IMG/VR virus record: IMGVR_UViG_3300020044_005158 | Span: 1-63,828 of that record | DNA from: a virus | Lineage: Duplodnaviria; Caudoviricetes | Strand: one strand, 5' to 3' | Length of the DNA: 63,828 bases | In this document: in pieces, positions 1-63,828 of the stretch | How positions within the stretch are numbered: the stretch's first letter is position 1 | How the letters are laid out: every line of letters starts with the position of its first letter | The notes under the pieces: generated by a model | What the model was told of the DNA's origin: nothing | The model's input: only the letters and a program-made list of their open reading frames with translations | The model's database searches: none | Made by a program: the position numbers and the translations under genes

Positions 1-121
1 AGCATTGACCCTGCGACATACTCTATAAAACTAAACGAGTTAGGAAAGGTATGCAGTAAGAACGAGTGTCCTACATCAACAACTACTACTACAACTACAA
101 CCACTACTACAACTACAACTA
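1..121. repeat. Terminal direct repeat identical to 63708-63828 (circular assembly overlap)
   Basis: First 121 nt match the last 121 nt, and the reading frame continues across the junction. Confidence 0.95.
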
Positions 122-1185
122 CATTGCCTACAGGTGATTACTTTGTGGGTACATCTTGTGTTGATCCAACTGTATCGGCTGTTCTTTTTGATGCGACTAC
201 ATCAGGAGTAATTGTGTCAGATATTGTAAAGACGGATGATGGTAACTGTTGGACAATTACATCTGTTACTACAGCTACATTCCCATACCTATCGATTGAG
301 CATCCAGTAGTTACGTATGCTGACTGCGACACTTGTTTGAGTGTTACTACAACAACTACAACTACAACAACAACTACAGCAACTCCAATAACGGCATTTA
401 GTATTGATGCGGATGCGTTTGTGTCATCATCTCTAGCTTGCGACAATGGTGCTGCTCCTTGGACTACTAGGTATCATAACGGAGCTGGTGCTGTGCCTAC
501 CGTATCAGACTTTGTGTTTACAGATGCTGGTGGAACAACTATATTTAATGGACTGTCAAAGTGGTACAAGGTATCTACTGGGATAGTAGTTCAGATTGGA
601 CTACTTGGTCAGGTGTTGGCTGTAGTAAATTGTTCAGCGACAACTACCACAACTACTACCACACTTCCTACTTGGTTTTATAACTGTACGGCATGTGGCA
701 CTGCTTCTCCATCAGTTATTATTAGCGAACAAACATTATTACAGCTACCGTTAGGAACTGTAGTAAAGGCAGTAAATGGAACATGTTATACAATAAACTC
801 ATACGCTGGATCTGGACCTGCAATATCAACAATTTTGTTTACTTTTGATAACTGTGTTGACTGTCAAGGAATAACTACAACAACTACTACAACCACGACA
901 AGTACAACCACAACAAGTACAACGACTACTACAACCACCACAACTACTGCAGCGCCACTAACTAGGATAATTCTTAGATACGGAACTACTGGAGCATTGT
1001 CTTGTAATGGTACAATATCTGAATACTGGATAGATGGACCAATGGGAGTAGCTGGAAATAATATATATACTAATTCGTCAGGAAGTTCATTGGCTCCATC
1101 AGGATGGTATCAAAAAATATCACAGACAATATCTGAATATTGGGATAGTAAGATCTGGTATGAAGTATCTTACACATGCAGTTAA
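1..1185 (+). CDS. 3' part of tail fibre: Cys-rich modules separated by poly-Thr mucin-like linkers
   Basis: Four Thr tracts, CxxC pairs (DCDTC, NCVDC), repeated YHxG..PxxGD modules. Confidence 0.8.
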   Translation, partial: SIDPATYSIKLNELGKVCSKNECPTSTTTTTTTTTTTTTTTLPTGDYFVGTSCVDPTVSAVLFDATTSGVIVSDIVKTDDGNCWTITSVTTATFPYLSIEHPVVTYADCDTCLSVTTTTTTTTTTTATPITAFSIDADAFVSSSLACDNGAAPWTTRYHNGAGAVPTVSDFVFTDAGGTTIFNGLSKWYKVSTGIVVQIGLLGQVLAVVNCSATTTTTTTTLPTWFYNCTACGTASPSVIISEQTLLQLPLGTVVKAVNGTCYTINSYAGSGPAISTILFTFDNCVDCQGITTTTTTTTTSTTTTSTTTTTTTTTTAAPLTRIILRYGTTGALSCNGTISEYWIDGPMGVAGNNIYTNSSGSSLAPSGWYQKISQTISEYWDSKIWYEVSYTCS

Positions 1186-2093
1186 AATTAATTAGTGCCC
1201 AACCTGCCACTCAGTATTACGCTTGGCAGGTTGAGGTATACCTAACCCAGTTCATTCGACTGGGATACAATCCAGAAGATATTATTGTACTTGGTGGATA
1301 CACGTCAAGCTCTGGAGTTGATAAGTCATGGACGGTGTTAAAACAAGCATTCCCTGACGTGGAAATTCACGTATACGAGTACCATGATTGTGAATACGCA
1401 CCAGCCATGCAGAGTGCAATTTTATATAAACACTTCGAACTGCACCCATACTTATCTGAGTGTGCCTTGTTTTTCCATGATGCAGACTTCTTATTCACAA
1501 AATACTTTGACTTCACTCCATTCCTACAGGACGACATTTGGTACTTCAGTGATACGGTAAGTTACATCGGATCGGAGTATATTAAAAGCAAAGGTTCGGC
1601 AGTACTTGACATGATGTGCCAAACCATAGGAATAAATCGTTCGTTAGTTGAGTCTAACGAGAAGAATTCAGGTGGCGCACAGAAGTTAATGAAGAACGTA
1701 AATAAGGACTACTGGAGGGAGGTAAACTCTCATTCGGTAAATCTATATCAACTACTAAAGAAAGTCGCTCACATCAAGCCAGAAGGGCATAAGTATGGGA
1801 TACAGATATGGACGGCATCAATGTGGGCAGAACTTTGGACTGCATGGAAGCACGGATACCAGACACTATGTCCGAAAGAATTTAATTTTAGTTGGGCTAC
1901 ATGTCATGCTGACAGATGGTACGAGAATGCGTTCTTCCATAATGCAGGGGTGTCAGGTCCGAATAGGGGGATGTTCTTTAAGGCTGACTATATTGACAAG
2001 CTTCCGTATGGCATTGAGCTAGAGCTTTCGGATGACCACTGCTCGAAGAAATACTTTGACTTAGTTCAGTCGGTTGATACTTGTTTAATTTAA
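1176..2093 (+). CDS. Putative GT-A glycosyltransferase, HPAT/SGT1 (GT95/GT96)-like
   Basis: YYAWQ, YAP, HDAD (DxD), WTASMW and HNAG motifs in the order seen in peptide O-glycosyltransferases. Confidence 0.6.
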   Translation: MQLKLISAQPATQYYAWQVEVYLTQFIRLGYNPEDIIVLGGYTSSSGVDKSWTVLKQAFPDVEIHVYEYHDCEYAPAMQSAILYKHFELHPYLSECALFFHDADFLFTKYFDFTPFLQDDIWYFSDTVSYIGSEYIKSKGSAVLDMMCQTIGINRSLVESNEKNSGGAQKLMKNVNKDYWREVNSHSVNLYQLLKKVAHIKPEGHKYGIQIWTASMWAELWTAWKHGYQTLCPKEFNFSWATCHADRWYENAFFHNAGVSGPNRGMFFKADYIDKLPYGIELELSDDHCSKKYFDLVQSVDTCLI

Positions 2094-2094
2094 C

Positions 2095-2102
2095 TATCTT
2101 TG
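2095..2102 (+). promoter_or_regulatory. Bacteroidota -7 promoter box TATCTTTG
   Basis: Matches TAnnTTTG; ATG 5 nt downstream. Confidence 0.7.
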
Positions 2103-2106
2103 CATT

Positions 2107-2853
2107 ATGGCAGATAAGACTATATCATATTCACCTACGGGTAATGGCTGGACCTCTTTTTGGTCCTTTATTCCTGACTGGATGACTGGAATGAATAATA
2201 CATTCTACACATGGAAGGATGGAAGCCTTTACAAGCACGACTCCAATTCTACTAGAAATGCTTTCTATTTTGACTTCATAAATAATGAATACTTTAAGTA
2301 TGACTCTTCTATAACCATGCTATTTAATCAAGATCCGACAATAATGAAGGTGTTTAAGACTATCTCATTGGAGAGTAATGATGTATGGGATTTATCAGCA
2401 ACTACAGACTTAAATACTGGAATAATTGATAGCGAGTGGTTTGTTCAAAAGGAAGGAATGTGGTTTGCATATTTAAGACGTAACTCTGGAGATGCAGACA
2501 ATAGGGCATTATCAACTCAAGGAATTGGGGAGGTTGATTCATACTCTAATCCTGTAATTTCTTTTGACTTTAATATTGGTACATCGATCAGTCAGGGAGA
2601 TGCAATCTACAAGGTAGTTGGTGGCGCACTAATTTTAGTTGGAATGGTAGCCTCACATGACGCTCAGTCCATAACTCTCGTGTCGGAAATCAGCGCACCA
2701 GCATCTTCTGACTTGATCGTGTACGTTAAAGCCAGTCAGGCTGAGAGTTTTGGTGCTCGTGGTGCATGGATGGAGGTAACAATAACTAACAGTTCAGAAG
2801 ACGAGGTAGAGATATTTGAAATCAGTTCAAATGTTTTTAAGTCAAATCCTTAA
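2107..2853 (+). CDS. Tail structural protein resembling the C-terminal part of tail stabilisation/nozzle proteins
   Basis: TISYS..GWTSFWSFIP..NNTFYTWKDGSLYKH and FVQKEGMWF motifs. Confidence 0.6.
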   Translation: MADKTISYSPTGNGWTSFWSFIPDWMTGMNNTFYTWKDGSLYKHDSNSTRNAFYFDFINNEYFKYDSSITMLFNQDPTIMKVFKTISLESNDVWDLSATTDLNTGIIDSEWFVQKEGMWFAYLRRNSGDADNRALSTQGIGEVDSYSNPVISFDFNIGTSISQGDAIYKVVGGALILVGMVASHDAQSITLVSEISAPASSDLIVYVKASQAESFGARGAWMEVTITNSSEDEVEIFEISSNVFKSNP

Positions 2854-2871
2854 TGATAAGGTAAATTTAAC

Positions 2872-2879
2872 TATCTTTG
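2872..2879 (+). promoter_or_regulatory. -7 promoter box TATCTTTG
   Basis: TAnnTTTG upstream of 2896. Confidence 0.7.
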
Positions 2880-2895
2880 CGTTAAAATCATAACT

Positions 2896-3492
2896 ATGTT
2901 CGGACTTATTTCAGCAGGCGTACAAATAGCAGGATTAGGCATGAGCGCTATTCAAGCTATCCAAGAGAATAGACGTATGGCAGAAGCCAAAGCATCTACT
3001 AATGCAGCACTTAATGCTGCCCAACAAGACAAAGAGCAGAACGCATTCGCAGCAACTAGAGCGGCTGACGTTTCAACGAATCAGAAAGAAAAGATAGATC
3101 AAAATATGTCTCGAACTGTTGATACCTTAGCACAGACAGGTGCTGAAGGAGCAATTGGAGGTACTGCTAATGCACTTCAGGCAGCAAATGATGCAAATCT
3201 TCAGGCTACTCAAGCGCAAGGTCAGGCTAACTACGAGCGTGATTTAATGGTGGCAGGAGAGCAGTCTAGGATTAATTCGGATGCTATAAAAAGAAGATTT
3301 GATATCTATGGATTTAAGGCAGGTCAAGGTGCTCAAGATTATACAGATTCGTCATTAGCTTTAACAAATGCTATATCTGGAATGGGAAGTCAAGGAGCTG
3401 GTGCAATAGCAGCATTACAAGCAGATTTCGATCCAGCTACTGGTCAGTATAAGGATAAGGAATGGTATGCAAACAATCCTCCAAAAGCCTAA
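2896..3492 (+). CDS. Internal virion/ejection protein
   Basis: Gly/Ala-rich hydrophobic N-terminus, Ala/Gln-rich helices, position before large ejection genes. Confidence 0.55.
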   Translation: MFGLISAGVQIAGLGMSAIQAIQENRRMAEAKASTNAALNAAQQDKEQNAFAATRAADVSTNQKEKIDQNMSRTVDTLAQTGAEGAIGGTANALQAANDANLQATQAQGQANYERDLMVAGEQSRINSDAIKRRFDIYGFKAGQGAQDYTDSSLALTNAISGMGSQGAGAIAALQADFDPATGQYKDKEWYANNPPKA

Positions 3493-3570
3493 CCCATAAA
3501 AGATAACCGGAAAAATAAATCGATTAACCGGAAATTTCCGGATATAAATAAAAGATTAAAATAATTACTA

Positions 3571-5034
3571 ATGGCAGATAACGCATTTCAAAATATTGAT
3601 TACGGCAGAAGAAGTACTGTTGACTGGGCTAAATTTACAGAGAAGTTATCTGGAGCTATATCTAAGGTAGGAACGGACAGAGAAAAAGCTGTAGAGGAAA
3701 ATGAGAAGATATACTCCGACTCTATAGCTAAACTAAATCAAGCATCAAATCGTGAAGGTCAGTCATTAAATAAATTTGTTATTGATGGAGCTGGTCAAGT
3801 TAAGGAGAAGATGTTAGAGCTGAAGAGAAAGTACTACAATAAGGAGATATCAAATCCTGAATGGAAGGCTATCTCAACAGCATATGTAGAGAATTTCTCA
3901 AACTTAGCAGAGCAAGTTAAGACGGCAGATGATAGATTTAAGTTATACCAAGATAGATCTAAGCCTAATGCTGATGGAGTTATAGAAGGTTCAAATGCTG
4001 AATCTTTCCTAATGAATGAGTACCTTAAGATGGCTGATCTTAATAATAAAAAACTAGTAGCTGGTACTGATGGATCATTGTATATGCAGCAATTAGATGC
4101 TAGTGGAAATCAAATTGGAGAACTAATTAATTACAAAGACTTCTCTCGTCCTGAAAACTTAATAATTAATAAAGTTGACTTACCATCCGCTGTAAATGAT
4201 TTGATAGGAGAATGGGCGACTATAGATAAATGGAAGAATCTTGGTAGAGGAGGAGAAGAGACAAAAACATCTGCTCGTTTTCAGGCAGATTTTGATCTTA
4301 TGAAACTGAATACAGCCGAGGCACTAACATCTAATCCTAGGATGGCTTTAAGTATTCTAGTTGATAATGGTGCAATAAGCTCTCCAGTATATTACACAAG
4401 TGAATCAGAAAAGGATGCCTTGTTAAAAGAAAAGCTTGCTACAGAAGAGGTAAAATATCAAACAGCCAATAAACCTTTTACTGATGATGACAAGAAGAAA
4501 ATTGAGATGTCATTCATTAAGTTTGAAAAGAATCCTAGTACTGGAGTATTCGAACCAGCACTTACTAAGGATCAAATAGATACAGCAAATAAAAGAGTTG
4601 ACCAGCAAATAGAGATTGGATTGGAAACTAAGATAAGCGCTAGTGCACCTCAGGCGTATTCAAGCAGTGGTGGTGGCGGAAGTACTGACGACCAGAAAGT
4701 AGCTATTAACGCATATACGGCATCAGTTGACGCTCTTTCTAAAGGAAATTTTGCAGGATTCGATACTGACAACTATACATTCCAATTGTCTAAAGATAAA
4801 GATGGAAATCCTTATGTTGTAGTTGATTCACTAATAGACGATACTAAAGGAGGACGTAAGCCTGCTAATCAAAAAGTAAGAATATACAGTCCTGATGGAA
4901 TGACTCAGTACTTGAAAAACGTAAAAGGTAATGTTCCTTTGTATCATAAAGGAAAAGATGATTACAAGAAACTTTACGGTGATTACTACTACAAACCGGG
5001 AGGCAGCACAAATATTAATACATCAGGATATTAA
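3571..5034 (+). CDS. Internal virion/ejection protein
   Basis: 487 aa helical protein in the ejection-gene position. Confidence 0.5.
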   Translation: MADNAFQNIDYGRRSTVDWAKFTEKLSGAISKVGTDREKAVEENEKIYSDSIAKLNQASNREGQSLNKFVIDGAGQVKEKMLELKRKYYNKEISNPEWKAISTAYVENFSNLAEQVKTADDRFKLYQDRSKPNADGVIEGSNAESFLMNEYLKMADLNNKKLVAGTDGSLYMQQLDASGNQIGELINYKDFSRPENLIINKVDLPSAVNDLIGEWATIDKWKNLGRGGEETKTSARFQADFDLMKLNTAEALTSNPRMALSILVDNGAISSPVYYTSESEKDALLKEKLATEEVKYQTANKPFTDDDKKKIEMSFIKFEKNPSTGVFEPALTKDQIDTANKRVDQQIEIGLETKISASAPQAYSSSGGGGSTDDQKVAINAYTASVDALSKGNFAGFDTDNYTFQLSKDKDGNPYVVVDSLIDDTKGGRKPANQKVRIYSPDGMTQYLKNVKGNVPLYHKGKDDYKKLYGDYYYKPGGSTNINTSGY

Positions 5035-5043
5035 ATTTAATTT

Positions 5044-8000
5044 ATGAACGAAAAAGCACTTCAAGACTCGTACAACATATTCAAAGCTCAGGGATACAAT
5101 AAATCTATTGAGGAGTATAAGACGTTATTAAAATCTAACGGAAACGCACTGAATGACTCTTATAAATTATTTAAGTCTAAGGGATATAATAAGTCTATTG
5201 ATGACTATAAAGTATTGATGGGAGTAAGTGGTGATCCTGTAAAAAAAAAAGAACCTACGGCATCAGTTTCTCCATCAGGTCAAAAACCTACTTCATCGGT
5301 TACTCCAGCCAAGAAGGCGCAACCGCAATCGGTATTTTTGCAAGACGCAGATACTGGAGGTAAGCTAGAAATACTTACTGGATATCCACAGAAAGAAGAT
5401 ATAGAATATAACTTTGCTAACGGTCAGTGGAGAAAAAGAAAACCCGGTCAAACATCTTGGTACAACATAACTAACGAGGGATCCATAAGTTCTCTTAATA
5501 AGTTCTTTAATAAAGAAAAGATTCCAGATAATAAAAAAAGTGTAGACCAGCAAGTAAGAGACCTTGAGGATTTAAGAGAGCTATCAGACCAAGAAACAGC
5601 TGATGCATTAGGGTGGTCATTAGAAGACCTTCAAAAAGCAAATAAAGGAACAAAGGTAAACAAGGTGAAAACTACAGGTGCTACTGTAGCTCCTAATATT
5701 ATCGAAGGAAAAGATGCTATATCAGTTCAAGCAAATAGCATAGCTAAGGCAAGAATAGAACTTGGCTCATCTGCAAATCAAGAAAAGATAAACGATAGAG
5801 CTAAATATCACGAAAATATAAATCTTCAGAAATATTTAAAGAACAAAGGGTTTGATGTAGATGTAAATGGAGATATCGAAAGTGATAAAACAAAGTCAGC
5901 TCTAGATAAGTTAAAGGCTATAGAAGAACTTAATGAAATAGAAGATGCAAACAGAAGTAAATTCATATCAAAAATAAATAGCGATATAACATCTGACATG
6001 TTATCTTCTCCTGAAAGTATTGATCAATTGAGATCAGAATTTTCTAAGAATGGATATGTATTTGAATCATTTGGTGGATCTATAGCTGGATTAGGAGTTG
6101 GATCTGGTAGGTATATAAAAGTAAAATATACCTTACCTGATGGTACAGAAACAAGAGAAGAGACATTCGATACATCTGATCCAGAAGCCAGTCGTAATAT
6201 GAGACTATTTATGTCTCAAACATTTATGAGTAAATCTGAAAAGGAGGCTATTATTGGAGGTGATGCACCTACTGACGAAATGGGAAGATTTGAGTATATG
6301 TCTTCTCTAGTCGGAAAAATGGCGGCTAATCCTAGTAAGTACGGAAGAACACTTGTATCTGATGAGTTTATTTCTAATCATATGAAAAGTACTTATCAGT
6401 ACTTGAAAGATGAACAAACAGGAATATCATTAGAATATGATAACTTAAAAAAGAGAATAGATCAATTTAAACTTAATCCTACAGAAGAAGAAAGACAGCT
6501 TATTAATAACAAAGTCCATGAAATATCTGTAAGGGAAATTAAGTTAAATGGACAATACGAAAAAGCCAAAGAAACTGAAAAGAATTTTTCTTCAATATCT
6601 GCAGCTTATGCAACTGAAATGGAGAAAAAGGGGGGATTTTTCACTGGATTAACAGCTCAATTTGCTAAGGGTGTTACTAGTATACCAAAAATGATGTTGA
6701 CCACGTCAGCAGATATACTTCCATATGTAGTAGATGCAGTAGATCCTATCACAAAGAATAGATTAAAAAATGATGGGTATTCAGATTCTGAAATAGCAGA
6801 CTATGCCTCAAAGGAACTAAAAAATACGGTTGTTAAAGAGATAGAGAAAGGAGTAGTAAACATAGGATCATTAGGTCAGACTACTGAAGAGTATTTACAG
6901 TCAGAAGATAGAGGTGTTTTAGAAAACACATTAGGATTTTTAGCTAATAGTATTGGGACTGGATTAAGTGGAGGCGGTAATGGCGCATTAACTAAACTTG
7001 CATTTTTTAGTCAGTCATATAATGGCATGTCAGATCAGATGACAGGACCTGAATTTGATAGGTTAACAGAGACAGAAAAGAAACTAATATCTGTACCTTA
7101 CGCATTGGTTATAGGTGGACTTGAAAGACTTGGATTTAAGTTTACAACGAGTACGAGTAAGAATCCTTTATTAAATAAACTAATAAATAATACTATAGCT
7201 AAGACATTTTCTGGCATACCAAAAGATGCATCAATACAAACAATTAATAGAGCTATATCGGAGAGTTTAACAGCTACTATGGCTCAAGCTGGACTAAGAG
7301 TAGTAGGTGGATCTATAGTAGAGGGAGCAGTAGAAGGCTCACAGCAATTAGCTGAGATATCTATAAAGAATATAGCTAACAGAATAATTGGAGAGGATGA
7401 GGATGGATTTGACTTTTTCAAAGATGTACCAGACATAACAACAGCTGAAGGAATTAAGGAAGCGTTAAAATTAGCGTCTGTAGATGCTGCATATGGCGCA
7501 CTAGGGGGTGCTATTATGTCAACTGGAGAAAATGCTGTCTCATCTATTAAAAATTATGGAATTAAGAAAGAACAAGAAAAAGATTTTTTAACGTTAAGAG
7601 CTACCCTTCTTGATGGTAATCTTAGAGCACTTCAAGATTTAGATATAGAAAGAAAATTATCTTATGGAGAGATCACTCAAGAAGAAGCGGATGAGATGAC
7701 CAACTCTATGAATAATGCTACATCAGCATTAGGAAAAATACCTGAGGGATTATCTACATCAAGAGCAAGAGAGTCTTTTGGTCTTTTGATTGAAAGAGAT
7801 AAATTAGAGCAAGAAGTTAAAGGTAAAGACGAAAACCTAGTTGTAGCTCAGAAGGAAAGAATTAAAGAAATTAATAACGAATTACAAACAATAAGCAAAG
7901 ATGCCGTTCAAGAGCAAGCAGCAGGTGAAGTTTCTGTACAGCCAGAAGCCACAACTAGCGAAGAAGTGGTCCAAGGAAAACCCAAATCAGGACCTGAAGT

Positions 8001-11000
8001 CGTTACCGAAGAAGGTAAAAAAGAAGAAGTAGATAAGAAAAAATCAGATAGAATATCAGAAATACAATCTATTTTAGCTAATGATGATGCTAAATTTGCT
8101 GAAGAAGGTCAAAGACCTTTACTGGCAGAGGCACGAGCTGAGTTAACATCTGAATTAGAAGGATTAAACCAAGAATCAACTACTAAAGCAGCTCCAGTTG
8201 CAGAAGTATTTGAATTTAATGGTAAAAAATACGAACTTACTAATGAGTCTGTAACAGATCTTGAAACAGGTAATCTTGTTCCAATTGAACTAGCTACACA
8301 AATTCGTGAAGAAGGAACTGTCGCAACCGAAGCTAACCAAGAACAGGTAGCAACCTTAAGAGCACAAGAGCAAGTAGAACTAGCTGAGGCTATACCTAAC
8401 ATAGACGAATATAAGGTTGATGGGAAGGTAGCCAAAAGTACTATGCCAGCTGATGTTTTGGCTAAGTATGAAGAGATATACGATAGGTATGACAAGCTAA
8501 TAACTCCTTTGTTAACTACTGCACAACCTATCACATCTAAAAATCAAGTCACTCTAGATAACTTCCAAGAATTAGAGAATCAAGCCGTACAGGAAGGAAA
8601 CGATACAAAGATAAAAACGCTTCGTGCTGCAAGAATGGTTGTAAAATCTCTTCCGGGAGTAAAGGTATTCATCCATAACTCACCTGAGGAGTACCAGCAG
8701 GCGTTAGCAGATGCATCTGGTGATTCCATTGATACTATCAAGTCAGAAGAAGCATCAGAGCGTTCATCCGGACAGTATGTAAATGGTGAGATACACGTTG
8801 ATGGAAGTATTGCAACAGAGCGTACAGTATACCATGAGGCATTCCATGATGCAATCCTAAAATCAGGACTGTCAGTAGAGATGGCTAAAGGGCTTCTTAA
8901 GATTATTTCAGACAAGAAAATCAAGTCTCAACTAGAGGCATTCATTAGTCAGTATGAGTCTAGTGAGCAGAATGAAGAAATGGTTGTTGAGCTTGGAGCT
9001 ATCATGGCTGAAGCAGGGACTGAATTGTCTACTACTAAACTTCAGCAGTTTAAGCAGTTAATAAATAAGTTAGCACAGAAGTTAGGACTTCCTGTAATGC
9101 TTCCAGCGTCAGCGGATCGTCAGCAGGTTGTTGACTTTATTAATACCATGTCGAAAGCAATTCGTACTGGACGTGCTGTTGATCTGAATATAAAAGGAGC
9201 AAAAGACAAGACAGGTATTACTGAAGAAATAAATCCAACTGCACCTGACACTGGTACAGGTGTTGATACATCATCATTAGAGAATAGAAAAAAATCTTTA
9301 ATACAAAACCTTGGGTTAGTAAGACAAAAAGAAATAACTCAAAGATTAAAGACTGGAATAAAATTATCAGATTTAGGAAGAGTAATATCTCACTTAACAT
9401 TCTCAGATAGACTTGTTACTGGAAAAGTTGGAGATAAAGATTATCTTGGAGGTATATTATTTGCAGCTGCAACTAATAGAGTATGGGCATCATTCTCTAA
9501 AGGAAGAGTTAGTTCTATAATAAATGGAATGCCTGTCAATAAGGATGGATATAGATATCTAATGCCAGCATTACTCACTGAACAATCTCACATGTCGAAT
9601 AAGGACATGATGAATACATCTCTTAAATTAGTAGAAGATGCTGTAATAAATGGAGATGTAGATTTTAACTCTGCTAACGACAGAATAAGAAAAGCATTAA
9701 ACAGAAAAGGACTAGAGAAGTATCTTGAAATATATAACAAATCTATTGGTGATAATATAACAGCTAAAAGTGTAAAGAATGCTATAGATGAGGCTATTGT
9801 AAATAGCGATAGTACATTTGAAAATAGAAAAACATTCTTAGAGGCATTACTTGGAAAGGCTGATATAGATCTAACTAAAAGATTTGGGAATCTTCCATCA
9901 TTTTCTGAATTAGCAAATGGACTTGCTGAACCAATAACAGAAGGACATGAATATGGTGATATACTTTTAGTTATAAGAACTAAGGGTAATCTTATTGCTG
10001 TTCAACCAAAAGAAGGAGATGCAGATTACCATCCATCTTATCCTTGGGTCATCAGATCAGTAGATGAAAATGGAGATATTTCTGATGTTGAAACATTAAT
10101 ATTTGATAAATCTTACAATGCTATAAATGTATTTCCTAAGGTAACAAATAAGATTGGTAAAACATTATCATACCAAGATTATGTTAACAAGTATGGAGAT
10201 AAAGCAAAATCAGCATATCTTGGATACATAGGAGGTAGATCAACTATGTCTACATCTTTGACTGAAGAAGTAAATATTGAAGCTGAACAAAAAGAAAAAG
10301 TAGCTGAAGTTTTTAAAGGCAGAAAGAAAAGAATGACTGAGCCAGTTGCTGGAAATAAATTATTCAATGAGCCACTTAGAGACGCGTCAGTTATTGCTAA
10401 AAAGTATTCAGAAAAGTCTGGAATAGAGTATGTTACTGTAGAAAAGATATCAAAGCTAGACGAGTCTAACTCTAAAGAAATTGCTGCTGAATATGATAAG
10501 ATGAAGAACGATCCTACCAATCCAGAGGTTAGGAAAGCATATGATGCAATGATAAAAGAGACTGCTGATCAGTATGAAGCAATACTGGATGGCGGTTATG
10601 TTGTTGAGGTTAATAATAATGAGCCATACTCTAGCTCTGAGGATATGATACAAGACCTTCGTGATAACAAGCGAATGAAAATATTCTCTACTGAATCTGG
10701 ATTTGGGGATGATCCAATTACTGACGAGCAAAGAGCAGAGAATCCATTACTACAAAAAACAAAGTACTCAGATGTAAATGGAATTCCATTACTAGCTAAT
10801 GATTTATTTAGATTTGTACATGACTTCTTTGGTCACGCAAAATTAGGAAATGGATTCGGACCTATTGGAGAGGAGAATGCATGGAGAGTTCATTCTGTTA
10901 TGTATTCAGATTTAGCTAGAAGAGCTATGACATCTGAGACTAGAGGTCAAAATAGTTGGGTTAATTTTAGTGGAGCAAATGACGCTGTATTTAAATTAAG

Positions 11001-14000
11001 AGATAAGGCTAGAGCTCTTCGTAAGGAAGGAAAGATAGATGAGGCAAATGAGTTGATTGGTCAAGTATATGACGAGATGCAGTTTGCTGAACAGAAGGTT
11101 GGACTTATGCCTGAGTGGGTGTCAGAGACTGCACCTCGTAAAAAGCAAAAGTCTGGTGGAAAGAAAGTAACTGCCCAAAAAGTAAATCAGTCGTTTAAGA
11201 ATCCTGTAAAGAAGGTGATTGTGAATGACCGTACTGCCTTAAGAAATCAACTAAGACTTGAGGCTAGGGCTGCTCGTGAGTCACAAATGGACTTAAAGCA
11301 GAAACAACGTGCATTAATTGTGGCTATCAATAAGATGAAGCGAGGTGGACTTATTACGGTAAATCAGGCATCTATACTTGCTAAAAGACTAGCGTTCGTT
11401 AATGTAGACAATCCAATAATGATCGAGAGATTTTTAGGATACGCTGATAAGTTATTTGCAGATGCTGAATATTCAGCTAAACTTAATTCTGCATTTGAGC
11501 TACAAAAAAAGATAAAGAGAGCTATAAAATCTGATAAGCTTCAAGCAAGTGTTGTAGCTACAGCGAAAGCATTTTCTAAATTGAATCCATCATTAGTTGA
11601 GGATATTGATACATACATTGAGAATGCTGAAAAGGTAATGAACGCAGTTAAGTCGTCTCGTGCAAACGTAAAAGATGGTGTAGATTTAGATAATATTATT
11701 AAAGGCAAAAAGGCAGATATTGCTATTGAATTAAAGACTGCAATGGACTTTAATGAGATTGGTGAGTACACAGATAAAGCTATTGAGTTAGAGAATGAGT
11801 ATAGAAAGAATGAACTAATGTCTATCTACAAGGACTTATCTGATGCAAATATTATCACTAAAGAAATGTCTATCGAAGAGATGAAGGAAGTGATTACGTC
11901 AGTTATGAATGAATCTAAGGATAAAATGCCAGCAGAAGAAAAGCTTGCATACATTATGTCTTGGCTTGGAAGTACTGCAAATGTATACCGTCCAATCATT
12001 AAATCAATGCTTAATGGACGAGATCCGTTTACAGGTGATGATGTAGTTCTTTCTGAGAAGCAGGATCAAATAATTCGTAACTTCCTAAAAATAGATGTCA
12101 CTAAGATGGATGTTCGTGAGGCAATGTTTGTAGTTGAGGCTATGGATAATTTCATTACAAATAAAATCACTGATGGACTTGAGACTGTAATAGCTAAATA
12201 TGAAGGAAACTTAGAAGCTAAGAAATTATCTGATTCAGGATTCAAGACTAGATCCATGAATACATTTGGAAATGAAAAGTCTAAGTTAGGTACTGGTAGG
12301 TTATGGGCGCAAGAGATGATGTCATTAAAGACATTGACTGACTTGGTATTTAGAGGTGTAAATAACGCTCAGAAAATAACTAAGGCAATGGGTCTTTCTG
12401 CATACGAGAATGGAGTAGCACTTGCAAATAGATTATGGAACAACAGCATTGATTCATACTATAACGAGTTCAAGAAGACAAAACCGAATGGAGAAAAGTT
12501 TATGTCAGCAAAAAATATATACGAAAGAGGTATGTATGCTGCACTTAAAAGAACTATTCCGGGAGATCAGAAAGTACAAGATGCTGAATTAAAAAGAAAG
12601 ATTAAGCTAATCAACGACAGTATTTCCACATTGATGAAAGGATCTGAAAGAGATCAAGATATTGCAAAGATGTACTCTGAGGTTGCTGAAAAACTTGGAA
12701 TAAACGAGTCTGGAGTTACAATGCTGGATATAGAGTCAAGAGTTGATTCAAACAATATGAAGGCTGTAGACTGGTGGGTTAGTAAATGGGCTGATAACTA
12801 TAGCGAACTAGCTGATGTAAGTCAGAACGTTTACAATACAATCCTTGATAGAGATATGTACTACACACCTGATAAGTTTTCTAGCACAAAGCCAGTAGAG
12901 AAGTCAGTAGAAGAAGTATTTGAATCAGGAGGTGCATTCGGACAGTTTTTAGATTATGAGTACGACAAGAAATCTGGTGTATTAATGCCTTCAGCAAAAC
13001 AATCATCAATGGCTGAAGGAAGATTCTTGGACCTTAATTTCGATATGAATAACTCAAAATCTTTGAAGGCTGCATTGGTTGACATGAAGACGGCTACATC
13101 CATTCGTAAAATCAGCGGATTCTTAAAGTCAAAGGACTGGGAGAAAGTGATGACGGCAAAAGAAGATAGAGATGTATTCAGAAAGAAGATTGATAACTAC
13201 ATACTTCGAAGCAGAAATAAATCAACTGGTGCAATCGATAATGATTACGCACAGGCATTAGATAAGGCTGGTAAGATTTGGGCATCAATGGGAGCTGCTA
13301 GAGCATTAGGTGGATTTACTCAGCCATTAAAGCAAACGATTCCAGTATTAATGAGTACAATCATTAACTCAGGAAGAGTTGATTTTGCTATAGGTAAGGA
13401 TCAGAATGATTGGATTAGTAAAATAGGTAGAGGGATATCAAACAGAGGGCTTGAATCTCAGGCTGGATTTGAGGATGCAAATAGAATGATGGATGATGCA
13501 GCAAATAGTGGTAACGCTGTAAAGATATTGGCTGCAATAGAAAAATCTAATAGGTTTGTTTTAAGAGCAGTTCTTGCGAAGCCTGACGTATTTATAGCTA
13601 GATCATCTTTCATATCTTACTACAAGCAGTATATGGCTAATAATGGGATGTCTGAGGATATTAATTACTCAAAGCCAGAAGATGCAAATCAAGATGCATT
13701 GGATTATGCTCAACGAATGATTGATCGTCAGCAGAACGTATCTGATGGAGATTTAGCTGGTGAATTTATGTCATCTAATAAACCATATAAAAAATTAGCT
13801 AAAAATATATTATTACCATTTGCTTCATTTGTGATTAATCAGAAGTCAAGAATGTTTACTGATTTCGCAACACTTATGGGTAAGGAGGTATCAAGTCAAG
13901 ATAGAGTATTAGCTATTAGATCATTAAGTGGATTAGCCGCTGAAATTGCTGTATTTAACGCTATAGCATTTGGTATAAAGGCAGGTGTAATTGCAATAGC

Positions 14001-14850
14001 TGGAGAAATAGTACCTCCAGCTCCAGAAGATGAAAAAGAAAAAGAAAAAGAATTATGGAAGCAGTGGGGGTATATTATTGGAAACGTAATTGCAAGTATT
14101 ATTTCTCCAGTTCCATTTACAGATAGTTCTGTAATATCATCTTCTGACTGGGTATATAAGCAGGTAAATAAAATTGCCAAAAGCTCTAGTGGTGAGACGA
14201 AAGAGGCTCTTAAGAAGCATAATGAGGAGAGAGAGTTAAATGGTCAGAGACCACTTGTAGGTAGAGAGGCTGATAGATGGATGGAGAATCATCAGGAAGA
14301 AGATCGATTTAAGATTCGTGCGTATACTAATGAAAACATGGCTGGTACGTATACCATTACATATAATAAATTAGTTGAACTTAAGAAATCATATAACCTA
14401 GCATTCAATGGTGAGTACGAGCAAGATATGTATGGTAAGGTCCAGAAGAAGTATATTCTAAAGGAAGATAGAGACGTTCTTAAATACATGTGGATTGGAA
14501 ATGCAATAACTAATATTGCAGGATTCCCGTCAGAGTATAGCTCTGTAAATAGAAGAGTTGAGAATAACGTCAAGAAGAAGAGTGCAATTTCAGAAAAGAA
14601 ATTTGATACATACAATGATGTTGTTAGCCACAAAGGAGGAGAATTAAATAAGGCAGAATTGTTCTTGGTAAAGAACATGGATGGAACTAAGTCTCAAAGT
14701 GGAACTGATCGTGTAATTGAAGAGATCGAGTGGATTAAAGAGAATGGAGGATTTGATAATGAACGTCAGATGGACAAGTACATTGAAATATATCAAAAGG
14801 AGAAGTCAGTTAGTTCGTCTGACATGTATGAGATTAAAAAAATAAAGTAA
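5044..14850 (+). CDS. Giant polyvalent virion/ejection protein (3268 aa) with zincin-like HExxH domain
   Basis: YHEAFH..EEMVVE motif; HDFFGH..GEENAW..SETRGQ domain; PG-binding-like LQKYL..GF..NG..T segment; tandem N-terminal repeat. Confidence 0.75.
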   Translation: MNEKALQDSYNIFKAQGYNKSIEEYKTLLKSNGNALNDSYKLFKSKGYNKSIDDYKVLMGVSGDPVKKKEPTASVSPSGQKPTSSVTPAKKAQPQSVFLQDADTGGKLEILTGYPQKEDIEYNFANGQWRKRKPGQTSWYNITNEGSISSLNKFFNKEKIPDNKKSVDQQVRDLEDLRELSDQETADALGWSLEDLQKANKGTKVNKVKTTGATVAPNIIEGKDAISVQANSIAKARIELGSSANQEKINDRAKYHENINLQKYLKNKGFDVDVNGDIESDKTKSALDKLKAIEELNEIEDANRSKFISKINSDITSDMLSSPESIDQLRSEFSKNGYVFESFGGSIAGLGVGSGRYIKVKYTLPDGTETREETFDTSDPEASRNMRLFMSQTFMSKSEKEAIIGGDAPTDEMGRFEYMSSLVGKMAANPSKYGRTLVSDEFISNHMKSTYQYLKDEQTGISLEYDNLKKRIDQFKLNPTEEERQLINNKVHEISVREIKLNGQYEKAKETEKNFSSISAAYATEMEKKGGFFTGLTAQFAKGVTSIPKMMLTTSADILPYVVDAVDPITKNRLKNDGYSDSEIADYASKELKNTVVKEIEKGVVNIGSLGQTTEEYLQSEDRGVLENTLGFLANSIGTGLSGGGNGALTKLAFFSQSYNGMSDQMTGPEFDRLTETEKKLISVPYALVIGGLERLGFKFTTSTSKNPLLNKLINNTIAKTFSGIPKDASIQTINRAISESLTATMAQAGLRVVGGSIVEGAVEGSQQLAEISIKNIANRIIGEDEDGFDFFKDVPDITTAEGIKEALKLASVDAAYGALGGAIMSTGENAVSSIKNYGIKKEQEKDFLTLRATLLDGNLRALQDLDIERKLSYGEITQEEADEMTNSMNNATSALGKIPEGLSTSRARESFGLLIERDKLEQEVKGKDENLVVAQKERIKEINNELQTISKDAVQEQAAGEVSVQPEATTSEEVVQGKPKSGPEVVTEEGKKEEVDKKKSDRISEIQSILANDDAKFAEEGQRPLLAEARAELTSELEGLNQESTTKAAPVAEVFEFNGKKYELTNESVTDLETGNLVPIELATQIREEGTVATEANQEQVATLRAQEQVELAEAIPNIDEYKVDGKVAKSTMPADVLAKYEEIYDRYDKLITPLLTTAQPITSKNQVTLDNFQELENQAVQEGNDTKIKTLRAARMVVKSLPGVKVFIHNSPEEYQQALADASGDSIDTIKSEEASERSSGQYVNGEIHVDGSIATERTVYHEAFHDAILKSGLSVEMAKGLLKIISDKKIKSQLEAFISQYESSEQNEEMVVELGAIMAEAGTELSTTKLQQFKQLINKLAQKLGLPVMLPASADRQQVVDFINTMSKAIRTGRAVDLNIKGAKDKTGITEEINPTAPDTGTGVDTSSLENRKKSLIQNLGLVRQKEITQRLKTGIKLSDLGRVISHLTFSDRLVTGKVGDKDYLGGILFAAATNRVWASFSKGRVSSIINGMPVNKDGYRYLMPALLTEQSHMSNKDMMNTSLKLVEDAVINGDVDFNSANDRIRKALNRKGLEKYLEIYNKSIGDNITAKSVKNAIDEAIVNSDSTFENRKTFLEALLGKADIDLTKRFGNLPSFSELANGLAEPITEGHEYGDILLVIRTKGNLIAVQPKEGDADYHPSYPWVIRSVDENGDISDVETLIFDKSYNAINVFPKVTNKIGKTLSYQDYVNKYGDKAKSAYLGYIGGRSTMSTSLTEEVNIEAEQKEKVAEVFKGRKKRMTEPVAGNKLFNEPLRDASVIAKKYSEKSGIEYVTVEKISKLDESNSKEIAAEYDKMKNDPTNPEVRKAYDAMIKETADQYEAILDGGYVVEVNNNEPYSSSEDMIQDLRDNKRMKIFSTESGFGDDPITDEQRAENPLLQKTKYSDVNGIPLLANDLFRFVHDFFGHAKLGNGFGPIGEENAWRVHSVMYSDLARRAMTSETRGQNSWVNFSGANDAVFKLRDKARALRKEGKIDEANELIGQVYDEMQFAEQKVGLMPEWVSETAPRKKQKSGGKKVTAQKVNQSFKNPVKKVIVNDRTALRNQLRLEARAARESQMDLKQKQRALIVAINKMKRGGLITVNQASILAKRLAFVNVDNPIMIERFLGYADKLFADAEYSAKLNSAFELQKKIKRAIKSDKLQASVVATAKAFSKLNPSLVEDIDTYIENAEKVMNAVKSSRANVKDGVDLDNIIKGKKADIAIELKTAMDFNEIGEYTDKAIELENEYRKNELMSIYKDLSDANIITKEMSIEEMKEVITSVMNESKDKMPAEEKLAYIMSWLGSTANVYRPIIKSMLNGRDPFTGDDVVLSEKQDQIIRNFLKIDVTKMDVREAMFVVEAMDNFITNKITDGLETVIAKYEGNLEAKKLSDSGFKTRSMNTFGNEKSKLGTGRLWAQEMMSLKTLTDLVFRGVNNAQKITKAMGLSAYENGVALANRLWNNSIDSYYNEFKKTKPNGEKFMSAKNIYERGMYAALKRTIPGDQKVQDAELKRKIKLINDSISTLMKGSERDQDIAKMYSEVAEKLGINESGVTMLDIESRVDSNNMKAVDWWVSKWADNYSELADVSQNVYNTILDRDMYYTPDKFSSTKPVEKSVEEVFESGGAFGQFLDYEYDKKSGVLMPSAKQSSMAEGRFLDLNFDMNNSKSLKAALVDMKTATSIRKISGFLKSKDWEKVMTAKEDRDVFRKKIDNYILRSRNKSTGAIDNDYAQALDKAGKIWASMGAARALGGFTQPLKQTIPVLMSTIINSGRVDFAIGKDQNDWISKIGRGISNRGLESQAGFEDANRMMDDAANSGNAVKILAAIEKSNRFVLRAVLAKPDVFIARSSFISYYKQYMANNGMSEDINYSKPEDANQDALDYAQRMIDRQQNVSDGDLAGEFMSSNKPYKKLAKNILLPFASFVINQKSRMFTDFATLMGKEVSSQDRVLAIRSLSGLAAEIAVFNAIAFGIKAGVIAIAGEIVPPAPEDEKEKEKELWKQWGYIIGNVIASIISPVPFTDSSVISSSDWVYKQVNKIAKSSSGETKEALKKHNEERELNGQRPLVGREADRWMENHQEEDRFKIRAYTNENMAGTYTITYNKLVELKKSYNLAFNGEYEQDMYGKVQKKYILKEDRDVLKYMWIGNAITNIAGFPSEYSSVNRRVENNVKKKSAISEKKFDTYNDVVSHKGGELNKAELFLVKNMDGTKSQSGTDRVIEEIEWIKENGGFDNERQMDKYIEIYQKEKSVSSSDMYEIKKIK
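7901..8032 (+). CDS. Nested small basic protein MPFKSKQQVKFLYSQKPQLAKKW... (43 aa), +1 frame inside the giant gene
   Basis: ATG after A-rich leader, TAG at 8030-8032; resembles the widespread phage MPFKS..Q..L....P..A..W small proteins. Confidence 0.7.
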   Translation: MPFKSKQQVKFLYSQKPQLAKKWSKENPNQDLKSLPKKVKKKK

Positions 14851-14852
14851 AG

Positions 14853-14882
14853 AAAAAGCCCCGATCGAAACCGGGGCTTTCT
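14853..14882. terminator. Intrinsic terminator between the convergent arms
   Basis: AAAAAGCCCCG..CGGGGCTTT hairpin with A and T flanks. Confidence 0.75.
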
Positions 14883-14885
14883 ATT

Positions 14886-14976
14886 CCTTAAGTATGTAAT
14901 GTTCGGATTATATCTCGTCATTCTAATCAGATTCTTTTCTTAACCAAGCGCTTGGTGCCTGAACCGATACTTAAGG
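14886..14976. ncRNA. Candidate multi-branch structured RNA
   Basis: CCTTAAGTAT/ATACTTAAGG closing stem enclosing further hairpins. Confidence 0.35.
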
Positions 14977-14980
14977 CGTG

Positions 14981-15106
14981 TTAATTATACTTAAAGTCTA
15001 TAGTTACGCATAACCATGATACATAACAGTAGTGAGTAGCCTTAAAATCCCAATTTGGAAGTAGTAGCCATTCTGTAGGATGAATATTAATTTGTCGTAA
15101 TTTCAT
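14981..15106 (-). CDS. Small hypothetical protein (41 aa, MKLRQINIHP...)
   Basis: Manual translation; AT-rich leader. Confidence 0.5.
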   Translation of the reverse strand: MKLRQINIHPTEWLLLPNWDFKATHYCYVSWLCVTIDFKYN

Positions 15107-15128
15107 TGTATTTTATTTATCTGATTAC

Positions 15129-16259
15129 TTAAAATATATGTGTTAATCTAGCTACCTGACCGTGCTCCTTATGAAACACAAATCCCTCAATAGCTACAGG
15201 TGACCATTGATAACCTTGGCGGTGGTGCCAGCTGTCTGTACCACTTGGAGAACGCAGAGTCTCAACGTTTACAGACATGTAATCCTTACTACTCTTGTGA
15301 TGTATGTGATGTCCAAACACAAATCGGTGCTTACAGTGATGCCAGTGTTCAGAGGCTTCGTGAGCCATAAGCATTGGAAGGTCTGTAACCTTGGCGCCAT
15401 CCATGTGAGTAGTTCCGATTAGGTTCTTACCATAAACGGAATACTTTCTGTGAGACATATCTGTGTTGAAACTAACGTTCTTACTTTCACGGAACCAGCT
15501 CTTAACTGAGTCAATCATCATGAATCCAGACATGTAGTCATGATTTGATGGGTTATATACAACCTCAACGTCAGCTATTGTCATCAGTGTTTCAATGATT
15601 TCAACAATTAGTTTCTTAGCAATGACGAAGTTATCGTACCACATTCCGTCCGTGTCTTGAGGGGTTCCACTAGTTGTGGTCCTTCTAGGTGTGTCGGTAT
15701 GTAGTACATCATTTCCAGCAACAAAGATAACCTTGTCAATATTCCATCCGTTAGACTTCTGAATAATTCCATGAAGACCTTCACGAACTCGTTTAACAGC
15801 TATCTGTTGGTTGTAGTCCTCTCCAGTCTCAAATGAGCTGCAAAGTTTCCCAATATGGATATCTGCAGGATCAAATAATAAACAGTGACCGTCCTTAATT
15901 GGCTTGCGTTCAATCGTCACGTATTTAGGACTCCATTTAGATATCTCTTCAATCAGGTTATCACGGAAGTCTTCATACCTGAACTCGTTACTGTCTCCCT
16001 TAACCTTTAAACTGAAGTGCTTGCTCTTGTGCCAGTACGCATCAACCTTTGACGGATCGATACCAACTCTTTCACACTCAGCAATTAGAGCTGGGTCATG
16101 TTTTTTAGCCTCTACCTTTAGTATGCAACGGCTTGTGGCATGTCTAACTGCATTGTACTCTAACGATAACTCCTCAGATATGATCCTAGCCATGGCAGAC
16201 TTATTGGTCATGCCAGAAGCATACAGCTCTAAGGCTCGTTTTTTAACTTCTTTATTCAT
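15129..16259 (-). CDS. Calcineurin-like metallophosphoesterase with N-terminal HTH-like region
   Basis: DIHIGK, GND, NHD, THMD and GHHIHH motifs. Confidence 0.8.
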   Translation of the reverse strand: MNKEVKKRALELYASGMTNKSAMARIISEELSLEYNAVRHATSRCILKVEAKKHDPALIAECERVGIDPSKVDAYWHKSKHFSLKVKGDSNEFRYEDFRDNLIEEISKWSPKYVTIERKPIKDGHCLLFDPADIHIGKLCSSFETGEDYNQQIAVKRVREGLHGIIQKSNGWNIDKVIFVAGNDVLHTDTPRRTTTSGTPQDTDGMWYDNFVIAKKLIVEIIETLMTIADVEVVYNPSNHDYMSGFMMIDSVKSWFRESKNVSFNTDMSHRKYSVYGKNLIGTTHMDGAKVTDLPMLMAHEASEHWHHCKHRFVFGHHIHHKSSKDYMSVNVETLRSPSGTDSWHHRQGYQWSPVAIEGFVFHKEHGQVARLTHIF

Positions 16260-16455
16260 CCTTGATTGATTTTCGAATGTCCAGTAGGACCTTATTCAAT
16301 TTCTTAATTGCTGTCTCCACCTCGTCCTGACTTCCATCAGATAGTGCCTCATACAGCTCACGATTATATTCGTCAATCTCATCCATAGTTGAGTTGACCC
16401 ATTGTATATTTCGAATCATGCTCGCAAAGCTAAGACATTGATTACTAATATCCAA
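16252..16455 (-). CDS. Hypothetical protein
   Basis: Operon-packed ORF. Confidence 0.5.
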   Translation of the reverse strand: MDISNQCLSFASMIRNIQWVNSTMDEIDEYNRELYEALSDGSQDEVETAIKKLNKVLLDIRKSIKDE

Positions 16456-16461
16456 ATAAAA

Positions 16462-16890
16462 TTACAGTTGGTCTATGAATTTATCTAACTGTAAGACAAG
16501 TTTTCTACCATATCTTTTGCTTCTTTCGATTGGAATGTATATATTTTCGATAGTTCTTAACTCATAGTCCAAGTAGTATATACCTTCTTTTGAGTTATTA
16601 ACGTACTTAGATTTTGGATACATCCCTTTATCAATCCACTCAAACAAAAACTTGTTTACCTCCTTCATGCAGTCCTTTCTAGGTGTGCACTTTAGGTAGT
16701 TGTATACGGTAGACCGTTCGACATGTATGATCTTAGCTATACTTGGAATTGATGCCCCTTGACTTTCTAGTTGTACCACTACCTGACGTCGCATCTCTGA
16801 CACCCAGTCGCCAAATCGTACACGATATAGCGGCTTGAAGTATTCATGAATTTTTACGATTTGATTTTCTGTTAACTGCTCCATTGACAT
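16462..16890 (-). CDS. HTH DNA-binding protein
   Basis: SIPSIAKIIHVERSTVYNYL helix-turn-helix. Confidence 0.6.
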   Translation of the reverse strand: MSMEQLTENQIVKIHEYFKPLYRVRFGDWVSEMRRQVVVQLESQGASIPSIAKIIHVERSTVYNYLKCTPRKDCMKEVNKFLFEWIDKGMYPKSKYVNNSKEGIYYLDYELRTIENIYIPIERSKRYGRKLVLQLDKFIDQL

Positions 16891-17123
16891 TTACTTGAAA
16901 AATTTAAATTACTTACTTTATATACGAGTCTGTATCTCGACATCTCTCTATCCTTGAACATTCTATTTACTGACTTAATAAACATATCATGGTGCACGTC
17001 CTTATCATCAATCAGTACTACTGGGTATCTGGTTAGTAACTTATGTATTGGATGAAGCCTTGACTTACTGTTTAATGGGATTAGTTTAATATCAATGTCT
17101 GCTATGTATACCGAGGCGTTCAT
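16872..17123 (-). CDS. Hypothetical protein
   Basis: Overlapping start/stop in operon. Confidence 0.5.
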   Translation of the reverse strand: MNASVYIADIDIKLIPLNSKSRLHPIHKLLTRYPVVLIDDKDVHHDMFIKSVNRMFKDREMSRYRLVYKVSNLNFSSKCQWSS

Positions 17124-17350
17124 AGCTTCTTAAATACAATATTACATTCGTGCAGGTGTTCAGCCAGACGACCTAGGTTAGCCTCACGCATTGGCTGAAA
17201 CTCGGCATCAAGAACTACTGCATGTTTGATGATTAGTTCGTTGTTACTTACTGAATATACGTCAATCAGGATGTTATGCATCTTTGGTACCTTCAGGTCA
17301 AACATCTCAGCTAGTAGCTGTACGTTAGGATTGGCTAGTGTTGCTTTCAT
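17120..17350 (-). CDS. Hypothetical protein
   Basis: Overlapping start/stop in operon. Confidence 0.5.
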   Translation of the reverse strand: MKATLANPNVQLLAEMFDLKVPKMHNILIDVYSVSNNELIIKHAVVLDAEFQPMREANLGRLAEHLHECNIVFKKL

Positions 17351-17762
17351 ATAGTTCTTCGTTGGTTAGTGCAAAGTACAAATTTTGTAGTTGATGTACG
17401 TTATTAATATCTATGTTTAAAGTGTAACATTCATCAGAGAAATAATCTCCAATAAATCCAACTTTAAAAGGCATTGATATAGTAAGCGTTTCACAGTGAT
17501 TTTCACTTCCAACTATAATACTTTTACTATAAATTTTCTCTTCATAATCGTGCGTATATCTTTTTACTTCCTTAAAACCAAACTTCAACAACCATTCTTC
17601 TGTTAGTGGGATTGGTTCAATGTGATTATGATGACCAGTATTTCTGTATGGACTCCATGCTATTATCTTGTCACTTAAAGAAGTTATTTTAACAATTTCT
17701 TCGTTAGACCTATTTATAGTCTCATAAACTAAATTCCCTATTCTTAATTCGTTTGCTTTCAT
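17325..17762 (-). CDS. Phage protein of MKA.ELRIGN...LQNLYFALT family (paralog of 25123-25497)
   Basis: PIPLTEEWLLKFGF and VHQLQNLYFALT motifs. Confidence 0.7.
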   Translation of the reverse strand: MKANELRIGNLVYETINRSNEEIVKITSLSDKIIAWSPYRNTGHHNHIEPIPLTEEWLLKFGFKEVKRYTHDYEEKIYSKSIIVGSENHCETLTISMPFKVGFIGDYFSDECYTLNIDINNVHQLQNLYFALTNEELYESNTSQS

Positions 17763-17816
17763 AATTACTTACTTTAAAATGTCCAGTATATTTCAATAAA
17801 AACTAGAAATATTTCC

Positions 17817-18104
17817 TTATAATTCGTTTACTGTTATTGACTTGTGGGGTTTTGACAGGTATACGTTTGTACCATAAGGTGGCTTGATAGAATCAACAAA
17901 TATATCATCCAAGTAAATAGCGATAGACTTTACTTCACCTACTATTTTACGATCCCCATCCGTTATTAACGTAACACTGTCTCCAATATTGCATGGCGCA
18001 CATTTCTCAATGTATTCCTTGCGAAGATTAGCTAATGCCTTATTGATTGCATTGATCTCTTCATGCAATTCTTTCTTTCTGTTTACATACGATTCTTTAG
18101 TCAT
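17817..18104 (-). CDS. Hypothetical protein
   Basis: Operon-packed ORF. Confidence 0.55.
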   Translation of the reverse strand: MTKESYVNRKKELHEEINAINKALANLRKEYIEKCAPCNIGDSVTLITDGDRKIVGEVKSIAIYLDDIFVDSIKPPYGTNVYLSKPHKSITVNEL

Positions 18105-18109
18105 CTTTT

Positions 18110-18367
18110 CTATTCTTTAAATAATTTAGTTTCTCCGTCATGTACGAAACACTTTACGTACTTAGACAGCTCTTTCATTCTGTATTTCTGCAACTCTCTC
18201 GGTTGCTTGCCGGGTTGTTTAACCTCGTAAAACTCAGCAATGCCAGAAGGTCTTATGCATACAAGGTCAGGTATTCCTGTCTTGTTTGTTACCGACAACT
18301 TGATCACATAGCAACCCTCTGACTCTAGCTGGTTAATTAGTTTTGACTGGATCTTTGACTCACTCAT
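18110..18367 (-). CDS. VRR-NUC nuclease
   Basis: E..IQ, GIPDL, EVK and LQ motifs. Confidence 0.8.
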   Translation of the reverse strand: MSESKIQSKLINQLESEGCYVIKLSVTNKTGIPDLVCIRPSGIAEFYEVKQPGKQPRELQKYRMKELSKYVKCFVHDGETKLFKE

Positions 18368-19590
18368 TTATAATCCTTCTTGAAGATATTAACTGTGTAC
18401 TTCTTCTTTGACTTTACAACCTTGTATATCTTATCTTCGATCCCCCCGTCTGCAAATATCCAGTAGACATTGTTCTCAAGTCTATCCATGGTAGCCATAC
18501 GGTCAGTTGCTTGTAGGTAAGACACAGCTGAGTGCTGTATGTTCATGAACACCAAGCAGTTGGCTTCCTTGAGTGATATGCCCTCCCTTGAGCTGACTAC
18601 CTGACCTGCAAAATGCTTGTCTGTAGTCTGAAACTCATGGAGGTCTGTTGTTATCTCATCACCGAATACTGACAAAAGTAAGTCAAGTTCTTTTTTAAAA
18701 CAATAAAATATGCCAATTTTTTTACCAGCAAAGTATTCTTTTATAAATTCAGCCTTTGTTTTGTCAATCATTACAGCAAGTCCACTCTCTAGTTTACATG
18801 TCCCGGAGTACAGCTGCATTAGCTTCTGCATTAGCTTGGCAGGTGTGTCGGCAAGTATTACGTCCGAGCTACCCTCAAACACTAAATCCTTCATTAACTT
18901 ATCGCATATCTTATAGGTTACTGGATTCATCTTGACGTACAAAACCTTCTCATTTATTTTTGACTTAAACCCTGACTGCTCCTGAGTATGTGTTATCATG
19001 TAGGGCTGTATGTCATGCATTATCTTAGCCTCAATTCCAGCTGAGTAGTCATTGATGGTCAAACTATTTATCTTACGCTGTACGATGTTCACGTAGTCAT
19101 GTGCCCACTTGTAGAAGTTACGGTAGTGCACCCAAGGTGAACGGCTTGATATCCAGAACTGATGGTATACCTGAGAGAATGACTCAGGTGACATAGTACC
19201 TGACAGCATGATGATTGGCTTCAAGAAGAAGCGTTCTCTCATACGTTTAGCCAGCTGTCCGGGCTTAGGTAGTCCTGCAGCCTTGTGTGCCTCGTCGAAG
19301 ATGATAACGTCAAACGAGTCAGCGTCTTGTAGCTTATGGAGTGACTCATGGTTTGTTACTACAATCTCAAATTGGTATCCAAATTCATTGTAGTCCTCAA
19401 GTATGCTTGATATTGCCTTCTTTCTTGTTAGAAATAGTACCTTCTTGGCTCCATACATCTCGGCTATCTTCATTGACGTAGCTGTCTTACCAGTCCGAAC
19501 TTCCATGGCTAAATACAGCAAACTGAGTTTTCTGAGTATGTCACTCCCTCTGTTTGCTATATCTAACTGATAGTCTCTTAGTTGCTTCAT
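18364..19590 (-). CDS. SF2 (SNF2-like) helicase
   Basis: LRDYQ, RTGKT, DEAH, LSGT, EGISL, QATDR. Confidence 0.85.
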   Translation of the reverse strand: MKQLRDYQLDIANRGSDILRKLSLLYLAMEVRTGKTATSMKIAEMYGAKKVLFLTRKKAISSILEDYNEFGYQFEIVVTNHESLHKLQDADSFDVIIFDEAHKAAGLPKPGQLAKRMRERFFLKPIIMLSGTMSPESFSQVYHQFWISSRSPWVHYRNFYKWAHDYVNIVQRKINSLTINDYSAGIEAKIMHDIQPYMITHTQEQSGFKSKINEKVLYVKMNPVTYKICDKLMKDLVFEGSSDVILADTPAKLMQKLMQLYSGTCKLESGLAVMIDKTKAEFIKEYFAGKKIGIFYCFKKELDLLLSVFGDEITTDLHEFQTTDKHFAGQVVSSREGISLKEANCLVFMNIQHSAVSYLQATDRMATMDRLENNVYWIFADGGIEDKIYKVVKSKKKYTVNIFKKDYK

Positions 19591-19592
19591 AG

Positions 19593-19985
19593 TTACATAC
19601 TATCATAATCAAATTCCTCACGAACTGGATCAACTATCTTAATCCATCGATCAGGATCAATGTAGTTACATACGATCAACATCTTGGACCAGTTACCAAT
19701 CCATGTTAGGTAGTCGTCATACTCCTGTCTGTTCAAGAATCCAAGCGCCACATTCTTCATGTGTTTCTTAGTTCTTAACAGACTGTCAATCGTGTAGTCA
19801 TCATGATTGTGATAGTTGTCCACCATCCCACACCACCAGACTAACTCACGTCCGGTCTTCTTGAGTCCTTTATGTACTGCATCAACGAAGTCCATGCCTC
19901 CGTTATAACTTCCAAACTTCTTGTAAAGGAAGTCGACAGCATCTACGCTGTCTTTAACTCCCTTAAATTCATTTATCAAATTCAT
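19593..19985 (-). CDS. Hypothetical protein
   Basis: Operon-packed ORF. Confidence 0.55.
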   Translation of the reverse strand: MNLINEFKGVKDSVDAVDFLYKKFGSYNGGMDFVDAVHKGLKKTGRELVWWCGMVDNYHNHDDYTIDSLLRTKKHMKNVALGFLNRQEYDDYLTWIGNWSKMLIVCNYIDPDRWIKIVDPVREEFDYDSM

Positions 19986-22341
19986 TTATTTTTAATTGTT
20001 TCATTGGTTCGACAAAGACAATGGACTTTCCAATATCTAATTTTTTCTCTCTAGGTAGTTCACCATACTTGATTAACGCAAATTCCTTAATCCAATTGTA
20101 GAATGTCCTATGCGCCAGCTTCATCTTTCCAAACGCTCCGTAATCAGGATATTGGGAAATAAAGTCAGCCATAAGATCAGCACCACGGAATTCAATTCCC
20201 GGCTTCAGTGAGTAACTCTTGTCAGTTCCTGTAGCCCATTCATAGAACTCCGGTGAGGTCTTGGCAAACAACTGTCTGTTATCTAGGTTTTTAAATTTGG
20301 CTTCTCTCAGTCCCTTCTGCATGAATATTTGCATGTTGGAAATCATGAAGCTATCAAATCTGGACCACTCGTCCGCATCCCAATCATCAAACAATCGTCT
20401 ACCAAGCTCATCCTTTGGAGTGTGTGACTTATTGTAATACTGATGAAATTCAACCTCCCATCTGCGTCTATCGTGGGAGTTGCCACCACCTTTAATCGCC
20501 CAGTTAGTTGTAATTATCATCTTTGGCACAAGCTCAAACGGAATAAAGATTTCTTTACTGTTCTTTACCTCGATCGACATACCGTCGGTGATCATCGAGA
20601 ATAAGGTCTGGAAGTGGAATCCCTTGTCAGCATCATTGAAACAGATTACTTGAGTATCAGTTGATACCCTCTGATAAGTAAACCTGCCCTTTAGATCAAT
20701 CTTCTGTGCGTCCAGAATGACTGACCGTCTTATCTTTGATACTGAGTTTACGAATATACCCTTTCCAGTTCCTCCCTCTGGCTTGTCTGTAATCGACTCA
20801 TCATTTAGAATCACAACGGGATTATATGCCGGGTCATTGTATCGATGTAGCATATAACCAAGTGTGGTCCGCATGGTAAGAAAACGATCTGACTCACTGC
20901 CTGCAATCGTGTAGATAAATCTCTCAAAGTCGCATCCGCTGTAGTCCATCTCTCTGTAGTCCCTATCAAGAATTGACTTCTCCCATACCAGACCGTTAAG
21001 GTCATCGTATGACATTCTAGAAATTCCTGACGGAGTTACTCTAACTGCACAGTTGCGGTAAAAAATATACGACTCCTTCTCGCCATCCATTAAGAATCTA
21101 TGATTGACTGACGGAAGGAAAGACAGGAAGTCCTCCTTCTGCAGTTTCAAGTTCCCAACGTATGCGTTGTAGACTGACTTATCTTCGAGTTCAAACATCC
21201 ACTCAGACACGAAGTCTTTAATGTGGTCATCAAGGACTTCTCGAATGACGTTATTCCTTAAGTGTACGAATATGAACGTACCCTCTTTTGATGCGTAATA
21301 CTTGAAGAAACCATTCTCAGTAAGGAACTCTCTGTACTTGTGATTAATAAAATTGACTGCTCCAGTTTTAGGATCCTTTGTCCAGAACTCAACCTCACTT
21401 ACCTTGATATCTTCTAACACATCGTCCGTGGCTTCGGGCACGATCTTTCGTATCTCTTCAGGCGTTACACCGTTGGCAACCAATGCCGTAACTTTCTGTA
21501 CTGTAGCCTTATCTTCCCATTGCTTTGTTCCGTGTATCTCAGTCTTTACATACGCTGATTCAACGGTTCTACTAATCTCTGATTCTGTGAAGTCTGGCTG
21601 TACAAATTGTAGGCAGGTCTGTAGTGCTTCATTTCTATCGACACCATACTCATTGAGTGCCTGAGCAAGTACGTACATGTTGTGATTCCGGGCGCCAGAA
21701 ACTAAGCCATAGTTCTTATTCCACCAAGAGAGAATTCCGATCGTAATTTTGTTCGTGTCATTGGTAGGTATTAGTACCTTCCTTTGTTCTCTTTCTGGCT
21801 CAATAAGTTTACCCGTCCATACCTTCGAGCTACTGTTCGAAAATACGTGAGGATCATATGACTCATATGTTATCCGACTGATATCACTGCATGCTGCATC
21901 AAACTCTTCACAATCATAGTACTGTTCGATTGCCTTGAAGTATTGCTTGTATTCATTTGCGTCACACATTGGAATTTGCACAAGAACCTTTAAACCATCC
22001 CCGGACGGAGAGGTAAAAAGGCTGTGCGTGTAATCGTCCATTTCTAACTCAAAACGTTTAGTCTCAAGTGATGTGGGTGAACTAAACCCATCAAAATCAA
22101 TTGACATAAATCCAGACGACTCAATAAGTCCAGCGATAGAACGACTACTGAATTTTCCTCCGTAACAAACGGCAGGTAGCTTTTTCTTTATTTCGTTTCG
22201 TTGTGGCTTATCTAAGTCAGAATTTCTAATCTGCTCGCACAGATCTTTGGATTTTCCATTTCTTATCCGATCGATTGCACCCTCCACAGATATGTAGTAG
22301 GGACTATTCGTTTCATTTAAATTTTTGAATATAGTTATCAT
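19969..22341 (-). CDS. Primase-helicase (BT4734/VirE-N-like primase, PriCT, SF3-type helicase)
   Basis: KKKLP, IDFD, SPSGDGLK, SYDP, GARN, GGTGKG, ITTN, DRRR. Confidence 0.85.
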   Translation of the reverse strand: MITIFKNLNETNSPYYISVEGAIDRIRNGKSKDLCEQIRNSDLDKPQRNEIKKKLPAVCYGGKFSSRSIAGLIESSGFMSIDFDGFSSPTSLETKRFELEMDDYTHSLFTSPSGDGLKVLVQIPMCDANEYKQYFKAIEQYYDCEEFDAACSDISRITYESYDPHVFSNSSSKVWTGKLIEPEREQRKVLIPTNDTNKITIGILSWWNKNYGLVSGARNHNMYVLAQALNEYGVDRNEALQTCLQFVQPDFTESEISRTVESAYVKTEIHGTKQWEDKATVQKVTALVANGVTPEEIRKIVPEATDDVLEDIKVSEVEFWTKDPKTGAVNFINHKYREFLTENGFFKYYASKEGTFIFVHLRNNVIREVLDDHIKDFVSEWMFELEDKSVYNAYVGNLKLQKEDFLSFLPSVNHRFLMDGEKESYIFYRNCAVRVTPSGISRMSYDDLNGLVWEKSILDRDYREMDYSGCDFERFIYTIAGSESDRFLTMRTTLGYMLHRYNDPAYNPVVILNDESITDKPEGGTGKGIFVNSVSKIRRSVILDAQKIDLKGRFTYQRVSTDTQVICFNDADKGFHFQTLFSMITDGMSIEVKNSKEIFIPFELVPKMIITTNWAIKGGGNSHDRRRWEVEFHQYYNKSHTPKDELGRRLFDDWDADEWSRFDSFMISNMQIFMQKGLREAKFKNLDNRQLFAKTSPEFYEWATGTDKSYSLKPGIEFRGADLMADFISQYPDYGAFGKMKLAHRTFYNWIKEFALIKYGELPREKKLDIGKSIVFVEPMKQLKINEFDK

Positions 22342-22356
22342 AATTTATCGGATAAA

Positions 22357-22388
22357 AATAAGGCAGGATTCCGGGAAGCATCCTGCCA
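22357..22388 (-). terminator. Terminator/attenuator hairpin after the SSB gene
   Basis: GGCAGGAT..ATCCTGCC followed by a T-rich tract on the minus strand. Confidence 0.55.
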
Positions 22389-22413
22389 TAATTACTTGAA
22401 ATTCAATTGATTA

Positions 22414-22767
22414 TTAGAACGGAAGATCTCCGTCAGCGTCTGCATCTCCAACTGTTGGAGCCTGAGTCTGAGCTTGAGTCGATCCTCCGATAACATCCAC
22501 TCTCCATCCGTCAAGTGTGTTGAAGTACTTCTCCTCACCTTGAGGACTGGTCCACATTCTTCCACGAAGATTGAATGAAACCTCTACCTCTTGACCTTCT
22601 ATTACACTGTCTAGGTGTGATGTCTTGTCCTTAGCGAACTCAAACATAATATCTTGTGGATACATTGTTGATGAGTCAGTTACCACTAACTCTCTCTTTG
22701 AAAACTTCTCAGATACTTGGACCGTATCTCCAATCTTCTTTACTACTCCTGTTAATTTAAAACTCAT
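22414..22767 (-). CDS. Single-stranded DNA-binding protein, DUF3127 family
   Basis: FSKRELVV..YPQ..F, VSFNLRGR.W, YFNTLDGW, C-terminal DLPF. Confidence 0.85.
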   Translation of the reverse strand: MSFKLTGVVKKIGDTVQVSEKFSKRELVVTDSSTMYPQDIMFEFAKDKTSHLDSVIEGQEVEVSFNLRGRMWTSPQGEEKYFNTLDGWRVDVIGGSTQAQTQAPTVGDADADGDLPF

Positions 22768-22789
22768 TTGATTTGATTTTGATTGTTTA

Positions 22790-22960
22790 TTAATCTACTA
22801 TATATTGATTGTCTTGTGTGAAGAGAATTCCTTCAACTAGCTCTGCCGTGTTACCATCAATGATTACCTTTACATGTGGGTGATGGTTTTCAGATAAGTA
22901 CTTCATTAAAGGCTTGCATGCCTCCTGAAACTCTTTTAACTGTTTTAGCTTGTTACTCAT
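22790..22960 (-). CDS. Small phage protein (56 aa, ..NHHPHVKVII..AELVEG..)
   Basis: Manual translation; ATGA overlap with upstream gene. Confidence 0.6.
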   Translation of the reverse strand: MSNKLKQLKEFQEACKPLMKYLSENHHPHVKVIIDGNTAELVEGILFTQDNQYIVD

Positions 22961-23769
22961 TTGATTTGATTTTTGGTTATTAACTTATTGTAATACTCTG
23001 TAGCGTATTTCACTGCTGCCTTCTCACGTCTCTCAATGTGGACGATATCAGCATCAGTTAACTCGAACTCAATGTATGTAATTCGAAGTGCAGGGTCTAA
23101 GTCATCGACATAGTGTAGGTCATCTCCCTCCCAGTCAGGAACCAATGTTTCAGGCGTGGACATAAGTACGTAGCACAGTCTAGCCTTGCTCCACTTTTCT
23201 CCAGTCATCTTGGATTTCATGTAGCAGTACATCTTCAACTGCCACTCATACGTGCCATTGCTGATATGCTCAGGAAGCTTAGGGAACGTATCCTTGGACC
23301 ATGAACACTTGATGTCAGTTATCATCTTGTCTACGCCATCCTCAAGGTCTGGATGTCCTCTGAAGTGTCCAGCAGATAGTGAAGAGTCTGACTTCTTCAT
23401 GTCTAGCATAAAGAAGTCATTCAAGAACTCAATTGCGTCTACCTCCACCTTAATTCCTTTCTCTGTCTCCTTACTTCCGAACGTCTTCTTGTACTGATAC
23501 ACCTCTTGATCAACTAACGACTCAACGAATGTACGCCCTCCTGTACTTAATTCAACTATCCCGTTCTCTAAGTTTGTCTTGATCAAGTGAAGCTTGTCAA
23601 ATTCAGCCTTCATGTTGTCAGTAAGTTTTTTCTTAGGATCTGTGATTGATGCTAGTGAACGCTCAGATAGTTCGTCATACTTTTTCTGCTGTGCTTCAGT
23701 CAGTCCGTCATCTCCGGAGAACAATGGTGCTGCACCGCTTGCTCTGAATTCAATTAAGTTCTCTATCAT
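22957..23769 (-). CDS. Lambda-exo/YqaJ-like PD-(D/E)xK exonuclease
   Basis: FRAS, KG..E..A, GHPD, DIKCSW, YEWQL. Confidence 0.75.
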   Translation of the reverse strand: MIENLIEFRASGAAPLFSGDDGLTEAQQKKYDELSERSLASITDPKKKLTDNMKAEFDKLHLIKTNLENGIVELSTGGRTFVESLVDQEVYQYKKTFGSKETEKGIKVEVDAIEFLNDFFMLDMKKSDSSLSAGHFRGHPDLEDGVDKMITDIKCSWSKDTFPKLPEHISNGTYEWQLKMYCYMKSKMTGEKWSKARLCYVLMSTPETLVPDWEGDDLHYVDDLDPALRITYIEFELTDADIVHIERREKAAVKYATEYYNKLITKNQIK

Positions 23770-24272
23770 GCCTTAGGTATAACTGATAATAGTTCCTTCT
23801 CTTGCTCTGGTGTAATTCTACGGATAGACTTGATCTTCTCGATTGTAGTTCCATTAGCTGCAATCTTATCCTTTGAAGAGGCGAACTCAGTCTCTGATAT
23901 GAACGGAAGTTCTTTCTTTGGAATAGGTCTCGTCGAGAAACGTAGACAGTCAACCATCTCCTTGTCCATTGCAGAGAAGTCCTTCTCAACTGTAAGAACT
24001 ACTGGTTTTCCGATGTAGTCATCATAAGAGTCACTACCGAAGAACTTACTTAGTCTCTTCATGTTCTTCTTGTTGACTACCATCGCCTTAGAGAATCCTA
24101 CAATGTTGGCAAACACCTTCATCTCCTTGCCTCCAGCAGTGATGAACTCTCCAACATAAAACTTCTCGATGATTACTTCCTTGGGTTCGAACTTCCCATT
24201 TACTTCTAGGTCCCAGTGACCTAAGTACGGCTGTTGTCCAGCTTGATCGTACAGCTTGCGCCAGTTACTCAT
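23766..24272 (-). CDS. Putative ssDNA-binding/annealing protein
   Basis: YLG..DL, NKKN, YIGK motifs; next to the exonuclease. Confidence 0.5.
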   Translation of the reverse strand: MSNWRKLYDQAGQQPYLGHWDLEVNGKFEPKEVIIEKFYVGEFITAGGKEMKVFANIVGFSKAMVVNKKNMKRLSKFFGSDSYDDYIGKPVVLTVEKDFSAMDKEMVDCLRFSTRPIPKKELPFISETEFASSKDKIAANGTTIEKIKSIRRITPEQEKELLSVIPKA

Positions 24273-24291
24273 TTGATTATAATTTTAGGGG

Positions 24292-24714
24292 TTAATAAAT
24301 TACTTTTTTATTGGTTGCAAAAGTACTTAATTTTTCATTCAGTTCCAAGTACCTATCTAATTTTGTTAATAATTTTTTCAATCTGTCTTTAAGTTCTTCA
24401 GTTTTGTCTGAATTTTTTTCCAGAGATATCAAATAATTAACTTTGTTTATTCTATTGTTCAATGTGTCAATGCATACCTTATAGCATCCCGGCAGCCATC
24501 CTTCGGTATCGAATACATTGTACTGTTCTGTTGATACCTCTGCGTAGTGCTCGTCAGCGAGTGACGCATTCTTTACTTCAATCAGTCCAGACTCTAGGTC
24601 CTTACTGATCCTTACTCCGTGATCGATGTAGTAGTACGATGTTGGATTCCTTTCGTCTCCATACCACCACAGACTTACGTTCGGATCACTCTCTAGTTCT
24701 TGCCATGCCTTCAT
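24292..24714 (-). CDS. Hypothetical protein
   Basis: Operon-packed ORF. Confidence 0.55.
   Translation of the reverse strand: MKAWQELESDPNVSLWWYGDERNPTSYYYIDHGVRISKDLESGLIEVKNASLADEHYAEVSTEQYNVFDTEGWLPGCYKVCIDTLNNRINKVNYLISLEKNSDKTEELKDRLKKLLTKLDRYLELNEKLSTFATNKKVIY
24318..24325 (-). promoter_or_regulatory. -7 promoter box TACTTTTG for the recombination/replication genes
   Basis: CAAAAGTA on +, upstream of the 24272 start. Confidence 0.55.
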
Positions 24715-24733
24715 ATTAATTGATTTTAATTAT

Positions 24734-25126
24734 TTAAAAAGGTAAATCACAATCAACAATCATTACCCTTCTTTTAAAAGCCAATGAATCCATTGGTAGA
24801 TCTTTAAATGTTATATCAGGTCTACACGTAACTACTATCTTTGGATTTATGTAGAATGGCTTTTGGTATGCATTTTCAGCACATAATCCATCTGTAGCGC
24901 TGCTAACAATATTACATAAATTATTTATATCCTTAAGTTCTTCAATTATAACTAACTCAGTGTCTTTATTACATCTAGCATAAAAGAAAGGATCTATTCT
25001 CCAACAATTTCCATCAACCCAAACAACCTTGTCTGCATCATAATCCTTAGCTATACATTTAGCTGCTGTAGTTTTTCCGCTACCTCCTGAGCCAATGATT
25101 ACTGTTACCTTTTCGTGTATTTTCAT
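24734..25126 (-). CDS. Small P-loop NTPase (SF3/AAA-like fragment)
   Basis: GSGGSGKT, LVIIEE, AFKRR. Confidence 0.65.
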   Translation of the reverse strand: MKIHEKVTVIIGSGGSGKTTAAKCIAKDYDADKVVWVDGNCWRIDPFFYARCNKDTELVIIEELKDINNLCNIVSSATDGLCAENAYQKPFYINPKIVVTCRPDITFKDLPMDSLAFKRRVMIVDCDLPF

Positions 25127-25497
25127 AGTTCTTCGTTTGTTAGTGCAAAGTATAGGTTTTGTAGTTCGTGGACGTATTTTATTGTTGTAATTGAATACCT
25201 ATCTATTACGCAATCAAATTCATTATTGAAATCATCAAAATGTAACTCACATATAAGATTGTCATTAGAATAATAATTTTTATAATTTCCTACATCAAAC
25301 CCAAACTTCAAAAGCCATTCATCTGTTAGTTGTATTGGTTTAAAATCATCAATATCATACCATCCCGACCTGTCTCCATCGTGCCAATCGTAACCAATAT
25401 TTTTTGAATCTATATCCGTAACACGGACACATTTATGTTCTTGATGATTTACCCAATTCCCAATTCTTAATTCACTTGCCTTCATATCATATATCAT
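25123..25497 (-). CDS. Phage protein of MKA.ELRIGN...LQNLYFALT family
   Basis: Paralog of 17325-17762. Confidence 0.7.
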   Translation of the reverse strand: MIYDMKASELRIGNWVNHQEHKCVRVTDIDSKNIGYDWHDGDRSGWYDIDDFKPIQLTDEWLLKFGFDVGNYKNYYSNDNLICELHFDDFNNEFDCVIDRYSITTIKYVHELQNLYFALTNEEL

Positions 25498-25726
25498 TTA
25501 ATTGATTCTCTACCTCGGTCCATAAGTCATGCTGTCTAGACCATAAATATTCAGCGACTGGTGGCTTGCACTCATCCTTTATCTTATTAGCGATGTACTT
25601 TGCTATTACTAGCGCTGTCGGTAATTCGATCCTAGATCCATCAGACATCTTTTTTGATCGCATGTGAATAATGTCATCTAGTAACTCTGTAGCTATTTCA
25701 TTAGCCTTCTTCTGTATCTCTGTCAT
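25487..25726 (-). CDS. Hypothetical protein
   Basis: Resembles 27100-27321 (MTE..KKANE...W.EV). Confidence 0.55.
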   Translation of the reverse strand: MTEIQKKANEIATELLDDIIHMRSKKMSDGSRIELPTALVIAKYIANKIKDECKPPVAEYLWSRQHDLWTEVENQLNDI

Positions 25727-26252
25727 ACTCCTTTAGATATAAATCAATAACTAGCTTAGTCTTCTCCAAGTCCTCCTTGAACTGACCTTTCTCACGACAT
25801 CTAACAATTCTTTTAACGATATCGAATTCCCAAGCATTAAGACCTTGCTGCTCTGCAAACAGATAAAGACTTCCATGCTCATTGTCATAGTGCTCAGGGA
25901 CACTGAATGAATCCTTCTGATTTTCGATAATCATGAATTCTTCCGCATATTTTGGATCGTTGTATATAGTAACTTCACAATCACGCTCATAGATGTACCT
26001 ACCGTTCACATGTCCGTCATGCTCAACTAGGTAGGCATCGTGATCGTCTGAGTATTCAATAACTCTGAATGACTTGCCTACCTTCTTCTCGTACCAATGC
26101 CCTGCTGGACCTTTTGATACCTTTACAACTTTACCCATTTCTTTTTCTTTTAAGTACCCATCCAATAGACCACAAATCTTTGCTCCCATAGAGTTAGGTA
26201 AGTCACTACCCAACTCCCTACGTAAAAAATCTCTTGAGGTCATACTACACAA
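25701..26252 (-). CDS. DUF3310-like domain protein
   Basis: PEHY...IVKRIVR..KG..EDLEK. Confidence 0.6.
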   Translation of the reverse strand: MCSMTSRDFLRRELGSDLPNSMGAKICGLLDGYLKEKEMGKVVKVSKGPAGHWYEKKVGKSFRVIEYSDDHDAYLVEHDGHVNGRYIYERDCEVTIYNDPKYAEEFMIIENQKDSFSVPEHYDNEHGSLYLFAEQQGLNAWEFDIVKRIVRCREKGQFKEDLEKTKLVIDLYLKEYDRDTEEG

Positions 26253-26772
26253 ATTTAGTTTTACTGATTAATATACCTTCCGTTCTACCGGGGAAGACTG
26301 CCGTTTTATCAATAAGGAAATCAATCCTATTCTTGAATCTCTTGTTCATCGTGTCATGCAGTATCCACCACCCACGAATGCGTTTGTCAGGATGGTACAC
26401 GTATACCCTATCACCGTAGCTAAAATGTCCTCCATGACGATCAATCAGGTCTCTCGACAGTGCAATCCACCGTAGCTTACCTGAACGTAGCTTAGATTGA
26501 TCGATAATTTGTCCGTCAGCAGTCTCTAACGGACGTGCATCCGTCTGCCCTACATCGGCATGATAGTACGTACCGATGACCTTCCTGATGACTGGCTTCT
26601 CAACTATCGTCCTGATTGGATTAATGACTGTTCGACTGATAGTATAGTCTCTCGGAAGACATGATAGTATCAAGATAGTGAATCCGACTAACGTGGCGAC
26701 CATTATCTTTATCGGACGTGCGTTATGACGTTCGTATGACAGTGTGTCTGGATTGAATTTGTATAGACTCAT
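26245..26772 (-). CDS. Membrane-anchored 3D-domain (peptidoglycan-acting) protein
   Basis: TYY..QTD..P..TADG, IALSRDL, DTM..R...IDFL; N-terminal hydrophobic helix. Confidence 0.7.
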   Translation of the reverse strand: MSLYKFNPDTLSYERHNARPIKIMVATLVGFTILILSCLPRDYTISRTVINPIRTIVEKPVIRKVIGTYYHADVGQTDARPLETADGQIIDQSKLRSGKLRWIALSRDLIDRHGGHFSYGDRVYVYHPDKRIRGWWILHDTMNKRFKNRIDFLIDKTAVFPGRTEGILISKTKFV

Positions 26773-27026
26773 ACTACTTCTTTATTGTTAAAAATATCAT
26801 CTAAATAATCACTCCTAAAGGAAGTACCTCCTATCCTATGATCATCTGGTAATTCAATCACATGGTCTTGCTTTATTTTAAATTCAGGAAATACATCCTT
26901 GAATACTGCTACTGAATCTCTAACCATAGATGGTGCGTATGTATGCCTTCCATGTGCGTACCTTGCAGCCATCCATAGTATATCCTCAATGGCTGACTGA
27001 AGTCTTTTCTCATCTGATTTTTTCAT
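26769..27026 (-). CDS. Hypothetical phage protein
   Basis: RYA.GR.TYAP motif. Confidence 0.6.
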   Translation of the reverse strand: MKKSDEKRLQSAIEDILWMAARYAHGRHTYAPSMVRDSVAVFKDVFPEFKIKQDHVIELPDDHRIGGTSFRSDYLDDIFNNKEVV

Positions 27027-27099
27027 CTTATTTTAAATTAATTAAGTGTTAAAAATAACATCTTCCCAAAACATATTAACTTAATCGAGTTTTAGGATT

Positions 27100-27321
27100 T
27101 CATATCGATTTTATTTCTGATTTAACTTCATTCCAATAATCTATTCTCTGTTGAACATATCCATCTGTTCTATCAAACATATCATTTTCCTTAATTATCT
27201 CATCAACTGCAATTAATGCACATATTTTAGCGTTCTCAATTTGTCCTTCAGATGAGTAAGCCTCTACGTATTCAATGTACTTATCAACTAACTCATTCGC
27301 TTTCTTCTTTGCTTCTGTCAT
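27100..27321 (-). CDS. Hypothetical phage protein
   Basis: AK.CALIAVDEI..YW.EVK.EI motif. Confidence 0.65.
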   Translation of the reverse strand: MTEAKKKANELVDKYIEYVEAYSSEGQIENAKICALIAVDEIIKENDMFDRTDGYVQQRIDYWNEVKSEIKSI

Positions 27322-27335
27322 AACTTTTAATTTAA

Positions 27336-27569
27336 TTACTTACGTTTCACAATCATAATTGTACGGTCTGATGTACATATTATAATCCCAACTACATGAA
27401 ATCCTGACTGATTTAAATGCTTCGCTATTTGATTATCTACCGTCTCTGGTCCATGAATGAAGACCGTCTCCTCTGAATCATCAACTAAGTTCTTGACAAC
27501 TACATGTCCCTTAAACAGACCGTCCAATACCTCGAACGCTCCATCATAATTCTCTATCTCTATTCCCAT
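27336..27569 (-). CDS. Hypothetical protein
   Basis: Operon-packed ORF. Confidence 0.5.
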   Translation of the reverse strand: MGIEIENYDGAFEVLDGLFKGHVVVKNLVDDSEETVFIHGPETVDNQIAKHLNQSGFHVVGIIICTSDRTIMIVKRK

Positions 27570-27571
27570 AT

Positions 27572-27766
27572 CTAATTCAAAAATATATCCTCAAGTACTA
27601 CATGCAGACTGCTCTGACGTACTGAGTAAATGTTAAATATTGCGTCCGGATCCAAGTCACCTAGGTATTCACCTGCTAGGATTATTGCCGAACCTATATC
27701 TGCCGTGTCGACCGTTATAAAGAACTCGTTAGGTCCAAGTCTTGTCTGAATGATGTATGTCTTCAT
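27572..27766 (-). CDS. Hypothetical protein
   Basis: Operon-packed ORF. Confidence 0.5.
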   Translation of the reverse strand: MKTYIIQTRLGPNEFFITVDTADIGSAIILAGEYLGDLDPDAIFNIYSVRQSSLHVVLEDIFLN

Positions 27767-27926
27767 ACCTTTCTGATTATATAACTAAATGCTGGAATGA
27801 CTACCACTAGACCAAATCCATAAAACGCTGAGTACTGAAATGAATACATGATGCCTGAAATAACTGCAATATTCATTAGCAGAACTATAATTAAGTACTT
27901 TACCATATCAATTAGTTTTAAATTAG

Positions 27927-27997
27927 TAGTCAGGACAGGAATCGAACCTGTATACTCCGGCTTAAAAGGTCGGGCTTTACCATTAAGCCACCTGACT
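27927..27997 (-). tRNA. tRNA-Lys(TTT)-like, atypical
   Basis: AGTCAGG/CCTGACT acceptor, GCTT/AAGC D-stem, CTTTTAA anticodon loop, ACAGG-TTCGATT-CCTGT T-arm; no encoded CCA. Confidence 0.7.
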
Positions 27998-28193
27998 ATT
28001 AACTAGTTTATTTATAATACCCATTGCTTTTTACATAGTTGAATGAATAAATAATTAGTAAGAACTCATTCTTCTGGATTTAAGTTTCTAAAATTACAAC
28101 GTGACCTACCCATTAGAGATCTAATTATTCTATTCACGAACTTGTGTCTTCTTCGTTCATTCCTGTAGTCCAACAACTCTTTCTTTGATTTTC

Positions 28194-28406
28194 TCATTTG
28201 TAGTAGCCCTCACTCTTTACATGATTGAACGCATCAATCAGTTTGTCTAACTGGTCCTGATGAAAGAATATAGTTATCGGATTAATTGATACACGAACTC
28301 CCTTCATCTTGTATATGTAGTCCTCAACTACCGATATCATGTGCAAAATAATTCCTTGTGTGTTCATGATAATATTTTTAAGTGTTAGCATTTTTTCTAT
28401 ACTCAA
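28194..28406 (-). CDS. Hypothetical protein (true start probably MNTQG)
   Basis: Operon-packed ORF. Confidence 0.5.
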   Translation of the reverse strand: MSIEKMLTLKNIIMNTQGIILHMISVVEDYIYKMKGVRVSINPITIFFHQDQLDKLIDAFNHVKSEGYYK

Positions 28407-28758
28407 TCTCTTTTTTAATAAGATTCAAGTGCCAATCCGCACCGCCATAATCAAGCACTGCCTCTAAGTATTCATCATCCATATCGCGTATCGCGATGTA
28501 CGATAATGGCTGACCACCATCCTTACCTCTGCTACCTCTAGTAGCATATTCTCTTACAATCTCAAAGTCATCGTCATCATATACTGCAAATAATTTTATT
28601 TTATTCATGTATTTTGCACCATACCTCAAGTACTCTGTACCTCCATCAACCATTGCCTCGTTTGGACATGAGCATGTCTTGTAGTCATGACGGTGGTAAC
28701 TTACTATTGTTTCACTGCACTCCTGACAAGTTACAGAGTTATATACTAGTTGTTTCAT
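28378..28758 (-). CDS. Zn-binding phage protein
   Basis: CxxC..S.HRHDY..CxC...VDGG..Y.R. Confidence 0.7.
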   Translation of the reverse strand: MKQLVYNSVTCQECSETIVSYHRHDYKTCSCPNEAMVDGGTEYLRYGAKYMNKIKLFAVYDDDDFEIVREYATRGSRGKDGGQPLSYIAIRDMDDEYLEAVLDYGGADWHLNLIKKEIEYRKNANT

Positions 28759-28782
28759 TATCTGTTTTTTAAGTGTTCAAAA

Positions 28783-29025
28783 TCATTCAATGACTAATCC
28801 ATAGTCATTTGCCGTCTCCCGAATAAACTCTCTTAGCTTATCGGCAACATCAACCTCCTCAATGCTGGCAGGCTTGCTACAATCAACAAGACTGCTGTTA
28901 TACTTAACAACCTTCCTTAACTCCTGATCGATCTCCCAAACCAATGCCCTCCATTTCCCTCCATTGATGGCTGAATGCATTTCTTCCTGCTCCTCAATAC
29001 CATCGAACTCTATTGTTACCTTCAT
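28783..29025 (-). CDS. Hypothetical phage protein
   Basis: EF...E....AING.KW...WEIDQELR. Confidence 0.6.
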   Translation of the reverse strand: MKVTIEFDGIEEQEEMHSAINGGKWRALVWEIDQELRKVVKYNSSLVDCSKPASIEEVDVADKLREFIRETANDYGLVIE

Positions 29026-29040
29026 ATCTTTTCTTTTTAA

Positions 29041-29257
29041 TGACGAATTGATTTCTTGTTAGGTCGCACTATCACTGACGAATGACGTAACTGACGAATT
29101 GATTCCTATTACTATATATATCATGTACCTATGTACTTTTTATTTAAAGAAATCTTAATAGAGTAACTTCGTCAGTTACGTCAGAACACTAGTGTTTATG
29201 CGCTTCCTTGCGTCAGAACTTCGTCAGTTTTTTAATCAACTTCGTCAGTTCTGTCAG
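29041..29257. repeat. Iteron-like element A: TGACG x4, AT-rich core, CGTCAG x5 (candidate replication origin)
   Basis: Oppositely oriented pentamer clusters around an AT core; inverted homolog at 34763-35072. Confidence 0.65.
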
Positions 29258-29427
29258 CCTTAGTTATTAAATTCCTAGTACGTACCACTTAAGAGTAAAC
29301 AGCATCCCCACCATCATTCCTGCGAACGATAACGGAACACCGATTATACGAATGGCTGAATACCTTGAAACCGAACAGTAATACAACGTAAACGTGAATC
29401 CTATCCAAAATAATGGCGCGAACATAA

Positions 29428-29658
29428 TTAATCACATTTAATTATGTATCTATCAAGCATAGATGTTTCAATGTATTGACCTGTTTCTTTAGAACACAAG
29501 TCTGGTTGTGGTGTAGTAGTTGAAGTAATAGACCATGCCCCACCTGCACCTAAGTGTTCATTCTGTTGATAGCATTCACATTCTTTAGCGGTTGATTTAT
29601 CCTTCTTACAAGAAAATAATAATGCTGTCAATCCTAGTACTAATGTTACTTTTCTCAT
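29428..29658 (-). CDS. Small lipoprotein
   Basis: Signal peptide with LFSC lipobox. Confidence 0.7.
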   Translation of the reverse strand: MRKVTLVLGLTALLFSCKKDKSTAKECECYQQNEHLGAGGAWSITSTTTPQPDLCSKETGQYIETSMLDRYIIKCD

Positions 29659-29665
29659 GGTTTAT

Positions 29666-29980
29666 TTATTTATTGGTTAAACTTAAATTTTGATCGATGA
29701 ATGACTTATACTGCAAAATCAATTCATCTAATTCTTTTGATTTAATTGTGTAAGGTAACCTGATGTCTTCATTGTATAGCAACACCTCTATTCGATGTCT
29801 CCAATTGGACAGCGGCTCAAAATAGACAGACATACTGTCATAATTGTTTGCACAATAGATACCTATCTTCACGTCCTTATTTATAAAGTAAGTGATTGTA
29901 TCTAACACCAATTGATTGTCTTTACCAATCCTAGCACACTGATGCGCCAGTTCTACTAGCGTCTTAATTTTTTTATTCAT
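29666..29980 (-). CDS. Hypothetical early protein
   Basis: Operon-packed ORF. Confidence 0.55.
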   Translation of the reverse strand: MNKKIKTLVELAHQCARIGKDNQLVLDTITYFINKDVKIGIYCANNYDSMSVYFEPLSNWRHRIEVLLYNEDIRLPYTIKSKELDELILQYKSFIDQNLSLTNK

Positions 29981-30192
29981 GAGTTTAAATGTTTTAAAAC
30001 GTAATCAAATCCTAATGTTTCAATCTTTCCTTTGCTAAACATCAGCTGTGTGTCATCTTCTACCTTCTCGCACTCACACGTCTTGTTCACCTCGTCAATT
30101 GATTTGATGATGTAAGCGATTGTAACTCTACCATGACTCGCAGTCGCTGTTCTGCCTTCGTAAGACTCTGAAATTCTATTCCCTATTTCCAT
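29977..30192 (-). CDS. Hypothetical early protein
   Basis: Operon-packed ORF. Confidence 0.55.
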   Translation of the reverse strand: MEIGNRISESYEGRTATASHGRVTIAYIIKSIDEVNKTCECEKVEDDTQLMFSKGKIETLGFDYVLKHLNS

Positions 30193-30379
30193 AATTTTTA
30201 TTTTTAATTTACACTAACTAGTTTACTGTAATCACAATCATCCTTAAGGATTGAAATTATTTTATCACATATGCTATGAATCAACTCTACCCTCTTCTGA
30301 TTATAGAAAAGGATAAGGTCGATGTTGCTGTCTGCATTCTCTTGCAGCCTTGATATAAGACTGTCTAGCTCCCTTAAAT

Positions 30380-30751
30380 TCATAGCTCCGTAGTTTTATC
30401 GCTGTCAATGTGGTAGTATGCCCTCTGTCCATTCTTAACTGCAAAATGTAGCGCATCGCTCTCGCTATCGTATACCCTTGAGATGTCCAATACCAAGTCC
30501 TTGCCCTCTATCCATCCACCCAAGAAATTGATTGGATTGTTTAACTCAACACCGTTCTCTCCAATGAATAGAGATACAGCTGAATGTATTAGTATCTGCT
30601 TGGTGACATCATCTCCAAAGATCGGCAAGACGGATTCGAATCCCTTCTCTGATACCACAAATCCGGTAGTTGGTGCTGTGCCAGTCACGATGTTAAATGT
30701 TGCTCCACCGTTCTCAACGATGGACGCAACGAATTCATGTAAGTTTTTCAT
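30380..30751 (-). CDS. Early phage protein (GGAT..G.VVS..LGGW..LDIS..GQ family; start MKNLH)
   Basis: Start re-called at the repeated leader motif. Confidence 0.6.
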   Translation of the reverse strand: MKNLHEFVASIVENGGATFNIVTGTAPTTGFVVSEKGFESVLPIFGDDVTKQILIHSAVSLFIGENGVELNNPINFLGGWIEGKDLVLDISRVYDSESDALHFAVKNGQRAYYHIDSDKTTEL

Positions 30752-30940
30752 GGTGTTTAGTTTTAAATGTTTATAAATTTTCGTAAATCTCAGACTCTTC
30801 CTTGATGCTGTCAACACTGATTAATTCAGCATGTTTAATTCTTAGTAATTTAGATTCAATGAGGTCTTTAATGTCCTGCTTTGTACGTGTTACATCAACT
30901 TCTAAAGTTATAGTAACTTGAATTTCTTGTGTCATAATTT

Positions 30941-31141
30941 CTAGTCTTTATAAATTGAATAATACTCGTATCCTACTCTCAGAATCTCATCGTCAGAAAT
31001 CTCTGAATGAGTTAATCCGTGAAATAACTCTAACGTATCACAATCATCCTTTAGTATATCACGGATAACTTTTAATGCCTTCTTTTCGGAGTATCTAACA
31101 TCATTGCTAGATACTGTGCCCTCGTCTATGTATGGCTTCAT
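30941..31141 (-). CDS. Hypothetical early protein (start MKPYID)
   Basis: Repeated leader motif before ATG. Confidence 0.55.
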   Translation of the reverse strand: MKPYIDEGTVSSNDVRYSEKKALKVIRDILKDDCDTLELFHGLTHSEISDDEILRVGYEYYSIYKD

Positions 31142-31327
31142 GGCGTTTAGTTTTAAATGATTAATAAATTTGTTCATGTATGTCATAACCAAACTCGTTA
31201 TGCCTTCCATTTGCTACTACTAAAGAGGCATACTTAAGCGCCTCGCTTTCGTCATGAAAGTCATCTTGTTTGCGATAAATTTCATTACCTTCTATATCTA
31301 AAAATACTATAGTGTAAAACATAACTC

Positions 31328-31573
31328 CTACGATTTAATGCCTAGTGGCGTGAATAATAATCTCTTCAATCTAATCAGACTTGCATCATCGTACAAACTA
31401 ATTAACTCAGCAGCGCGTGATGGCTGTATTGTTAGCTTGCCTAACACAATATGGTTTAGCTCACCTGCCTGCTTACTTAGTGCGATTTGCTGCAATCTCT
31501 CACGGATTGTTAGCTGTCTGATTGTACCGGCTGTCGCTTGGAAGCCAATACCATTTGGAATTTTTCCGTTCAT
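31328..31573 (-). CDS. Hypothetical early protein
   Basis: Repeated leader motif before ATG. Confidence 0.55.
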   Translation of the reverse strand: MNGKIPNGIGFQATAGTIRQLTIRERLQQIALSKQAGELNHIVLGKLTIQPSRAAELISLYDDASLIRLKRLLFTPLGIKS

Positions 31574-31596
31574 GTTTTCTAGTTTTAAATTATTAG

Positions 31597-31833
31597 TTAA
31601 TATTCTTTTTCATTTAATCCGTCATCTACAGCACTATCTGTAATGCAAGAAAAGATTTGCTGTACAATGTATTCGTTCGTTAACGCATCATTTAATATAT
31701 CTTGTGCAGTATCATCGTCACATTCGAATCTATCTTGAACGTCATTTATACTCCACAAGTTATCAACGAAATAACCTGCTTGTTTCAATACTAACTTTGC
31801 GTTAGCTATTGCAATTGCTCTACTTGTTTCCAT
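31597..31833 (-). CDS. Hypothetical early protein
   Basis: GY..NLW...DV motif; acidic. Confidence 0.6.
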   Translation of the reverse strand: METSRAIAIANAKLVLKQAGYFVDNLWSINDVQDRFECDDDTAQDILNDALTNEYIVQQIFSCITDSAVDDGLNEKEY

Positions 31834-31920
31834 GGTTTCTTAATTATATTTGTTAATGTATAAATTCATTAGTCTTGATAATCCAATAAGGATTAATCTT
31901 TGGTTTGATGCGTTCATGTC

Positions 31921-32331
31921 TTAAAGTTTTTGATAAATAACTACCTCGTCATCTAGGTGATGACAGTCTTCCAATTGCTCAAAGTCTTCTGATTCCGACT
32001 TGATGTATTCAATCACCTCTGCGTCAGACTCTGCGTCATGTAGAGCATACTCGTTCACGTCCGGATTGATGGTGACTGATACAATTCCGACTGGCAATTC
32101 TTCAAAATGTACAGCACCATAGCTGTCATACTCGTCATCATCGATTGGATTGATGCCATAAATAACTTGGCGTTCCGTTAGAACCAAGCTACCATTGTCA
32201 CCACAGAATTCCGTAGCTAAATTGATTGCATATACCTTCGCGTCATCTAATGACTCGAATTCCTTTACTTCTGCCTTGCTGTTGCTGTAGCCTTCGCCAT
32301 TGAAGGTATCTACTATAATGAATTTATTCAT
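31921..32331 (-). CDS. Acidic early protein (start MNKFII)
   Basis: Repeated leader motif; Asp/Glu-rich. Confidence 0.6.
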   Translation of the reverse strand: MNKFIIVDTFNGEGYSNSKAEVKEFESLDDAKVYAINLATEFCGDNGSLVLTERQVIYGINPIDDDEYDSYGAVHFEELPVGIVSVTINPDVNEYALHDAESDAEVIEYIKSESEDFEQLEDCHHLDDEVVIYQKL

Positions 32332-32374
32332 GATTACTTGTTTTAAATGATTAGTTAATTTTGTTAATGTATTT

Positions 32375-32683
32375 TTACCATCTGATATAAACATAATAAC
32401 TTGGACTACAAGTCACAATTTTAAATCCCTTTTCTTCAAGGTAAGGTCTCATTTTTGTTTCAACCAATCTTTGCAAGTTACCATCATTAAATAATTCCGC
32501 TACAACTTTGTTGTGTGTATCTTCATTTTGAAAACTACCAATTGATAACTCATTCCGTTTTAAATTCTCTGCAATTCTAACCATTCTCGGAAAAAGTACT
32601 TCGTCATATACTCTATCAAACTTTGGTCTATCAATATCTTTGACTTCAGATATTAAACTTCTTAATTTTTCTAAATCATTCAT
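32375..32683 (-). CDS. Hypothetical early protein
   Basis: Repeated leader motif. Confidence 0.6.
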   Translation of the reverse strand: MNDLEKLRSLISEVKDIDRPKFDRVYDEVLFPRMVRIAENLKRNELSIGSFQNEDTHNKVVAELFNDGNLQRLVETKMRPYLEEKGFKIVTCSPSYYVYIRW

Positions 32684-32857
32684 GGTTTCTAGTTTTAAAT
32701 TGTTTATTACTTTATTTCGTAGTTGATATACTTGATTCCTTGTTTTCCGTCAACCTTGGCGATGTAATTCTCCAAGTGACGGATGTCATTGAATTCCTTC
32801 ACTACTTGGTAGTATTCCTTGCGTGAATTCTTGAACGTGATTACTGCTGTCATGACT

Positions 32858-33112
32858 CTAATTTTTGTAGTATTCATACTCGAATTTATTTCTGATTTCT
32901 CTACCGTATGCCGTATCAAATCCGTATGACGTAGCGCCTTGTATTGTGTTTGAACGCTCGATGATGTAGTGAAACAAGTCTTTCTTGTCTAATTTGTGAC
33001 ATTTTGCCGTCTCAATGATTGCATAGTACATTCTGTAGATGTCATGCTTCATTGCACCATAGTTGCTAGTGATGTAGTCAATTATGTATTTCTTACTGAT
33101 TGTATTTCTCAT
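32858..33112 (-). CDS. Hypothetical early protein
   Basis: Repeated leader motif. Confidence 0.55.
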   Translation of the reverse strand: MRNTISKKYIIDYITSNYGAMKHDIYRMYYAIIETAKCHKLDKKDLFHYIIERSNTIQGATSYGFDTAYGREIRNKFEYEYYKN

Positions 33113-33171
33113 GATTTCTAGGTTTTAAAATTGTTTTTTTTCTTTATGCTATAAATAAGACAAAGAGAGTT

Positions 33172-33348
33172 TTAACTCTCTCTTGCTTTTAAATACTCAG
33201 ATTGCGCTCTCATAGCAATGAGTTTTAGTTTCAATGCATCTATTTTCTCATACATAGATTCACTAATCCACCATTCTTCAGCATCTACTTTGTTTAAAAG
33301 GAATTGCATTAATTCTATTTCTTCATAAGTTAAGGTTATCTTTTTCAT
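33172..33348 (-). CDS. Hypothetical early protein (58 aa, MKKITLTYEE...)
   Basis: Manual translation; repeated leader motif. Confidence 0.55.
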   Translation of the reverse strand: MKKITLTYEEIELMQFLLNKVDAEEWWISESMYEKIDALKLKLIAMRAQSEYLKARES

Positions 33349-33386
33349 AATTTCTAGGTTTTAAAATTGTTACAATTTGATTACTG

Positions 33387-33584
33387 TCATGATTTAATTA
33401 TTTGATTGATTAACTCACTTTTAAATGGTTCTAATAATTCAGTTGATGGAATTATTTTTTCACCTTCAACTAAACGTATTTCAGATAAATTATCTTTACT
33501 CCATAATCCTATTTCATTATTTGAATATCTTAATGGAGTATTGTCTTTTTTGATTACTACAAAATCAGTTGGGAATAATATCAT
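33387..33584 (-). CDS. First early gene, hypothetical
   Basis: Repeated leader motif; directly downstream of the hammerhead. Confidence 0.55.
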   Translation of the reverse strand: MILFPTDFVVIKKDNTPLRYSNNEIGLWSKDNLSEIRLVEGEKIIPSTELLEPFKSELINQIIKS

Positions 33585-33612
33585 AATTTCTAGGTTTTAA
33601 ATATTTACGTTT

Positions 33613-33661
33613 GCTTTTCATCCTTTAGGAATCATCAGTCAGCATACACATGCTGAGAAGC
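33613..33661 (-). ncRNA. Type III hammerhead ribozyme
   Basis: Minus strand GCUU-C-UCAGCA-UGUGUA-UGCUGA-CUGAUGA-UUCC-UAAA-GGAU-GAAAAGC: full core and three stems. Confidence 0.8.
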
Positions 33662-33856
33662 GAGGGAATTGGCTTAGACTTTTCAGCCCCGTTCCCTCAT
33701 TCGGACGTCTTAAATGATTTCTTGTTTCAATGGTATATTGTCGAAAGTATAGAGAAACAATAAGGTCTATACTACCAAGGCTTTCCACCTCTAGTCAAAC
33801 CATGTAAGGAACTATTTTACTGACTATATTTTGTTTGTTGCCTATCTCATCAACCG

Positions 33857-33873
33857 ATATGTGTAAAGAACTT
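33857..33873 (-). promoter_or_regulatory. boxA-like antitermination motif AAGTTCTTTACACATAT
   Basis: Resembles boxA (GyTCTTTaACA) within the early leader. Confidence 0.4.
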
Positions 33874-34062
33874 ATTAATTGTATTCGTATTGTATTCTTG
33901 ACTGAGTTACTCACTACTCATTAAGACTGTGCTTGTACCATGCCTTAACTCTTCGTACTTCTCTCACCTCATGTAGCATACTGATTCATCATCGTAACAT
34001 CTGAAAGGCTTGTCATTTGTAAGCTAAGTAAAAGTGAGAACGTTTTCCCGACTTGCTTGAAA

Positions 34063-34094
34063 CAAATCTACTACAACTGTTTTGATTACACAAG
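34063..34094 (-). promoter_or_regulatory. Early promoter (-7 TAGATTTG, -33 CTTG, 20-nt spacer)
   Basis: Bacteroidota promoter geometry at the head of the leftward arm. Confidence 0.6.
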
Positions 34095-34130
34095 TTATTA
34101 TGTTAAATAGAACGAAAATAATTGCATAAA

Positions 34131-34184
34131 TTCGACGAATGACCTAATTCCTTCGACGAATGATAGGAATTCTTCGACGAATGA
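34131..34184. repeat. Three TTCGACGAATGA direct repeats, 21-bp period
   Basis: Copies start at 34131, 34152 and 34173. Confidence 0.85.
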
Positions 34185-34445
34185 TTAAAACGATTTAACA
34201 TCATTACTTAAGTCATTGAGAATGAATGAATTAACTCCCCTTACGCGTGCGCGTGTATATGTGCAGGATTTAATTAACGGGAGAATGGGGGATTGGTGTG
34301 GCTATTCAAACAGTCAGCAAGTACGAACGCATGCAAAAGTATCAGGCAAGATAACGCCAAATGAATGGATTGAATTGGATCCGGCAGACAGGCAGAAAGA
34401 ATGCATGACAGCATAAACGCTTGGGCATCAGCGCATTAGCAATGA

Positions 34446-34473
34446 CTGTCTTATAATATACATTATGTTAAAT
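34446..34473 (+). other. dif-like XerC/XerD recombination site
   Basis: CTGTCTTATAA-TATACA-TTATGTTAAAT: 11-6-11 layout, perfect XerD arm. Confidence 0.8.
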
Positions 34474-34762
34474 AGAACATGAATTGATGCGTAACGGTAT
34501 GGATGTCAGGCAGTTATACTGTATGACTTAAAGTAATACATCAAGCCTCAACACATGCATAACATAGGCAACATGTAGGTACATGCATCAGCGCATAGCT
34601 AGTGTACGTAAGGCATGCAGACAAAAAGGTAAAAAGTTAGGACGAAAGTCTGAAAACAAGCACCCCCCCATGCCGATTTTGGACGCTTTCCTTTCGCCCG
34701 GGCGCGCGTGAAATGTATATATAACGTAAACTCTCCGCACGTGCAATAACTCAAAAATTCTT

Positions 34763-35072
34763 TCTGACGTCAAATGTTAAAAAATGACGTAAAACTGACG
34801 ATACTGACGAATTACTGACGAAGTGCCCCTTCTGTAACCCTTGATTTTGCTGGATTCCTGACGGTACTGACGATTACTCTCCTATTAAGATTTCTTTAAA
34901 TAAAAAATAAGGTAAATAGTATATATATTATTAGAATATAATAGGGGACCACTTCGTCAGTATCGTCAGAAACTCAGTAAAACTGGGCATCTTGAAAATC
35001 CGTATCGTCAGTTTTTCGAGTTTTACGTCAGTCATTGATACTTTTACGTCAGGAATCGTCATTTATCGTCAG
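34763..35072. repeat. Iteron-like element B: TGACG x7, AT-rich core, CGTCA x7 (candidate replication origin)
   Basis: Same architecture as 29041-29257; core is its reverse complement. Confidence 0.7.
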
Positions 35073-35116
35073 TTTGCGAAAGTGTGATCGGCTCCGCTTC
35101 GTTAGAGATAATTCAT

Positions 35117-35124
35117 TATCTTTG
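35117..35124 (+). promoter_or_regulatory. First rightward -7 box TATCTTTG (TAnnTTTG also at 35310, 36530, 37200, 39618, 39780, 42867, 45414, 52471, 55874, 56482)
   Basis: Recurrent TAnnTTTG just upstream of + strand genes. Confidence 0.7.
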
Positions 35125-35147
35125 CGGTATAATTAAAACATTAGATC

Positions 35148-35303
35148 ATGCAAAAAGCTACAAATAGAGATTACCCACTAGCTCCTACATTCTCAAAAGA
35201 TGACAAGGAGAAGAGAAAGGAGAAGAGAAAGCAAAATAAAATTGAGAGAAGCTCAGGTCTTGAGTACGAGCCGAAGGTACGTAGACGTCACATGAAGGGA
35301 TAA
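35148..35303 (+). CDS. Small basic protein (51 aa, MQKATNRDYPLAPT...)
   Basis: Manual translation; own promoter. Confidence 0.55.
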   Translation: MQKATNRDYPLAPTFSKDDKEKRKEKRKQNKIERSSGLEYEPKVRRRHMKG

Positions 35304-35346
35304 TTTACTTATCTTTGCACCTGTATATACATTAAAAAAATAAATC

Positions 35347-36045
35347 ATGGCAAGACAACTAAATAACAATACTGTAAAGCCTAAAAAAAAGAATGATTTT
35401 GGAGTCATGACTCCTGAAGAAGAGGCAAGATTCAGAAAGGAGTATAACATACCAAAAGACAAGGATATCACGATATCTGAAGGAGACTTGACGAATTATC
35501 GAAAAGGATTAGTTGACGGTAAGTTGGCATACAGCTTAAATGACAAGAAGGTACCAGAGAAACCAAAAAGAGAAGAGATTACAGCAAAGTTACCTACAAA
35601 GAAGTTGGTATCTAAACCTATAGATAAATCAATTCAGAAGAGTTCCACTCCTAAGAAGGAAGCTGTTGAGAAGCCTAAGTTCGAGCCATCTCCTAAGACT
35701 AAGAAGTTAACTAAGGGTAGTGGAAGAACAGGTAATATTGGAACTGCTATAAAGAATGTTGTTGGAAAGCGAGTATTCAAGAAAGAAGAGAAGATGGCTG
35801 GTGCATACAACAGAGCTACAAGTGCATCTGGAACTGGTTCTCAAGCTGGAATGAATAAAGCAGATAGAAGTATAGACCTAAAAGATCAAATTAAAGATCT
35901 TAAGTCAGTAAGAAAGGACGTTAAGAAGAGTACTGGATACGATGTAAAGAAAGACATAAAGGACACCAAGAAGGCTTTAAAGTGGTCTGATCAGGTTGGA
36001 TCTTCAAAAAATAGGTATCTATCTATTAGTGGTAGAAAGAAATAA
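35347..36045 (+). CDS. Lys-rich basic protein
   Basis: Own promoter; low-complexity basic composition. Confidence 0.65.
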   Translation: MARQLNNNTVKPKKKNDFGVMTPEEEARFRKEYNIPKDKDITISEGDLTNYRKGLVDGKLAYSLNDKKVPEKPKREEITAKLPTKKLVSKPIDKSIQKSSTPKKEAVEKPKFEPSPKTKKLTKGSGRTGNIGTAIKNVVGKRVFKKEEKMAGAYNRATSASGTGSQAGMNKADRSIDLKDQIKDLKSVRKDVKKSTGYDVKKDIKDTKKALKWSDQVGSSKNRYLSISGRKK

Positions 36046-36159
36046 TAATTTACCGTTCATCATTTTATTTAACCGTTCATCATATTTTTGGTGGACGGTT
36101 TGTTTTTTATGTATATGTTCGTAATGTAATTAATCAGTAATAATTTAAAACAATAAATC

Positions 36160-36492
36160 ATGAAGACAACAATTTTATTATTAGCGATGACACTATCGTT
36201 CGCTGCACAATCTCAGACACTTAGTAATCCAATAGTTCTAAAGAACTTCAGCAAGGACATGGATAGAAACATCTGGTACACATCAAGAGATCCTGAGGAG
36301 AAAAACACTAGAAGAATTATCGGGACAAATGAGGTCATGGACGGGTACTACCAAGAGGTGGTTGAGTACTTCAACTTCGACCCAGAGGTTCCGACAAGAG
36401 TAGACGGAGTAGTTAAGATCTGGGAGGACGACAACTACCTAATAAGAGTTCCTATAAATAACCATACTCAAATATCAATAGAAAAACTATAA
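36160..36492 (+). CDS. Secreted/periplasmic protein
   Basis: Signal peptide MKTTILLLAMTLSFAAQS-Q; followed by terminator 36498-36525. Confidence 0.7.
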   Translation: MKTTILLLAMTLSFAAQSQTLSNPIVLKNFSKDMDRNIWYTSRDPEEKNTRRIIGTNEVMDGYYQEVVEYFNFDPEVPTRVDGVVKIWEDDNYLIRVPINNHTQISIEKL

Positions 36493-36551
36493 AAATTGAG
36501 ACCGAGAGATCGGTCTCTTTTATTTTTGTTATCTTTGTTAAAAAATAAATC

Positions 36552-37031
36552 ATGGCAGTAATAGAGGAAGGAACACAATTCATAGGGGTATCAGCAAATG
36601 TACCTATACCAGAGAACAAGTCATCGCAGAATAATTCCTTTCAGGAGGTATACACGATTGAGGACATATCAGAAAATGCTAAGTACGGAGAAATAGAAGA
36701 CTTTTTTGTTTTTACACAATATGACCAAAATATAGTAGTGCTTAATCTTTTATTTAAAAAAACAGGAGAACAAGTTAATGGAAAGCCAGAGTGGGCTGCT
36801 GAAGATAATTATACATATTTTATTAGAATTAATGGTGATCAGACTATATGGAAACTATATCAAGATGATAATGATATAGCATCAATAGATGATGCTGGAT
36901 CAGGATACAAATACCCACCATCAGGAGACTGGGACTTTAATGGAGATCTTTATCCTGTCACTATATCCTATGTATCTGGGTCAATTCAGCAAGCGATTGA
37001 ACAGATTTCATTGATTGCCTTCATTAAATAA
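36552..37031 (+). CDS. Hypothetical, probably virion-associated protein
   Basis: G.QFIG....E.KS..NN..EVYTIEDI N-terminus. Confidence 0.55.
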   Translation: MAVIEEGTQFIGVSANVPIPENKSSQNNSFQEVYTIEDISENAKYGEIEDFFVFTQYDQNIVVLNLLFKKTGEQVNGKPEWAAEDNYTYFIRINGDQTIWKLYQDDNDIASIDDAGSGYKYPPSGDWDFNGDLYPVTISYVSGSIQQAIEQISLIAFIK

Positions 37032-37056
37032 TAAAATAAAGCATAGCAACATACAT

Positions 37057-37093
37057 AAGCCCGGACATTTATTTATGCTCCGGGCTTTTCTTT
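37057..37093 (+). terminator. Intrinsic terminator
   Basis: AAGCCCGGA..TCCGGGCTTTT. Confidence 0.7.
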
Positions 37094-37223
37094 ATACAAA
37101 AAGTGCAATAAGACGCACAAATTAAGTATTTTTCACCTTAATTAAGTACTTTTCACGTAAGAAAGTGCATTATTACGCACGATTATATAATATTTTGACT
37201 ATATTTGCTAAAAATCTAATAAA

Positions 37224-38810
37224 ATGATAGTCAAAAAAGTACATTTAGGTGATTCTGGACAGGAGAAACTAAAGAAAGGAATCAGAATATTAACGGAGGC
37301 GGTTGCTTCTACGATGGGTCCGGGAGGTCGTCCAGTAATTATGGAGTCCGAGCACCATGTAGGAGGCAAGACGATCACAAAGGACGGTGTGTCTGTAGCC
37401 AAGGCGGTGAATGTGTTTGATGCGACCGAGCAGTTGGGCATCACGATAGCAAGGGAGGCATCAGTACAGACGGCTACGGCAGCTGGCGACGGAACCACTA
37501 CAGCTTTGGTGATACTACAAGGAATGCTAGATGCAGCGGATGCACACCTTACTGACAAGCATAACGTCACTCAGGTAGTTCGTCACATCCACACGCTGAC
37601 GGACGATGCGATTAAGTTTCTAGACAAGAAGTCCAAGAAGGTAACGAAGAAGAAGTTAGATCAGGTGGCAACTATTTCTGCCAATAACGACCCGGAGCTA
37701 GGAAAAATGATCTCCGATTTGTTTGGGAAGGTTAAGATTGTAACTGCCGAGATTGGAAAGCAGCCGTTCGTTACTACGGAGATTATTGACGGGATGAAGT
37801 TCGACCGTGGATACGCGAACGAGTACTTCATCACGGACCAAGAGCGTGAGGTAGCGGAGCTAGATAATCCGTTGATTCTCTTGACTGACATGACGATCGA
37901 GAAGCTGGGTGGACACCTTGAGTCTATACTGGGTCCAATCATCCGTGAGAACAGGTCGTTACTAATCATTGGCAACATGTCTGATCAGGCTCGTGCGACA
38001 CTAGCGGCTAACAAGATGAAGGGGGTAATCAAGGCGGTTAACGTGATCCCACCAAACTTTGGATACCGTCAGAAGGAGATGATGAAGGACTTGGAGGTAG
38101 TTCTTGGGGCGAAGTACTACTCGGAGGAGACTGGAGACGGACTTCACAACATTACGCTAGACGGACTAGGTACAGCGAAGAAGGTAATTATATCGGCAGA
38201 CAGGACAGTTATCTACCGTTCAGATGAAATAGATCAGGAGCCACTAAACAATCGCTTAGAGGAGCTTAAAAGCAAGATGGCGTCCGACAAGACGTTAGCC
38301 GAGAAGAAAGACACCGAGTCAAGGATAGCAAACATTGAGGGAGGAGTTGGTATTGTGCATGTAGGTGCGCCATCAGAGATTGAGACGAAGGAGTTATATG
38401 ACCGAGTTGACGATGCTGTGCGTGCTGTAAGTGCAGCCATTCAGGATGGAATACTTCCGGGTGGAGGTGCAGCTCTGATGTATTACACTCAGAGAGGACC
38501 AGTACAGACGGATGAGAACAAGTCAGTTGCTGAGAGCATTTTTTATACTGCACTAGCGGCTCCATTCAATCGAATCATGCTAAATGCTGGGCTTCATCCA
38601 AGTGAGATACGTTCAAACATAATGGAGGTCGGTGACTTCGGGTACGGGTTCGACGTGAAGAACGAGAAGTACGGGATGATGGAGAAGATGGGAGTGATTG
38701 ATCCTACGATGGTAACGAAGAGCGCACTGAAGAATGCGGTATCTGTAGCCACTACGATCATGTCAAGCCAAGTAGCAATTGTAAATATGAGAGAGAATGA
38801 GAGCTTATAA
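37224..38810 (+). CDS. groEL: Phage chaperonin GroEL
   Basis: ITKDGVSVAK, GDGTTT, GMKFDRGY, RVDDA, PGGG, GVIDP. Confidence 0.95.
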   Translation: MIVKKVHLGDSGQEKLKKGIRILTEAVASTMGPGGRPVIMESEHHVGGKTITKDGVSVAKAVNVFDATEQLGITIAREASVQTATAAGDGTTTALVILQGMLDAADAHLTDKHNVTQVVRHIHTLTDDAIKFLDKKSKKVTKKKLDQVATISANNDPELGKMISDLFGKVKIVTAEIGKQPFVTTEIIDGMKFDRGYANEYFITDQEREVAELDNPLILLTDMTIEKLGGHLESILGPIIRENRSLLIIGNMSDQARATLAANKMKGVIKAVNVIPPNFGYRQKEMMKDLEVVLGAKYYSEETGDGLHNITLDGLGTAKKVIISADRTVIYRSDEIDQEPLNNRLEELKSKMASDKTLAEKKDTESRIANIEGGVGIVHVGAPSEIETKELYDRVDDAVRAVSAAIQDGILPGGGAALMYYTQRGPVQTDENKSVAESIFYTALAAPFNRIMLNAGLHPSEIRSNIMEVGDFGYGFDVKNEKYGMMEKMGVIDPTMVTKSALKNAVSVATTIMSSQVAIVNMRENESL

Positions 38811-39057
38811 TAAGTTTATACTGTGTGAGAAAGTAAGCGAGACCCTGACAATGAAGTCGGGGCTTCAGCTTACGGAGACGGACATGGAGGAGATCCGTTA
38901 CCAGAGAGCGAAGGTTGTTGAGCAGCCGGGTAATCTAGTTGAGGGAATAAAGCTTGGTGACGAGATTTATTATGACAAGGTATACGGTCACGAGGTGGTC
39001 TTTAATGGGAAGACTTACACGATAGTAAATGAGAACAACGTAGCAGCTGTAATATGA
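38797..39057 (+). CDS. groES: Co-chaperonin GroES
   Basis: KSGL, AKVV, GDEIYY..YG.EV; adjacent to groEL. Confidence 0.8.
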   Translation: MRAYNKFILCEKVSETLTMKSGLQLTETDMEEIRYQRAKVVEQPGNLVEGIKLGDEIYYDKVYGHEVVFNGKTYTIVNENNVAAVI

Positions 39058-39248
39058 AATACTTTTGGCATACTATACACATTTTGCAAATACTATTTAG
39101 TGTTACGATGTGTGTGCTGTTTCCATTCTGGGTCAGTAATGGATACTTAAACGAGACGTATCCAATCGTTGGTGCGTTCGTTGCATCATACGGTGGATTT
39201 ATCGGTGGAGTTATTTGGTACTATCAAAACTATAGGCACATAGAATGA
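39054..39248 (+). CDS. Small membrane protein
   Basis: Two hydrophobic helices. Confidence 0.5.
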   Translation: MKYFWHTIHILQILFSVTMCVLFPFWVSNGYLNETYPIVGAFVASYGGFIGGVIWYYQNYRHIE

Positions 39249-39601
39249 TACTGTCGATCATACTTTTTTTACTGTCTGCTGCGTTTGAGGCGGTAATGGA
39301 CTTCCTTCAGTTCAGGTACACTAAGAGGAATCAGTTCTGGAATACGGAGTTGAGTTGGATGAATAAGTGGGACTTCTCAACGGTCCCACGGAAGGAAAGG
39401 TTTCCACTGTCGTCAACGGTACTTGTGTTCCTCACTGATGGCTGGCATCTGATGAAGTGGTGCAGGAACAGATGCCTTGACGGGATAATGTTTGTGTTAA
39501 CGTTTGAGCTTGCAGGGTGGTGGCTTGCTCTTATTATTACTATTGCAATTAGAACTCTTTATGGAGTTATTTTTGAATTTATTTTCAGAAAGATTCGATA
39601 A
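39245..39601 (+). CDS. Membrane protein
   Basis: AVMD..FW...SW.NKW..F..S.T.LV..TDGWHL motif. Confidence 0.65.
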   Translation: MILSIILFLLSAAFEAVMDFLQFRYTKRNQFWNTELSWMNKWDFSTVPRKERFPLSSTVLVFLTDGWHLMKWCRNRCLDGIMFVLTFELAGWWLALIITIAIRTLYGVIFEFIFRKIR

Positions 39602-39631
39602 TGTCGCAAATATTGCATACATTTGCGACAA

Positions 39632-39778
39632 CAGTACCTGAGACCGTTCTAACGTGTGGGAGTTCTCGCAGGCGGCACCAGCTTAGGTCTTTTCACGTGT
39701 AAAGGAAATCCAAAAGGTATAACTTATGACGAACCTCCATGCAAGACTATTGACGAATAGAAACTGCATGGATTTTTT
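39632..39778 (+). ncRNA. Candidate stand-alone structured ncRNA
   Basis: Own -7 box (39618), nested G-U-containing stems, terminator 39736-39778. Confidence 0.5.
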
Positions 39779-39791
39779 GTATCTTTGTAAA

Positions 39792-39953
39792 ATGAAGAAT
39801 AAGGTAAGAATTCAGCCGATGACTGGCATCCAGATGATGATCGAGGCTAAGAAGATGAAAGAGAAAATGGAGGAGCGTGAGGAGGCTATCACTGAGGCTA
39901 TGGCTTTAAAGATGGCTTTAATGAACGGATATTCTCCAAAGAAGGGTAAGTAA
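39792..39953 (+). CDS. Small basic protein (start MKNKV)
   Basis: ATG 5 nt after TATCTTTG. Confidence 0.6.
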   Translation: MKNKVRIQPMTGIQMMIEAKKMKEKMEEREEAITEAMALKMALMNGYSPKKGK

Positions 39954-41071
39954 TGATTAAAATACGCCCGTTAATACAAGTTTTAGGGAAGATAATAAAG
40001 CTACCTAAGGATAGCTACATCGACCCTGAATCACTTGGTAGTGGTGTACCAGATGGAACTAACTTCTTAAGGGGAGATGGTACATGGGCTGCTGCTGGAG
40101 GCGGTGGAGCTGGTAGTATACCTCATGGTACAGCTACTGGCACAGACACTTATGCGGTTACAATTTCAGGTATAGCGTCATTAAACGATGGGGATGCGTT
40201 CCTTGTTAGGTTTACTAATGGGAACACTACAGGGTGTACGCTAAATATAAACTCACTAGGAGCAAAGACGCTCTATAGAAACAATGACGGTCCGTTAATT
40301 GGTGGAGACATCCTTGCTGGAGCCGAGATGTTGTGCATCTATAATTCATCTTTAAACACGTTTCAGGCGATAGGAACTTCTCCAAATACACTACTTGCAT
40401 ACGTAACGAATGCAGACAGTGTAACGATAACAAAGGGTCAGCCAGTGTATGCGTTTGGAGGGACTGGAGACAGACTTAGGGTAAAGAGGGCGCTAAACTT
40501 ATCTGATGCAACATCAGCTCAGACGGTAGGATTAGTGTTATCTACATCTATTGGAGTAAATCAGAAAGGTATAATAATAGTTAGTGGATTACTAGACGGG
40601 TTGAGTATACTACCTACATCTACATGGGCGGATGGAGACCCTGTTTATTTAGGCGCAACTGCTGGAACAATAACGAACGTAAAACCATACGCACCAAATC
40701 ACTTGGTGTACTTAGGGTTTGTAACTACAGCTAGTAACGGATCTGCAGGAAGACTGTATGTTAGAGTTCAGAACGGGTATGAATTAAAGGAAATACATGA
40801 TGTTGATCTTATTACTACCCCACCTATTAATGGTGATGTACTAACATATAATGGATCACTTTGGGTTGCTCAAGCAGGAGGAGCTGGAGTTAGTTATGAG
40901 AGGAGAAGTGACTATGTGTACCCATATGTGTATTCAGGAACAGCAGCAGTAGGTACATTAGATTCAGGAACATGGACAATAAACAGGGTTGACTTTACAA
41001 CTCCGGGCTCACCTATAACTTTACAAGCTATTGGAGCTTGGACAAACAGATATTCATTAACTTATTTATAA
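39953..41071 (+). CDS. Tail fibre/appendage protein
   Basis: FLRGDGTW, ITKGQPVY, EL.E.HDV..GDVL.YNG..W motifs. Confidence 0.7.
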   Translation: MIKIRPLIQVLGKIIKLPKDSYIDPESLGSGVPDGTNFLRGDGTWAAAGGGGAGSIPHGTATGTDTYAVTISGIASLNDGDAFLVRFTNGNTTGCTLNINSLGAKTLYRNNDGPLIGGDILAGAEMLCIYNSSLNTFQAIGTSPNTLLAYVTNADSVTITKGQPVYAFGGTGDRLRVKRALNLSDATSAQTVGLVLSTSIGVNQKGIIIVSGLLDGLSILPTSTWADGDPVYLGATAGTITNVKPYAPNHLVYLGFVTTASNGSAGRLYVRVQNGYELKEIHDVDLITTPPINGDVLTYNGSLWVAQAGGAGVSYERRSDYVYPYVYSGTAAVGTLDSGTWTINRVDFTTPGSPITLQAIGAWTNRYSLTYL

Positions 41072-41074
41072 TTT

Positions 41075-41269
41075 ATGGAAACACAATACTCAATAGTTCA
41101 AAATTCAACAGGTGGAGGAATTAATGCCTTAGTAATGAGGTCATGGTATGTTGACAATGAAGGCAACCAAGTTACTATTAAATCAGATGTAAAGACAGGA
41201 CTTACACTTCAGGAGTGTTTTGATGAGGCTAAGTTATTTGTTGAATCATCAAATGAAATCAATCAGTAA
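41075..41269 (+). CDS. Hypothetical protein
   Basis: Packed between fibre genes. Confidence 0.5.
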
Positions 41270-42321
41270 TGGCAACTATAACAAGTGCGGCAAGTGGTAA
41301 CTGGTCAGCTACTGCAACATGGGTAGGTGGCGTTGTTCCAACAGCGGCAGATGATGTAATTATTGGTGCTGGGCATACTGTTACCGCAGATGTTGATTTC
41401 ACTATTTTAACTTTAAGTGGAGTGGGTAACGTAACTTCAAATCTTGCTGTAACAACTAATAGAAATATTACCTGTACTGGTGTTAATGGGATAACTGCTA
41501 AAAATGTAAATAGCGGTGTTGGATTAGTTAGAATAACTGGTATTGGTATAACTGTTAATATAAATTCAAATCTTCGTATTCCTGGTCAAATTTTAACATA
41601 TGCTGTAAGTGTCGATTCTATATCAACTGTTAATATAACAGGAAATATTTCAGGATTTGATAACTCAGACAACAGGTTTATTACATTAAATATTCCAACA
41701 TCTTCAACAGTTAATGTTATAGGTAATATTAGTGGGGGAGGATCTAATATAGCTGCTAATAATGGTTGTCAACTTAATATAACTGGAAATTTAATAGGTG
41801 GAAGTGTTTTAAACGGTGCATGTATTCAAAATACAAGTGGTGCAGTTACTATTAATATTATAGGTAGTTGTACAGCACAAAGTGGTAGAGCTATGTTGAT
41901 ATCAACAGCGTCAACTATATCTATAAATGGAATAATAACAGCATCTATTAATGCTCAAGCAATATCTGCAGCATTATCAAATGTTACTATTTCAACTCCT
42001 TGTTTTAATGGGTCAAATGGTACAATGGCAGTATTTGCTCCAAATATTAAATTATTTAATGCAGGTTCAGCTCAATGGCAATTTTCAACAGATGTGAGTG
42101 GCACAAATAAAACTCTTTATTCAGCTGGTACAGCACTTGGAAATCCAGCAATAACAGATGTTAGAAATGGTACAACTTACGCGAGTGGTGCATTAACAGG
42201 AACACTAAAAGTTCCATCAGCATCATCAGTAGCAGTTGGAGTGCCAGTAGATAATACAACAGGAACAGCAATGATTTCAGTTACAGATATGGGTGCACTA
42301 TTAGCATCTTATATTGTGTAG
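41269..42321 (+). CDS. Beta-helical fibre/adhesin-like protein
   Basis: [14 protein letters not shown], repeated NITGN, PA..DVR.G..Y motif. Confidence 0.7.
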
Positions 42322-42357
42322 TAATAAATGAATTAGTTTCTGTAAGGTGGGCAAGTC

Positions 42358-42837
42358 TTAGTACTCCCTTCTTTTCTGGGGGTTTTTAGATTGCACGTAC
42401 TTATTGAATTCCTCTATTCCAATCATCAGGGCTTTCTCGCTATAGTTCGTCCTAGCAACAGCTGGATTATTCTTGAGTGCCATTGGTATCTCCATCTCGC
42501 AGTTCAGCATCTTGTACATATTTCCGATCACATGTCTGCCATGGCGTGTAAGTTCGTACAGTCGGTATTCAGCTCCGACCTTATCCCTGAACATATGGAT
42601 CCAACCTCCTTCCTTCATGCGTTTGAACCTATGTCGGTCCCATGAGAAGTTGCTTGCGTACACGCTGAACTCTTGGTATGTAAACAGTCCAGCCGTGTAT
42701 AGGTACATCATCATCTCAAGGTCGGCAGTTGACAGGTCGTACTTCAGTAATGTAAACCTTCGGACTACCCGGTAGAACTTCAGGTAGTCATTCTTTGGCT
42801 CTTTACGTATGTAGTTCCGCTGTATTTGTTTTCGCAT
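42358..42837 (-). CDS. MarR-like winged-helix regulator
   Basis: DLEMMMYL..., GWI, YELT..G; divergent -7 box at 42858-42865. Confidence 0.6.
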   Translation of the reverse strand: MRKQIQRNYIRKEPKNDYLKFYRVVRRFTLLKYDLSTADLEMMMYLYTAGLFTYQEFSVYASNFSWDRHRFKRMKEGGWIHMFRDKVGAEYRLYELTRHGRHVIGNMYKMLNCEMEIPMALKNNPAVARTNYSEKALMIGIEEFNKYVQSKNPQKRREY

Positions 42838-42882
42838 TGGATTTTAATTAATTAAGACAAATTTACTATCTTTGCAATAGAT

Positions 42883-43092
42883 ATGCAAATAAGACTGATA
42901 AAAAAGCACAAGGGTATAGGTGATACTATTGCGGCAGTTGCAAAAGTCACTGGTGCTAGTTATATTGCAAACGCTATTTCGAACGGTACTCCAGCACAGC
43001 CTTGCGTACCATGTTCGAAAAGACAAGAGAATTTAAATGATCCAGATCTTCTGGTAAACAAGATATTTTATGGCACTGGGAAAGACAGCTAA
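42883..43092 (+). CDS. Small phage protein
   Basis: GIGDTIA...TG...C..C..RQE.LN. Confidence 0.65.
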   Translation: MQIRLIKKHKGIGDTIAAVAKVTGASYIANAISNGTPAQPCVPCSKRQENLNDPDLLVNKIFYGTGKDS

Positions 43093-43330
43093 GTTCTACA
43101 GAGATAATCCTGAAAGCAGAAAACGTCATCAGGAGACATCAAAGAAGGCAGCCGCTAAACCAGAAGCTAGGAAGAAACGAGCTGAGGCAAATAAGGCTAG
43201 AAGGGAGTTAGGAATACCAAAAGGAAGTCCAATTGATGCGAGTCATAAGAAGGACGGGACAATAGTTAAAGAACACAGAAAGCAAAATAGAGGTAGAAAC
43301 GGATCTGGTGGAAAGTCAGCTCTTAAATAA
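43070..43330 (+). CDS. Basic protein with HNH-like D.SH..NR.RNG motif
   Basis: DASHKKDG...NRGRNG. Confidence 0.55.
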   Translation: MALGKTAKFYRDNPESRKRHQETSKKAAAKPEARKKRAEANKARRELGIPKGSPIDASHKKDGTIVKEHRKQNRGRNGSGGKSALK

Positions 43331-43336
43331 TAAAAA

Positions 43337-43612
43337 ATGGCAGTAAGAACTTGGAATGAAATTTTAACGGCAGCAGCAGGGACAATAATCCTTAATGACA
43401 CCGATGCGTATACATCTCCAGTAAGTGCAATTTATGTGCTTCAGGATACAGTATTTAATACGCTAACTGACGCAGGCGGTAACGACAAGGATGACTACAT
43501 CACTACGTCAGCTACAGCAGTTAAGGCAGGGGCATTAATCACTCCGTTTGATAAGCAGAAGACATTTGTTAATATCGATCTTACATCTGGATCTGTAGCA
43601 CTTATTTTGTGA
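43337..43612 (+). CDS. Small virion-type protein
   Basis: C-terminal I.LTSGSV motif. Confidence 0.55.
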   Translation: MAVRTWNEILTAAAGTIILNDTDAYTSPVSAIYVLQDTVFNTLTDAGGNDKDDYITTSATAVKAGALITPFDKQKTFVNIDLTSGSVALIL

Positions 43613-43851
43613 TGGGTGCATTGACAGTAGAGAATATTTACGAGTTAGTAAAGAAGCATGGACTACTAGCACTCGTTGCTCTCATGCTTAATAATAGACT
43701 TTCAATAGTAGAGGATAGACTTTACGACTGCTACGAGGATCAACTAAGGTCAGAGGTACGGTCTACTGGGATTAATGAAGAAATAGAAGAGCATAAATTA
43801 GTGTACGCAATACTACCACAAGATCCAGTAGGAAAAATTAAGAGATCGTAA
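43609..43851 (+). CDS. Hypothetical membrane-associated protein
   Basis: Short hydrophobic segment; E.RLYDCY. Confidence 0.5.
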   Translation: MMGALTVENIYELVKKHGLLALVALMLNNRLSIVEDRLYDCYEDQLRSEVRSTGINEEIEEHKLVYAILPQDPVGKIKRS

Positions 43852-43852
43852 G

Positions 43853-44104
43853 ATGTCACTCTCAAAACAAATATCATCACTTATTTCTGATATCGCAAGA
43901 GACACGCTAAAGAAAGAGGTGAATGGTAAAAGGGAGTGGGATAGAATGAAGCTTACAATGTTTTCAGCATGGTTGTTTGTAATAATTGCTGCAATAATTC
44001 ATTTCATAATCTCTGGATTTCAGTTGGAGGTATGGCTTACATTTGTTGGAGTAGCAATGGGTTCCAAGCTAATTGATGCAGGAGCTAAAAAAATAGAGAA
44101 ATAA
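43853..44104 (+). CDS. Putative holin
   Basis: Two TM helices in the lysis cluster. Confidence 0.55.
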   Translation: MSLSKQISSLISDIARDTLKKEVNGKREWDRMKLTMFSAWLFVIIAAIIHFIISGFQLEVWLTFVGVAMGSKLIDAGAKKIEK

Positions 44105-44141
44105 TGTACGGATACGGATACACAATATCAGGACCTAAAAA

Positions 44142-44663
44142 ATGATTAGGGGAGTTCTATACTACATAGTTGGATTGGCTTTGTTCCTATTCATTGTTAT
44201 GTTTTTATCAAACTGTGCTACTCCAAATCCAAAGAAGCAGAAGAAGCACTACGATAAGTTTGTTTACTATGGCGGTAAGATAGACACTGTAGAGAAGACA
44301 GTAACCATTACTCAGGTAGTAAAAGGCAAGGACGGCAAAGACTCATTGATTTATGTTGATGTGACTGTACCATGTCCTGAAGCTACGATAGAGTACAAGG
44401 ACAGATGGCATACTCGCAGAATGGACAAGCAAGAACGAGACAGCCTTAAGCACGCAGAGAAGATGCTAAGACTTGAGATCAAACGCCTTGAAAGACAAGG
44501 GAAGACAGATGTTAAGGTAGAAAAAGAAAAAACTAAGCAAGCAAAGTCAGACGCTAGGACAGCCAAGTATGAGAACAAGAGTTCAGGCTGGAAGAATCCA
44601 ATGATATGGGTTATAATGCTAGTAGCACTTGCAATTTCAATTTATTTAATCAAGAGAACATGA
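44142..44663 (+). CDS. Putative spanin (lipobox, coiled region, C-terminal TM)
   Basis: LSNC lipobox, C-terminal hydrophobic helix, beside the endolysin. Confidence 0.5.
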   Translation: MIRGVLYYIVGLALFLFIVMFLSNCATPNPKKQKKHYDKFVYYGGKIDTVEKTVTITQVVKGKDGKDSLIYVDVTVPCPEATIEYKDRWHTRRMDKQERDSLKHAEKMLRLEIKRLERQGKTDVKVEKEKTKQAKSDARTAKYENKSSGWKNPMIWVIMLVALAISIYLIKRT

Positions 44664-45178
44664 GTTACGATTTTTTAAAGAGTGAGAAGTCACCAAAGGT
44701 ATTAGTTGAGGCTGTAAAGCTTATTGGTACTAAAGAGGTGGTTGGTAAGGCACATAATCCAGTAATACTTGGATGGGCTAAAGAACTTGGGTTATCTAAG
44801 GTATATAATGCCGATGAGATTCCTTGGTGTGGACTAGCTGTAGCTTATGCTGTATTTAAGGCAGGATTAAAGCCAGTAGATGCTCCACTATGGGCGCTTA
44901 ACTGGGCGAAGTGGGGTACCGAGGCAAAGGAGCCAATGCTAGGTGACATCCTTACATTCAAACGAGATGGAGGAGGACACGTTGGTTTTTATGTTGGAGA
45001 AGACAAGGACTGCTACCACGTACTTGGAGGAAACCAATCTAACGCAATGAACGTAACTAGGATATTAAAGTCAAGACTACATAAGGCAAGACGTACATCA
45101 TGGAAGTTATCACAGCCTGAAAACGTTCGAAAGGTAACACTTGATTCTAAAGGAACTATCAGCACAAACGAAGCATAA
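44660..45178 (+). CDS. Endolysin, NlpC/P60-CHAP (TIGR02594-like)
   Basis: DEIPWC, GGHVGF, LGGNQ; ATGA overlap start. Confidence 0.8.
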   Translation: MSYDFLKSEKSPKVLVEAVKLIGTKEVVGKAHNPVILGWAKELGLSKVYNADEIPWCGLAVAYAVFKAGLKPVDAPLWALNWAKWGTEAKEPMLGDILTFKRDGGGHVGFYVGEDKDCYHVLGGNQSNAMNVTRILKSRLHKARRTSWKLSQPENVRKVTLDSKGTISTNEA

Positions 45179-45315
45179 TGGCAAAGAAAGAACAATCATT
45201 AATTGCGAAGAAAGCAAAAAAGAAGATCAGTCGTCCGGGTGTTCATAGTAAGTCGAAGACTTCCAAGTTGAAGTCAAGCAAGAACTACAAGAAGACTTAT
45301 AGATCTCAGGGATAG
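45178..45315 (+). CDS. Small basic protein (45 aa, ...RPGVHSK...KKTYRSQG)
   Basis: Manual translation; TAATG coupling. Confidence 0.65.
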   Translation: MAKKEQSLIAKKAKKKISRPGVHSKSKTSKLKSSKNYKKTYRSQG

Positions 45316-45442
45316 TTTTGTATGATTTATCATTCATAACTTATCTTTTTAAGTGTTAATGCATAATTTATCATACAAATATTAAAATTCTTATAACTGT
45401 AACATTTATTGACTATATTTGTGACAAATAAATCAAATCAAA

Positions 45443-45694
45443 ATGAAAAAAGTAATTGAACTTAATCCTAAAGGGATTACACCAGAAGAGTTAGAGGAAA
45501 TGAAAGGTTTAAACAGAGCCTACCAAGAATTCAAACTTCGTATCGCTGACTCTGAAATCATGAAGTCTCAAGCAATTGATGCAATCAAGGCATTAGAGTC
45601 TAGGATGGGTAAATTCAACAACGACTTAGTAGAGAAGTACAAGGTATCTGAAGATACTAAGATCGACATGCATACTGGAGAATTCAAGTCATGA
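45443..45694 (+). CDS. Coiled-coil hypothetical protein
   Basis: L.EKY...ID..TGE. Confidence 0.6.
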   Translation: MKKVIELNPKGITPEELEEMKGLNRAYQEFKLRIADSEIMKSQAIDAIKALESRMGKFNNDLVEKYKVSEDTKIDMHTGEFKS

Positions 45695-45918
45695 AACCAA
45701 TAGCCATTAGAAAGATTTCTATAGGTACGGATCCAATGAATGCAATGCACTTCCAGATTGGGAGTACAATCATGCAAGGCTCTCATCAGATACAACATAT
45801 CGAAAGGGAGGAGTATGGGTATGACATATATATTAAGAACGGATCTAATGAGGTTTACGTATGGAAGACCATCAACAACTTCATGCCAGTCACTATTGAG
45901 CACAACCTAGACTTTTAA
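45691..45918 (+). CDS. Conserved phage protein
   Basis: IRKISIG.D...AMH..WK.....MP..IE. Confidence 0.65.
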   Translation: MKPIAIRKISIGTDPMNAMHFQIGSTIMQGSHQIQHIEREEYGYDIYIKNGSNEVYVWKTINNFMPVTIEHNLDF

Positions 45919-45919
45919 C

Positions 45920-46498
45920 ATGAGATCTCCACACTGCTTTATCGTAGAGCCAAAAGACGGAAAGCGGTACGATAACACCAAAGAACTTGGTGGTAAGGAA
46001 TTCGTCACGTCATCCTCTCAGGAGGACCACTTGGTGACAAATCGTATCGCTGTAGTAGAAAATGTTCCGATTATCTATAACGGACCTATCAAAAAAGGTG
46101 ACGAGATAGTTGTGCACCACAACACGTTCAGACTTTATCACGACATGAAGGGCAGGGAGAAATCCTCTGCCTCTCACTTGTTTGATGATAAGTACATGAT
46201 ATACCCAACAGAGGTTTATGCGTACAGATGTCCGGGTGGGAAGTGGAACGCAATCGCACCGTACTGCTTTGTTGAACCCATCAAGGACACAAACAATACG
46301 GAAGGTCTAATAAAAAACTCTGACGAATTATCACTGTTTGGGGTGATGGTATATCCAAACATTGAGCAGTCAGATATTAAACCCGGAACGATTATTTCAT
46401 TCATACCAGACAGTGAGTATGAGTTTAATATTGACGGTAAGAAGTTATACAGAATGAAAACAAGTATGATATGTCTAGTAAGCGAACGGAAATATTAG
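45920..46498 (+). CDS. Tandem GroES-like protein
   Basis: Two repeats of FxVEP...G/A.V..P....IK.G..I... Confidence 0.55.
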   Translation: MRSPHCFIVEPKDGKRYDNTKELGGKEFVTSSSQEDHLVTNRIAVVENVPIIYNGPIKKGDEIVVHHNTFRLYHDMKGREKSSASHLFDDKYMIYPTEVYAYRCPGGKWNAIAPYCFVEPIKDTNNTEGLIKNSDELSLFGVMVYPNIEQSDIKPGTIISFIPDSEYEFNIDGKKLYRMKTSMICLVSERKY

Positions 46499-46749
46499 AC
46501 GCAGGAATGATTGCGGTTAACGAGCTGATTAAAGTTCTAAAGGACCCAATCATTACTGGAATGGATGGAGACCTTACGGCTGATAAGATGCGAACGGCAG
46601 CAGCGGCTAAGAGACTTGCATTTGAGGATGCGCTCGTTATCTTAGATAAGATTGAGGGAGAGCAGCCAAGTGCTGACCAAGCAGAGATTGCTAAGAAGAT
46701 GGAGCAGATACCTGTATCTTTCGCTGAAGATAAAGCCAAGAAGAAATGA
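46471..46749 (+). CDS. Putative terminase small subunit
   Basis: Directly upstream of and overlapping TerL; AAAAKRLAFEDA. Confidence 0.45.
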   Translation: MSSKRTEILDAGMIAVNELIKVLKDPIITGMDGDLTADKMRTAAAAKRLAFEDALVILDKIEGEQPSADQAEIAKKMEQIPVSFAEDKAKKK

Positions 46750-48947
46750 GTTTGTACGCAGTACTTGATGATTATCTACCAAGTCAGGTTAAGAACCGGA
46801 AGTGGAAGTATGGATACGACGAGAAGTATGACTTGGTTGTAATATCCAAGGACGGTACTGTAGGTGAGGTTTATGAAATTAATGGCGTAAAGGTAGGTCT
46901 TCCAAAAGTCCAAAAGGGATTAAAGAAGGGAGAGAATAAATGGAAGCCAGAAGAGTATCCAAAAGAACTTTCTAGAATCAAGACGATATTTGAATGGAAT
47001 CAAATGTCTCCTGAGTTCAAGGTTAAGTGGGTGGACTACATTCAGGCTGAATTTGAGAAGAGGGATGACGGGCATTGGTTTGTCAATAACGGATCTCCTA
47101 CATACATTACGGGAAGCCACTATATGTACCTGCAGTGGTCCAAGATAGATATCGGACTTCCAGACTTCCGTGAGTCCAACCGTATCTTCTGGATATTTTG
47201 GGAGGCATGCAAGGCTGATGACAGATGCTTTGGTATGTGCTACCTTAAGAACAGACGTTCTGGATTCTCATTCATGTCTTCATCAGAGACGTCAAACATT
47301 GGTACTATATCGATGGATGCGAAGCTAGGGATACTATCGAAGACAGGTCCTGATGCTAAGGAGATGTTCATACATAAGGTAGTTCCAATTGTAAGAAACT
47401 ATCCATTCTTTTTCAAGCCAGTACAGGACGGTATGGACGCACCAAAGTCAGAGCTATCGTTCAGACTTCCTGCAAAAAAGATTACAAAGAAAAACATGGC
47501 TGAGAAGGACGAAGAGTCCATCACAGGTCTAGATACTACAATTGACTGGTTAAGCACGGCAGACAACTCCTATGATGGTCAGAAACTGCTTATGTTAGTA
47601 CACGATGAGTCTGGGAAATGGCTCGCACCGAATAACATCCTAAATAACTGGCGTGTAACTAAGACATGTCTTCGTTTGGGTAGTAGGATAGTTGGTAAGT
47701 GTATGATGGGATCAACCGTTAATGCACTAGCAAAGGGAGGTCAGAACTTCAAGGACTTATACTATGACAGCGACCCAAAGAGAAGAAATAATAACGGTCA
47801 GACAAAGAGTGGTTTATACTCATTGTTTATACCAATGGACTACAACTTCGAGGGATTCCTTGACGAGTACGGTCATGCTGTGATAGAGGACCCAGCAAAG
47901 CCAGTGATGGGTATAGATGATCGTCCAATAAAGATTGGGGTTGTGTCATACTGGAACAATGAGGTTGAGGCACTGAAGCATGACCCTGACGCGTTGAATG
48001 AATTCTATCGTCAGTACCCACGTACAGAATCGCATGCGTTCAGGGATGAATCAAAGCAGTCTCTATATAACCTGACAAAGATTTACCAACAGATAGATCA
48101 CAACGATAACTTAATACGTGACAGAGTAATTACTCGTGGACAGTTTCACTGGAAGGGTGGGGTTATAGACAGTGAGGTTGTATGGAGTCCAGATCCGAGG
48201 GGTAGGTTCATCATGGCATGGGTTCCACCGAAAGAGCTTCAGAATAATGTGATTGTGAAGAACGGGAAGAAGTATCCGGGTAACGCTGACGATGGCGCAT
48301 TTGGATGTGACCCGTATGACATATCTGGAGTTGTTGGTGGAGGTGGATCAAACGGTGCACTTCATGGGCTTACTGGTTCAAGTATGGACCCAAATATTCC
48401 ATCAAACATGTTCTTCTTGGAGTACATAGCCAGACCTGCAACTGCTGAGATATTCTTTGAGGATGTACTCATGGCTTGTGTGTTTTATGGCATGCCGTTA
48501 CTAGCGGAGAACAATAAGCCAAGACTACTGTACCACTTCAAGAATAGGGGGTATAGAGGATTCTCTATGAATAGACCTGACAGGACTATAGCACAACTAT
48601 CAAAAACTGAAATAGAACTTGGAGGAATACCAAACTCTTCTGAGGATATAAGACAAACACACGCAGCTGGAATTGAGTCATACATAGAGCAATACGTTGG
48701 ATTTGATAACGAGGGAGAGTACCGTAATCCTGATAGTATTGGTAACATGTATTTCAATAGAACGCTTGAGGATTGGGCTAGATTCGATCCAAACAATCGT
48801 ACAAAGCATGATGCCTCTATATCTTCAGGTCTTGCAATAATGGGAGTGAGACGACATACATTCCGTGTAGAAACTAAGAAGTCCAAAATTTCCGTATCTT
48901 TGTCGAGGTACAAGAATGACGGACATAGCAGTCAAATAATAAGATGA
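46746..48947 (+). CDS. terL: Terminase large subunit
   Basis: KNRRSGFS, HDESGKW, GCDPYD, AENN, HDASISSG. Confidence 0.9.
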   Translation: MSLYAVLDDYLPSQVKNRKWKYGYDEKYDLVVISKDGTVGEVYEINGVKVGLPKVQKGLKKGENKWKPEEYPKELSRIKTIFEWNQMSPEFKVKWVDYIQAEFEKRDDGHWFVNNGSPTYITGSHYMYLQWSKIDIGLPDFRESNRIFWIFWEACKADDRCFGMCYLKNRRSGFSFMSSSETSNIGTISMDAKLGILSKTGPDAKEMFIHKVVPIVRNYPFFFKPVQDGMDAPKSELSFRLPAKKITKKNMAEKDEESITGLDTTIDWLSTADNSYDGQKLLMLVHDESGKWLAPNNILNNWRVTKTCLRLGSRIVGKCMMGSTVNALAKGGQNFKDLYYDSDPKRRNNNGQTKSGLYSLFIPMDYNFEGFLDEYGHAVIEDPAKPVMGIDDRPIKIGVVSYWNNEVEALKHDPDALNEFYRQYPRTESHAFRDESKQSLYNLTKIYQQIDHNDNLIRDRVITRGQFHWKGGVIDSEVVWSPDPRGRFIMAWVPPKELQNNVIVKNGKKYPGNADDGAFGCDPYDISGVVGGGGSNGALHGLTGSSMDPNIPSNMFFLEYIARPATAEIFFEDVLMACVFYGMPLLAENNKPRLLYHFKNRGYRGFSMNRPDRTIAQLSKTEIELGGIPNSSEDIRQTHAAGIESYIEQYVGFDNEGEYRNPDSIGNMYFNRTLEDWARFDPNNRTKHDASISSGLAIMGVRRHTFRVETKKSKISVSLSRYKNDGHSSQIIR

Positions 48948-51391
48948 GCGACAACAAAGTAGAACTAATTTTAACGTCGGAAACATTCCCGTCTCATATA
49001 GCGTCTGATTCTGAAAAGGAATCAAAAGCTTATGGACTCAAGGTTTCTAAAGCTATTGAACAAGAGTGGTTTAGAAGATCTGCAGGATCTTGTAGATTCT
49101 ATGATCAGTATGCAGATTTTCACCGACTAAGACTTTACGCAAGAGGCGAGCAGCCAATTGGTAAGTATAAGACAGAATTTGCTATTGATGGCGATTTATC
49201 TTATTTGAACTTAAACTGGGAGATTGTACCTATCATCCCTAAGTTCGTTGACATTGTTGTCAATGGAATGTCAGACCGTGCATACAAGGTTAGAGCTACG
49301 GCTCAAGATGCAATGTCTGCTGAGAAGAAGAACATGTTCCAAGACATGATTGAAGCCGACATGGTTTCAAAGGATTTTCTTCAGATGACTAAAGATCAGT
49401 TTGGAGTTGATGCGTTTAATGTTGACCCAAAAGATTTACCTCAGACAGACGAGGAGCTGAATCTTTATATGGAGCTAAGGTACAAGCCATCTATTGAAAT
49501 TGCTGAGGAGATAGCAATTGACAACATACTCGAAATGAATGACTTCAAGTTAATTCAGGAGATGTGTGACAAGGACCAATGCGAGATTGGAATCTCAGCT
49601 ACAAAGCATGAATTTTTAAAAGGAGAGGGTATCAAGGTTGAGTATGTAGATCCAGCCAATATGGTTTGGTCATATACCGAGAAGCCTGATTTTTCTGATT
49701 GTTACTACTACGGAGAGATTAAGCAGGTACACTATACAGAACTAAGAAAAATAAATCCAGACCTAACTGATGAACAGCTAGAGGAAATAAAGCAGTACGG
49801 AACGTCTTGGTATGACGCATACAATATAACAAGAAAGCTATATGATGATGCGTTCCTTGATGAAGTCGTTACTCTGTTGTACTTCAACTACAAGACCGAA
49901 AAGAAATTTGTCTACAAGGAAAAAACAACTAAGTCAGGCGGTAAGAAGCTTATTCTTAAGGATGACTCTTTCTCTAATGCTGAGAGCGAGCACTTCCGGG
50001 TTGTTGAAATCGCTAAAGAGGTCTGGTACGAAGGAATACTGGTAGCTGGTTCTAATCACTTGTTGAAGTGGAACCTGATGGCAAATATGGTCCGTCCAAA
50101 GTCTGCCACTCAGAAGGCTATGCCAAACTACATGATGTTTGCACCTAGAATGTATAAGGGACAAATTGATTCACTAGTTAAGAGAATGATTCCATTTGCG
50201 GATCAGATACAGTTGACACACCTTAAGCTACAGCAGGTTCAATCTAGAATGGTTCCAGATGGAGTATTCATTGATGCTGATGGGCTTACAGATGTTGACT
50301 TAGGAAAAGGATTAGAATACAATCCGAACGAAGCATTGAAGCTATTCTTCCAGACAGGATCTGTAGTTGGTAGGTCTTACACAGGAGATGGAGAATTTAA
50401 TAATGCAAGAGTTCCAATCCAAGAGTTAACTCATGGGGCAGGTCAAGGAAAAATAAATGCATTAATTACTGCGTACAACTACTACCTAAATATGATACGT
50501 GATGTCACAGGTCTTAATGAGGCTCGTGATGGATCAACACCAAATCCAGACGCACTGGTAGGAGTTCAGAAGTTAGCGGCATTGAATAGTAATACCGCAA
50601 CACGTCACGTACTTGAGGGTCGTCTGATGATGACGAGAAGACTTGCTGTCGCTCTATCATTAAGGATGGCTGACATTCTTAAGTATGCTGACTTCAAGGA
50701 GCAGTTTGCTATGCAGATTGGTAAGTACAATCTTGCGATAATTGAAGACATAAAGGATTTATACCTGTATGACTTTGGTATCTATATTGACTTAGCGCCT
50801 GACGAACAAGAGAAGGAGCAGCTTGAGAGAGATATCGCAATCTCCCTACAGAGAGATCAGATTGACTTAGAGGATGCAATTGACATCAGAAACGTAAAGA
50901 ATATTAAACTAGCTAACGAACTCTTGAAAATGAAGAGACGTCGTAAGTTAGAGGATTTAAGAGCGAGAGAAGATCAGCAACAACAGATGCAGGCACAGAT
51001 CAACATGGAGTCTCAGCAGATGGCGGCACAAACGTCAATGCAGAAGACACAGATGGAGATTGATGGAAAGATAAGTCTTAAGCAAGCGGAGGTACAGTTG
51101 GATATTCAACGCATGCAAGCGGAGGTTAATCTCAAGAAAGAATTAATGCAGATAGAGTTCAGTTATAACATGGAGCTAAAAGGCATTGAGACTGAAGGGA
51201 TATCAAGAAGAGAGAAAGAAAAGGAAGACCGAAAAGACAAGCGTACAGGAATTCAGGCAACACAACAGTCTGAACTAGTTGAACAACGTCAGAAAGGACT
51301 TCCAGCAAAGAACTTTGAAAGTTCTGGTAACGACTTAATTTCTACAAGTGGTGCTGGAGCGTTTGATTTAGAATCGTTTATGCCGAAGTAG
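48944..51391 (+). CDS. Portal protein
   Basis: Follows TerL; PIIPKFVDIVVNG, TGLNEARDG, Gln-rich C-terminal coil. Confidence 0.85.
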   Translation: MSDNKVELILTSETFPSHIASDSEKESKAYGLKVSKAIEQEWFRRSAGSCRFYDQYADFHRLRLYARGEQPIGKYKTEFAIDGDLSYLNLNWEIVPIIPKFVDIVVNGMSDRAYKVRATAQDAMSAEKKNMFQDMIEADMVSKDFLQMTKDQFGVDAFNVDPKDLPQTDEELNLYMELRYKPSIEIAEEIAIDNILEMNDFKLIQEMCDKDQCEIGISATKHEFLKGEGIKVEYVDPANMVWSYTEKPDFSDCYYYGEIKQVHYTELRKINPDLTDEQLEEIKQYGTSWYDAYNITRKLYDDAFLDEVVTLLYFNYKTEKKFVYKEKTTKSGGKKLILKDDSFSNAESEHFRVVEIAKEVWYEGILVAGSNHLLKWNLMANMVRPKSATQKAMPNYMMFAPRMYKGQIDSLVKRMIPFADQIQLTHLKLQQVQSRMVPDGVFIDADGLTDVDLGKGLEYNPNEALKLFFQTGSVVGRSYTGDGEFNNARVPIQELTHGAGQGKINALITAYNYYLNMIRDVTGLNEARDGSTPNPDALVGVQKLAALNSNTATRHVLEGRLMMTRRLAVALSLRMADILKYADFKEQFAMQIGKYNLAIIEDIKDLYLYDFGIYIDLAPDEQEKEQLERDIAISLQRDQIDLEDAIDIRNVKNIKLANELLKMKRRRKLEDLRAREDQQQQMQAQINMESQQMAAQTSMQKTQMEIDGKISLKQAEVQLDIQRMQAEVNLKKELMQIEFSYNMELKGIETEGISRREKEKEDRKDKRTGIQATQQSELVEQRQKGLPAKNFESSGNDLISTSGAGAFDLESFMPK

Positions 51392-51392
51392 T

Positions 51393-51539
51393 ATGAGTAA
51401 GGGATTATACGCAAACATTCACGCTAAAAAAAAGCGAATAGAGCAGGGGTCTGGAGAGACTATGCGTAAGAAAGGTAGTAAGGGTGCTCCAACAGAAGAT
51501 GCATTTAAACGATCAAGAAAAACAGCTAAGAAGAAATGA
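51393..51539 (+). CDS. Small basic protein (48 aa, GLYANIHAK...KGAPT)
   Basis: Manual translation; recognisable small phage family. Confidence 0.7.
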   Translation: MSKGLYANIHAKKKRIEQGSGETMRKKGSKGAPTEDAFKRSRKTAKKK

Positions 51540-51814
51540 AAGATTCAAGACTAGAAAGAGCTGGGGTTGCTGGATTTAATAAGCCCAAACGTACTCCTAG
51601 TCATCCTACTAAGTCGCACATTGTTGTAGCTAAAGAAGGAGACACTATTAAGACTATTCGTTTCGGGCAGCAGGGAGTAAGTGGATCACCTAAGAAAGAA
51701 GGTGAGTCTGAATCCGCAAAGAAAAGACGTGCATCATTTAAGGCGAGACATAAGTGTGACACAGCAAACAGCAAATTAACTGCCAGACATTGGGCTTGTA
51801 CAAAAAAGTGGTGA
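51536..51814 (+). CDS. Basic phage protein
   Basis: KSH.V..IRFGQQG..RR.SF.ARH.C. Confidence 0.7.
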   Translation: MKDSRLERAGVAGFNKPKRTPSHPTKSHIVVAKEGDTIKTIRFGQQGVSGSPKKEGESESAKKRRASFKARHKCDTANSKLTARHWACTKKW

Positions 51815-52443
51815 GAGAAATAATAGACGATAGGATAAAGAATGTTGATGGTAAGTTTACATCCGTATGCTTATGTGGATCAAAATTATCATCAAAATAC
51901 AAGGATGCTGTGTTGAAAGCGCTAAAAAAAGGCAGATGTATATCTTGCACAGTACAGCCAAAAATGATTCAAACTGAAGATGTATTCATGACGAATGACG
52001 GTAAATGGTCATGTCGCTGTTTTAAGTGTGGAATAATAAGATCCTATACTAGAAAGGAACATGCAAGGAATAGTTTTATACTAAAATCAACATGTAAAAA
52101 ATGTTCTGCAGCTAAAAAAAGTAATTCTGCTAGTGTTGGATGGTCAAGGAGAGAATATAATAAGTATATGAAATCAGCTATGGCTAGAGGTATAGAATGG
52201 AATATATCTGAGGAATACATGAGAAATTCTTTTAATGGAAAATGTTCACTTACTGGCTGGGATATATCTGCAGAATATAGCGTAAAGACAGCAAGCCTAG
52301 ACAGGATAAATAGTAATATTGGATACATTGAAGGTAATATTCAATGGGTTCACCCAATGGTTAATATGTCAAAAAATAAATATGATCAAAACAAATTCAT
52401 AGAAATGTGCTCTAGTGTTCATTTAAATATGTCAAAAAGATAG
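51790..52443 (+). CDS. HNH-type endonuclease with Zn-finger N-terminus (homing-like)
   Basis: CxxC pairs; SLDRIN..GY..GNIQWVH..VN..K. Confidence 0.75.
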   Translation: MGLYKKVVREIIDDRIKNVDGKFTSVCLCGSKLSSKYKDAVLKALKKGRCISCTVQPKMIQTEDVFMTNDGKWSCRCFKCGIIRSYTRKEHARNSFILKSTCKKCSAAKKSNSASVGWSRREYNKYMKSAMARGIEWNISEEYMRNSFNGKCSLTGWDISAEYSVKTASLDRINSNIGYIEGNIQWVHPMVNMSKNKYDQNKFIEMCSSVHLNMSKR

Positions 52444-52500
52444 CAAAATCAAGCGTATCAATCTTTTTGTTAATTTTGTAACAATTAAATTTAAATCTAT

Positions 52501-53577
52501 ATGGAATTCAAATCAGTTCGAGTAGTAGACGGAAATGATAAGTCAGCCGTTGAAATCGAAAAAGAGTTGGTAGAACAGCACGAAAAAAGTCTTGAGGAAA
52601 ATCAAGACAGGCAGACGGAAGAGCAAGTAGTTGAGACTACTGTAGAACCAGTCATGCCAGAATTAAGAGAAGAAGACGTTCTTTCATTTATTAAGAGCAA
52701 AAGAAATATCGAGGTGAACTCATTAGATGAGTTCGAGGCGTTACTTCAAAACAAACCAGCTGACTTGCCTGAGGATGTGGCGACATATCTAAAGTACAAG
52801 CAAGACACTGGCAGAACATTTGAGGATTTCGTTAAGCTTCAGAAGGATTACTCTAAGGAGGACCCGATGAAGACCTTGAGAGATTTTTATACTGAGCAGG
52901 ATCCAGAAATTTCTGATCGTGAGTTGTCGTTTAAGTTGAGAAAATTCACTTATGACGTAGACATGGACGATGAAGATGAAGTTACTGAGAAACAGCTTTA
53001 TTTAAAAGAAGAGCTTTCGAAAGCGAAGGATCACTTCAATAAGCTAAAAGAACAATATAAAGTTCCTCTTGAGTCAAGAGATTCTTTCGTTCCAGAAAGC
53101 GAAAAGGAGAACTACAAAGCTTTCAAAAGAAATCTTGAGCAAGCTCAAACGGTTGAACAGGAGAATCAGGTTCGGTCCAAGTTTTTTGCTGAACAGACTA
53201 ACAAACTTTTTTCTGAAGGATTTGAAGGTTTCAAATTTAAGAATGGGGAAAGCGAATTGGTTTATAAGCCAGCAGAAGCAAAGACATTAAAGGAGTCTCA
53301 GTCAGACATTTCAAACTTCATTGGGAAGTTCTTGGATGACAAAGGATTTTTGAAAGATTCAGAGGCGTTTCACCGGGCAATTGCAGTGGCATCAGATCCT
53401 GATAAATTCTTCTCTTTCGCTTACGAACAAGGTAAGGCAGATGGAGTGAATGGATTAGAGAAGGATTCTAAGAATATTGATATGGGAACTAAATCGGCAA
53501 CAACTATAACACCGAAAGCAGGACTAATCATTAGAGATGCGTCAGCAGGAGAGCAGCCAAGGTATAAACTAAAATAG
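52501..53577 (+). CDS. Capsid scaffold/assembly protein
   Basis: Acidic, directly upstream of MCP; FAYEQGKAD. Confidence 0.65.
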   Translation: MEFKSVRVVDGNDKSAVEIEKELVEQHEKSLEENQDRQTEEQVVETTVEPVMPELREEDVLSFIKSKRNIEVNSLDEFEALLQNKPADLPEDVATYLKYKQDTGRTFEDFVKLQKDYSKEDPMKTLRDFYTEQDPEISDRELSFKLRKFTYDVDMDDEDEVTEKQLYLKEELSKAKDHFNKLKEQYKVPLESRDSFVPESEKENYKAFKRNLEQAQTVEQENQVRSKFFAEQTNKLFSEGFEGFKFKNGESELVYKPAEAKTLKESQSDISNFIGKFLDDKGFLKDSEAFHRAIAVASDPDKFFSFAYEQGKADGVNGLEKDSKNIDMGTKSATTITPKAGLIIRDASAGEQPRYKLK

Positions 53578-53604
53578 TAATAACAAAAACAAAAACCTAC
53601 AAAA

Positions 53605-55032
53605 ATGGCAGGAACAATCGGTGGATCTTATGATCTACAACCAAGCTCGGTGAAAGCTACTCTACAGAGTAACTACATCACTAATTTTGATTTCTTGAAT
53701 CAGTATCTTCCAGATACATATGAGCAAGAATTCGCACGTTACGGAGATCGCTCTGTATCGTCTTTTTTACGTAGAATGGGAGCAGAAATTCCTTCTAACT
53801 CTGACTTAATCAAGTGGACAGAAGAAGGTCGTCTACACACTAAGTATGCAGCATGTTCTATCGCTTACGGTGGTGGAAATGATACAGCTGTATTAACAGT
53901 AAATGATGTTGATGCAGCAGGAAACTACCTTAATTCTGTTTTTAGAATTGGTCAAACTGTATTCTTATCATCTAATGTAAATTCAGCACAATCTGATAAG
54001 GCTATCATCACAGCTATTTCAGCATCTGTTGGAGCTGTTACTCCAGCTACATTTACAGTAGCTTACTACGCTGCAGCAGGTGGTACTATTACTGATTCTG
54101 GAAACAATGACATTACTGCATTCGTTTATGGATCTGAGTTCAAGAAAGGATCTAACGGTATGTCTGGATCTTTAGATGCAGCAGTTGATATATTCGATGT
54201 ATCTCCTATCATTATCAAGGACAAGTTTGAAATCGCAGGATCTGACATGGCTCAAATCGGATGGGTTGAAGTAGAAGGTGACGGAGGTATGTCATACCTT
54301 TGGTACTTAAAGTCTAAGTCTGAAACTCGTATGCGTTTCGAAGACTACCTTGAAATGATGATGGTTGAACACGTTGAGGCAGCATCTGGATCAGGAGCAA
54401 TCGCTGCTTCAGGTGATGTTGGTAACAAAGGTACAGAAGGTATGTTTGCAGCTGTTGAGGCTCGTGGAAATACATGGTCTGGAGGTGTTCCATCTACATT
54501 GGCTGACTTCGATACAATCTTGAATCGTTTAGACAAGCAAGGAGCAATTGCTGAAAATACATTGTTTACTAACCGTACATTTGCTTTAGCAATTGATGAT
54601 ATGTTAGCTGCTCAAAACTCTTACGGAGTTGGTGGTACATCTTACGGATTGTTTGACAATGACGAGAAGATGGCATTGAATTTAGGATTTACAGGTTTCC
54701 GTAGAGGATCTTACGATTTCTACAAGACTGACTGGAAATACTTAAACGATGCAACTCTTCGTGGTGGTATCACTGGAGGTGTAGTTAATGGTGTATTAGT
54801 TCCAGCAGGAACAATGAACGTATACGATCAAGTTGTCGGAAAGCGTATGCAACGTCCATTCTTACACGTTCGTTACCGTCAATCGGAAACAGAAAACCGT
54901 AAGTACAAAACTTGGATCACAGGTTCAGCAGGTGGAGCTTCTACTAGCGACTTAGATGCAATGCAGGTTCACTTCCTTTCGGAAAGAGCATTGTGTACTT
55001 TAGGTGCAAATAACTTCTTCTTATTCCAATAA
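53605..55032 (+). CDS. Major capsid protein
   Basis: QYLPD.YE.E..RYG.R, W.E.GRLH, strong codon bias, terminator follows. Confidence 0.85.
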   Translation: MAGTIGGSYDLQPSSVKATLQSNYITNFDFLNQYLPDTYEQEFARYGDRSVSSFLRRMGAEIPSNSDLIKWTEEGRLHTKYAACSIAYGGGNDTAVLTVNDVDAAGNYLNSVFRIGQTVFLSSNVNSAQSDKAIITAISASVGAVTPATFTVAYYAAAGGTITDSGNNDITAFVYGSEFKKGSNGMSGSLDAAVDIFDVSPIIIKDKFEIAGSDMAQIGWVEVEGDGGMSYLWYLKSKSETRMRFEDYLEMMMVEHVEAASGSGAIAASGDVGNKGTEGMFAAVEARGNTWSGGVPSTLADFDTILNRLDKQGAIAENTLFTNRTFALAIDDMLAAQNSYGVGGTSYGLFDNDEKMALNLGFTGFRRGSYDFYKTDWKYLNDATLRGGITGGVVNGVLVPAGTMNVYDQVVGKRMQRPFLHVRYRQSETENRKYKTWITGSAGGASTSDLDAMQVHFLSERALCTLGANNFFLFQ

Positions 55033-55046
55033 GAAAAAGCCTGATA

Positions 55047-55080
55047 GGGGAGGGAAGCAATCCTTCCCCTTTCTTTTTTA
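55047..55080 (+). terminator. Intrinsic terminator after MCP
   Basis: GGGGAGGGA..TCCTTCCCC plus T-tract. Confidence 0.7.
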
Positions 55081-55104
55081 AAATTTAAATCAAATCTATA
55101 TCTA

Positions 55105-55839
55105 ATGAAAAAAGCAACAAAGGAGACTATCTTCTATCTAAAGAAGAAGTCAGGACCGTCTTTCATCCTTCAATCGAGAGACATGACAACAAAAAGACTT
55201 TTGCATAATGACGGGAAGAAGAATCGTTCTTTACGGTATGCAAGCAATCAAGACTCAGTATTCGTTGATGAACAAGATGAAAATATCATCTTAGAGCCTA
55301 TTATTTTTGAAGATGGAGTATTAAGAGTTATGCCCGGAAATGATGTATTGATAAAGTTCTTAGAATTACATCCCGGAAACAATAGTTTATATTACAGATG
55401 GGATCCAGAGAAAGATGCTGAAGAGCGAATGATTAATGAAGACCTAACACTTGATGCTCAGATTGCATGTCGAGAATTAAGTATTGAGAAGATGGCTTCA
55501 ATTATTCGAATATTTACAGACTTAAATCCAGACAAGATGGAGTCAAAGGTGATTAAGTGGGAGGCTATGAATTTAGCTAAGAGATACCCTAAAGATTTCT
55601 TGGACTCAATTGATGACCCAGATTTAGAGTTAGATGATATCGCAACTCGTGCAATAAGAGATGGATATGTAGGTCTTAGAAATGGAGATAGAGACATCTA
55701 CTACAACCTAAAAGACAATAAGAAGAAATTAATGACAGTTCCATTAGGAGAATCAGCTGCTTCGGCATTAGCTGCATTCCTTCAGACAGACGATGGAATT
55801 GATTTCTATAAATACCTTCAGGTACAATACGAAGACTAA
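55105..55839 (+). CDS. Conserved post-capsid phage protein
   Basis: RYASNQ.S.FVDEQ, FL.LHP.N. Confidence 0.65.
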   Translation: MKKATKETIFYLKKKSGPSFILQSRDMTTKRLLHNDGKKNRSLRYASNQDSVFVDEQDENIILEPIIFEDGVLRVMPGNDVLIKFLELHPGNNSLYYRWDPEKDAEERMINEDLTLDAQIACRELSIEKMASIIRIFTDLNPDKMESKVIKWEAMNLAKRYPKDFLDSIDDPDLELDDIATRAIRDGYVGLRNGDRDIYYNLKDNKKKLMTVPLGESAASALAAFLQTDDGIDFYKYLQVQYED

Positions 55840-55913
55840 TACAAGAGCCGATAGAGATATCGGCTTTTTTGTTTATCTTTGTACCTATTATTAACCCATT
55901 AACCTTTTTACAA

Positions 55914-56426
55914 ATGGCAAAATTTATCAAAATTAGAACACAGGTTCTATTACAAGCAGGTACTGCTGGAACAACAGTAACAAACAAATTAACAGTAGTA
56001 AACTCTGCTGGTCTTTCAGTTGGTGATATTATTCACAACACAACAGACAATACATTTGCTACAATTACTTTAATTGACTCAGGAACATTAGTTACATTGA
56101 GTGGAGACATTATGGCATCAGGAGAAACTTACTCAGCTTATAGCGCAACACAGTATGTTGACAAGCCTTTACTAGCAGAAGGAGTAGCTCTAGTGAAAAG
56201 ATCTGCGTCTAGCTATCAGACTTTTATCAATTATTCAGCTAACAGTACTGGAACTGACATCATTACAATCCTTCATCAGCCAGTTGCATCCAAATATGAA
56301 ACTACAGTTGAAGATGCAATTGATACAGCTATTCTTGAAGTTCATAGTAATGGACAACGTCCGGATGTAGCTAGATTAGTATCTTTACCTATAGGCATCA
56401 AAGCATTGGCAGTTACAATCGCTTAA
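55914..56426 (+). CDS. Virion-associated protein (start MAKFIK)
   Basis: Own promoter and terminator; VGDI.HNTTD motif. Confidence 0.6.
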   Translation: MAKFIKIRTQVLLQAGTAGTTVTNKLTVVNSAGLSVGDIIHNTTDNTFATITLIDSGTLVTLSGDIMASGETYSAYSATQYVDKPLLAEGVALVKRSASSYQTFINYSANSTGTDIITILHQPVASKYETTVEDAIDTAILEVHSNGQRPDVARLVSLPIGIKALAVTIA

Positions 56427-56493
56427 TAATTACTAACATCTACTTTAAATTAGGGCATTCATATCGAGTGCCCTTTTTTACTATCTTTGCATT

Positions 56494-57243
56494 ATGATTA
56501 ATACTATCAGAAATACGGTCTTAGCGATAGTAAGTAAAGACAATCGTGGATACATTACTCCTGAAGAATTCAACCTGTTTGCAAGACAGACTCAGTTGGA
56601 TTTATTCGGTCAGTACATGTACGACTACAGCAATGCAATCAACAAGCAGAACGCTAGAATGCATAACTCTGGATATTCAGACGTTCCTGAATTACTTCAT
56701 GAGATCATAGATAAGTTCTTGGTTGAAGACGTACTTGTGTACAACAACACATCAGACAAGTTCTATGTACCGGGGGATAATCCAGCACAGCCATCACAGG
56801 GTAGGTCATACAAGATTATTAGACTTACGTATAACAACTTTGTAGAAATTGAGAAGGTAAGTCCAGTTAAGGTATTGAACTTACTGTCATCAAGTATGGT
56901 AGCGCCTACTGACACGTACCCAGTATACGTACTTAATGAGTACGCAACAGGAGGAGACATTCAAGGGATACAGGTATATCCAGTAACAATAACGGCAAAC
57001 GTTACTATCAACTACTTGAGATACCCACTTGATCCTAAGTGGACATACTATACATTACTTAGTGATGGTGCGCCAGTGTTCAATCAATCAGCAAGTGACT
57101 TCCAAGACTTTGAGCTTCCATACACGGATGCACCTAGGTTAGTAGTTGGAATTTGTAAGTTGGCTGGGGTATCGATACAAGAGACTGACGTAGTTCAATT
57201 AATGCAGGCAGAAGAGGTTAATGACAATCAACAAAAATCATAA
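56494..57243 (+). CDS. Tail ring/adaptor protein
   Basis: RGYITPEEFN.FA.Q.Q, Y.R.P.DPKW, DFEL. Confidence 0.7.
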   Translation: MINTIRNTVLAIVSKDNRGYITPEEFNLFARQTQLDLFGQYMYDYSNAINKQNARMHNSGYSDVPELLHEIIDKFLVEDVLVYNNTSDKFYVPGDNPAQPSQGRSYKIIRLTYNNFVEIEKVSPVKVLNLLSSSMVAPTDTYPVYVLNEYATGGDIQGIQVYPVTITANVTINYLRYPLDPKWTYYTLLSDGAPVFNQSASDFQDFELPYTDAPRLVVGICKLAGVSIQETDVVQLMQAEEVNDNQQKS

Positions 57244-57246
57244 TAG

Positions 57247-58125
57247 ATGACAGATCAGCAGTACTATCAAAATTCAGCCAACTGGGGAAGTTATCAGTAT
57301 GTGACACTAGATGAGTTGGTTAATAACTACATGTTGATTAACGTTGGTGACGATCAGTTGATTAGCAATATCAGACGATACAAGGCATTGTTCTATGCAA
57401 AGGAGGCGGTAAAAGAGATGAGCTTTGATACGTCAAGAGAGGCAAAGTCTATAGAGTATATAGTTGGAAGTGACTTAAAGATGATACTACCACATGACTA
57501 CGTAAACTATGTTAAGTTATCATTAGAGATTAATGGAATACTGTTACCTATGTCAGAGAGTTTATCTAGAATATCAACTCCTGCATACGTTCAAGACGCT
57601 AACAATGATCTAACATTTGATATAAATGGTAATGTTATTACGGGTCAGTCCGAGCTTGACATCAGACGTCTTGACCAGTCTCTATACTCTGGACCCGGAG
57701 TCTATAACAATTGCATGGGCTGGTGTTTCGGTGGTAATTGGTACTTCGACGGGCAAGCTGGCGGTCGTTTTGGACTTGAGACAGACAGAGCGAATGCCAA
57801 CGGAACTTTCACCATCAACAAACGATCAGGGGTTATAGACTTTGCAAATAACATTACAGGTCAAAGAGTTGTTCTTGAGTACATATCTGATGGATTAGAG
57901 GTAGACGATTCAGAGGTTAGGATACACAAGATGGCTGAGAAGTATGTGTACGCATACATCACTTGGTGCATACTTGACAGCAAGGTTAATATCCAAGAGT
58001 ACATCGTTCGACGAGCTAGAGATAAGAAATCATCACTACTTAGAAATCTAAAGATTAGACTAAGTAACATCAAGGCAGGCAACTTATTGATGATAATGAG
58101 AGGACAAAATAAACAAATCAAGTAA
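57247..58125 (+). CDS. Tail ring/tubular protein
   Basis: LP.DYVNYV, LEYISDGL, KIRLSN. Confidence 0.7.
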   Translation: MTDQQYYQNSANWGSYQYVTLDELVNNYMLINVGDDQLISNIRRYKALFYAKEAVKEMSFDTSREAKSIEYIVGSDLKMILPHDYVNYVKLSLEINGILLPMSESLSRISTPAYVQDANNDLTFDINGNVITGQSELDIRRLDQSLYSGPGVYNNCMGWCFGGNWYFDGQAGGRFGLETDRANANGTFTINKRSGVIDFANNITGQRVVLEYISDGLEVDDSEVRIHKMAEKYVYAYITWCILDSKVNIQEYIVRRARDKKSSLLRNLKIRLSNIKAGNLLMIMRGQNKQIK

Positions 58126-61100
58126 TGGCAGAACTTAAGAATACATTTATACAAGGAGTAATGAACAAAGACCTTGATGAGCGACTTGTGCCTCAAGGTC
58201 AATACAGAGATGCCCAAAACATAACTGTAGAGACATCTACCGGATCAAATGTAGGAGCTGCACAGAACTCAATAGGGAATACAATAGCGGCTAACATAGC
58301 TACTGTATCAGGTAGAAACGCAACAGACGCTAGAACGATAGGATCTGTGACGTATGAGGCTGGAGGTTTATTGTACTGGTTTGTTGCTGGAGACTTCTTT
58401 GATGGAATCTATGAGTACGACGAGAACACAGGCACAACTGTTCGTGTGTTACAGTCAAACAAGGCAAACGAATCAGCTCAATCAAAACTTAATTTCAAGA
58501 AGGAATACTTAATTACTGGAGTAAATCATATCATTGGTCCAGACGGGAATACGTTCTTGTATTGGACTGACGACTATAACCCTCCACGAAGAATAAACAT
58601 AAAAAGAGTAAAGGCAGGAGCTAACGGTATCGGTGGATATAACATTGATGATGCACGAATTGACGATGACATTAATGTGATCCTTAATCCTCCAATGTAT
58701 GCACCTCATATTGATCCATTCTTGGATTCATCCGATCCAGAGGCAAACAACATGGAGGAGAAATTCCTTTATTTTGCGTATAGATACCTATACTTAGATA
58801 ATCAGTACAGCTCATTATCTCCATTTTCGGCAGTATCATTCATGCCTGATGAATATAATTTTGACTACGGGGTAGGAAATAATAAGTCAATGACGAATAT
58901 TTACAACGCATGCAGGGTTTCATTTGAGACAGGTAATGAGTTTGTAAAGGCTATTCAATTGGTAGTTAGAGACACTAGAAGCATAAATGTTGGTATTGTA
59001 GATACATATGAAAAAGATAACTTACCGGGATTTACAAATGGAGACTCTGCTACTGTTACATTTAAAAATAATAAGGTTTTAGCAGCACTTCCTACGGATC
59101 AGGTAACTAGATTATTTGACAATGTTCCATTACTAGCTAAGGCTCAAGACGTAATAGGTAACAGGTTGGCTTATGGAAACTACGAACAGTTTAGAGATAT
59201 AATTGATTGCAATGGGGATAATATAAATATCAATTTTGCATTGGCTATAAAACAGCCTACATTATTGCCTACAATTCTTAATCCAATGTCTACTTGGAGA
59301 TCAGATAGAGATCTTGAGTTTGCGTTGTTATACTCTGATGAGTATGGAAGACTTACGACTGCACTTACGTGTGACACTAACGCTATTTATATACCGCCAG
59401 CAAATTCGACTTCGGCTAATCAGTTGCTTCTAAGAATTAATCACACAGCTCCATGTTGGGCGACAAACTATAGAATAGCATTAAAGCAAAGTCAGAGTAA
59501 TATATATAATATATTTCCAATAATTTACTATGTAAGTGGGGCATATAGATATTTCTTGATTAATGACTCAGATGTAGACAAGGTAAAGGTTGGTGAATAC
59601 ATTATATTCAAATCAGAACCTGACGGACCCACTCAGTCAAACAAGAAATACAAGATACTAGAGCTAGAGTCAAAGAATGCTGGAGCAATTATATCTGGAT
59701 CTATACCGGGTGTATATTTTAAAATAAAGGTTGACTCACTATCTCAATTTTCTCCGGGCGCTGTTACGACTACAATTATTGAGTCTACTGGTTGGGGAGC
59801 TGGAGCTGGATTAATGCCAGTGTTGGGTAGATACGCAACTGTTGAACAGCCTATACATTATGGAGATGGAGATGCATCAGCATTACAATCAATAGCAACT
59901 CCATTAAATACTTCAGGAAGTTTACTTGGAGGAATTATAATAGATACTAGATTTACTATAGAGATATTAAACAATAACCAATTCAAATATACTAGATACT
60001 TAGATGGATCTGGAGGATGGTCTAATGCCGCTGATATAGTTCAAGGAGCAACAGTGACTTTAAATAGAGATGGAATACCTATTGCTCAAGTTATTTTTAC
60101 TCAATCAAACTATACAACTGGTGATGTATGGAAAGTAAATGTTAGAGGTAATATACATTTAAATGGTAATTACTTTGGAGGTGTTGGACTGCCTAACGGA
60201 AATTACAATCCGGGTCAATACGGAGGTGGTGCAATTGTAAATGCAGGATTTACAGATCCAATATATCCGGGTGCAGTAATAAGTCTTCAAATAGTTGAAG
60301 ATTCTCTTAATTCAGTACAGCAATCTCCAGTACAGCAATTTGATCCATCTAGCTCATATTATGAAAATATAGAGGAATGGTTTGTTGAGTCTGGGGCGTA
60401 TCTTGAGTTTAATCAGTACGATACTAATGGTATAAATATAAAATCAAGAGGAGTTAGTTTTAGAAAAGGTTCAGGTACGTATAACTCTGTTCAATCTCCA
60501 GATGGTAATACTCAATTAGTTGTTACTCAAAATTCTGGATCAGCAACTATGTATATGATTATACAAGGATTTGGATACGATGATAATAACAACGAAAATA
60601 AGATAACAGTTAAGTTCTCAATAGCACAAACTGATACTCCATTACTTTGCGAGACATCACCAAAAAATACAGACGCTGATATATTTCATGAGCTATCTCA
60701 GACGTATCCAATAGATCAGAATGGAAATCATATTGTAACTTGGAAGTTTGATGTTTCATCATTAGGATATGCTGGATTAGCTGCAAAGACAAGACTAAGA
60801 TTATCTGATAAGTCTAGACCACACTACTTTACTGTAGGTGATATCGTAACTGTTGCAGGTACTGACTATGAGATATTACAAACTAGAGATAGATATCAAA
60901 TGGTAATAGACAAGACTTGGACTGGATCAGTAGCTGCAGGACCTGTTATATTATCAGGGTCATCCAATCAAGATCAGAACGGATCATTTACTCCAGCCGT
61001 TATTGAGTTGAATACTCCAGCAAATCCAAACTGCGACTATAATGCTTGGGCATGGGGAAATGGATTAGAGTCTGATCGTATTTATGATGACTTTAATCAG

Positions 61101-62015
61101 ACAACTATTGAATACTCTCCAAGAGCCACTACAGTAATTGATAACTACAAGAAAATTAGAAATGATGCATCAATTTGCTACAGTGGGATATACAATGAGA
61201 ACACACAGTATAACCGACTGAATGAATTCAATTTAAGCCTTGCTAACTTCAAGTACTTAGATAGAGAATTCGCAAGCATTCAAAAACTTCATGCAAGAGA
61301 TACAGACCTTAGAGTATTCCAAGAGAAAAAGGTTTCAAGGGTGCTGTATGGTAAGAACGTATTGTTTGACTCAGTTGGAGGAGGGCAGGTGGCATCTATT
61401 CCTGAAGTACTTGGAAATCAAATACCAATGCAGTATGAGTACGGGATAAGTAATGCCCCAGAGTCATTCTCTACATGGGGAGACTTGATGTGGTTTGCAG
61501 ACCCTAGAAACGGTGTGGTAATACAAATGGAGGGAGATACAATGGTTGAGGTATCGTCTTTAGGAATGAGAGATTACTTCAGAGACTTGATGAGTGACAA
61601 TCCATTCACTCAGAAGTTAGGTGCATACGATCCATTCAATCATGTGTACATGATTAGTAATAACTCTCAAAGGTCTATACCGTGTGAGCTTTCTATAAGC
61701 AGAAACTCATTGAGTGTATCTAAGGATAATTTAGGATACCTATTGTTCTCTATAAATACTGACTCTCCTTGGACGATAACGGCTGTAAATATTGGATTCG
61801 GAATTAACTGGATAGGTAACTTCGCAACGTCTGGATCTGGATCTCAAAACATATATGGAACTGTGGCTGCAAATAATACTTCAATAAATAGAGAAGTTGA
61901 ACTTAGAGTTACATACTGTGATGGACTTACTGAGTCGTTTATTCTAACTCAAGCTAGAGGTAGAAAGGGGACAATAATAACACTAGTACTAAACGCTGAA
62001 AGACCTAAAAAATAA
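58125..62015 (+). CDS. Tail stabilisation/nozzle protein with C-terminal BACON-like segment
   Basis: MNKDLDERL.P.GQYRDA.N, WTD..NPPR.IN, NRL.YGNY, NGLESDRI.DD.N, GIS..PESF. Confidence 0.75.
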   Translation: MAELKNTFIQGVMNKDLDERLVPQGQYRDAQNITVETSTGSNVGAAQNSIGNTIAANIATVSGRNATDARTIGSVTYEAGGLLYWFVAGDFFDGIYEYDENTGTTVRVLQSNKANESAQSKLNFKKEYLITGVNHIIGPDGNTFLYWTDDYNPPRRINIKRVKAGANGIGGYNIDDARIDDDINVILNPPMYAPHIDPFLDSSDPEANNMEEKFLYFAYRYLYLDNQYSSLSPFSAVSFMPDEYNFDYGVGNNKSMTNIYNACRVSFETGNEFVKAIQLVVRDTRSINVGIVDTYEKDNLPGFTNGDSATVTFKNNKVLAALPTDQVTRLFDNVPLLAKAQDVIGNRLAYGNYEQFRDIIDCNGDNININFALAIKQPTLLPTILNPMSTWRSDRDLEFALLYSDEYGRLTTALTCDTNAIYIPPANSTSANQLLLRINHTAPCWATNYRIALKQSQSNIYNIFPIIYYVSGAYRYFLINDSDVDKVKVGEYIIFKSEPDGPTQSNKKYKILELESKNAGAIISGSIPGVYFKIKVDSLSQFSPGAVTTTIIESTGWGAGAGLMPVLGRYATVEQPIHYGDGDASALQSIATPLNTSGSLLGGIIIDTRFTIEILNNNQFKYTRYLDGSGGWSNAADIVQGATVTLNRDGIPIAQVIFTQSNYTTGDVWKVNVRGNIHLNGNYFGGVGLPNGNYNPGQYGGGAIVNAGFTDPIYPGAVISLQIVEDSLNSVQQSPVQQFDPSSSYYENIEEWFVESGAYLEFNQYDTNGINIKSRGVSFRKGSGTYNSVQSPDGNTQLVVTQNSGSATMYMIIQGFGYDDNNNENKITVKFSIAQTDTPLLCETSPKNTDADIFHELSQTYPIDQNGNHIVTWKFDVSSLGYAGLAAKTRLRLSDKSRPHYFTVGDIVTVAGTDYEILQTRDRYQMVIDKTWTGSVAAGPVILSGSSNQDQNGSFTPAVIELNTPANPNCDYNAWAWGNGLESDRIYDDFNQTTIEYSPRATTVIDNYKKIRNDASICYSGIYNENTQYNRLNEFNLSLANFKYLDREFASIQKLHARDTDLRVFQEKKVSRVLYGKNVLFDSVGGGQVASIPEVLGNQIPMQYEYGISNAPESFSTWGDLMWFADPRNGVVIQMEGDTMVEVSSLGMRDYFRDLMSDNPFTQKLGAYDPFNHVYMISNNSQRSIPCELSISRNSLSVSKDNLGYLLFSINTDSPWTITAVNIGFGINWIGNFATSGSGSQNIYGTVAANNTSINREVELRVTYCDGLTESFILTQARGRKGTIITLVLNAERPKK

Positions 62016-62018
62016 AAT

Positions 62019-63828
62019 ATGCAATCAAATCAATCATTCTCTCCTGATGGAGTCACTTATTATCAAATAGATAGAATCAATCTGTCTGACTCTGGCGTAT
62101 CTTTGTTTGACTCTAGAAACGGCATAGGTGGAGTTGACTATATGCCTGCAGATGGTGACACAGTATATGTAATCGCTGGAAATGGAGTAAATAAAATAGA
62201 TCAGAAGCTACAACCGGGATTAAACAATAAGGTGTACTACCTAGTGTCTGATATTCAATATGTTGCATCAGATAGATCTACAATCGTGTCTTTAGCTACA
62301 GAGATACCAGTGGTGTATAGTGCTACAGATGGAGGAAGATATGAGGGTACATTTGTATTCTCAAATCCTGATGATCTTCCGTTCTTGTATGTTATATGGG
62401 ATTATTCAGATAATCTAGATAGCGGAGTTGTATCTTACCTAGGTGCAGGTTCAGAACGAATTATTGATTGCGACTTTGGAACTGATTTAGGTAGAGCTGG
62501 AATTGATTATGTGATCCCTGACAAGCCAACTAGAGTTCAGATAGAATGGAATGGCGTAATAGTAGCAGACACTAAGTACGTAGGATTGAATTCTAATGCC
62601 AACTATCTAGCACTAATTGCTGACGGCATAAGTCCAGAAGACATAGGACTAGTGGCTCCATATGACGGATTAGTAAATAACGGAACTGGACAATTAAGAT
62701 TCAGTAAGCACCTATCTACTGGGGTATCTAATGTATATGCTACAACTATATCTACCAACACATCATTCTTCTTAGAGAGAATAGATCCTACGTTCACTTC
62801 TTTTTATATAGACTCAGCTGTTGGAACACTATCTAATGTTTGTTCTCAAGTAGCAGATGAGTTATATTTCCATGACGGAGTTGCATTACTTCCAACAACA
62901 GGAGATAGAATATACAGGCTAGAGAACGGAGAGTACATATTATTTGATGGTGGTGGTGCTTACTATCAGACATCAGTAACGTCATTACTTGTACCACCTG
63001 TTTCTGGAGGTACGTATATTGGCGTGGCATCTGACGGGGCTGTATTTGCTAATGGGGGATGTGACTGCAATGAGTTTGCTCCACCGTTTATACATCAAGA
63101 AGACTTATCACTTCTGGTTGGAAGAAATGTTAACATTCAATTACTAGCAACTGGAAATCCTACGTCTTGGGAGATAGTAAATGCAACATGCAATACATAC
63201 GAGCTAACGGGTGGTGATACCGGAACAATATTTAGTTACACAACATGCGATAATCAAGCGAAGAAGGTAACTGTAAGTGCAAACACTACGTCTTTAATAT
63301 CTTCTTCAACAACACCTTCAATTATCGGAGGACCCGGAGCGCAGACACTTGTTGGACCTTCTCAGGCTGACATACTTCCTGCAGGGATAACATTAAGTGA
63401 TACGGGAAGTATTTCAGGAACTCCTACAGACAGTTGTACGTTCACGTTTGACGTTCAGGCATCTAACTGTTTTGGAGATTCAGTAGTTAAGTCTCTTACG
63501 GTAACGGTAGGAACTGACATTCAACTGAAGCCATTCTTAATTGACGTAGAGAACTTTGCTGATACTGGGGACGCTGCATGTGTTCTAAGCACTCCACTTT
63601 ACTCAATAATGTATCATGACGGAGCTGGATACGTGCCAACAGAAGGTGATCACGTATTCAAGGATGACAAGGGACTAGAGCCATTTATGGGTGGAGGACT
63701 TTGGTATAGCATTGACCCTGCGACATACTCTATAAAACTAAACGAGTTAGGAAAGGTATGCAGTAAGAACGAGTGTCCTACATCAACAACTACTACTACA
63801 ACTACAACCACTACTACAACTACAACTA
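62019..63828 (+). CDS. 5' part of tail fibre/appendage protein continuing across the junction to 1185 (~957 aa joined); contains He_PIG-like Ig domain
   Basis: ATG at 62019, no stop reported before the window end, in frame with 1..1185; LPAGITLSDTGSISGTPT motif. Confidence 0.8.
   Translation, partial: MQSNQSFSPDGVTYYQIDRINLSDSGVSLFDSRNGIGGVDYMPADGDTVYVIAGNGVNKIDQKLQPGLNNKVYYLVSDIQYVASDRSTIVSLATEIPVVYSATDGGRYEGTFVFSNPDDLPFLYVIWDYSDNLDSGVVSYLGAGSERIIDCDFGTDLGRAGIDYVIPDKPTRVQIEWNGVIVADTKYVGLNSNANYLALIADGISPEDIGLVAPYDGLVNNGTGQLRFSKHLSTGVSNVYATTISTNTSFFLERIDPTFTSFYIDSAVGTLSNVCSQVADELYFHDGVALLPTTGDRIYRLENGEYILFDGGGAYYQTSVTSLLVPPVSGGTYIGVASDGAVFANGGCDCNEFAPPFIHQEDLSLLVGRNVNIQLLATGNPTSWEIVNATCNTYELTGGDTGTIFSYTTCDNQAKKVTVSANTTSLISSSTTPSIIGGPGAQTLVGPSQADILPAGITLSDTGSISGTPTDSCTFTFDVQASNCFGDSVVKSLTVTVGTDIQLKPFLIDVENFADTGDAACVLSTPLYSIMYHDGAGYVPTEGDHVFKDDKGLEPFMGGGLWYSIDPATYSIKLNELGKVCSKNECPTSTTTTTTTTTTTTTT

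Follow-up and report, generated by a model that had tools for sequence, protein, structure and literature searches.

The window analyzed here is a 63,828-nucleotide stretch of DNA from a virus of the Caudoviricetes (IMG/VR record IMGVR_UViG_3300020044_005158). Its first and last 121 nt are identical (positions 63708-63828 duplicate positions 1-121), which identifies it as a circular phage genome; IMG/VR lists the record under direct terminal repeats, with a completeness of 100%. A poly-Thr "beads-on-a-string" gene runs through the junction of the two ends on the plus strand. Its 5' part (62019..63707) continues at window position 1, and its 3' part (1..1185) ends with a TAA stop codon at 1183-1185. 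The joined gene (62019..63707 plus 1..1185) is 2874 nt long and comprises 957 codons plus TAA, with zero internal stops. A 97%-related contig, L004, carries the same gene uninterrupted and with the same four Thr tracts, and the joined gene is thus no assembly artifact. The end identity and the unbroken L004 copy confirm a previous sequence-only reading of this DNA, in which the gene had been taken to extend from 62019 through the junction to 1185. That reading had also placed the start of the next gene across the stop codon of the poly-Thr gene, and we find the two genes to overlap by 10 nt, the second ATG being located at 1176. The second gene (1176..2093, plus strand) encodes a 305-amino acid GT-A glycosyltransferase (GT), a putative Thr O-glycosyltransferase.

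Both genes sit inside a split gene for the muzzle, the tail-tip protein. Upstream on the plus strand lies the N-terminal muzzle part (58125..62015, 1296 amino acids), which matches crAss_MUZ (PF25731, E 4e-12, 45.5 bits versus a cut-off of 27) and phrog_14478 (E 2.5e-183); the ATG of the poly-Thr gene follows 3 nt past its stop. The C-terminal muzzle part (2107..2853, plus strand, 248 amino acids) lies downstream of the GT gene and matches crAss_MUZ_C (PF25729, E 5.5e-14, 52.8 bits versus a cut-off of 27). In Flavobacterium phage elemoF the muzzle is a single 1493-amino acid protein, and BLASTP reveals the split in the window: residues 1-1177 of the N-terminal part align to elemoF muzzle residues 1-1238 (E 4e-63 and 2e-41), and residues 7-246 of the C-terminal part to residues 1262-1491 (E 4e-30). 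When used as a lone query, the 248-residue C-terminal part returned only 5 related loci. The poly-Thr product would thus be a putative muzzle-attached appendage rather than an established fiber. The GenBank relatives of the N-terminal muzzle part, from which we judged the host, make a Flavobacteriia podophage with an aquatic, Flavobacteria-type host plausible, in line with the Bacteroidota host proposed earlier. A promoter and terminator scan of positions 1-5200 gave no excess over chance (14 promoter-like sites versus 16 ± 4 in shuffled sequences; 5 terminator-like sites versus 2.0 ± 1.7), and a single terminator-like site, at 2150-2166, is close to a gene boundary and lies within the gene after the GT. 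Together with the 10-nt overlap, this arrangement favors a tight coupling of the two genes.

The appendage protein contains 147 Thr among its 957 residues and 24 Cys; the Cys of its modules are invariant among 24 homologues. Its four Thr tracts are all encoded on the plus strand of the 3' part: tract 1 (73..123; 17 residues including 1 Ser, amino acids 588-604) is kept in 24/24 homologues and is followed by tract 2 (346..378; 11 residues, amino acids 679-689), tract 3 (640..663; 8 residues, amino acids 777-784), and tract 4 (874..948; 25 residues including 2 Ser, amino acids 855-879). The tracts divide the appendage into five modules of two alternating types, B-A-B-A-B, so that the 3' part reads B1(end)-T1-A1-T2-B2-T3-A2-T4-B3. 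Type B modules match phrog_21885. The Cys-bearing modules joined by four long, mixed-codon Thr runs that had been described from the sequence are therefore present, with run lengths of 17, 11, 8, and 25. A pattern of 8 Thr codons searched against the whole genome matched only the poly-Thr gene (0 matches for a control pattern). The 5' part of the appendage has weak PHROG matches (phrog_14478, phrog_13374, and phrog_21885) and does not significantly resemble the muzzle protein of elemoF (E 0.15); a PDB sequence search with both halves of the appendage returned nothing below E 0.04.

We asked whether the runs could be slippage-prone DNA repeats kept by mutation pressure, and reject this reading because codons are mixed (in tract 4 ACA 10, ACT 7, ACC 4, and ACG 2), because TRF detects only imperfect periods of 3-27 nt with 68-90% matches, and because conservation applies to the amino acid and does not extend to its codons. 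Across 41 tract columns in 24 homologues, 943 of 977 cells are Thr (96.5%), 33 are Ser, and 1 is another residue, with 3.76 distinct Thr codons per column, a level at which synonymous change is saturated. Outside the tracts, identity drops to 34-55% in 20 of 23 homologues. Thr identity in the tracts is under strong purifying selection, and selection thus acts on the protein, as the sequence-only reading had suspected from the varied codons.

The GT belongs to the uncharacterized family phrog_4417 (E 2.5e-59). Its AF2 model (pLDDT 97.5, pTM 0.93) is a single-domain, Rossmann-like GT-A fold that opens with a strand formed by residues 3-10, and the protein has neither a signal peptide nor a membrane anchor; as a phage product, it would work in the cytoplasm of the bacterium. 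Foldseek matched the model to many GT-A enzymes in the PDB with probability 1.00, and the top matches, WbbM, XXYLT1, UGGT, LgtC, glycogenin, GlyE, and GT6, are all of this fold. VIA superimposes residues 1-305 on glycogenin (PDB ID 3rmw; Z 14.8, rmsd 3.3 for 216 aligned residues), with Z scores of 14.2 for the Skp1 α-galactosyltransferase and 13.9 for LgtC. Every top solved match in Foldseek and VIA is a glycosyltransferase, in agreement with the function first proposed for this ORF, and the closest solved folds belong to families GT8, GT24, and GT6. Sequence comparisons are silent by contrast: neither sequence nor profile searches retrieved a solved glycosyltransferase, no Pfam family matched the protein at E ≤ 1 (Glyco_transf_8, PF01501, included), an NCBIfam scan of four proteins including the GT gave no match, and no sequence link to a characterized peptide glycosyltransferase exceeded any curated threshold. 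A match of a 31-residue stretch (amino acids 139-171) to TAL-effector repeats sums several weak hits; no single repeat is significant, and we take the match as chance.

The motifs that had been read from the sequence, YYAWQ, YAP, HDAD, WTASMW, and a late His, are all present and fall on conserved columns (Trp-17, Gln-18, Tyr-74, Asp-102, Asp-104, Trp-212, Met-216, Trp-217, and His-255). Among 71 sequences Asp-104, His-255, and Lys-269 are invariant, and Asp-102 and Gln-169 are at least 90% conserved. The DxD motif (Asp-102-Ala-Asp-104; 1479..1487, plus strand) follows the strand of residues 97-101 in the model, and by analogy with GT-A enzymes it probably forms the metal and nucleotide-sugar site. 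His-255 (1938..1940, plus strand; 71/71 sequences) is a candidate third metal ligand and the putative equivalent of the histidine ligand of GT8 enzymes.

GT8 enzymes (glycogenin, Skp1 α-galactosyltransferase, LgtC, and GlyE) share the fold of the window GT over its whole length (Z 13.8-14.8), as well as the DxD after the fourth strand and the conserved late His. They differ in that identity in the structural alignments is only 8-12%, the window GT does not match Glyco_transf_8, and its family has insertions of its own, such as the helices formed by residues 177-197 and 211-225. Several GT8 enzymes glycosylate protein acceptors, and GlyE is an enzyme of the pneumococcal serine-rich-repeat adhesin pathway. 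The sequence-only reading had instead compared the motif order with families GT95 (plant and algal hydroxyproline O-arabinosyltransferases, HPATs) and GT96 (peptidyl-serine α-galactosyltransferase), which glycosylate stretches of hydroxy-amino acids in structural proteins of extended shape. This kinship is weak for GT95. In its favor, one relative of the window GT (P0161) among 158 family members touches the HPAT family PF23452 at 21.9 bits, below the cut-off of 23.9, in a colinear alignment (9-242 to 9-230 of 307); PF23452 is the only Pfam family touched by any relative and occurs in 10% of the members of the nearest ESM-Atlas clusters. Against it, the window protein itself has no match and finds its closest folds in GT8, GT24, and GT6. 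A PF23452 profile search gave no match on the window genome, nor on any of 14 control genomes, and so says little about the kinship. A GT95 HPAT is a membrane-anchored, type II Golgi protein acting on hydroxyproline, whereas the window GT lacks an N-terminal anchor; the GT95 and GT96 acceptors are hydroxyproline or Ser, and the putative acceptor of the window GT is Thr. In PMC8476585, GT95 is predicted to be GT-A-like, and GT96 is described as having no crystal structure and a predicted novel fold.

The GT family is large, with 766 cluster representatives (50% identity) at E ≤ 0.001. Of 146 relatives, 21 are fused to a second glycosyltransferase domain (GT2, GT6, GT7C, GT25, GT29, or GT32-like), and one relative is fused to a radical SAM/SPASM domain. 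Chitinophaga silvisoli encodes a fused member in a RiPP-like cluster together with a 57-amino acid GG-motif peptide, a radical SAM protein, a C39-peptidase ABC exporter, a LanC-like protein, and a Core-2 glycosyltransferase. The fusions and this genomic context suggest that the family may build glycans on peptides. Glycocin and other RiPP loci form a class that includes peptide glycosyltransferases, and the C. silvisoli protein likewise resides in a putative peptide-modifying context. Its core peptide differs from the appendage in having Ser and Cys but no Thr run, and in its non-virion setting.

We next examined how regularly the enzyme is accompanied by Thr runs, a check across phages that had been proposed with the sequence-only reading. 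A tract was defined as a run of 7 or more Thr or Ser residues, 6 or more of them Thr, and was sought on the GT strand in the 3 kb preceding the gene. Such a run is present there at 62 of 79 IMG/VR loci with the GT, and just downstream at 3 more, compared with 13 of 269 background 3-kb windows (Fisher p 1e-39, GT loci versus background). Thr runs also occur within 3 kb of the GT in each of the 10 GenBank phages sampled, where they mostly form the C termini of the major capsid and major tail proteins, and the recorded hosts of these phages are Enterococcus, Lactococcus, Lactobacillus, Clostridium, Staphylococcus, Arcanobacterium, and Chryseobacterium. Inherited synteny in a few phage lineages could produce such an association with no functional link, and 33 of 80 IMG/VR loci are indeed close kin of the window phage with the same partner gene. 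We regard this explanation as very improbable: after de-replication at 70% identity, 26 of 33 GT-locus clusters still have a Thr run, the partner proteins belong to at least 14 unrelated families, and the position of the tracts differs, with internal linkers here and, in Firmicutes phages, tails at the C termini of capsid and tail-tube proteins. In addition, in the two unrelated GT-positive contigs from a random sample of Thr-run contigs (G016 and G025) the GT gene once more follows immediately after the run.

There is no adjacent tract at 14 of the 79 loci. Four of four near-complete genomes lacking a local tract beside the GT encode genuine poly-Thr proteins elsewhere in the genome; of ten whole contigs searched for tract-less loci, 6 showed no tract, all of them incomplete (4-69%). 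Conversely, Thr runs are entirely absent from all 7 of the whole genomes that encode the muzzle protein and no GT. The GT gene is thus tied, statistically and phylogenetically, to poly-Thr tracts on virion proteins.

The coupling is less strict when viewed from the tracts. Searchable viral contigs that measure 30 kb or more and have a run of 12 or more Thr number 21, of which only 5 carry the GT, and of the contigs at least 90% complete, 2 of 3 lack it. Among the bacterial members, the fused ones (7 of 20 genome loci, found with a narrower alignment that reaches only closer relatives) have no Thr run within 5 kb, and the acceptor of the family is therefore not always poly-Thr. Poly-Thr without the GT in 16 of 21 viral contigs and these bacterial homologues could indicate that the enzyme modifies another target, such as a host envelope polymer (for receptor masking or superinfection exclusion), phage DNA, or other virion residues, with the Thr runs being unmodified spacers. 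The polysaccharide and LPS enzymes WbbM and LgtC are among the solved fold neighbors, and phage glycosyltransferases for DNA and serotype conversion are well known (PMC12619734). We nevertheless consider another target unlikely, as the GT gene belongs to late structural operons and immediately follows the gene that carries the Thr runs, across the many unrelated partner families, GT and Thr runs are jointly absent from the seven relatives, and the enzyme has no export signal or anchor. The near-absolute retention of Thr in the tracts is not expected of a plain spacer.

A third alternative concerns the role of the enzyme rather than its target: the runs may be glycosylated chiefly by a host or other route, with the GT being accessory (extending or editing the glycan) or a silent, Thr-binding assembly factor. 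The fusions to second glycosyltransferase domains suggest multi-step glycans, and the GT domain thus need not be the priming enzyme; moreover, 3 of 5 Thr-run phage contigs lacking the GT family encode a GT2. Set against this, the window GT is the only recognizable glycosyltransferase in the window, where 48 of 73 ORFs were scanned with Pfam, and the (near-)invariance of its DxD and His favors catalysis over a silent role. We know of no cytoplasmic pathway for poly-Thr O-glycosylation in Flavobacteriia. An accessory or silent role thus seems to us improbable, more so than a different target for the enzyme. A Pfam scan of 48 of the 73 window ORFs recognized no second glycosyltransferase and no sugar-nucleotide gene, and any glycan must therefore use host donors.

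Glycosylation of phage particles has precedents. According to PMC12619734 and PMC12363180, virion glycosylation occurs in mycobacteriophages Che8, Corndog, and Myrna (Freeman et al. 2023 Cell Host Microbe), where the phages encode glycosyltransferases that act on proteins of their own particles. The glycans are reported there at the C termini of capsid and tail-tube proteins, the same site at which Firmicutes phages with the GT family carry their Thr runs. The two systems differ: in Che8 the C termini of the capsid and tail-tube proteins read ...KTGS and ...SDGS and lack a Thr run, the GT family profile matched nothing in the genome of this phage at E ≤ 10 (positive controls were run), and 75 tblastn records of the GT include no Mycobacterium phage. 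In the window, a Bacteroidota podophage, the putative acceptor consists of long, pure Thr runs inside a muzzle-attached protein. PMC12014285 mentions glycosylation for animal viruses only. Our literature search found no report describing family phrog_4417 or linking phage poly-Thr runs to a glycosyltransferase.

Taken together, we favor a model in which 62019..1185 and 1176-2093 form a two-gene cassette, probably inserted into the muzzle gene, that combines a Thr-linker appendage with a GT that probably O-glycosylates the Thr runs of the virion. The first gene would encode a virion appendage with a globular N-terminal part and five small Cys modules on four poly-Thr linkers. The second would encode a soluble, cytoplasmic, metal-dependent GT-A enzyme of the retaining, GT8-like type, and this enzyme would draw on a nucleotide sugar of the host to glycosylate the Thr-run hydroxyls while the virion is being assembled or earlier. 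We infer the donor sugar, the acceptor, and the anomeric outcome in this scheme, as well as the benefit to the phage: once glycosylated, each linker would be an extended, mucin-like glycopeptide stalk that resists proteases.

More tentatively, poly-Thr and the GT may represent a portable "glyco-tag." In this broader proposal short Thr runs could be grafted onto whichever virion protein is exposed, be it capsid, tail tube, muzzle, fibers, or decoration mini-proteins, and one co-travelling enzyme would turn the run into a mucin-like brush. The system would be widespread in phages of Bacteroidota, Bacillota, and Actinomycetota and share its ancestry with the HPAT family and with bacterial RiPP glycosyltransferases, and it would be a second route to glycosylated particles, far more widespread than that of the mycobacteriophages. 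We consider this proposal as a whole possible but somewhat doubtful.

To our knowledge, mycobacteriophages are the only phages for which glycosylation of the particle has been measured. If our reading is true, many other phages would sugar-coat exposed parts of their particles through a simple, recognizable tag. The GT family is present in dairy and enterococcal phages with a long history of study, such as Lactococcus phage 1706, bIL285, and phiFL1A; its member is orf14 in phage 1706, next to orf13 for the major tail protein, and orf45 in prophage bIL285. The finding would, if true, bear on phage stability, host recognition, and antibody recognition in phage therapy, and it would provide an annotation for phrog_4417, a large family of "hypothetical proteins." It would also offer a compact pair of enzyme and tag with which mucin-like glycopeptides may be made in bacteria.

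We mapped the appendage gene to the plus strand (62019..63707, continuing at 1..1185), where it comprises 2874 nt including a TAA stop codon and encodes 957 residues. The first 121 nt of the window are identical to its last 121 nt, marking a complete circular genome, and IMG/VR classes the record as having direct terminal repeats and being 100% complete. The joined reading is sound because L004, a contig with 97% relatedness, contains the same gene uninterrupted. The C-terminal 370 residues comprise five small modules, which alternate between two types and each carry invariant Cys; between them lie four Thr runs of 17, 11, 8, and 25 residues (73–123, 346–378, 640–663, and 874–948, plus strand). 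An eight-Thr-codon pattern matched this gene only in the entire genome, and a control pattern gave 0 matches. The enzyme gene (1176–2093, plus strand, 305 amino acids) starts 10 nt ahead of the end of the appendage TAA. Cys-bearing modules joined by long Thr runs, and an enzyme gene overlapping the appendage stop, had both been described in a sequence-only reading and are seen here, the overlap being 10 nt.

The two genes are flanked by Pfam matches to PF25731 (crAss muzzle; 58125–62015) and PF25729 (2107–2853). The muzzle, a crAss-type tail-tip protein, is encoded by one gene in GenBank relatives and has 1493 residues in the Flavobacterium phage elemoF. In BLASTP comparisons, the product of 58125–62015 spans elemoF muzzle residues 1–1238 and that of 2107–2853 spans residues 1262–1491 (E = 4e-30); no part of the elemoF muzzle corresponds to the Thr-run protein (E = 0.15). 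The alignment indicates that the Thr-run and enzyme genes are an ∼3.8-kb insert splitting the muzzle gene. Given this location, the earlier term tail fibre is only a guess, and muzzle-attached appendage suits the evidence better. A tblastn search with the muzzle protein returned 87 GenBank records, from Flavobacterium, Cellulophaga, Tenacibaculum, or Maribacter phages and one uncultured podovirus. Because the muzzle relatives, bar the podovirus, are phages of that group, the Bacteroidota host proposed before can be narrowed, by fair inference, to aquatic Flavobacteriia. Over positions 1–5200, promoter- and terminator-like sites show no excess over chance, and the sole terminator-like site close to a gene boundary (2150–2166) lies within the gene after the enzyme, consistent with a single transcript. 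Straight after the structural genes lies a 3268-residue open reading frame (5044–14850, plus strand) with no Pfam match at E ≤ 1e-4, the elemoF counterpart of which is a giant gene annotated as structural protein (DUF3293). The phage also encodes a full-length Cpn60/GroEL-type chaperonin (37224–38807, plus strand; PF00118, E = 1.4e-47).

The enzyme has no match in Pfam or NCBIfam and is assigned to phrog_4417 (E = 2.5e-59), annotated as function unknown. This family has 365 proteins at 90% clustering and 766 representatives at 50% clustering, with no named protein or Pfam domain among the 120 listed at 90%. An AlphaFold model (pLDDT 97.5, from a 71-sequence alignment) has as its best Foldseek matches in the PDB only GT-A glycosyltransferases (WbbM, XXYLT1, UGGT, LgtC, glycogenin, GlyE, and GT6), in line with the original call of a glycosyltransferase. 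Full-length VIA-align comparison gives Z-scores of 14.8 for glycogenin (r.m.s.d. is 3.3 over 216 aligned residues), 14.2 for Skp1 α-galactosyltransferase, 13.9 for LgtC, and 13.8 for UGGT. Asp-102-Ala-Asp-104 comes right after strand 97–101; Asp-104, His-255, and Lys-269 are invariant in the 71-sequence alignment, and all motifs noted previously fall on conserved columns. In BFVD, uncharacterised phage proteins give the nearest models, and viral GT8-like enzymes come next. We conclude that the enzyme is a soluble, metal-dependent GT-A transferase with a predicted retaining, GT8-like mechanism. Enzyme residues 139–171 (1590–1688) contain a 31–33-residue stretch (consensus ...LLxxMCxxVGIxxxxVxxNxxNSGGAQ.L) like one TAL-effector repeat (LLPVLCQAHGLTPEQVVAIASNSGGKQAL). 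The TAL-effector matches in the PDB are sums of many individually insignificant repeats (the family profile gives the best whole-chain value, E = 3.9e-6), and the likeness is probably chance or a common helix-loop-helix.

The sequence-only reading had placed the enzyme with GT95/GT96. PF23452 (HPAT) is the sole Pfam family touched by enzyme relatives; the match, in one of 158 proteins scanned, is colinear and scores 21.9 bits, below the cut-off of 23.9. PF23452 occurs in 10% of the members of the enzyme's ESM-Atlas neighbour clusters, which also include DUF7164. A published fold survey predicts a GT-A-like fold for GT95 and a novel fold for GT96 (PMC8476585). Distant kinship with GT95 stands as a lead; membership does not.

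Family members occur at 80 IMG/VR loci, 79 of which have the ≥600 nt of upstream sequence needed for analysis. A same-strand Thr run (at least seven Thr/Ser residues including at least six Thr) lies within 3 kb upstream of the enzyme in 62 of the 79, compared with just 13 of 269 other 3-kb windows from the same loci (Fisher p = 1e-39); three further loci have one in the next downstream gene. After clustering of the enzymes at 70% identity, 26/33 clusters are positive, and the Thr-bearing neighbours belong to at least 14 families between which, with the runs masked, no similarity is detectable. All 10 GenBank phages sampled (Chryseobacterium MA9V-3, Enterococcus phiFL1A and Planchet, Lactococcus 1706 and bIL285, Lacticaseibacillus R9.1, Lactobacillus iLp84, Clostridium FA88, Arcanobacterium TPWB06, and Staphylococcus PMBT8) carry Thr runs no more than 3 kb from the enzyme gene, mostly at the extreme C termini of major capsid or major tail proteins or in tiny Thr-repeat frames.

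In phage 1706 (locus L003), a 9–10-Thr run and then an identical HHD tail close two proteins: the major tail protein (5235–5972) and a 686-residue product (2468–4525) that is annotated as head maturation protease and is probably a protease-capsid fusion. The family gene, orf14, comes after the tail protein. Small frames directly upstream of the family gene in iLp84 (L092, 2608–2994), TPWB06 (L095, 2660–2923), and PMBT8 (L097, 2606–2938) consist largely of repeated T6–12 blocks spaced by VKP, QP, or AP. The TPWB06 frame overlaps the 3' end of the gene for the major tail protein, suggesting a frameshift extension.

For the 14 loci without an adjacent run, ten whole contigs were searched. Genuine poly-Thr proteins are encoded away from the enzyme gene in all four contigs that are ≥90% complete; the other six, 4–69% complete, yielded no Thr-run protein, and one of these (L075) has a 113-residue frame (8874–9212) upstream of the family member with a run of at least 20 Ser, not Thr. 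Where the family gene lies away from the run (loci L099–L106, virus records G001–G004), the distant proteins are either small, of about 100–130 residues ending in T7–10 blocks (...TTTTTTTTTTAP), or large, resembling fibres and carrying as many as 15 Thr runs. Seven whole genomes that share the muzzle protein and lack the family (elemoF, elemoA, phi38:1, Calle_1, Panino, Gundel_1, and MW202828) contain no run of 7 or 8 Thr codons.

Across 24 appendage homologues, 41 tract columns comprise 977 cells, with 943 Thr, 33 Ser, and one other residue, encoded by a mean of 3.76 different Thr codons per column; selection at the protein level, as proposed, fits these counts. Outside the runs, 20 of 23 homologues share 34–55% identity with the window protein, and the three closest 69–93%. 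Were the runs only flexible spacers, Gly, Pro, Ala, and Asn would be tolerated in them. Conservation of Thr despite varied codons and a drifted remainder says, at the level of sequence, that the hydroxy-amino acid itself matters.

Among 21 viral contigs of ≥30 kb that have an in-frame Thr run of 12 residues or more, only five contain the family; three are related to the window phage, and in the remaining two (G016 and G025) the family gene lies straight downstream of the run. It is missing from two of the three that are ≥90% complete. The presence of the enzyme thus implies Thr runs; the converse does not hold. Five of the contigs without the family were scanned: three encode GT2 (G020, locus L147; G024, L164, where the gene is ∼4 kb from the run; and G011, L108) and none Pfam GT8. 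Since GT2 genes are common this proves little, and other transferase families may serve these runs. One 56-kb IMG/VR contig (L121, 17% complete) has a frame with an unbroken 101-Thr run and no family member.

Of 146 enzyme relatives scanned, 21 carry a second recognised glycosyltransferase domain as a fusion; a radical SAM/SPASM fusion and a methyltransferase fusion occur once each. In Chitinophaga silvisoli (L239, 684–9614), a fused family member sits in a RiPP-like cluster, a candidate glycosylated bacteriocin locus, in the order 57-residue GG-motif peptide, radical SAM enzyme, C39-peptidase ABC exporter, family enzyme fused to a GT7C-like domain, LanC-like protein, DUF3405, and Core-2/I-branching transferase. 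The fusions and this cluster point to peptides as the putative acceptors. The acceptor is not always poly-Thr, since 7 of 20 bacterial genome loci have fused forms and no Thr run inside 5 kb.

Particle glycosylation is documented in mycobacteriophages Che8, Corndog, and Myrna, with glycans at the C termini of capsid and tail-tube subunits (PMC12619734, PMC12363180). By analogy, the present system is predicted to work as the mycobacteriophage one does; it would differ in enzyme family and kind of acceptor, because our family profile finds no match in the Che8 genome at E ≤ 10, and Thr runs are absent from the Che8 capsid and tail-tube proteins. A full-text literature search turned up no paper about this family or about phage poly-Thr glycosylation. 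Taken together, the genomic evidence makes it most likely that the Thr-run and enzyme genes form a two-gene virion O-glycosylation cassette, in which the Thr linkers of the muzzle-attached appendage would receive sugars from a GT8-like transferase and become stiff, protease-resistant, mucin-like stalks.

What the first reader, a model, noticed from the sequence alone, without database searches (positions are those of the whole stretch)
7901..8032. Complete small gene nested in the +1 frame of the giant gene
Seen: after an A-rich leader (ACAAACAATAAGCAAAG) an ATG opens MPFKSKQQVKFLYSQKPQLAKKWSKENPNQDLKSLPKKVKKKK*, while the main frame reads as an acidic linker (DAVQEQAAGEVSVQPEA...). Recognition: MPFKS..Q...L....P..A..W is a small basic protein usually found as a stand-alone phage gene. 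Inference: a real dual-coding region in which the giant ORF has absorbed a pre-existing gene; gene callers would miss it.
Basis: partly seen in the sequence, partly recalled or inferred. Interest (0 to 1): 0.75.

Follow-up and report, generated by a model that had tools for sequence, protein, structure and literature searches.

The report
Hidden small gene inside giant phage gene
A 43-codon gene for a very basic small protein lies hidden in a second reading frame of a giant phage virion-protein gene, and related phages have kept it intact as a protein, so it is almost certainly a real gene that annotation misses.

Summary
ORF 7901-8032 (+) encodes the stated 43 residues in the +1 frame of the 3268-aa ORF 5044-14850.

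Its length is not unusual: 75% of synonymous shuffles give such an ORF.

Conservation shows it is real. In 35 related giant genes the variation falls on the small ORF's own third codon positions. dN/dS is 0.08 in the small frame and 3.5 in the giant frame. The ORF is an island of conservation inside a diverged stretch of the giant gene.

In a sample chosen through a different part of the giant protein, 29 of 68 assessable relatives carry it, always in the +1 frame.

The peptide belongs to a very large uncharacterised phage family (PHROG 1375; 4368 clusters). That family also occurs as free-standing small genes and as the N-terminal module of larger proteins.

A Bacteroidia-type, Shine-Dalgarno-less, A-rich start context is kept just upstream. 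The giant frame stays open in 65 of 65 nested copies, but the same frame is open in 0 of 26 free copies.

Translation is inferred, not shown, and the function is unknown. My best guess is a basic, helical protein tied to the virion or its assembly. That the giant gene absorbed an older gene is plausible but unproven.

Verdict: a real nested gene, and a new variant of a known kind.

The parts
7901..8032 (+). Nested small gene: 43 codons plus a TAG stop, in the +1 frame of the giant gene. Product MPFKSKQQ...KKVKKKK has 14 Lys and 2 acidic residues.
   Evidence: Searches give the ORF and its translation. Searches show protein-type conservation (dN/dS 0.08). Searches give the PHROG 1375 match. predicts two helices, 6-15 and 17-26, with mean pLDDT 82. 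One search gives the charge count.
7881..7900 (+). Translation-initiation region of the nested gene. It is A-rich and has no Shine-Dalgarno sequence (A at -3, -11, -13, -14 in the window). It is itself coding in the giant frame.
   Evidence: One search gives base counts per position in 35 relatives. One search finds 4.46 of 6 determinant positions are A, against 2.24 at same-phase control sites. One search finds 0 other ATG in -20..-1, against 14.1 expected. One search is Baez et al. 2019, section read. One search finds an SD-like tetramer before only 2 of 60 genes of this genome.
7892..7894 (+). TAA stop in the small frame two codons upstream of the ATG. It closes that frame, so the peptide can only be made by initiation at 7901.
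   Evidence: One search shows the sequence. One search shows that in 40 nested loci the nearest upstream in-frame stop is 0-24 codons away, and that an alternative upstream start exists in only 1 of 40.
7900..8034 (+). Overlapped stretch of the giant protein (about residues 953-997, DAVQEQ...EEGKKEEVD). It is an acidic linker whose sequence is dictated by the small gene.
   Evidence: One search gives the translation. One search gives giant-frame amino-acid identity of 55%, against 84% in the small frame. One search shows the flanks are diverged. One search shows the host frame is open in 65 of 65 nested copies.
5044..14850 (+). Host gene: a 3268-aa giant protein of a complete 63.8-kb phage genome with direct terminal repeats. 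It is the last gene of the rightward structural block.
   Evidence: Searches give the ORF. One search finds only phrog_3170, at residues 1812-1977. One search shows the Elemovirus relative is annotated 'structural protein'. One search gives the genome's completeness.

Best explanation
Bases 7901-8032 are a real protein-coding gene lying wholly inside the +1 frame of the giant virion-protein gene.

What it encodes. The product is a 43-residue, strongly basic protein: a predicted two-helix hairpin followed by a Lys-rich tail. It belongs to a very large uncharacterised phage family (PHROG 1375, N-terminus MPFKS..Q). Elsewhere that family is a free-standing small gene, often in head or portal gene clusters, or the N-terminal module of larger proteins.

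How it is made (inferred). Ribosomes start independently at ATG 7901, probably on the giant gene's own messenger RNA. They use the A-rich, Shine-Dalgarno-less start context typical of Bacteroidia, which is kept here inside the giant frame.

The giant frame. It reads the same bases as a tolerant acidic linker between domains. It stays open only because the small gene's third codon positions avoid making stops in it.

What it does (inferred, low confidence). It is a small basic accessory protein that binds nucleic acid or a virion or assembly component. It is dispensable, since over half of the related giant genes lack it.

The confidence given is for 'real, selected protein-coding nested gene', not for the function.
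For: Shown:
- In 35 distinct related nested copies, entropy by small-ORF codon position is 0.39 / 0.185 / 0.849. Mean amino-acid identity is 83.7% in the small frame and 55.0% in the giant frame, at 80.2% nucleotide identity. The small frame was higher in 595 of 595 pairs.
- Nei-Gojobori dN/dS is 0.08 (dS 1.34) in the small frame and 3.5 in the giant frame. A control domain of the same giant genes behaves normally: the +1 frame was higher in 0 of 3160 pairs.
- The ORF is an island of 0.2-1.1 bits per site. The giant-gene flanks run at about 1.2-1.8 bits (32 loci).
- In a sample chosen through giant residues 1780-2000, 29 of 68 assessable loci carry it. All are in the +1 frame, 840-1270 aa from the host start.
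- The start ATG is invariant, and the small frame is closed by a stop 0-24 codons upstream.
- The start context has 4.46 of 6 A at the positions that raise initiation in Flavobacterium johnsoniae. Same-phase control sites have 2.24, and 3387 other +1-frame ATGs have 2.25. None of 20000 random draws reached the observed mean.
- There are no other ATG trinucleotides in -20..-1, against 14.1 expected.
- The host frame is open in 65 of 65 nested copies. The same frame is open in 0 of 26 free copies, which carry 4.8 stops on average.
- Family: 19 small homologues; 4368 representatives at E<=1e-3; PHROG 1375 matched by 23 of 35 members.
- Free copies sit start-to-stop against the upstream gene, next to portal or virion genes in 5 of 7 neighbours that got a name.
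Against: - There is no direct evidence of translation: no ribosome profiling and no peptide.
- The RNA-library contigs that match cover only the conserved island. They come from relatives, and they cannot show transcription or translation of this ORF.
- The window protein's own PHROG match is weak (E=0.0019), and there is no Pfam family.
- The main selection analysis used loci found with the peptide itself. In the independently chosen, more diverged sample the signal is weaker. Differences at small positions 1/2/3 are 0.40/0.32/0.46, and amino-acid identity is 49.5% against 35.0%, on alignments guided by the small frame.
- The gene is absent from 39 of 68 assessable relatives. In 5 of 5 such genomes checked there is no copy elsewhere either. 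So it is not essential.
- Function: no solved or named structural relative. The neighbours of free copies include ribonucleotide reductase in 2 of 7 cases.
Confidence: 0.85

Rival explanations
1. On origin only: the small gene did not pre-exist and get absorbed. It arose by overprinting inside a linker of a giant modular protein and later escaped to become free-standing. Alternatively, one ancient dual-coding cassette was shuffled between unrelated host proteins by recombination.
For: - The cassette sits in the same relative frame in at least five host contexts with no detectable homology outside the overlap. These are the window-type giants, a ~390-aa family (L050, L072, L077, L084), L075, L080 and L081.
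- In free copies the host-like frame carries 4.8 stops on average. Simple read-through absorption would therefore need several simultaneous changes.
- The well-supported branches of the module tree force only 1 change between nested and free.
- In L001 the cassette start (giant-frame DAVQKQ) occurs twice, 396 nt apart, bracketing an extra stretch of the giant ORF. L163 holds a split copy.
Against: - The family is far wider than the nested state. It has 4368 representatives, and the module starts at residues 1-3 in about 134 of the 150 listed (my count). It also occurs in cyanophage and Streptomyces phage records.
- Parsimony on the poorly resolved tree needs 9 changes. Nested copies of homologous giants fall into several subfamilies, each nearer to some free copies.
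Confidence: 0.3
2. The conserved island is a nucleic-acid element (a structured RNA, a promoter or a recombination site). The open +1 frame is a by-product and is not translated.
For: - The island is sharply bounded and is the only stretch of this region that relatives' contigs match at 90% or more.
- The repeated cassette starts around inserts suggest the DNA is used in recombination.
Against: - Variation has a period of three and peaks at the small frame's third positions. dS is 1.34 with dN/dS 0.08.
- Deeply diverged copies (about 40-50% identity) keep the family's residues and the start. A stop still closes each frame, 36-84 codons on.
- Free-standing protein genes are homologous.
- No Rfam match.
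- The start region folds no better than shuffled sequence (z = 0.91).
Confidence: 0.04
3. The +1 peptide is reached by programmed frameshifting rather than by its own start. Either ribosomes on the giant frame slip into it, or ribosomes on the small frame slip -1 at the Lys tract, so that the module is fused to the C-terminal two thirds of the giant protein.
For: - In the window the small frame ends ...GTA AAA AAG AAG AAG TAG. That contains an A_AAA_AAG heptamer, and a -1 slip there returns to the giant frame.
- In other phages the module is commonly fused in frame to the N-terminus of larger proteins.
Against: - Such a heptamer is present in the tail of only 3 of 65 distinct nested copies.
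- The small frame is closed 0-24 codons upstream of the invariant ATG, and directly before it in L006. Entry from the giant frame is therefore excluded.
- The host proteins have no similarity to 65 fused-form proteins.
Confidence: 0.03
4. It is a chance open frame in a Lys/Glu-rich linker and has no function.
For: Its length is within chance. 75% of synonymous shuffles give a +1 ATG ORF of 43 aa or more, and a 45-aa one exists at 11909-12046.
Against: All the conservation and homology results above argue against it. The six other alternative-frame ORFs of 30 aa or more have 0-1 hits in 160 related loci, against 96 for this one.
Confidence: 0.01

Closest known systems
Phage lambda Rz/Rz1 spanin genes (Rz1 lies wholly inside the +1 frame of Rz). 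Recalled knowledge, not tested here.
   Same: A complete small gene with its own start and stop lies inside a larger phage gene, on the same strand, in the +1 frame.
   Different: - There is no sequence relation.
- Rz1 is a lipoprotein; this peptide has no Cys and no signal sequence.
- Here the host is a 3268-aa virion protein and the overlap falls in a linker.
- Here the embedded gene belongs to a family that is much wider than the host gene and mostly free-standing.
PHROG 1375, a phage protein family of unknown function.
   Same: - The profile matches the window peptide (E=0.0019, residues 3-28) and 23 of 35 family members, with best E 6.5e-7.
- They share the MPFKS..Q..........P..A..W core.
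   Different: - The window copy is nested in another gene, not free-standing.
- No function is attached to the family.
- The profile is 70 positions long and only positions 17-42 are matched.
Overprinted genes of small viruses, such as phiX174 B within A and E within D (recalled), and the review literature on overprinting (PMC8227390, search listing only).
   Same: Two proteins are read from the same bases in different frames. One frame is strongly constrained and the other tolerant.
   Different: In classical overprinting the embedded frame is the young, narrowly distributed one. Here the embedded gene belongs to the old, widely distributed family. The enclosing frame over it is the unconstrained newcomer, with an apparent dN/dS of 3.5.
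Polyvalent virion-packaged proteins of phages (Iyer et al. 2017, PMC5512222; search listing and nine passages read).
   Same: The hosts are very large, modular proteins encoded among virion genes. L075's host ends in a DarB-like region, and L081's host holds a histidine-phosphatase domain just after the overlap.
   Different: - A term search of that paper found 'overlapping' 0 times and 'linker' 0 times. Its single 'reading frame' passage concerns neighbouring cassettes, not embedded genes.
- Membership of the window's giant protein was not established.

Membership tests
PHROG 1375 / MPFKS small basic phage protein family | Significant profile match to the family model | tested here: met
   The window peptide matches at E=0.0019 (weak), over residues 3-28, to profile positions 17-42 of 70. 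23 of 35 aligned relatives match, with best E 6.5e-7. 19 small homologues were found at E from 6.8e-15 to 0.059.
PHROG 1375 / MPFKS small basic phage protein family | Conserved core: M1 P2 F3 K4 S5, Q8, P17, A20, aromatic residue at 23, basic tail | tested here: met
   M1-S5 and Q8 are invariant, and P17 and A20 are kept in at least 90% of 35 sequences. The window peptide has all of them plus W23.
Same-strand embedded overlapping gene (Rz/Rz1 type arrangement) | The whole ORF, with start and stop, lies inside another ORF on the same strand in another frame | tested here: met
   The same holds in 65 distinct nested copies, all +1 relative to the host.
Same-strand embedded overlapping gene (Rz/Rz1 type arrangement) | Both frames are maintained by selection | tested here: met
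   Small frame: dN/dS 0.08. Host frame: open in 65 of 65 nested copies, while the same frame is open in 0 of 26 free copies.
Same-strand embedded overlapping gene (Rz/Rz1 type arrangement) | Both products are made | not testable with these tools
   No ribosome-profiling or proteome data were available. The RNA contigs cannot show it.
Rz1-type lipoprotein (membership by sequence) | Signal peptide with a lipobox Cys | tested here: not met
   The 43-residue product has no Cys and no hydrophobic N-terminal stretch. The lipobox criterion is recalled knowledge.
Programmed ribosomal frameshift product | A conserved slippery heptamer, and an open frame leading into or out of the shifted frame | tested here: not met
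   A heptamer is in the tail of only 3 of 65 copies. The small frame is closed 0-24 codons upstream of the ATG.
Polyvalent virion-packaged protein (the host gene) | Several recognisable effector or enzymatic domains in one polypeptide, encoded among virion genes | tested here: inconclusive
   There is only one PHROG match (phrog_3170, unknown function) and no Pfam hit above cut-off. The gene follows virion genes in the same block. The Elemovirus relative is annotated 'structural protein'. An HEAFH motif is visible, but it was not tested against any peptidase model.

The most novel reading that the evidence does not exclude
The 130-bp stretch is a portable dual-coding cassette. It carries a complete gene for a small basic adaptor protein. 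At the same time it serves as an inter-domain linker, and as a patch of conserved DNA for recombination, in modular virion-packaged proteins.

It has spread between unrelated host proteins, always in the same frame. Its product, the same module that heads many other phage proteins, helps to load these giant proteins, or the DNA, into the capsid.
Probability: 0.15. Interest if true: 0.8.

Novelty: new variant of a known kind. Interest (0 to 1): 0.6.

Why it matters
Three reasons.

1. It adds a well-supported hidden gene to a widespread group of aquatic podophages, apparently of Bacteroidota. Current annotation misses it: in the Elemovirus rows listed, only the giant gene is annotated over it.

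2. It reverses the usual picture of overlapping genes. The embedded frame belongs to the old, widely distributed family and is the strongly selected one. The enclosing giant frame simply tolerates it. The small gene's silent sites have been recoded to keep the giant frame open.

3. It gives an uncharacterised family of thousands of phage proteins a tractable test system. Flavobacterium sp. BAL314 and its Elemovirus phages are in culture, and one base change can remove the small protein without altering the giant one.

It is also a natural example of a Shine-Dalgarno-less Bacteroidia start signal written inside another coding frame.

Tried and rejected
Searches and tests that led nowhere:
- Pfam: no family for the peptide or its 35 relatives.
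- Solved structures: no sequence match at E<=1.
- BFVD fold search: only uncharacterised phage proteins, none at E<=0.001.
- ESM Atlas: unnamed clusters. DUF3008 appears only as a 0.85 lead carried by 15% of one cluster's members.
- PHROGs on 10 fused-form proteins: only phrog_1375 itself.
- Pfam on 10 fused forms: DUF5661 in 3, otherwise nothing.
- blastn of 3 kb around the site against phage records: no match.
- tblastn with a free-standing family member (P0024): only 7 Streptomyces phage records, all 'hypothetical protein' or 'peptidase'.
- Rfam: no match.
- RNA fold of the start region: z = 0.91, not structured.
- Frameshift-fusion idea: rejected.
- Tree of the module: too few columns (43) to count origins.
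- tblastn of the giant protein against the 44 other loci (L002, L003, L043-L084): only L043 matched. So no split-gene intermediate was found.

RNA libraries. One search and one laying of contigs were made. Contigs of three metatranscriptomic runs match only 7834-8034 and, in two of the runs, parts of 8329-9000, at 90-99%. Where they fit only partly, they run on unlike the window. They are relatives, and they show neither transcription of this phage nor translation. No cover elsewhere proves nothing.

Literature. Searches found no description of this nested gene, of the MPFKS family or of embedded genes in these giant proteins. For those papers I saw search listings only. The exceptions are PMC6847099 (outline with abstract, and section 15) and PMC5512222 (nine passages). 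Supplementary files were not consulted.

As a result I could not see the genomic context of the 19 database homologues P0003-P0021.

Full report
**What is there.** The window is a complete phage record of 63,828 bp with direct terminal repeats. It encodes a terminase, a portal, virion proteins and a GroEL-like chaperonin. ORF 5044-14850 (+) encodes 3268 residues. It is in the +1 frame of the giant ORF. The giant frame reads the same bases as the acidic stretch DAVQEQAAGEVSVQPEATTSEEVV.... A TAA closes the small frame two codons before the ATG.

**Is it more than chance?** Not by length. In 1000 synonymous-codon shuffles of the giant gene, 75% produced a +1-frame ATG ORF of 43 aa or more. The real gene also has an unrelated 45-aa one. 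Of the seven alternative-frame ATG ORFs of 30 aa or more in this gene, only this one recurs in related loci: 96 of 160, against 0-1 for the others. Eighty of those 160 loci had been picked with this peptide.

**Homologues.**
- The peptide hits PHROG 1375 weakly (E=0.0019) and no Pfam family.
- A protein search returned 19 small proteins of 41-54 aa, all starting MPFKS.
- tblastn against phage records found 83 records. Of these, 68 are Flavobacterium Elemovirus genomes, and in every row listed the match lies under the giant 'structural protein'.
- In the one I opened (L001) the match is a 42-codon ORF in the +1 frame of a giant ORF that runs at least 3256 codons, to the end of the locus. It has the same start and a stop at the matching place, and it differs by two compensating two-codon indels. 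The same holds in podovirus MW202828.
- In Synechococcus phage S-CBS2 and phage C75C1 the homologue is an unannotated free-standing ORF between annotated genes.
- A profile of 35 family members found 4368 cluster representatives at E<=1e-3, and 669 at E<=1e-10. In about 134 of the 150 listed the module starts at residues 1-3 (my count). Lengths run from 46 to 980 aa: 32 are 60 aa or less, 53 are 61-99, 54 are 100-299 and 11 are 300 or more.
- PHROG 1375 is matched by 23 of the 35.

**Selection.** A scan of viral contigs with the small-protein alignment gave 282 relatives, of which 80 were kept.
- With the window and two GenBank records, 41 loci (40 distinct DNAs) hold the ORF inside a same-strand ORF of 700 aa or more. 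It is always +1 relative to that ORF.
- In the 35 gap-free copies, entropy by small-frame codon position is 0.39 / 0.185 / 0.849. Amino-acid identity is 83.7% in the small frame and 55.0% in the giant frame, at 80.2% nucleotide identity. The small frame was higher in 595 of 595 pairs.
- Nei-Gojobori dN/dS is 0.08 (dS 1.34) in the small frame and 3.5 in the giant frame.
- In a control domain of the same giant genes the pattern is the ordinary one. The third position varies most, and the +1 frame was higher in 0 of 3160 pairs.
- Along the giant gene the nested ORF is an island of 0.2-1.1 bits per site between flanks of about 1.2-1.8 bits (32 loci with full flanks).

**Ascertainment.** Those loci were found with the peptide. 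I therefore drew a second sample of 80 loci with giant residues 1780-2000.
- Twelve loci are cut too short to judge.
- Of the other 68, 29 carry a recognisable copy. All are in the +1 frame, 840-1270 aa from the host start.
- The remaining 39 do not. One of these, L163, holds a broken copy.
- The 25 distinct copies of this sample are much more diverged: 60.5% nucleotide identity and 49.5% small-frame against 35.0% host-frame amino-acid identity. Their position bias is weaker, at 0.40 / 0.32 / 0.46. These alignments were guided by the small frame, which favours it.
- Five relatives without a nested copy, four of them at least 90% complete, have no copy anywhere. The window has only this one. 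The gene is therefore accessory.

**How both frames coexist.**
- The host frame is open across the small ORF in 65 of 65 distinct nested copies.
- The same relative frame is open in 0 of 26 free-standing copies, which carry 4.8 stops in it on average.
- The third frame is open in 16 of 26 free copies and in 4 of 65 nested ones.
- Stops in the host frame arise from a T at a small-frame third position followed by AA, AG or GA. They can be removed by silent changes in the small gene, and the nested copies have evidently been recoded in this way. This last point is inference from the genetic code.

**How it is probably expressed.**
- The sequence upstream is not conserved, but its composition is. 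In 35 copies A occupies -2 (31), -3 (28), -11 (29) and -13 (31).
- Baez et al. 2019 (PMC6847099, section 15 read) report that Flavobacterium johnsoniae mRNAs lack Shine-Dalgarno sequences. They also report that A at -3, -6, -12 and -13, within an A-rich -14..-11 motif, raises initiation.
- At the six positions -14, -13, -12, -11, -6 and -3 the nested starts have 4.46 A on average. Same-phase sites of the same giant ORFs have 2.24, and 3387 other +1-frame ATGs have 2.25. The giants' own first ATGs have 3.21. None of 20000 random draws reached the observed mean.
- No other ATG lies in -20..-1 in any of the 35, against 14.1 expected. This fits the AUG depletion near starts stated in that paper's abstract.
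- In this genome only 2 of 60 genes have an SD-like tetramer.
- The window's own start has 4 of the 6.
- A few distant copies have GGAGG instead: L025, L037, L075 and L080.
- Because the small frame is closed 0-24 codons upstream, and directly before the ATG in L006, the peptide can only be made by initiation at this ATG.
- I found no conserved promoter. Translation from the giant gene's own transcript is my inference.

**What the product may do.** It has 14 Lys and 2 acidic residues. AlphaFold2 with the family alignment predicts helices 6-15 and 17-26 and an unstructured Lys tail, with mean pLDDT 82. No named structural or sequence relative exists. Free copies abut the stop of the upstream gene. 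Of 10 neighbours scanned, 7 got a name: 5 are portal, adaptor or virion proteins and 2 are ribonucleotide reductase. Fused forms carry the module in front of diverse, mostly unnamed regions, with DUF5661 in 3 of 10 scanned. My best guess is a small basic protein that binds nucleic acid or a virion or assembly component and is made together with the virion proteins. This is inference with low confidence.

**Other hosts and origin.** The nested arrangement, always in the same frame, also occurs in:
- a ~390-aa protein family, near its N-terminus (L050, L072, L077, L084);
- a 2665-aa protein with a DarB-like end (L075);
- a 1376-aa protein (L080);
- a protein of at least 1153 aa with a histidine-phosphatase domain (L081).

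None of these is detectably similar to the window's giant protein outside the overlap. A tree of the 43-column module needs 9 changes between nested and free, against a shuffled mean of 49. Well-supported branches force only 1. So I cannot say whether the gene was absorbed several times or one old cassette was shuffled. The great width of the family favours a pre-existing gene. The many stops that free copies carry in the host-like frame argue against simple read-through. In L001 a truncated second start, MPFKSKKLMK*, lies 396 nt upstream of the full ORF, so the giant-frame DAVQKQ occurs twice there. L163 holds a split copy. These hint that the conserved DNA is used in recombination.

**Rivals.** A non-coding element is unlikely, given the three-base pattern, the free-standing homologues, the absence of an Rfam match and the lack of excess structure. 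Frameshifting is rejected: a slippery heptamer is in the tail of only 3 of 65 copies, and the frame is closed upstream. RNA-library contigs match only the island and show neither transcription nor translation here.

**Comparison and novelty.** The arrangement is that of lambda Rz/Rz1 (recalled), without any sequence relation. Unlike classical overprinting, the embedded gene belongs to the older, widely distributed family and is the strongly selected one. My literature searches found no description of it. I rate it a new variant of a known kind. It is real as a selected coding sequence (confidence 0.85). Its translation is unproven and its function unknown.

Noticed in passing
L001 5605-5637 and 6001-6129 (Flavobacterium phage vB_FspP_elemoC_14-1A): A second, truncated copy of the cassette start (MPFKSKKLMK*) lies 396 nt upstream of the full nested ORF, in the same frame. 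The giant frame therefore reads DAVQKQ twice, bracketing an extra stretch of the giant ORF. It looks like an insertion by recombination at the conserved cassette DNA.
   Followed up: partly
L163, +1 frame of the giant ORF, near host residues 966-978 and 1202: A broken nested gene. MPFKSKKRK* and the C-terminal half (MLNQPKVYKKWKQKYG...) lie about 230 codons apart. L114 carries a degenerate copy (MEYKS..., W replaced).
   Followed up: partly
L050 9871-11043; L072 4085-5305; L077 2303-3469; L084 9871-11037: A family of ~390-407-aa proteins (46-49% identical to each other, no PHROG or Pfam match) carries the same nested +1 gene 43-62 codons from its own N-terminus. It shares nothing with the giant proteins beyond the overlap.
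   Followed up: partly
window 11909-12046 (+): Another +1-frame ATG ORF of 45 aa lies inside the giant gene. It has no hit in 160 related loci, so it is a chance ORF and serves as a negative control.
   Followed up: yes
window 37224-38810 (+): The phage encodes a full-length GroEL-like chaperonin (phrog_5725, E=5.7e-119).
   Followed up: no
window about 8890-8920 (giant protein residues ~1285-1295): An HEAFH motif (HExxH-like) is also present as HEIFH in the Elemovirus giant protein. It may be a metallopeptidase-type site of the kind described in polyvalent proteins. It was not tested against any model.
   Followed up: no
L003 3687-4435 (Synechococcus phage S-CBS2, gp045-gp046): The free-standing copy sits in an unannotated 143-bp gap between two other small, very basic proteins in the capsid gene region.
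   Followed up: no

Follow-up and report, generated by a model that had tools for sequence, protein, structure and literature searches.

Two copies of one palindromic repeat element, A and B, are present in the window (the whole 63,828-nt stretch of DNA analysed, which is an entire genome, circular in its map, of a crAss-related phage that infects Bacteroidota), and on sequence comparison they represent a cis element that is conserved across the crAss-related phage family. We consider A and B to be iteron-type replication origins bound by the phage primase-helicase, A being the ancestral copy, now flipped, and B a duplicate at the strand switch, with both probably serving as operators as well; the probability of this reading is put at about one half. 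An earlier note had proposed the two regions, as twin inverted elements, for a candidate bipartite origin. That A and B are copies of one element held, with the addition that the family is tied to the primase-helicase gene, while the need for two sites and for the inverted layout found no support in the comparison with related phages. The 121-nt end repeat of the record is an assembly overlap located inside an ORF. The elements and their parts are as follows.

29041..29257, element A: four TGACG sites, a 73-nt AT-rich core, five CGTCA sites and a degenerate TCTGTCAG at the right end
29097..29169, core of A: 73 nt, GC 0.21, containing a (TA)n tract plus an A/T run
34763..35072, element B: seven TGACG sites (five outer, two inner), an 82-nt core and seven CGTCA sites (two inner, five outer)
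34873..34954, minus strand, core of B: 82 nt, GC 0.21
34882..34909, core block: 28 nt, of which 27 are complementary to 29134-29161 of A
34830..34848, minus strand, spacer motif: reads AAAATCAAGGGTTACAGAA, separating the inner from the outer sites in one arm

Site mapping bore out the earlier description of TGACG repeats, an AT-rich core and CGTCA repeats in both regions, with nine sites in A and 15 in B. TGACG occurs on the plus strand of A at 29041, 29076, 29083 and 29092, and CGTCA at 29170, 29179, 29211, 29222 and 29243. Within B, TGACG is found at 34765, 34785, 34796, 34805, 34816, 34859 and 34868, with an extra palindromic overlap at 34768, and CGTCA at 34955, 34964, 35006, 35026, 35047, 35057 and 35067; the sole palindrome among the sites is TGACGTCA at 34765-34772. 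Sites on opposite sides of each core are oppositely oriented and are spaced 9–11 or 20–21 nt apart, with a single gap of 32–43 nt per arm. The 24 sites, with the extended consensus A-C-TGACG-A-A, are thus helically phased direct repeats as in an iteron origin, and they adjoin an AT-rich region predicted to melt (core GC 0.21 against 0.381 for the genome). The 25-mers from the two cores that had been quoted as reverse complements are exact, the match extending to the 27 of 28 nt listed above, and A aligns to the reverse complement of B with 80% identity over 77 nt (E 1.5e-14). On the minus strand, in the direction of the primase gene, the core of B presents in turn a C-rich CTAT box, the (TA)n tract and a T-run, the polarity usual in the family; the core of A has the reverse polarity. 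The (TA)n tract is kept in 17 elements of 11 genomes. The spacer motif is kept across genomes with differing iteron units, which makes it a candidate site for a bending factor or a host factor.

Repeats of this kind are far in excess within the window. CTGACG occurs 60 times, 19 of them in A and B, compared with 14.9 expected and a largest count of 23 in 100 shuffles, while TGACG/CGTCA occurs 155 times (mean 70.9 and largest count 100 in 100 Markov-1 simulations). Fifteen sites fall within the densest 320 nt, compared with five or fewer in every Markov-1 simulation. As single strands both elements fold into long imperfect palindromes, with z scores of -5.3 for A and -7.5 for B that no shuffle equalled.

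Element A is flanked by minus-strand ORFs at 28783-29025 and 29267-29425 and heads the replication-gene block. Element B is located where the genes switch from the minus to the plus strand, and the minimum of the cumulative GC skew coincides with it. As the earlier note had it, the pair brackets the early genes, a leader RNA and a dif site. The small early-type genes occupy 29267-33584 on the minus strand, and a 1.1-kb non-coding stretch accounts for the space between the first of them and B, where it probably corresponds to an early non-coding transcript.

33585..34762, minus strand, conserved non-coding stretch: three TTCGACGAATGA repeats, the dif-like site and the hammerhead-like RNA
35117..35124, plus strand, host-type (Bacteroidota) -7 box TATCTTTG: 45 nt past the last B site; the ATG at 35148 comes 24 nt after it

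The TATCTTTG box, which we take to be the Bacteroidota -7 consensus, also follows the B-type element in relatives. Type III hammerhead ribozymes have a cleavable NUH site and three stems that surround the core sequences CUGANGA and GAAA. The hammerhead-like RNA scored 29.7 bits in Rfam (E 0.0045), below the gathering score of 48.5, and its copy in L007 was not reported by Rfam; RNAalifold on three phage sequences gave the three-stem topology with 14 pairs, eight of them showing compensatory changes. Any cleavage is putative. No DNA-binding family was detected among the scanned ORFs between A and B, a set that left out several ORFs of 50–60 aa.

To place the elements within the family, 80 primase-anchored loci were searched. 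An exact 6-mer detector found opposed arrays at 16 of them and in none of the block-shuffled versions. An nhmmer profile from 13 cores matched 36 of the 80, seven of which are loci of genomes that had supplied cores to the profile; the other 44 gave no core-profile match, and only 21 of the 80 have at least 8 kb of upstream flank. The element centre lies 57–120 nt upstream of the primase start codon at 19 of the 36 matched loci, 0.65–0.7 kb upstream at two, 2.5 kb at one, 4.7–7.4 kb at 13, where it heads the replication module, and 9.6 kb at one. Element A of the window is placed like those 13, being 6.7 kb upstream of the primase-helicase gene at the head of the module. Linkage to the presumed initiator gene, a further mark of iteron origins, is found in the 19 loci directly upstream and the 13 at the module head, although because the loci were picked by primase homology it may reflect linkage to other conserved genes. 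The non-coding region of the cultured elemo phage contains no such array.

Within each genome the repeat unit is common to both copies, yet it varies between genomes, drifting around an ATGTYRA-like form that is TGACGA in the window phage. Both copies carry GTGTTGAAT in L007/G001 and TATGTCGA in MW202828, and the unit is ATGTTG in L009, ATGACGA in L070, ATGTCAA in L074, AATGTTG in L071 and GTGTCGA in L096. Two copies are detectable in only 6 of the 13 longer genomes, the window included, and three of these pairs are inverted while three are direct. Five others have one clear copy, which argues against a general need for two sites; one has a weak copy, and in the last the contig breaks off at the expected place of a second copy. 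The copy in single-element genomes is of the A type, in the minus-strand block heading the replication genes. The twin inverted layout is therefore lineage-specific and not obligatory. In the window and in G001, whose primase is 60% identical, the A copy is flipped but its arrays are intact, and on this comparison the function of the element tolerates inversion. GC skew rises across the A-type element within co-oriented gene blocks in 10 of 11 genomes, by a mean step of +0.047 compared with a control mean of +0.006 (sd 0.063), although 26% of single control steps reach the observed mean and the step is confounded by gene class and genome relatedness.

The candidate initiator combines primase and D5-type helicase domains in one protein according to Pfam.

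19969..22341, minus strand, primase-helicase of 790 aa: BT4734-like N domain, PriCT_1 and DUF5906/D5-type SF3 helicase
19972..20379, minus strand, its C-terminal 136 residues: predicted helical subdomain and winged helix, candidate iteron-binding domain

The winged helix is predicted with a pLDDT of 87 and is placed where P4 alpha has its origin-binding domain. Foldseek with this C-terminal domain returned nothing at E <= 0.001. In a wide structural search the 50 matches listed were mostly winged-helix domains (top Z 6.4), and the P4 origin-binding domain 1ka8_A came sixth among the matches listed (Z 5.5, rmsd 3.0, 71 aligned), tied with other winged helices; the match is generic, as Z scores of 5–6 are common in structural searches. 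Co-variation of the repeat with the primase, which had been proposed as a check, did not track cleanly, since the putative recognition helix is near-identical in L070 (ATGACGA) and L074 (ATGTCAA). An apparent link between a Q residue and the iteron was rejected, being the same GTGTYRAC unit read further along.

The main rival to the origin reading is purely transcriptional control, which we regard as possible but unlikely. The core would be a promoter firing towards the downstream genes, and the arrays would be operator or activator sites for a phage regulator, with a MarR-like 159-aa protein or an early protein as candidates, timing the early-to-middle switch; B would drive the early non-coding RNA and the early genes, and A-type copies the replication operon. 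Relative to the genes downstream, the core indeed keeps its polarity in 15 of 17 elements inspected by eye and in 32 of 36 loci by the best match of each, where it points towards the primase gene, and in relatives the next ORF frequently begins within about 20 nt of the last iteron, abutting it in many genomes. A promoter-operator fits these features equally well. Element B heads the leftward early unit and has the host-type box beyond its other arm, and the MarR-like winged-helix protein (match to PDB 8ylh, E 0.0065) is encoded in 11 of 13 genomes. However, the flipped A copies of the window and G001 would fire antisense yet are preserved whole, and scans of both elements found no host-type -7 box and no sigma-70-like promoter within them. 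MarR-family proteins bind short palindromes as dimers, whereas the sites here are phased direct repeats, and in G011, with its two elements, a MarR-like gene could not be detected. Transcriptional control also gives no special reason for the tight pairing with the primase-helicase gene.

It is improbable that the elements are sites where the injected virion RNA polymerase (3268-aa ORF, 5044-14850) enters or starts early transcription. As with the hairpin promoters of N4, a palindrome with a (TA)n centre would open or extrude under supercoiling to give a single-stranded template, the kind favoured by polymerases of this type, which would suit the strong single-strand folds and the start of the early unit at B; palindrome arms 73–82 nt apart extrude poorly, however, most family copies lie at the primase gene and not at early genes, and the iterons are left unexplained. 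Assays of phi14:2 gp66 used denatured phage DNA and M13 DNA, which favours such a role, but the early transcripts of phi14:2 were found in the same report to share no common upstream motif (bioRxiv 10.1101/2020.03.07.982082). We hold it very unlikely that these are packaging or terminus signals, either terminase sites flanking the cut, like pac sites that have repeats on either side, or borders of a long terminal repeat carrying the early genes. Metagenome contigs of several relatives do break in or beside elements (that of L009 begins inside one, L107 and L103 begin at one, that of G012 stops at the primase start, and the end overlap of G013 adjoins its B-type copy), but assemblies tend to break at repeats and AT-rich palindromes in any case, four runs showed no doubling of contig depth, a coarse measure, in the interval from A to B, and the linkage is to the primase gene and not the terminase gene (46746-48947). 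Just as unlikely is a role in recombination or segregation, in which an invertase would flip the 5.7-kb segment or the elements would be plasmid-type centromeres of an episomal state. A phage-plasmid lifestyle has been claimed for crAssphage (PMC10983915). The copies are inverted and share a near-perfect 28-nt block, and the dif-like site beside B hints at a circular, plasmid-like phase. Nevertheless, among 87 window ORFs Pfam and PHROG detected neither a serine or tyrosine recombinase nor a gene of the ParA/ParM type, three of the six paired genomes have their copies in direct orientation and many genomes have just one, and of 91 contig joints the 15 listed included none that changes strand, which does not prove its absence. 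The protein encoded at 16462-16890 carries a resolvase-type HTH only. In a parC-type centromere, iteron arrays surround the promoter that serves a neighbouring operon for a partition ATPase and its adaptor; this candidate was rejected, as no ParA, ParM or ParR-type family was found among the 87 ORFs by Pfam and the arrays here are opposed and not all direct.

For the origin reading, the closest parallels are the iteron-type origins located beside an initiator gene in plasmids pSC101, R6K, P1 and F and in phage lambda ori. These likewise have helically phased repeats adjoining an AT-rich unwinding region and a conserved extra motif where a bending factor would bind, and the position of the element directly upstream of the primase-helicase gene in 19 of 36 loci suggests autoregulation as in those systems. 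They have one array beside the AT-rich region, whereas here two opposed arrays surround it, and their initiator is a Rep or O-type protein in place of the presumed primase/SF3-helicase fusion. Satellite phage P4, the model behind the earlier proposal, has two separated repeat-bearing sites, ori and crr, which are both required in cis and are bound by the alpha primase-helicase. The window phage appears to resemble it in joining primase, SF3-type helicase and a predicted C-terminal winged helix in one polypeptide (here with a BT4734-like/PriCT_1 primase domain), and in having two sites with the same repeat a few kb apart, their relative orientation apparently immaterial. It differs in that many relatives have one element, so that the second site is not obligatory, in that each element is itself palindromic with its own AT-rich core, and in that the structural match to 1ka8 reaches just Z 5.5.

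Among DNA viruses of eukaryotes with SF3 helicases, the SV40 site II pentanucleotides and the papillomavirus E1 sites are opposed short repeats that load two helicase hexamers head-to-head by an A/T tract. Those sites abut with the tract alongside, whereas here 73–82 bp of AT-rich DNA separates arrays of 4–7 sites per arm; the comparison is an analogy of layout and implies no homology of the DNA-binding domains. Lambda OL and OR consist of three palindromic dimer sites each, which overlap promoters that point outward, and the repressor gene lies in the interval. They too are two clusters of one motif bracketing a gene block of a few kb, with a motif that differs between related phages, but a lambda-type operator pair was rejected here because the arrays of 4–7 are direct repeats, no promoter-like hexamers were found inside A or B, and no repressor gene was identified among the ORFs scanned between them. 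Prototypic crAssphage (Carjivirus communis) has two predicted origins 2.6 kb apart, also near a strand switch and early or plasmid-type genes; these are OriFinder predictions tied to RepL genes and backed by GC skew and nanopore coverage, described in the available text of that report without iteron palindromes or a primase-helicase link (PMC10983915).

We infer a mechanism that uses each part of the element, namely two opposed arrays of a 7–9 bp iteron whose spacings are multiples of roughly one helical turn, the easily melted 73–82 bp core (21% GC) with its (TA)n tract and T-run, and the spacer motif in one arm. Monomers of the 790-aa primase/SF3-helicase would bind the iterons through the C-terminal winged helix, and the opposed arrays would load two helicase rings head-to-head on the melted core, after which the same protein would prime and unwind. 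Element A would be the ancestral copy of the family at the head of the replication module, its core flipped in this lineage, and B a duplicate placed where the early and rightward gene blocks diverge, where it would serve either as another origin or, by looping to A, as an enhancer. Given that in relatives the last iteron is followed immediately by the start of the next ORF, the arrays probably double as an operator, through which the initiator would throttle its own replication operon.

Elements A (29041-29257) and B (34763-35072) were described in the earlier note as paired opposed arrays of TGACG repeats around AT-rich cores, and this description is borne out by the site map, the GC content of the cores and the complementarity between the two elements. 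A is composed of four TGACG sites, a 73-nt core and five CGTCA sites, while B holds seven TGACG (five outer, two inner), an 82-nt core and seven CGTCA (two inner, five outer). The TGACG sites in both are separated by 9-11 or 20-21 nt, which places them on one face of the helix, and they follow the extended consensus A-C-TGACG-A-A. GC content of the cores is 21%, versus 38% for the genome. Core 25-mers of A and B are exact reverse complements (27 of 28 nt when extended), and A aligns to the reverse complement of B with 80% identity over 77 nt (E 1.5e-14). CTGACG was observed 60 times in the window against 14.9 expected, 19 of these inside A and B, and the densest 320 nt contain 15 TGACG/CGTCA sites versus at most 5 in 100 Markov simulations. 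Both elements are long imperfect palindromes (z -7.5 and -5.3). An Rfam search gave nothing real inside A or B; weak microRNA-precursor rows over B merely reflect its palindrome and were discarded.

The window is a complete IMG/VR virus record of 63,828 bases. Its "direct terminal repeat" is a 121-nt overlap inside a Thr-rich ORF that crosses the record ends, so the map is circular. Pfam and PHROG searches identified markers of a crAss-related podovirus (crAss muzzle protein, terminase, portal and capsid) as well as GroEL/GroES, SSB, an SF2 helicase, exonucleases and a 790-aa primase-helicase with a BT4734-like N domain, PriCT_1 and DUF5906; a 3268-aa ORF sits at the virion RNA polymerase position. 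The gene layout is as follows.

1-14850 and 35148 onward, plus strand: plus-strand genes
15129-33584, minus strand: minus-strand genes, with the replication genes at the left of the block
30771-33584, minus strand: run of small genes within the minus block
33585-34762: non-coding stretch

B coincides exactly with the point where the genes change from the minus to the plus strand, and the cumulative GC skew is also at its minimum there. A TATCTTTG box of host type is found 45 nt past its right arm; such boxes, which we take to be the Bacteroidota -7 box, occur upstream of many plus-strand genes in the window. A is located within the minus block, between ORFs 28783-29025 and 29267-29425, and separates the small early-type genes from the replication genes; the start of the primase-helicase gene is 6.7 kb downstream of it.

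In protein searches the closest named relatives are MW202828.1 (terminase 65%, primase 42% identity), the Flavobacterium "elemo" phages and Cellulophaga phages. A nucleotide search of 50,697 phage records with the 7.1-kb region gave no match. A search seeded with aligned primase-helicase homologues yielded 80 loci, 39-56% identical. An exact 6-mer detector found opposed arrays in 16 of the 80 and in none of the block-shuffled copies. Each match that was read has the same anatomy: outer sites, a spacer, two inner sites, a core made up of a C-rich CTAT box, a (TA)n tract and a T-run, and a mirrored arm of two inner sites, a spacer with conserved AATCAA..GTTA(CAGA), and outer sites. All units can be read as versions of a single 7-mer, approximately ATGTYRA (ATGACGA, ATGTCAA, AATGTTG, GTGTCGA, TATGTCGA, GTGTTGAAT), and CTGACGA of the window is one base away from the ATGTCGA-type units. 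Within each genome the unit is common to both copies; between genomes it differs.

A near-identical strain (L004) retains B with an identical unit. The relative L007 (GroEL 57%, primase 60% identity; G001 among the longer genomes) has the two-element layout of the window with copies 3.7 kb apart and the unit GTGTTGAAT. In MW202828.1 the B-type copy adjoins the GroEL-side genes and the last TATGTCGA site of the A-type copy lies 3 nt before the primase ATG. Another contig, L009, begins inside a B-type element with the unit ATGTTG. The opposed arrays were not found in the elemo phage NC_055853, where the non-coding region and a hammerhead-like RNA are present. In one contig (L003 1-740, IMGVR_UViG_3300020050_003266) B is replaced upstream of a 232-aa gene by unrelated DNA with GTGACAA repeats and a small-Rep-like ORF, to which the phage gene is joined in frame; the contig is probably an assembly chimera or else recombinant.

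Thirteen cores were combined into an nhmmer profile, which matched 36 of the 80 loci; 7 of the 36 are from genomes used to build it. Polarity of the best match relative to the primase gene was identical in 32 of the 36. Among the 44 loci without a match many have little upstream flank, and at least 8 kb of flank is available in only 21 of the 80.

Distance from element centre to primase start codon, nhmmer profile matches
57-120 nt upstream: 19 loci
0.65-0.7 kb upstream: 2 loci
2.5 kb upstream: 1 locus
4.7-7.4 kb upstream: 13 loci
9.6 kb upstream: 1 locus

The profile missed the window's own A at E <= 0.01. Because degenerate copies escape both the profile and the detectors, copy counts over the 13 longer genomes (the window, G001, MW202828 and G004-G013) are lower bounds. 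Two copies were counted in six of the 13 (the window, G001, MW202828, G006, G011 and G013) and a single clear copy in five (G004, G005, G007, G008 and G010), always of A-type and within the minus block. G009 has one weak match, and G012 has one match near the GroEL-side genes in a contig that stops at the primase start. The window, G001 and G006 have inverted pairs; those of MW202828, G011 and G013 are direct. Judged by the direction from (TA)n to T-run, A is the flipped copy in the window and G001, and B keeps the family orientation; a flip of B between MW202828 and the window had been considered and was rejected, as the core ends are quasi-palindromic and the internal polarity shows A to be flipped. 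The twin inverted layout, which the earlier note had put forward as a candidate bipartite, P4-like replication origin, does not hold as a general design. From copy counts, orientations and polarity we infer that it is specific to certain lineages, in which an element present singly across the family was duplicated and inverted.

The 1.1-kb non-coding stretch beside B carries several further features.

33606-33664, minus strand: type III hammerhead-like RNA where the stretch ends, immediately ahead of the first early gene (also L007 6488-6546, minus strand, and NC_055853, L039, 17862-17923, minus strand)
34097-34113: second half-copy of the dif-like site
34131-34183: three direct repeats of TTCGACGAATGA, 20-21 nt apart (also L007 6790-6850)
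34446-34473, plus strand: dif-like 11-6-11 site, CTGTCTTATAA TATACA TTATGTTAAAT

The hammerhead-like RNA of the window scored 29.7 bits in Rfam (E 0.0045), below the gathering score of 48.5, and Rfam found none in MW202828 or L007. RNAalifold on the three phages folded three stems about the CUGANGA and GAAA motifs; of the 14 pairs, 8 show compensatory changes. Such an RNA could sever an early non-coding RNA from the early mRNA. The dif-like site is kept in 7 of the 13 genomes, in either orientation, and its right arm equals the XerD arm of known dif sites. In bacterial chromosomes a looser dif pattern is present a single time at each locus, and 67 of the 80 matches listed are from Bacteroidota. 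This suggests Xer-dependent dimer resolution or integration. The TTCGACGAATGA triple repeat is unchanged in L007 although the A/B iteron unit differs there, and marks a conserved feature distinct from A and B, either a binding site or part of an RNA. Scanning viral contigs for the triple-repeat pattern gave 20 loci, only 2 of which, both already known, are relatives; a hairpin-pattern scan of metagenomes gave one locus, identical to L007.

Several small genes with starts between 30771 and 33617 (minus strand) have ATTTAAAAC(C)TAGAAA directly before the ATG. In MW202828.1 a perfect 16-bp palindrome, GTGTCGTTAACGACAC, is found in 14 copies among the early genes (43745-55154), and in G013 GTGTCTTCAAAGACAC is found in 12 copies among early genes. 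The motif and both palindromes are candidate early promoters or terminators. The palindromes were dropped as a tie between the arrays and early-gene control, being present in only 2 of the 13 genomes, with half-sites that do not track the iteron.

A search of public sequencing runs gave 24, all as assembled contigs (best share of words 0.26), and the contigs of four runs were aligned to 24000-40000. They are short and come from related strains, 90-99% identical, in which whole small early genes are inserted or deleted (joints that pass over 31138-31320 or 32354-32707 are examples). Gene turnover has its hot spot in the early block. Contig depth over a tRNA-Lys(UUU) gene within the replication block (27926-27997, minus strand) is about 8-fold above its flanks, as expected if host tRNA genes match the phage gene. 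The L007 tRNA match (3219-3336, minus strand) has a 59-nt insertion in the anticodon region. Family contigs often start or stop in or beside elements (L009 1-215, G013 1-127, L107 8-134, L103 118-257), likely reflecting assembly breaks at repeats or the (TA)n tract.

No initiator-like replication protein other than the primase-helicase is present throughout, in part by construction, as this protein had served to select the loci. Its C-terminal 136 aa (19972-20379, minus strand) are predicted to form a helical subdomain and a winged helix (pLDDT 87, 47-row alignment). Foldseek gave no match for this domain at E <= 0.001, the weak rows being mostly winged-helix regulators. In a wide structural search winged-helix domains made up most rows among the matches listed, with the P4 origin-binding domain 1ka8_A sixth at Z 5.5, less than 1 unit below the top, a Z that is common. 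A phmmer search of the whole protein against PDB gave nothing meaningful. The modelled domain fits a P4-alpha-like domain order but is no proof of homology. As to the co-variation of repeat and primase raised in the earlier note, the putative recognition helix varies only loosely with iteron group, and L070 (ATGACGA) and L074 (ATGTCAA) share a nearly identical one, a clear counter-example. An apparent link between a Q residue in this helix and the GACTTT unit dissolved on inspection. Two other predicted DNA-binding proteins were considered.

42358-42837, minus strand: MarR-like 159-aa winged-helix protein (PDB 8ylh, E 0.0065)
16462-16890: HTH_23 protein, found among the 13 genomes only in the window and G001

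The MarR-like protein is present in 11 of the 13 genomes and absent from the two-element G011. Its gene is a lone minus-strand gene inside the plus-strand block, with back-to-back host-type -7 boxes (~42858-42874) in the 45-nt gap to its neighbour.

We consider A and B to be an origin element doubling as an operator, with a probability of about 0.5. Counted for an origin are the anatomy itself and its pairing with the putative initiator gene, the position of B at the skew minimum, the inversion tolerated in two diverged lineages, and the lack of host-type or sigma-70-type promoter boxes inside A or B. The last two also argue against purely transcriptional elements, a reading that we hold to be doubtful. 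Conserved core polarity and an ORF start that comes directly after the last iteron speak for a promoter-operator. Initiators of iteron plasmids repress their own gene at the origin, so the origin and promoter-operator readings are compatible. Also for an origin, GC skew steps upward across the A-type copy, with the genes on either side co-oriented, in 10 of 11 genomes; the mean step is +0.047 (control steps +0.006, sd 0.063). This step is weak evidence, since it coincides with a change of gene class and the genomes share ancestry.

That the elements serve as an entry site for the virion RNA polymerase is improbable, and a packaging signal or a recombination or partition site each seem very improbable. 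No molecule starts or ends and no doubled depth between A and B were seen in the short assembled contigs of the four runs, nor was a strand-changing joint among the 15 joints listed of 91; these contigs say nothing firm on ends or inversion.

Textbook precedents exist for iteron origins next to initiator genes, for dual origins and for the P4 ori/crr pair. For prototypic crAssphage, OriFinder predicted two origins 2.6 kb apart, and both GC skew and nanopore coverage back them (PMC10983915); among the sources searched, this software prediction was the only proposal found on how crAss-type replication starts. A study of phi14:2, in the passages retrieved, describes the transcription programme and no origin (bioRxiv 10.1101/2020.03.07.982082). 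Literature searches for elemo phages and for primase-helicase with iterons gave nothing relevant. As far as these searches show, the element family is not in print. The iteron-origin kind is already known; new are the opposed arrays that flank the unwinding core and their association with a primase/SF3-helicase of BT4734 type.

Taken jointly, a tentative picture, possible rather than probable, is initiation as in eukaryotic viruses. The primase/SF3-helicase would read the opposed iteron arrays through its C-terminal winged helix, and two helicase rings would assemble head-to-head over the (TA)n core, a proposed likeness between crAss-related phages and small DNA viruses of eukaryotes in how replication starts. 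Element and helicase gene would form the ancestral replicon, and some lineages would have gained a second copy of the element where the early region begins. This duplicate, the neighbouring host-dif-like site and the ribozyme-processed early non-coding RNA may constitute a plasmid-like maintenance region, whose two origins might loop together. For an entire family of Bacteroidota phages the finding provides a conserved, easily recognised candidate origin with its likely initiator domain, a pair that can be tested at the bench (the 136-aa domain versus 220-310 bp of DNA). The element is usable as an annotation marker in related metagenomic genomes, and could seed shuttle replicons in Flavobacteriia.

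Follow-up and report, generated by a model that had tools for sequence, protein, structure and literature searches.

The minus strand of a tailed-phage genome carries at positions 33661 to 33613 an RNA element which, judged by descent and predicted fold, is a genuine type III hammerhead ribozyme with two uridines in place of the Watson-Crick pair at positions 10.1 and 11.1. The assignment is carried by the covariation of three helices around a conserved core in homologues from phages, metagenomes and genome bins of ultra-small bacteria (CPR), of which some possess the same U/U combination and others a G-C pair. As far as can be read from sequence comparison, the ribozyme is part of a leader cassette that behaves as a unit swapped among phages. 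By analogy with other hammerheads, this member of the clade probably cleaves the leader of the leftward operon and so defines and insulates the 5' end of its first message.

Genome setting of the ribozyme

The window, that is the whole stretch of DNA analysed, is a complete virus record of 63,828 bases with direct terminal repeats. The plus strand encodes terminase, portal and virion proteins, the minus strand helicase, primase and exonucleases, and the phage equally encodes a GroEL-like chaperonin and one tRNA-Lys. A 3268-aa ORF on the plus strand (5044-14850) matches only a PHROG without assigned function, through its residues 1812-1977. The divergent gene blocks are separated by a 1.7-kb non-coding region (33585-35346) rich in iterons and inverted repeats. 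Within this region TGACGA/TCGTCAG iterons at 34764-35075 form inverted arrays that flank an AT-rich core, with arms of 17-39 nt which are up to 100% complementary, and three TTCGACGAATGA copies with a spacing of 21 bp are situated at 34131-34184. The stretch with iterons and TTCGACGAATGA copies between the divergent blocks resembles an operator and origin-of-replication region. Of the other Rfam families, those for microRNA precursors and snoRNAs alone matched the intergenic region, all below threshold and as a reflection of its inverted repeats.

The ribozyme heads the leftward block of small ORFs and replication genes and ends 29 nt before the first small ORF. This first leftward ORF of 65 aa (33387-33584, minus strand) has no family match, as is the case for the small ORFs that open the block in general. 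The initial annotation had placed the element directly upstream of the first early gene; its position at the head of the leftward block holds, while 'early' is what we infer from gene order alone. An overlapping 49-aa ORF was considered as coding and is disfavoured by single-base deletions at 33667, 33691 and 33700 in contigs of other samples. A weak candidate for a sigma-70-like promoter, TTGACT and TAGTAT separated by 18 nt, can be seen on the minus strand at 33769-33798; with 11 sigma-70-like sites found in the region against 8.6 +/- 3.1 in shuffles, such sites are not in excess.

Parts, scores and predicted fold of the hammerhead

Read from the minus strand, the element consists of stem III (GCUU/AAGC, 33661-33658 and 33616-33613), nucleotide H17 (C33657) with the predicted cut on its 3' side, stem I (UCAGCA/UGCUGA, 33656-33651 and 33644-33639) with loop I UGUGUA (33650-33645), the core CUGAUGA (33638-33632), U10.1 (33631), a stem II of three base pairs (UCC/GGA, 33630-33628 and 33623-33621) with loop II UAAA (33627-33624), U11.1 (33620) and G12A13A14 (33619-33617), while A33616 pairs with U33658 as A15.1-U16.1. 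All parts that had been listed at first inspection were recovered at these minus-strand positions, including the U/U at 10.1/11.1, where U33631 and U33620 stand in place of the usual G-C and leave the window copy without a Watson-Crick pair. Both the sequence and the alignment to the Rfam model RF00008 (Hammerhead_3) show all consensus core nucleotides of the hammerhead to be present. Equally, and as initially proposed, 72 nt separate the predicted cut between 33657 and 33656 from the start codon, whose A is at 33584.

A search with Rfam hammerhead models had been suggested as a check, and its outcome is divided. RF00008 aligns with all 54 model positions to 33610-33664 of the minus strand, with an E-value of 1.8e-4 when 401 nt are searched against all Rfam families and of 6.8e-6 when this one family is searched against the 63.8-kb genome, but the score of 29.7 bits stays below the gathering score of 48.5 bits. 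In line with this, a scan of the whole window at the gathering threshold reported only the tRNA and no hammerhead. The ribozyme-only covariance model R2 developed here scores the element at 72.8 bits, and neither of the two models applied finds further copies in the window. Taken alone, the RF00008 score is suggestive and no more than that, and across a scan of about 250,000 stretches of DNA it would not decide the matter; the identity as a hammerhead is judged secure because the homologues covary, and not because of the Rfam score.

In a context of 135 nt the hammerhead fold of the window copy has a predicted energy of -27.9 against an optimum of -32.3, that is, it is 4.4 kcal/mol less stable than the optimum. 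Most other members of the family have the hammerhead as their best predicted fold or come within about 2 kcal/mol of that optimum with it.

Covariation in relatives and in the U/U family

An unbiased comparison is offered by the distant relative G003 (GroEL 57% identical), as it was picked up through DNA similarity and not through the motif, with a 76%-identical DNA match that extends exactly over 33582-33723 of the window. Between the two, 24/24 pairs of the hammerhead and of the adjoining hairpin P0 are kept and eight have changed on both sides, against 0-1 pairs when the partners are slid by one to three columns. The compensatory changes concern eight of the 13 hammerhead pairs, namely five of six in stem I, two of three in stem II and one of four in stem III. 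The G003 core, CUGACGA, differs from that of the window solely at the free position N7 (U to C), U10.1 and U11.1 are kept and H17 has changed from C to U; a search with RF00008 leaves the G003 copy unreported even at E up to 10. Furthermore, the stretch recurs in contigs of four other public runs, three from DNA libraries and one from an RNA library, and is little altered within the ribozyme. The differences listed comprise an A to G change in loop I and a U (contigs X1, X3 and X20) or an A (X2) at H17, with G in none; 28 further, unlisted differences may in part fall within the ribozyme as well.

Additional members were sought with a degenerate pattern. Loop I UGUGU and the core were held constant in it together with both mismatched uridines (U10.1 and U11.1) and the opening bases of stem III, whereas variation was allowed in the stems, at H17, in loop II and in the 5' strand of stem III, so that core conservation is not independent in the resulting set, while helices, loop II and H17 are. 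After the pattern matches had been screened with our own covariance models, R1 for hairpin plus ribozyme and R2 for the ribozyme only, true hammerheads remained at one of two loci in IMG/VR (viral_contigs), at six of 22 loci in metagenome contigs, one of them identical to G003, and at three of 11 loci in species-representative genomes. The remaining matches (1, 16 and 8 loci, respectively) were rejected, as they are without stems and occur in the numbers expected by chance. All three genome matches are in CPR bins, two of Ca. Saccharibacteria and one of Ca. Shapirobacteria.

The ten distinct U/U sequences, which derive from phages, metagenomes and the three CPR genome bins, align without gaps and with 130/130 cells paired. 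Compensatory change is seen in nine of the 13 pairs (9-12 of 13 pairs covary across analyses), and the covariation score was reached by none of 500 shuffles. Overall, slid-partner controls gave 0-4 covarying pairs as compared to 8-13 when the partners are those of the hammerhead. All ten U/U members have UGUGUR as loop I and NAAA as loop II, and in most of their G-C sisters the loops are identical or much alike. With loop II left free by the pattern, this offers an indirect hint, and no more, of the tertiary contact between loops I and II that the initial annotation associates with the type III topology.

These sisters, beyond the reach of the pattern, were found by model: L033 has one in addition to its first copy, and the three CPR genomes add another seven, so that at sizes of 0.8-1.0 Mb they possess three, two and five hammerheads. 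At 10.1/11.1 the sister copies in L033 and the CPR genomes carry G-C; several share the loops of the U/U copies and often stem II too. Like the window copy, the canonical sisters score below the Rfam threshold, with 25.7-45.7 bits. Extending the search to 151 sampled genomes of the phylum of the CPR bins gave a model match at E up to 0.001 in 16.

When 35 family members are aligned to the model, 98.6% of the cells are paired, C3, G5, A6, G8, A9, G12, A13 and A14 are invariant (35/35), U4 is kept in 34/35 and U16.1-A15.1 in 31/35. At 10.1/11.1, 23 members have G-C and 12 have U/U, and some of the G-C copies share genomes with U/U copies. H17 is C in 21, A in eight, U in five and G in one, the lone G belonging to a doubtful match of 28.6 bits; well-scoring copies never have G. 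The type III identity proposed in the initial annotation is thereby borne out, with three covarying helices, an invariant core, conserved loops and position 17 confined to C, U and A. As judged from the alignment, the U/U at 10.1/11.1 is derived and has been maintained through continued co-evolution of the helices, which argues that U/U copies are still selected for the ribozyme fold.

In other members of the family a start codon follows 2 to 63 nt downstream of the ribozyme, which fits a position in the 5' untranslated region. The next genes encode ATP synthase epsilon, a family-2 glycosyltransferase, a PNPOx-like protein or small unknown ORFs; from these contexts, the common denominator across members is the 5' untranslated position and no particular gene.

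Several observations were made alongside. In two Ca. Saccharibacteria, G006 (L053/L056) and G008 (L050/L058), with genomes of 0.8-1.0 Mb that contain three and five hammerheads, respectively, the U/U hammerhead comes after the ATP synthase beta-subunit gene and two strong hairpins, with a 278-aa ORF of unknown function on one side and the epsilon-subunit gene on the other. In the sisters at L064:1501-1555 and L060:1501-1555, both on the minus strand, the 15.1-16.1 pair is reversed to U15.1-A16.1 with the rest of the core canonical. Sub-threshold matches to RAGATH-10 RNA (cut-off 41.2 bits) occur a few hundred bases upstream of the hammerheads of L027 (645-710, 36.1 bits) and L033 (2478-2535, 32.3 bits), and in L062 a tRNA follows about 50 nt downstream of the hammerhead.

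A mosaic leader cassette

The ribozyme is embedded in a mosaic leader cassette of about 316 nt (33582-33897, minus strand), as delimited by contig matches and by a breakpoint in L002. L002, the closest relative in IMG/VR with a GroEL 99% identical, parallels the window until about 33897/33898 and beyond about 33897 carries an unrelated leader and a different first gene. RF00008 gave no score in L002 or in four other relatives in the parts of those records examined. The element is thus dispensable, as L002 has another leader and, in these parts, is without the hammerhead. Contigs of other samples match from about 33581/33582, the G of the ATG, to about 33895 with unrelated flanks on both sides, and the homology of the cassette in other phages ends at the ATG of the first ORF (33584-33582). 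Contig X20 keeps only 33581-33700, comprising P0, ribozyme and pre-ATG box, with 264 unlike bases in place of 33701-33897. Exact 30-nt searches of the element gave no match in IMG/VR, where the window's own record may be excluded, and blastn of 33300-35400 against a phage collection gave no match either.

Hairpin P0 (33662-33698, minus strand), apparent from alignment and consensus fold, abuts stem III and has an outer stem of 7 bp (33698-33692 with 33668-33662) and an inner one of 4 bp. P0 is nearly invariant between the window and G003, while the stems of the ribozyme are saturated with change; in contigs X2 and X3 the pair 33696/33664 has changed from G-C to C-G. Rfam contains no match to P0, and a strict P0 pattern found in IMG/VR G003 only. 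Upstream of P0, a conserved block (33699-33723, minus strand) extends to the end of the 76%-identical G003 match at 33723. Two further ideas about this hairpin were tried and rejected, namely an extension of P0 that traps the 5' strand of stem III, since of the last five nucleotides of the 5' cleavage product four are paired in the window, none in G003 and none in most members, and a hairpin that always abuts the ribozyme, since a hairpin within 10 nt is found in 12 of 21 members as compared to 305 of 840 random positions, a weak enrichment.

Downstream, the leader of 28 nt between ribozyme and ATG (33585-33612, minus strand) contains at 33601-33586 the 16-nt box TTTAAAACCTAGAAAT. Exact copies of this box are found on the minus strand at 33586-33601, 33350-33365 and 33114-33129, each ending 1 nt before the start codon of one of the first three leftward ORFs, and a diverged copy precedes the fourth ORF (ATG at 32683); next to the three exact copies, seven matches with up to three mismatches were counted against 1.86 expected. 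The box is present in G003 as well. Since the homology of the cassette in other phages stops precisely at this box, it may mark the translation start and at the same time be a joint for recombination. Taken together, hairpin, ribozyme and pre-ATG box behave in these comparisons as a cassette that is swapped among phages and placed before different first genes.

In another relative, L003 (GroEL 96% identical), the intergenic region contains at 189-235 of the plus strand an ssNA-helicase RNA (RF03070) with 51.9 bits (cut-off 41.5); in the window RF03070 is found neither at the gathering threshold nor, within 33850-35400, at E up to 1.

Host and expression signals

The nearest U/U relatives within genomes are in CPR bins. 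A comparison of the large terminase with 401 sampled CPR genomes gave a match in 1/401, at 27% identity, and this one weak match leaves a CPR host unsupported. Shine-Dalgarno sequences were found before none of the 34 phage genes inspected. TAnnTTTG boxes, a consensus which we take to be the Bacteroidota -7 promoter box, are enriched in the window with 91 copies against 64.5 +/- 8.5 in shuffles, and several TATCTTTG copies lie just upstream of plus-strand genes. The hints on the host hence conflict, with Bacteroidota-style signals on one side and the CPR origin of the nearest ribozyme relatives on the other.

Proposed role of the cleavage and its alternatives

In the mechanism that we consider probable, the ribozyme would be transcribed within the leader of the leftward small-ORF/replication operon, stems I, II and III would form and self-cleavage would take place 3' of C33657. 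Following common hammerhead chemistry, the upstream RNA would end with the P0 hairpin and GCUUC carrying a 2',3'-cyclic phosphate, and the stem I hairpin, with a 5'-OH, would become the start of an mRNA whose ATG follows after 72 nt. The message of the first gene would in this way be uncoupled from the upstream promoter, origin and iteron region and receive a defined, structured 5' end, the cassette acting like a natural insulator of the first cistron. Such a role fits because hairpin, ribozyme and pre-ATG box travel together before different genes. Moreover, the same box stands before the second and third ORFs without any ribozyme; this points to a service of the ribozyme to the transcript end and not to translation initiation as such.

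The U/U at 10.1/11.1 is the main uncertainty about activity and at the same time the most interesting feature of the element. The main rival to constitutive processing is a hammerhead by descent that is attenuated or conditional, dependent on Mg2+, temperature or a protein, and that would thus work as a regulated switch; we consider this possible, at a probability well below that of processing. On this view, a U/U mismatch next to a stem II of three base pairs would slow cleavage, and the retention of U/U in ten well-scoring members while the stems turn over suggests that the mismatch is either tolerated or selected. Perreault et al. raise regulated cleavage for slow phage variants (PMC3088659). 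The contig from the RNA library, X20, is unbroken across the predicted cut site, which means that uncut molecules exist if the contig derives from RNA, contigs as such showing no RNA ends and DNA carry-over being conceivable. These points, together with the gap of 4.4 kcal/mol to the predicted optimum, are the reasons to doubt constitutive fast cleavage, although most other members fold at or close to their optimum. H17 is A or U in nine of ten well-scoring U/U members and C in 20 of 23 G-C members, a bias that is uncorrected for relatedness and might merely mirror it.

An improbable alternative takes as the main product the upstream non-coding leader RNA ending in P0, with the effect on the mRNA being secondary. 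In its favour, the sequence of P0 is far more conserved than the ribozyme stems, its pairing survives the G-C to C-G swap and the X20 match begins at 33700, two bases upstream of the hairpin. Against this stand the lack of a Rfam match for P0, the weak enrichment of stable hairpins near the ribozyme in what are related sequences, and the fact that neither a promoter or start site nor a partner of such an RNA came to light. That the element would be a chance hammerhead-like motif or a DNA-level signal such as an operator, origin or packaging hairpin can hardly be credited, since despite a score below the Rfam cut-off and a neighbourhood of iterons and inverted repeats, three covarying helices, a fixed unpaired core, an H17 that is never G and the low counts of the slid-partner controls form the pattern of an RNA catalyst and not of a DNA site.

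Processing of the leader by a hammerhead stays the preferred reading. A more far-reaching proposition, put forward as speculation and with low confidence, is that U10.1/U11.1 hammerheads may constitute a distinct, selected clade common to phages and CPR chromosomes, with cleavage made conditional by the loss of the G10.1 pair and the properties of a portable and tunable 5'-end-processing module that recombines before different first genes.

Relation to known hammerheads

With type III hammerheads (RF00008, clan CL00010) the element shares the core C3U4G5A6N7G8A9, G12A13A14, A15.1-U16.1 and H17 as well as the three helices with stem III open and closed loops I and II, conserved within the clade. 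It differs in the U/U for the Watson-Crick pair at 10.1/11.1, in a stem II of only 3 bp and in the score of 29.7 instead of at least 48.5 bits. The 10.1/11.1 pair has been described as highly conserved (PMC4209133).

Type III hammerheads are abundant in phages and prophages, where they process transcripts, according to the screen by Perreault (2011; PMC3088659), and matches mispaired at 10.1/11.1 were discarded in that screen. A hammerhead in the leader of a virus's first early ORF is already in print: the same paper reports for the haloviruses HF1/HF2 a hammerhead (HHphage) 13 nt before the first early ORF, in a transcript whose 5' end maps to within 3 nt of the cleavage position (PMC3088659). 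The element described here resembles HHphage in its location in the first-ORF leader of an early polycistronic transcript, tens of nucleotides before the start, and in the proposed role in transcript processing. HHphage, by the same account, has a two-nucleotide insertion in the core and a host living at high salt, whereas the core is canonical here, with the deviation at 10.1/11.1, and the ribozyme sits in a cassette with an invariant upstream hairpin. The biological role of genomic hammerheads in bacteria and phages is still called unresolved in a review (PMC6765202).

Open full-text literature, with supplements such as Perreault Dataset S1 outside its scope, yielded no description of a natural U/U at 10.1/11.1. 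Equally, a full-text literature search judged by title yielded no hammerheads in Saccharibacteria/Patescibacteria, and a conserved U/U clade, a P0 cassette or a sharing between phages and CPR were not found in the openly searchable literature.

Another point of reference comes from synthetic biology, where RiboJ, a man-made 5'-UTR insulator, combines a satellite-RNA hammerhead with a hairpin that follows it. Inserted behind a promoter and ahead of the coding sequence, RiboJ gives the mRNA a constant 5' end irrespective of the upstream sequence, and loop I of its satellite hammerhead also begins with UGUG. The phage cassette has in common with RiboJ a type III hammerhead with an adjacent hairpin; in the phage, the hairpin precedes the ribozyme, and the arrangement is a natural one that phages exchange.

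Significance

A mismatch at 10.1/11.1 that is dropped by standard screens and by the Rfam threshold is kept in at least ten independent sequences with covarying helices. As U/U variants are discarded by screens and yet conserved, databases probably under-count them. The pairs of G-C and U/U sister copies represent a ready-made experiment on the contribution of the base pair at 10.1/11.1. Furthermore, a single ribozyme at the head of an operon, within a cassette of about 316 nt that is absent from the closest relative and present before other genes in other phages, provides a natural test bed that is useful for the question of which role hammerheads have in phages and bacteria.
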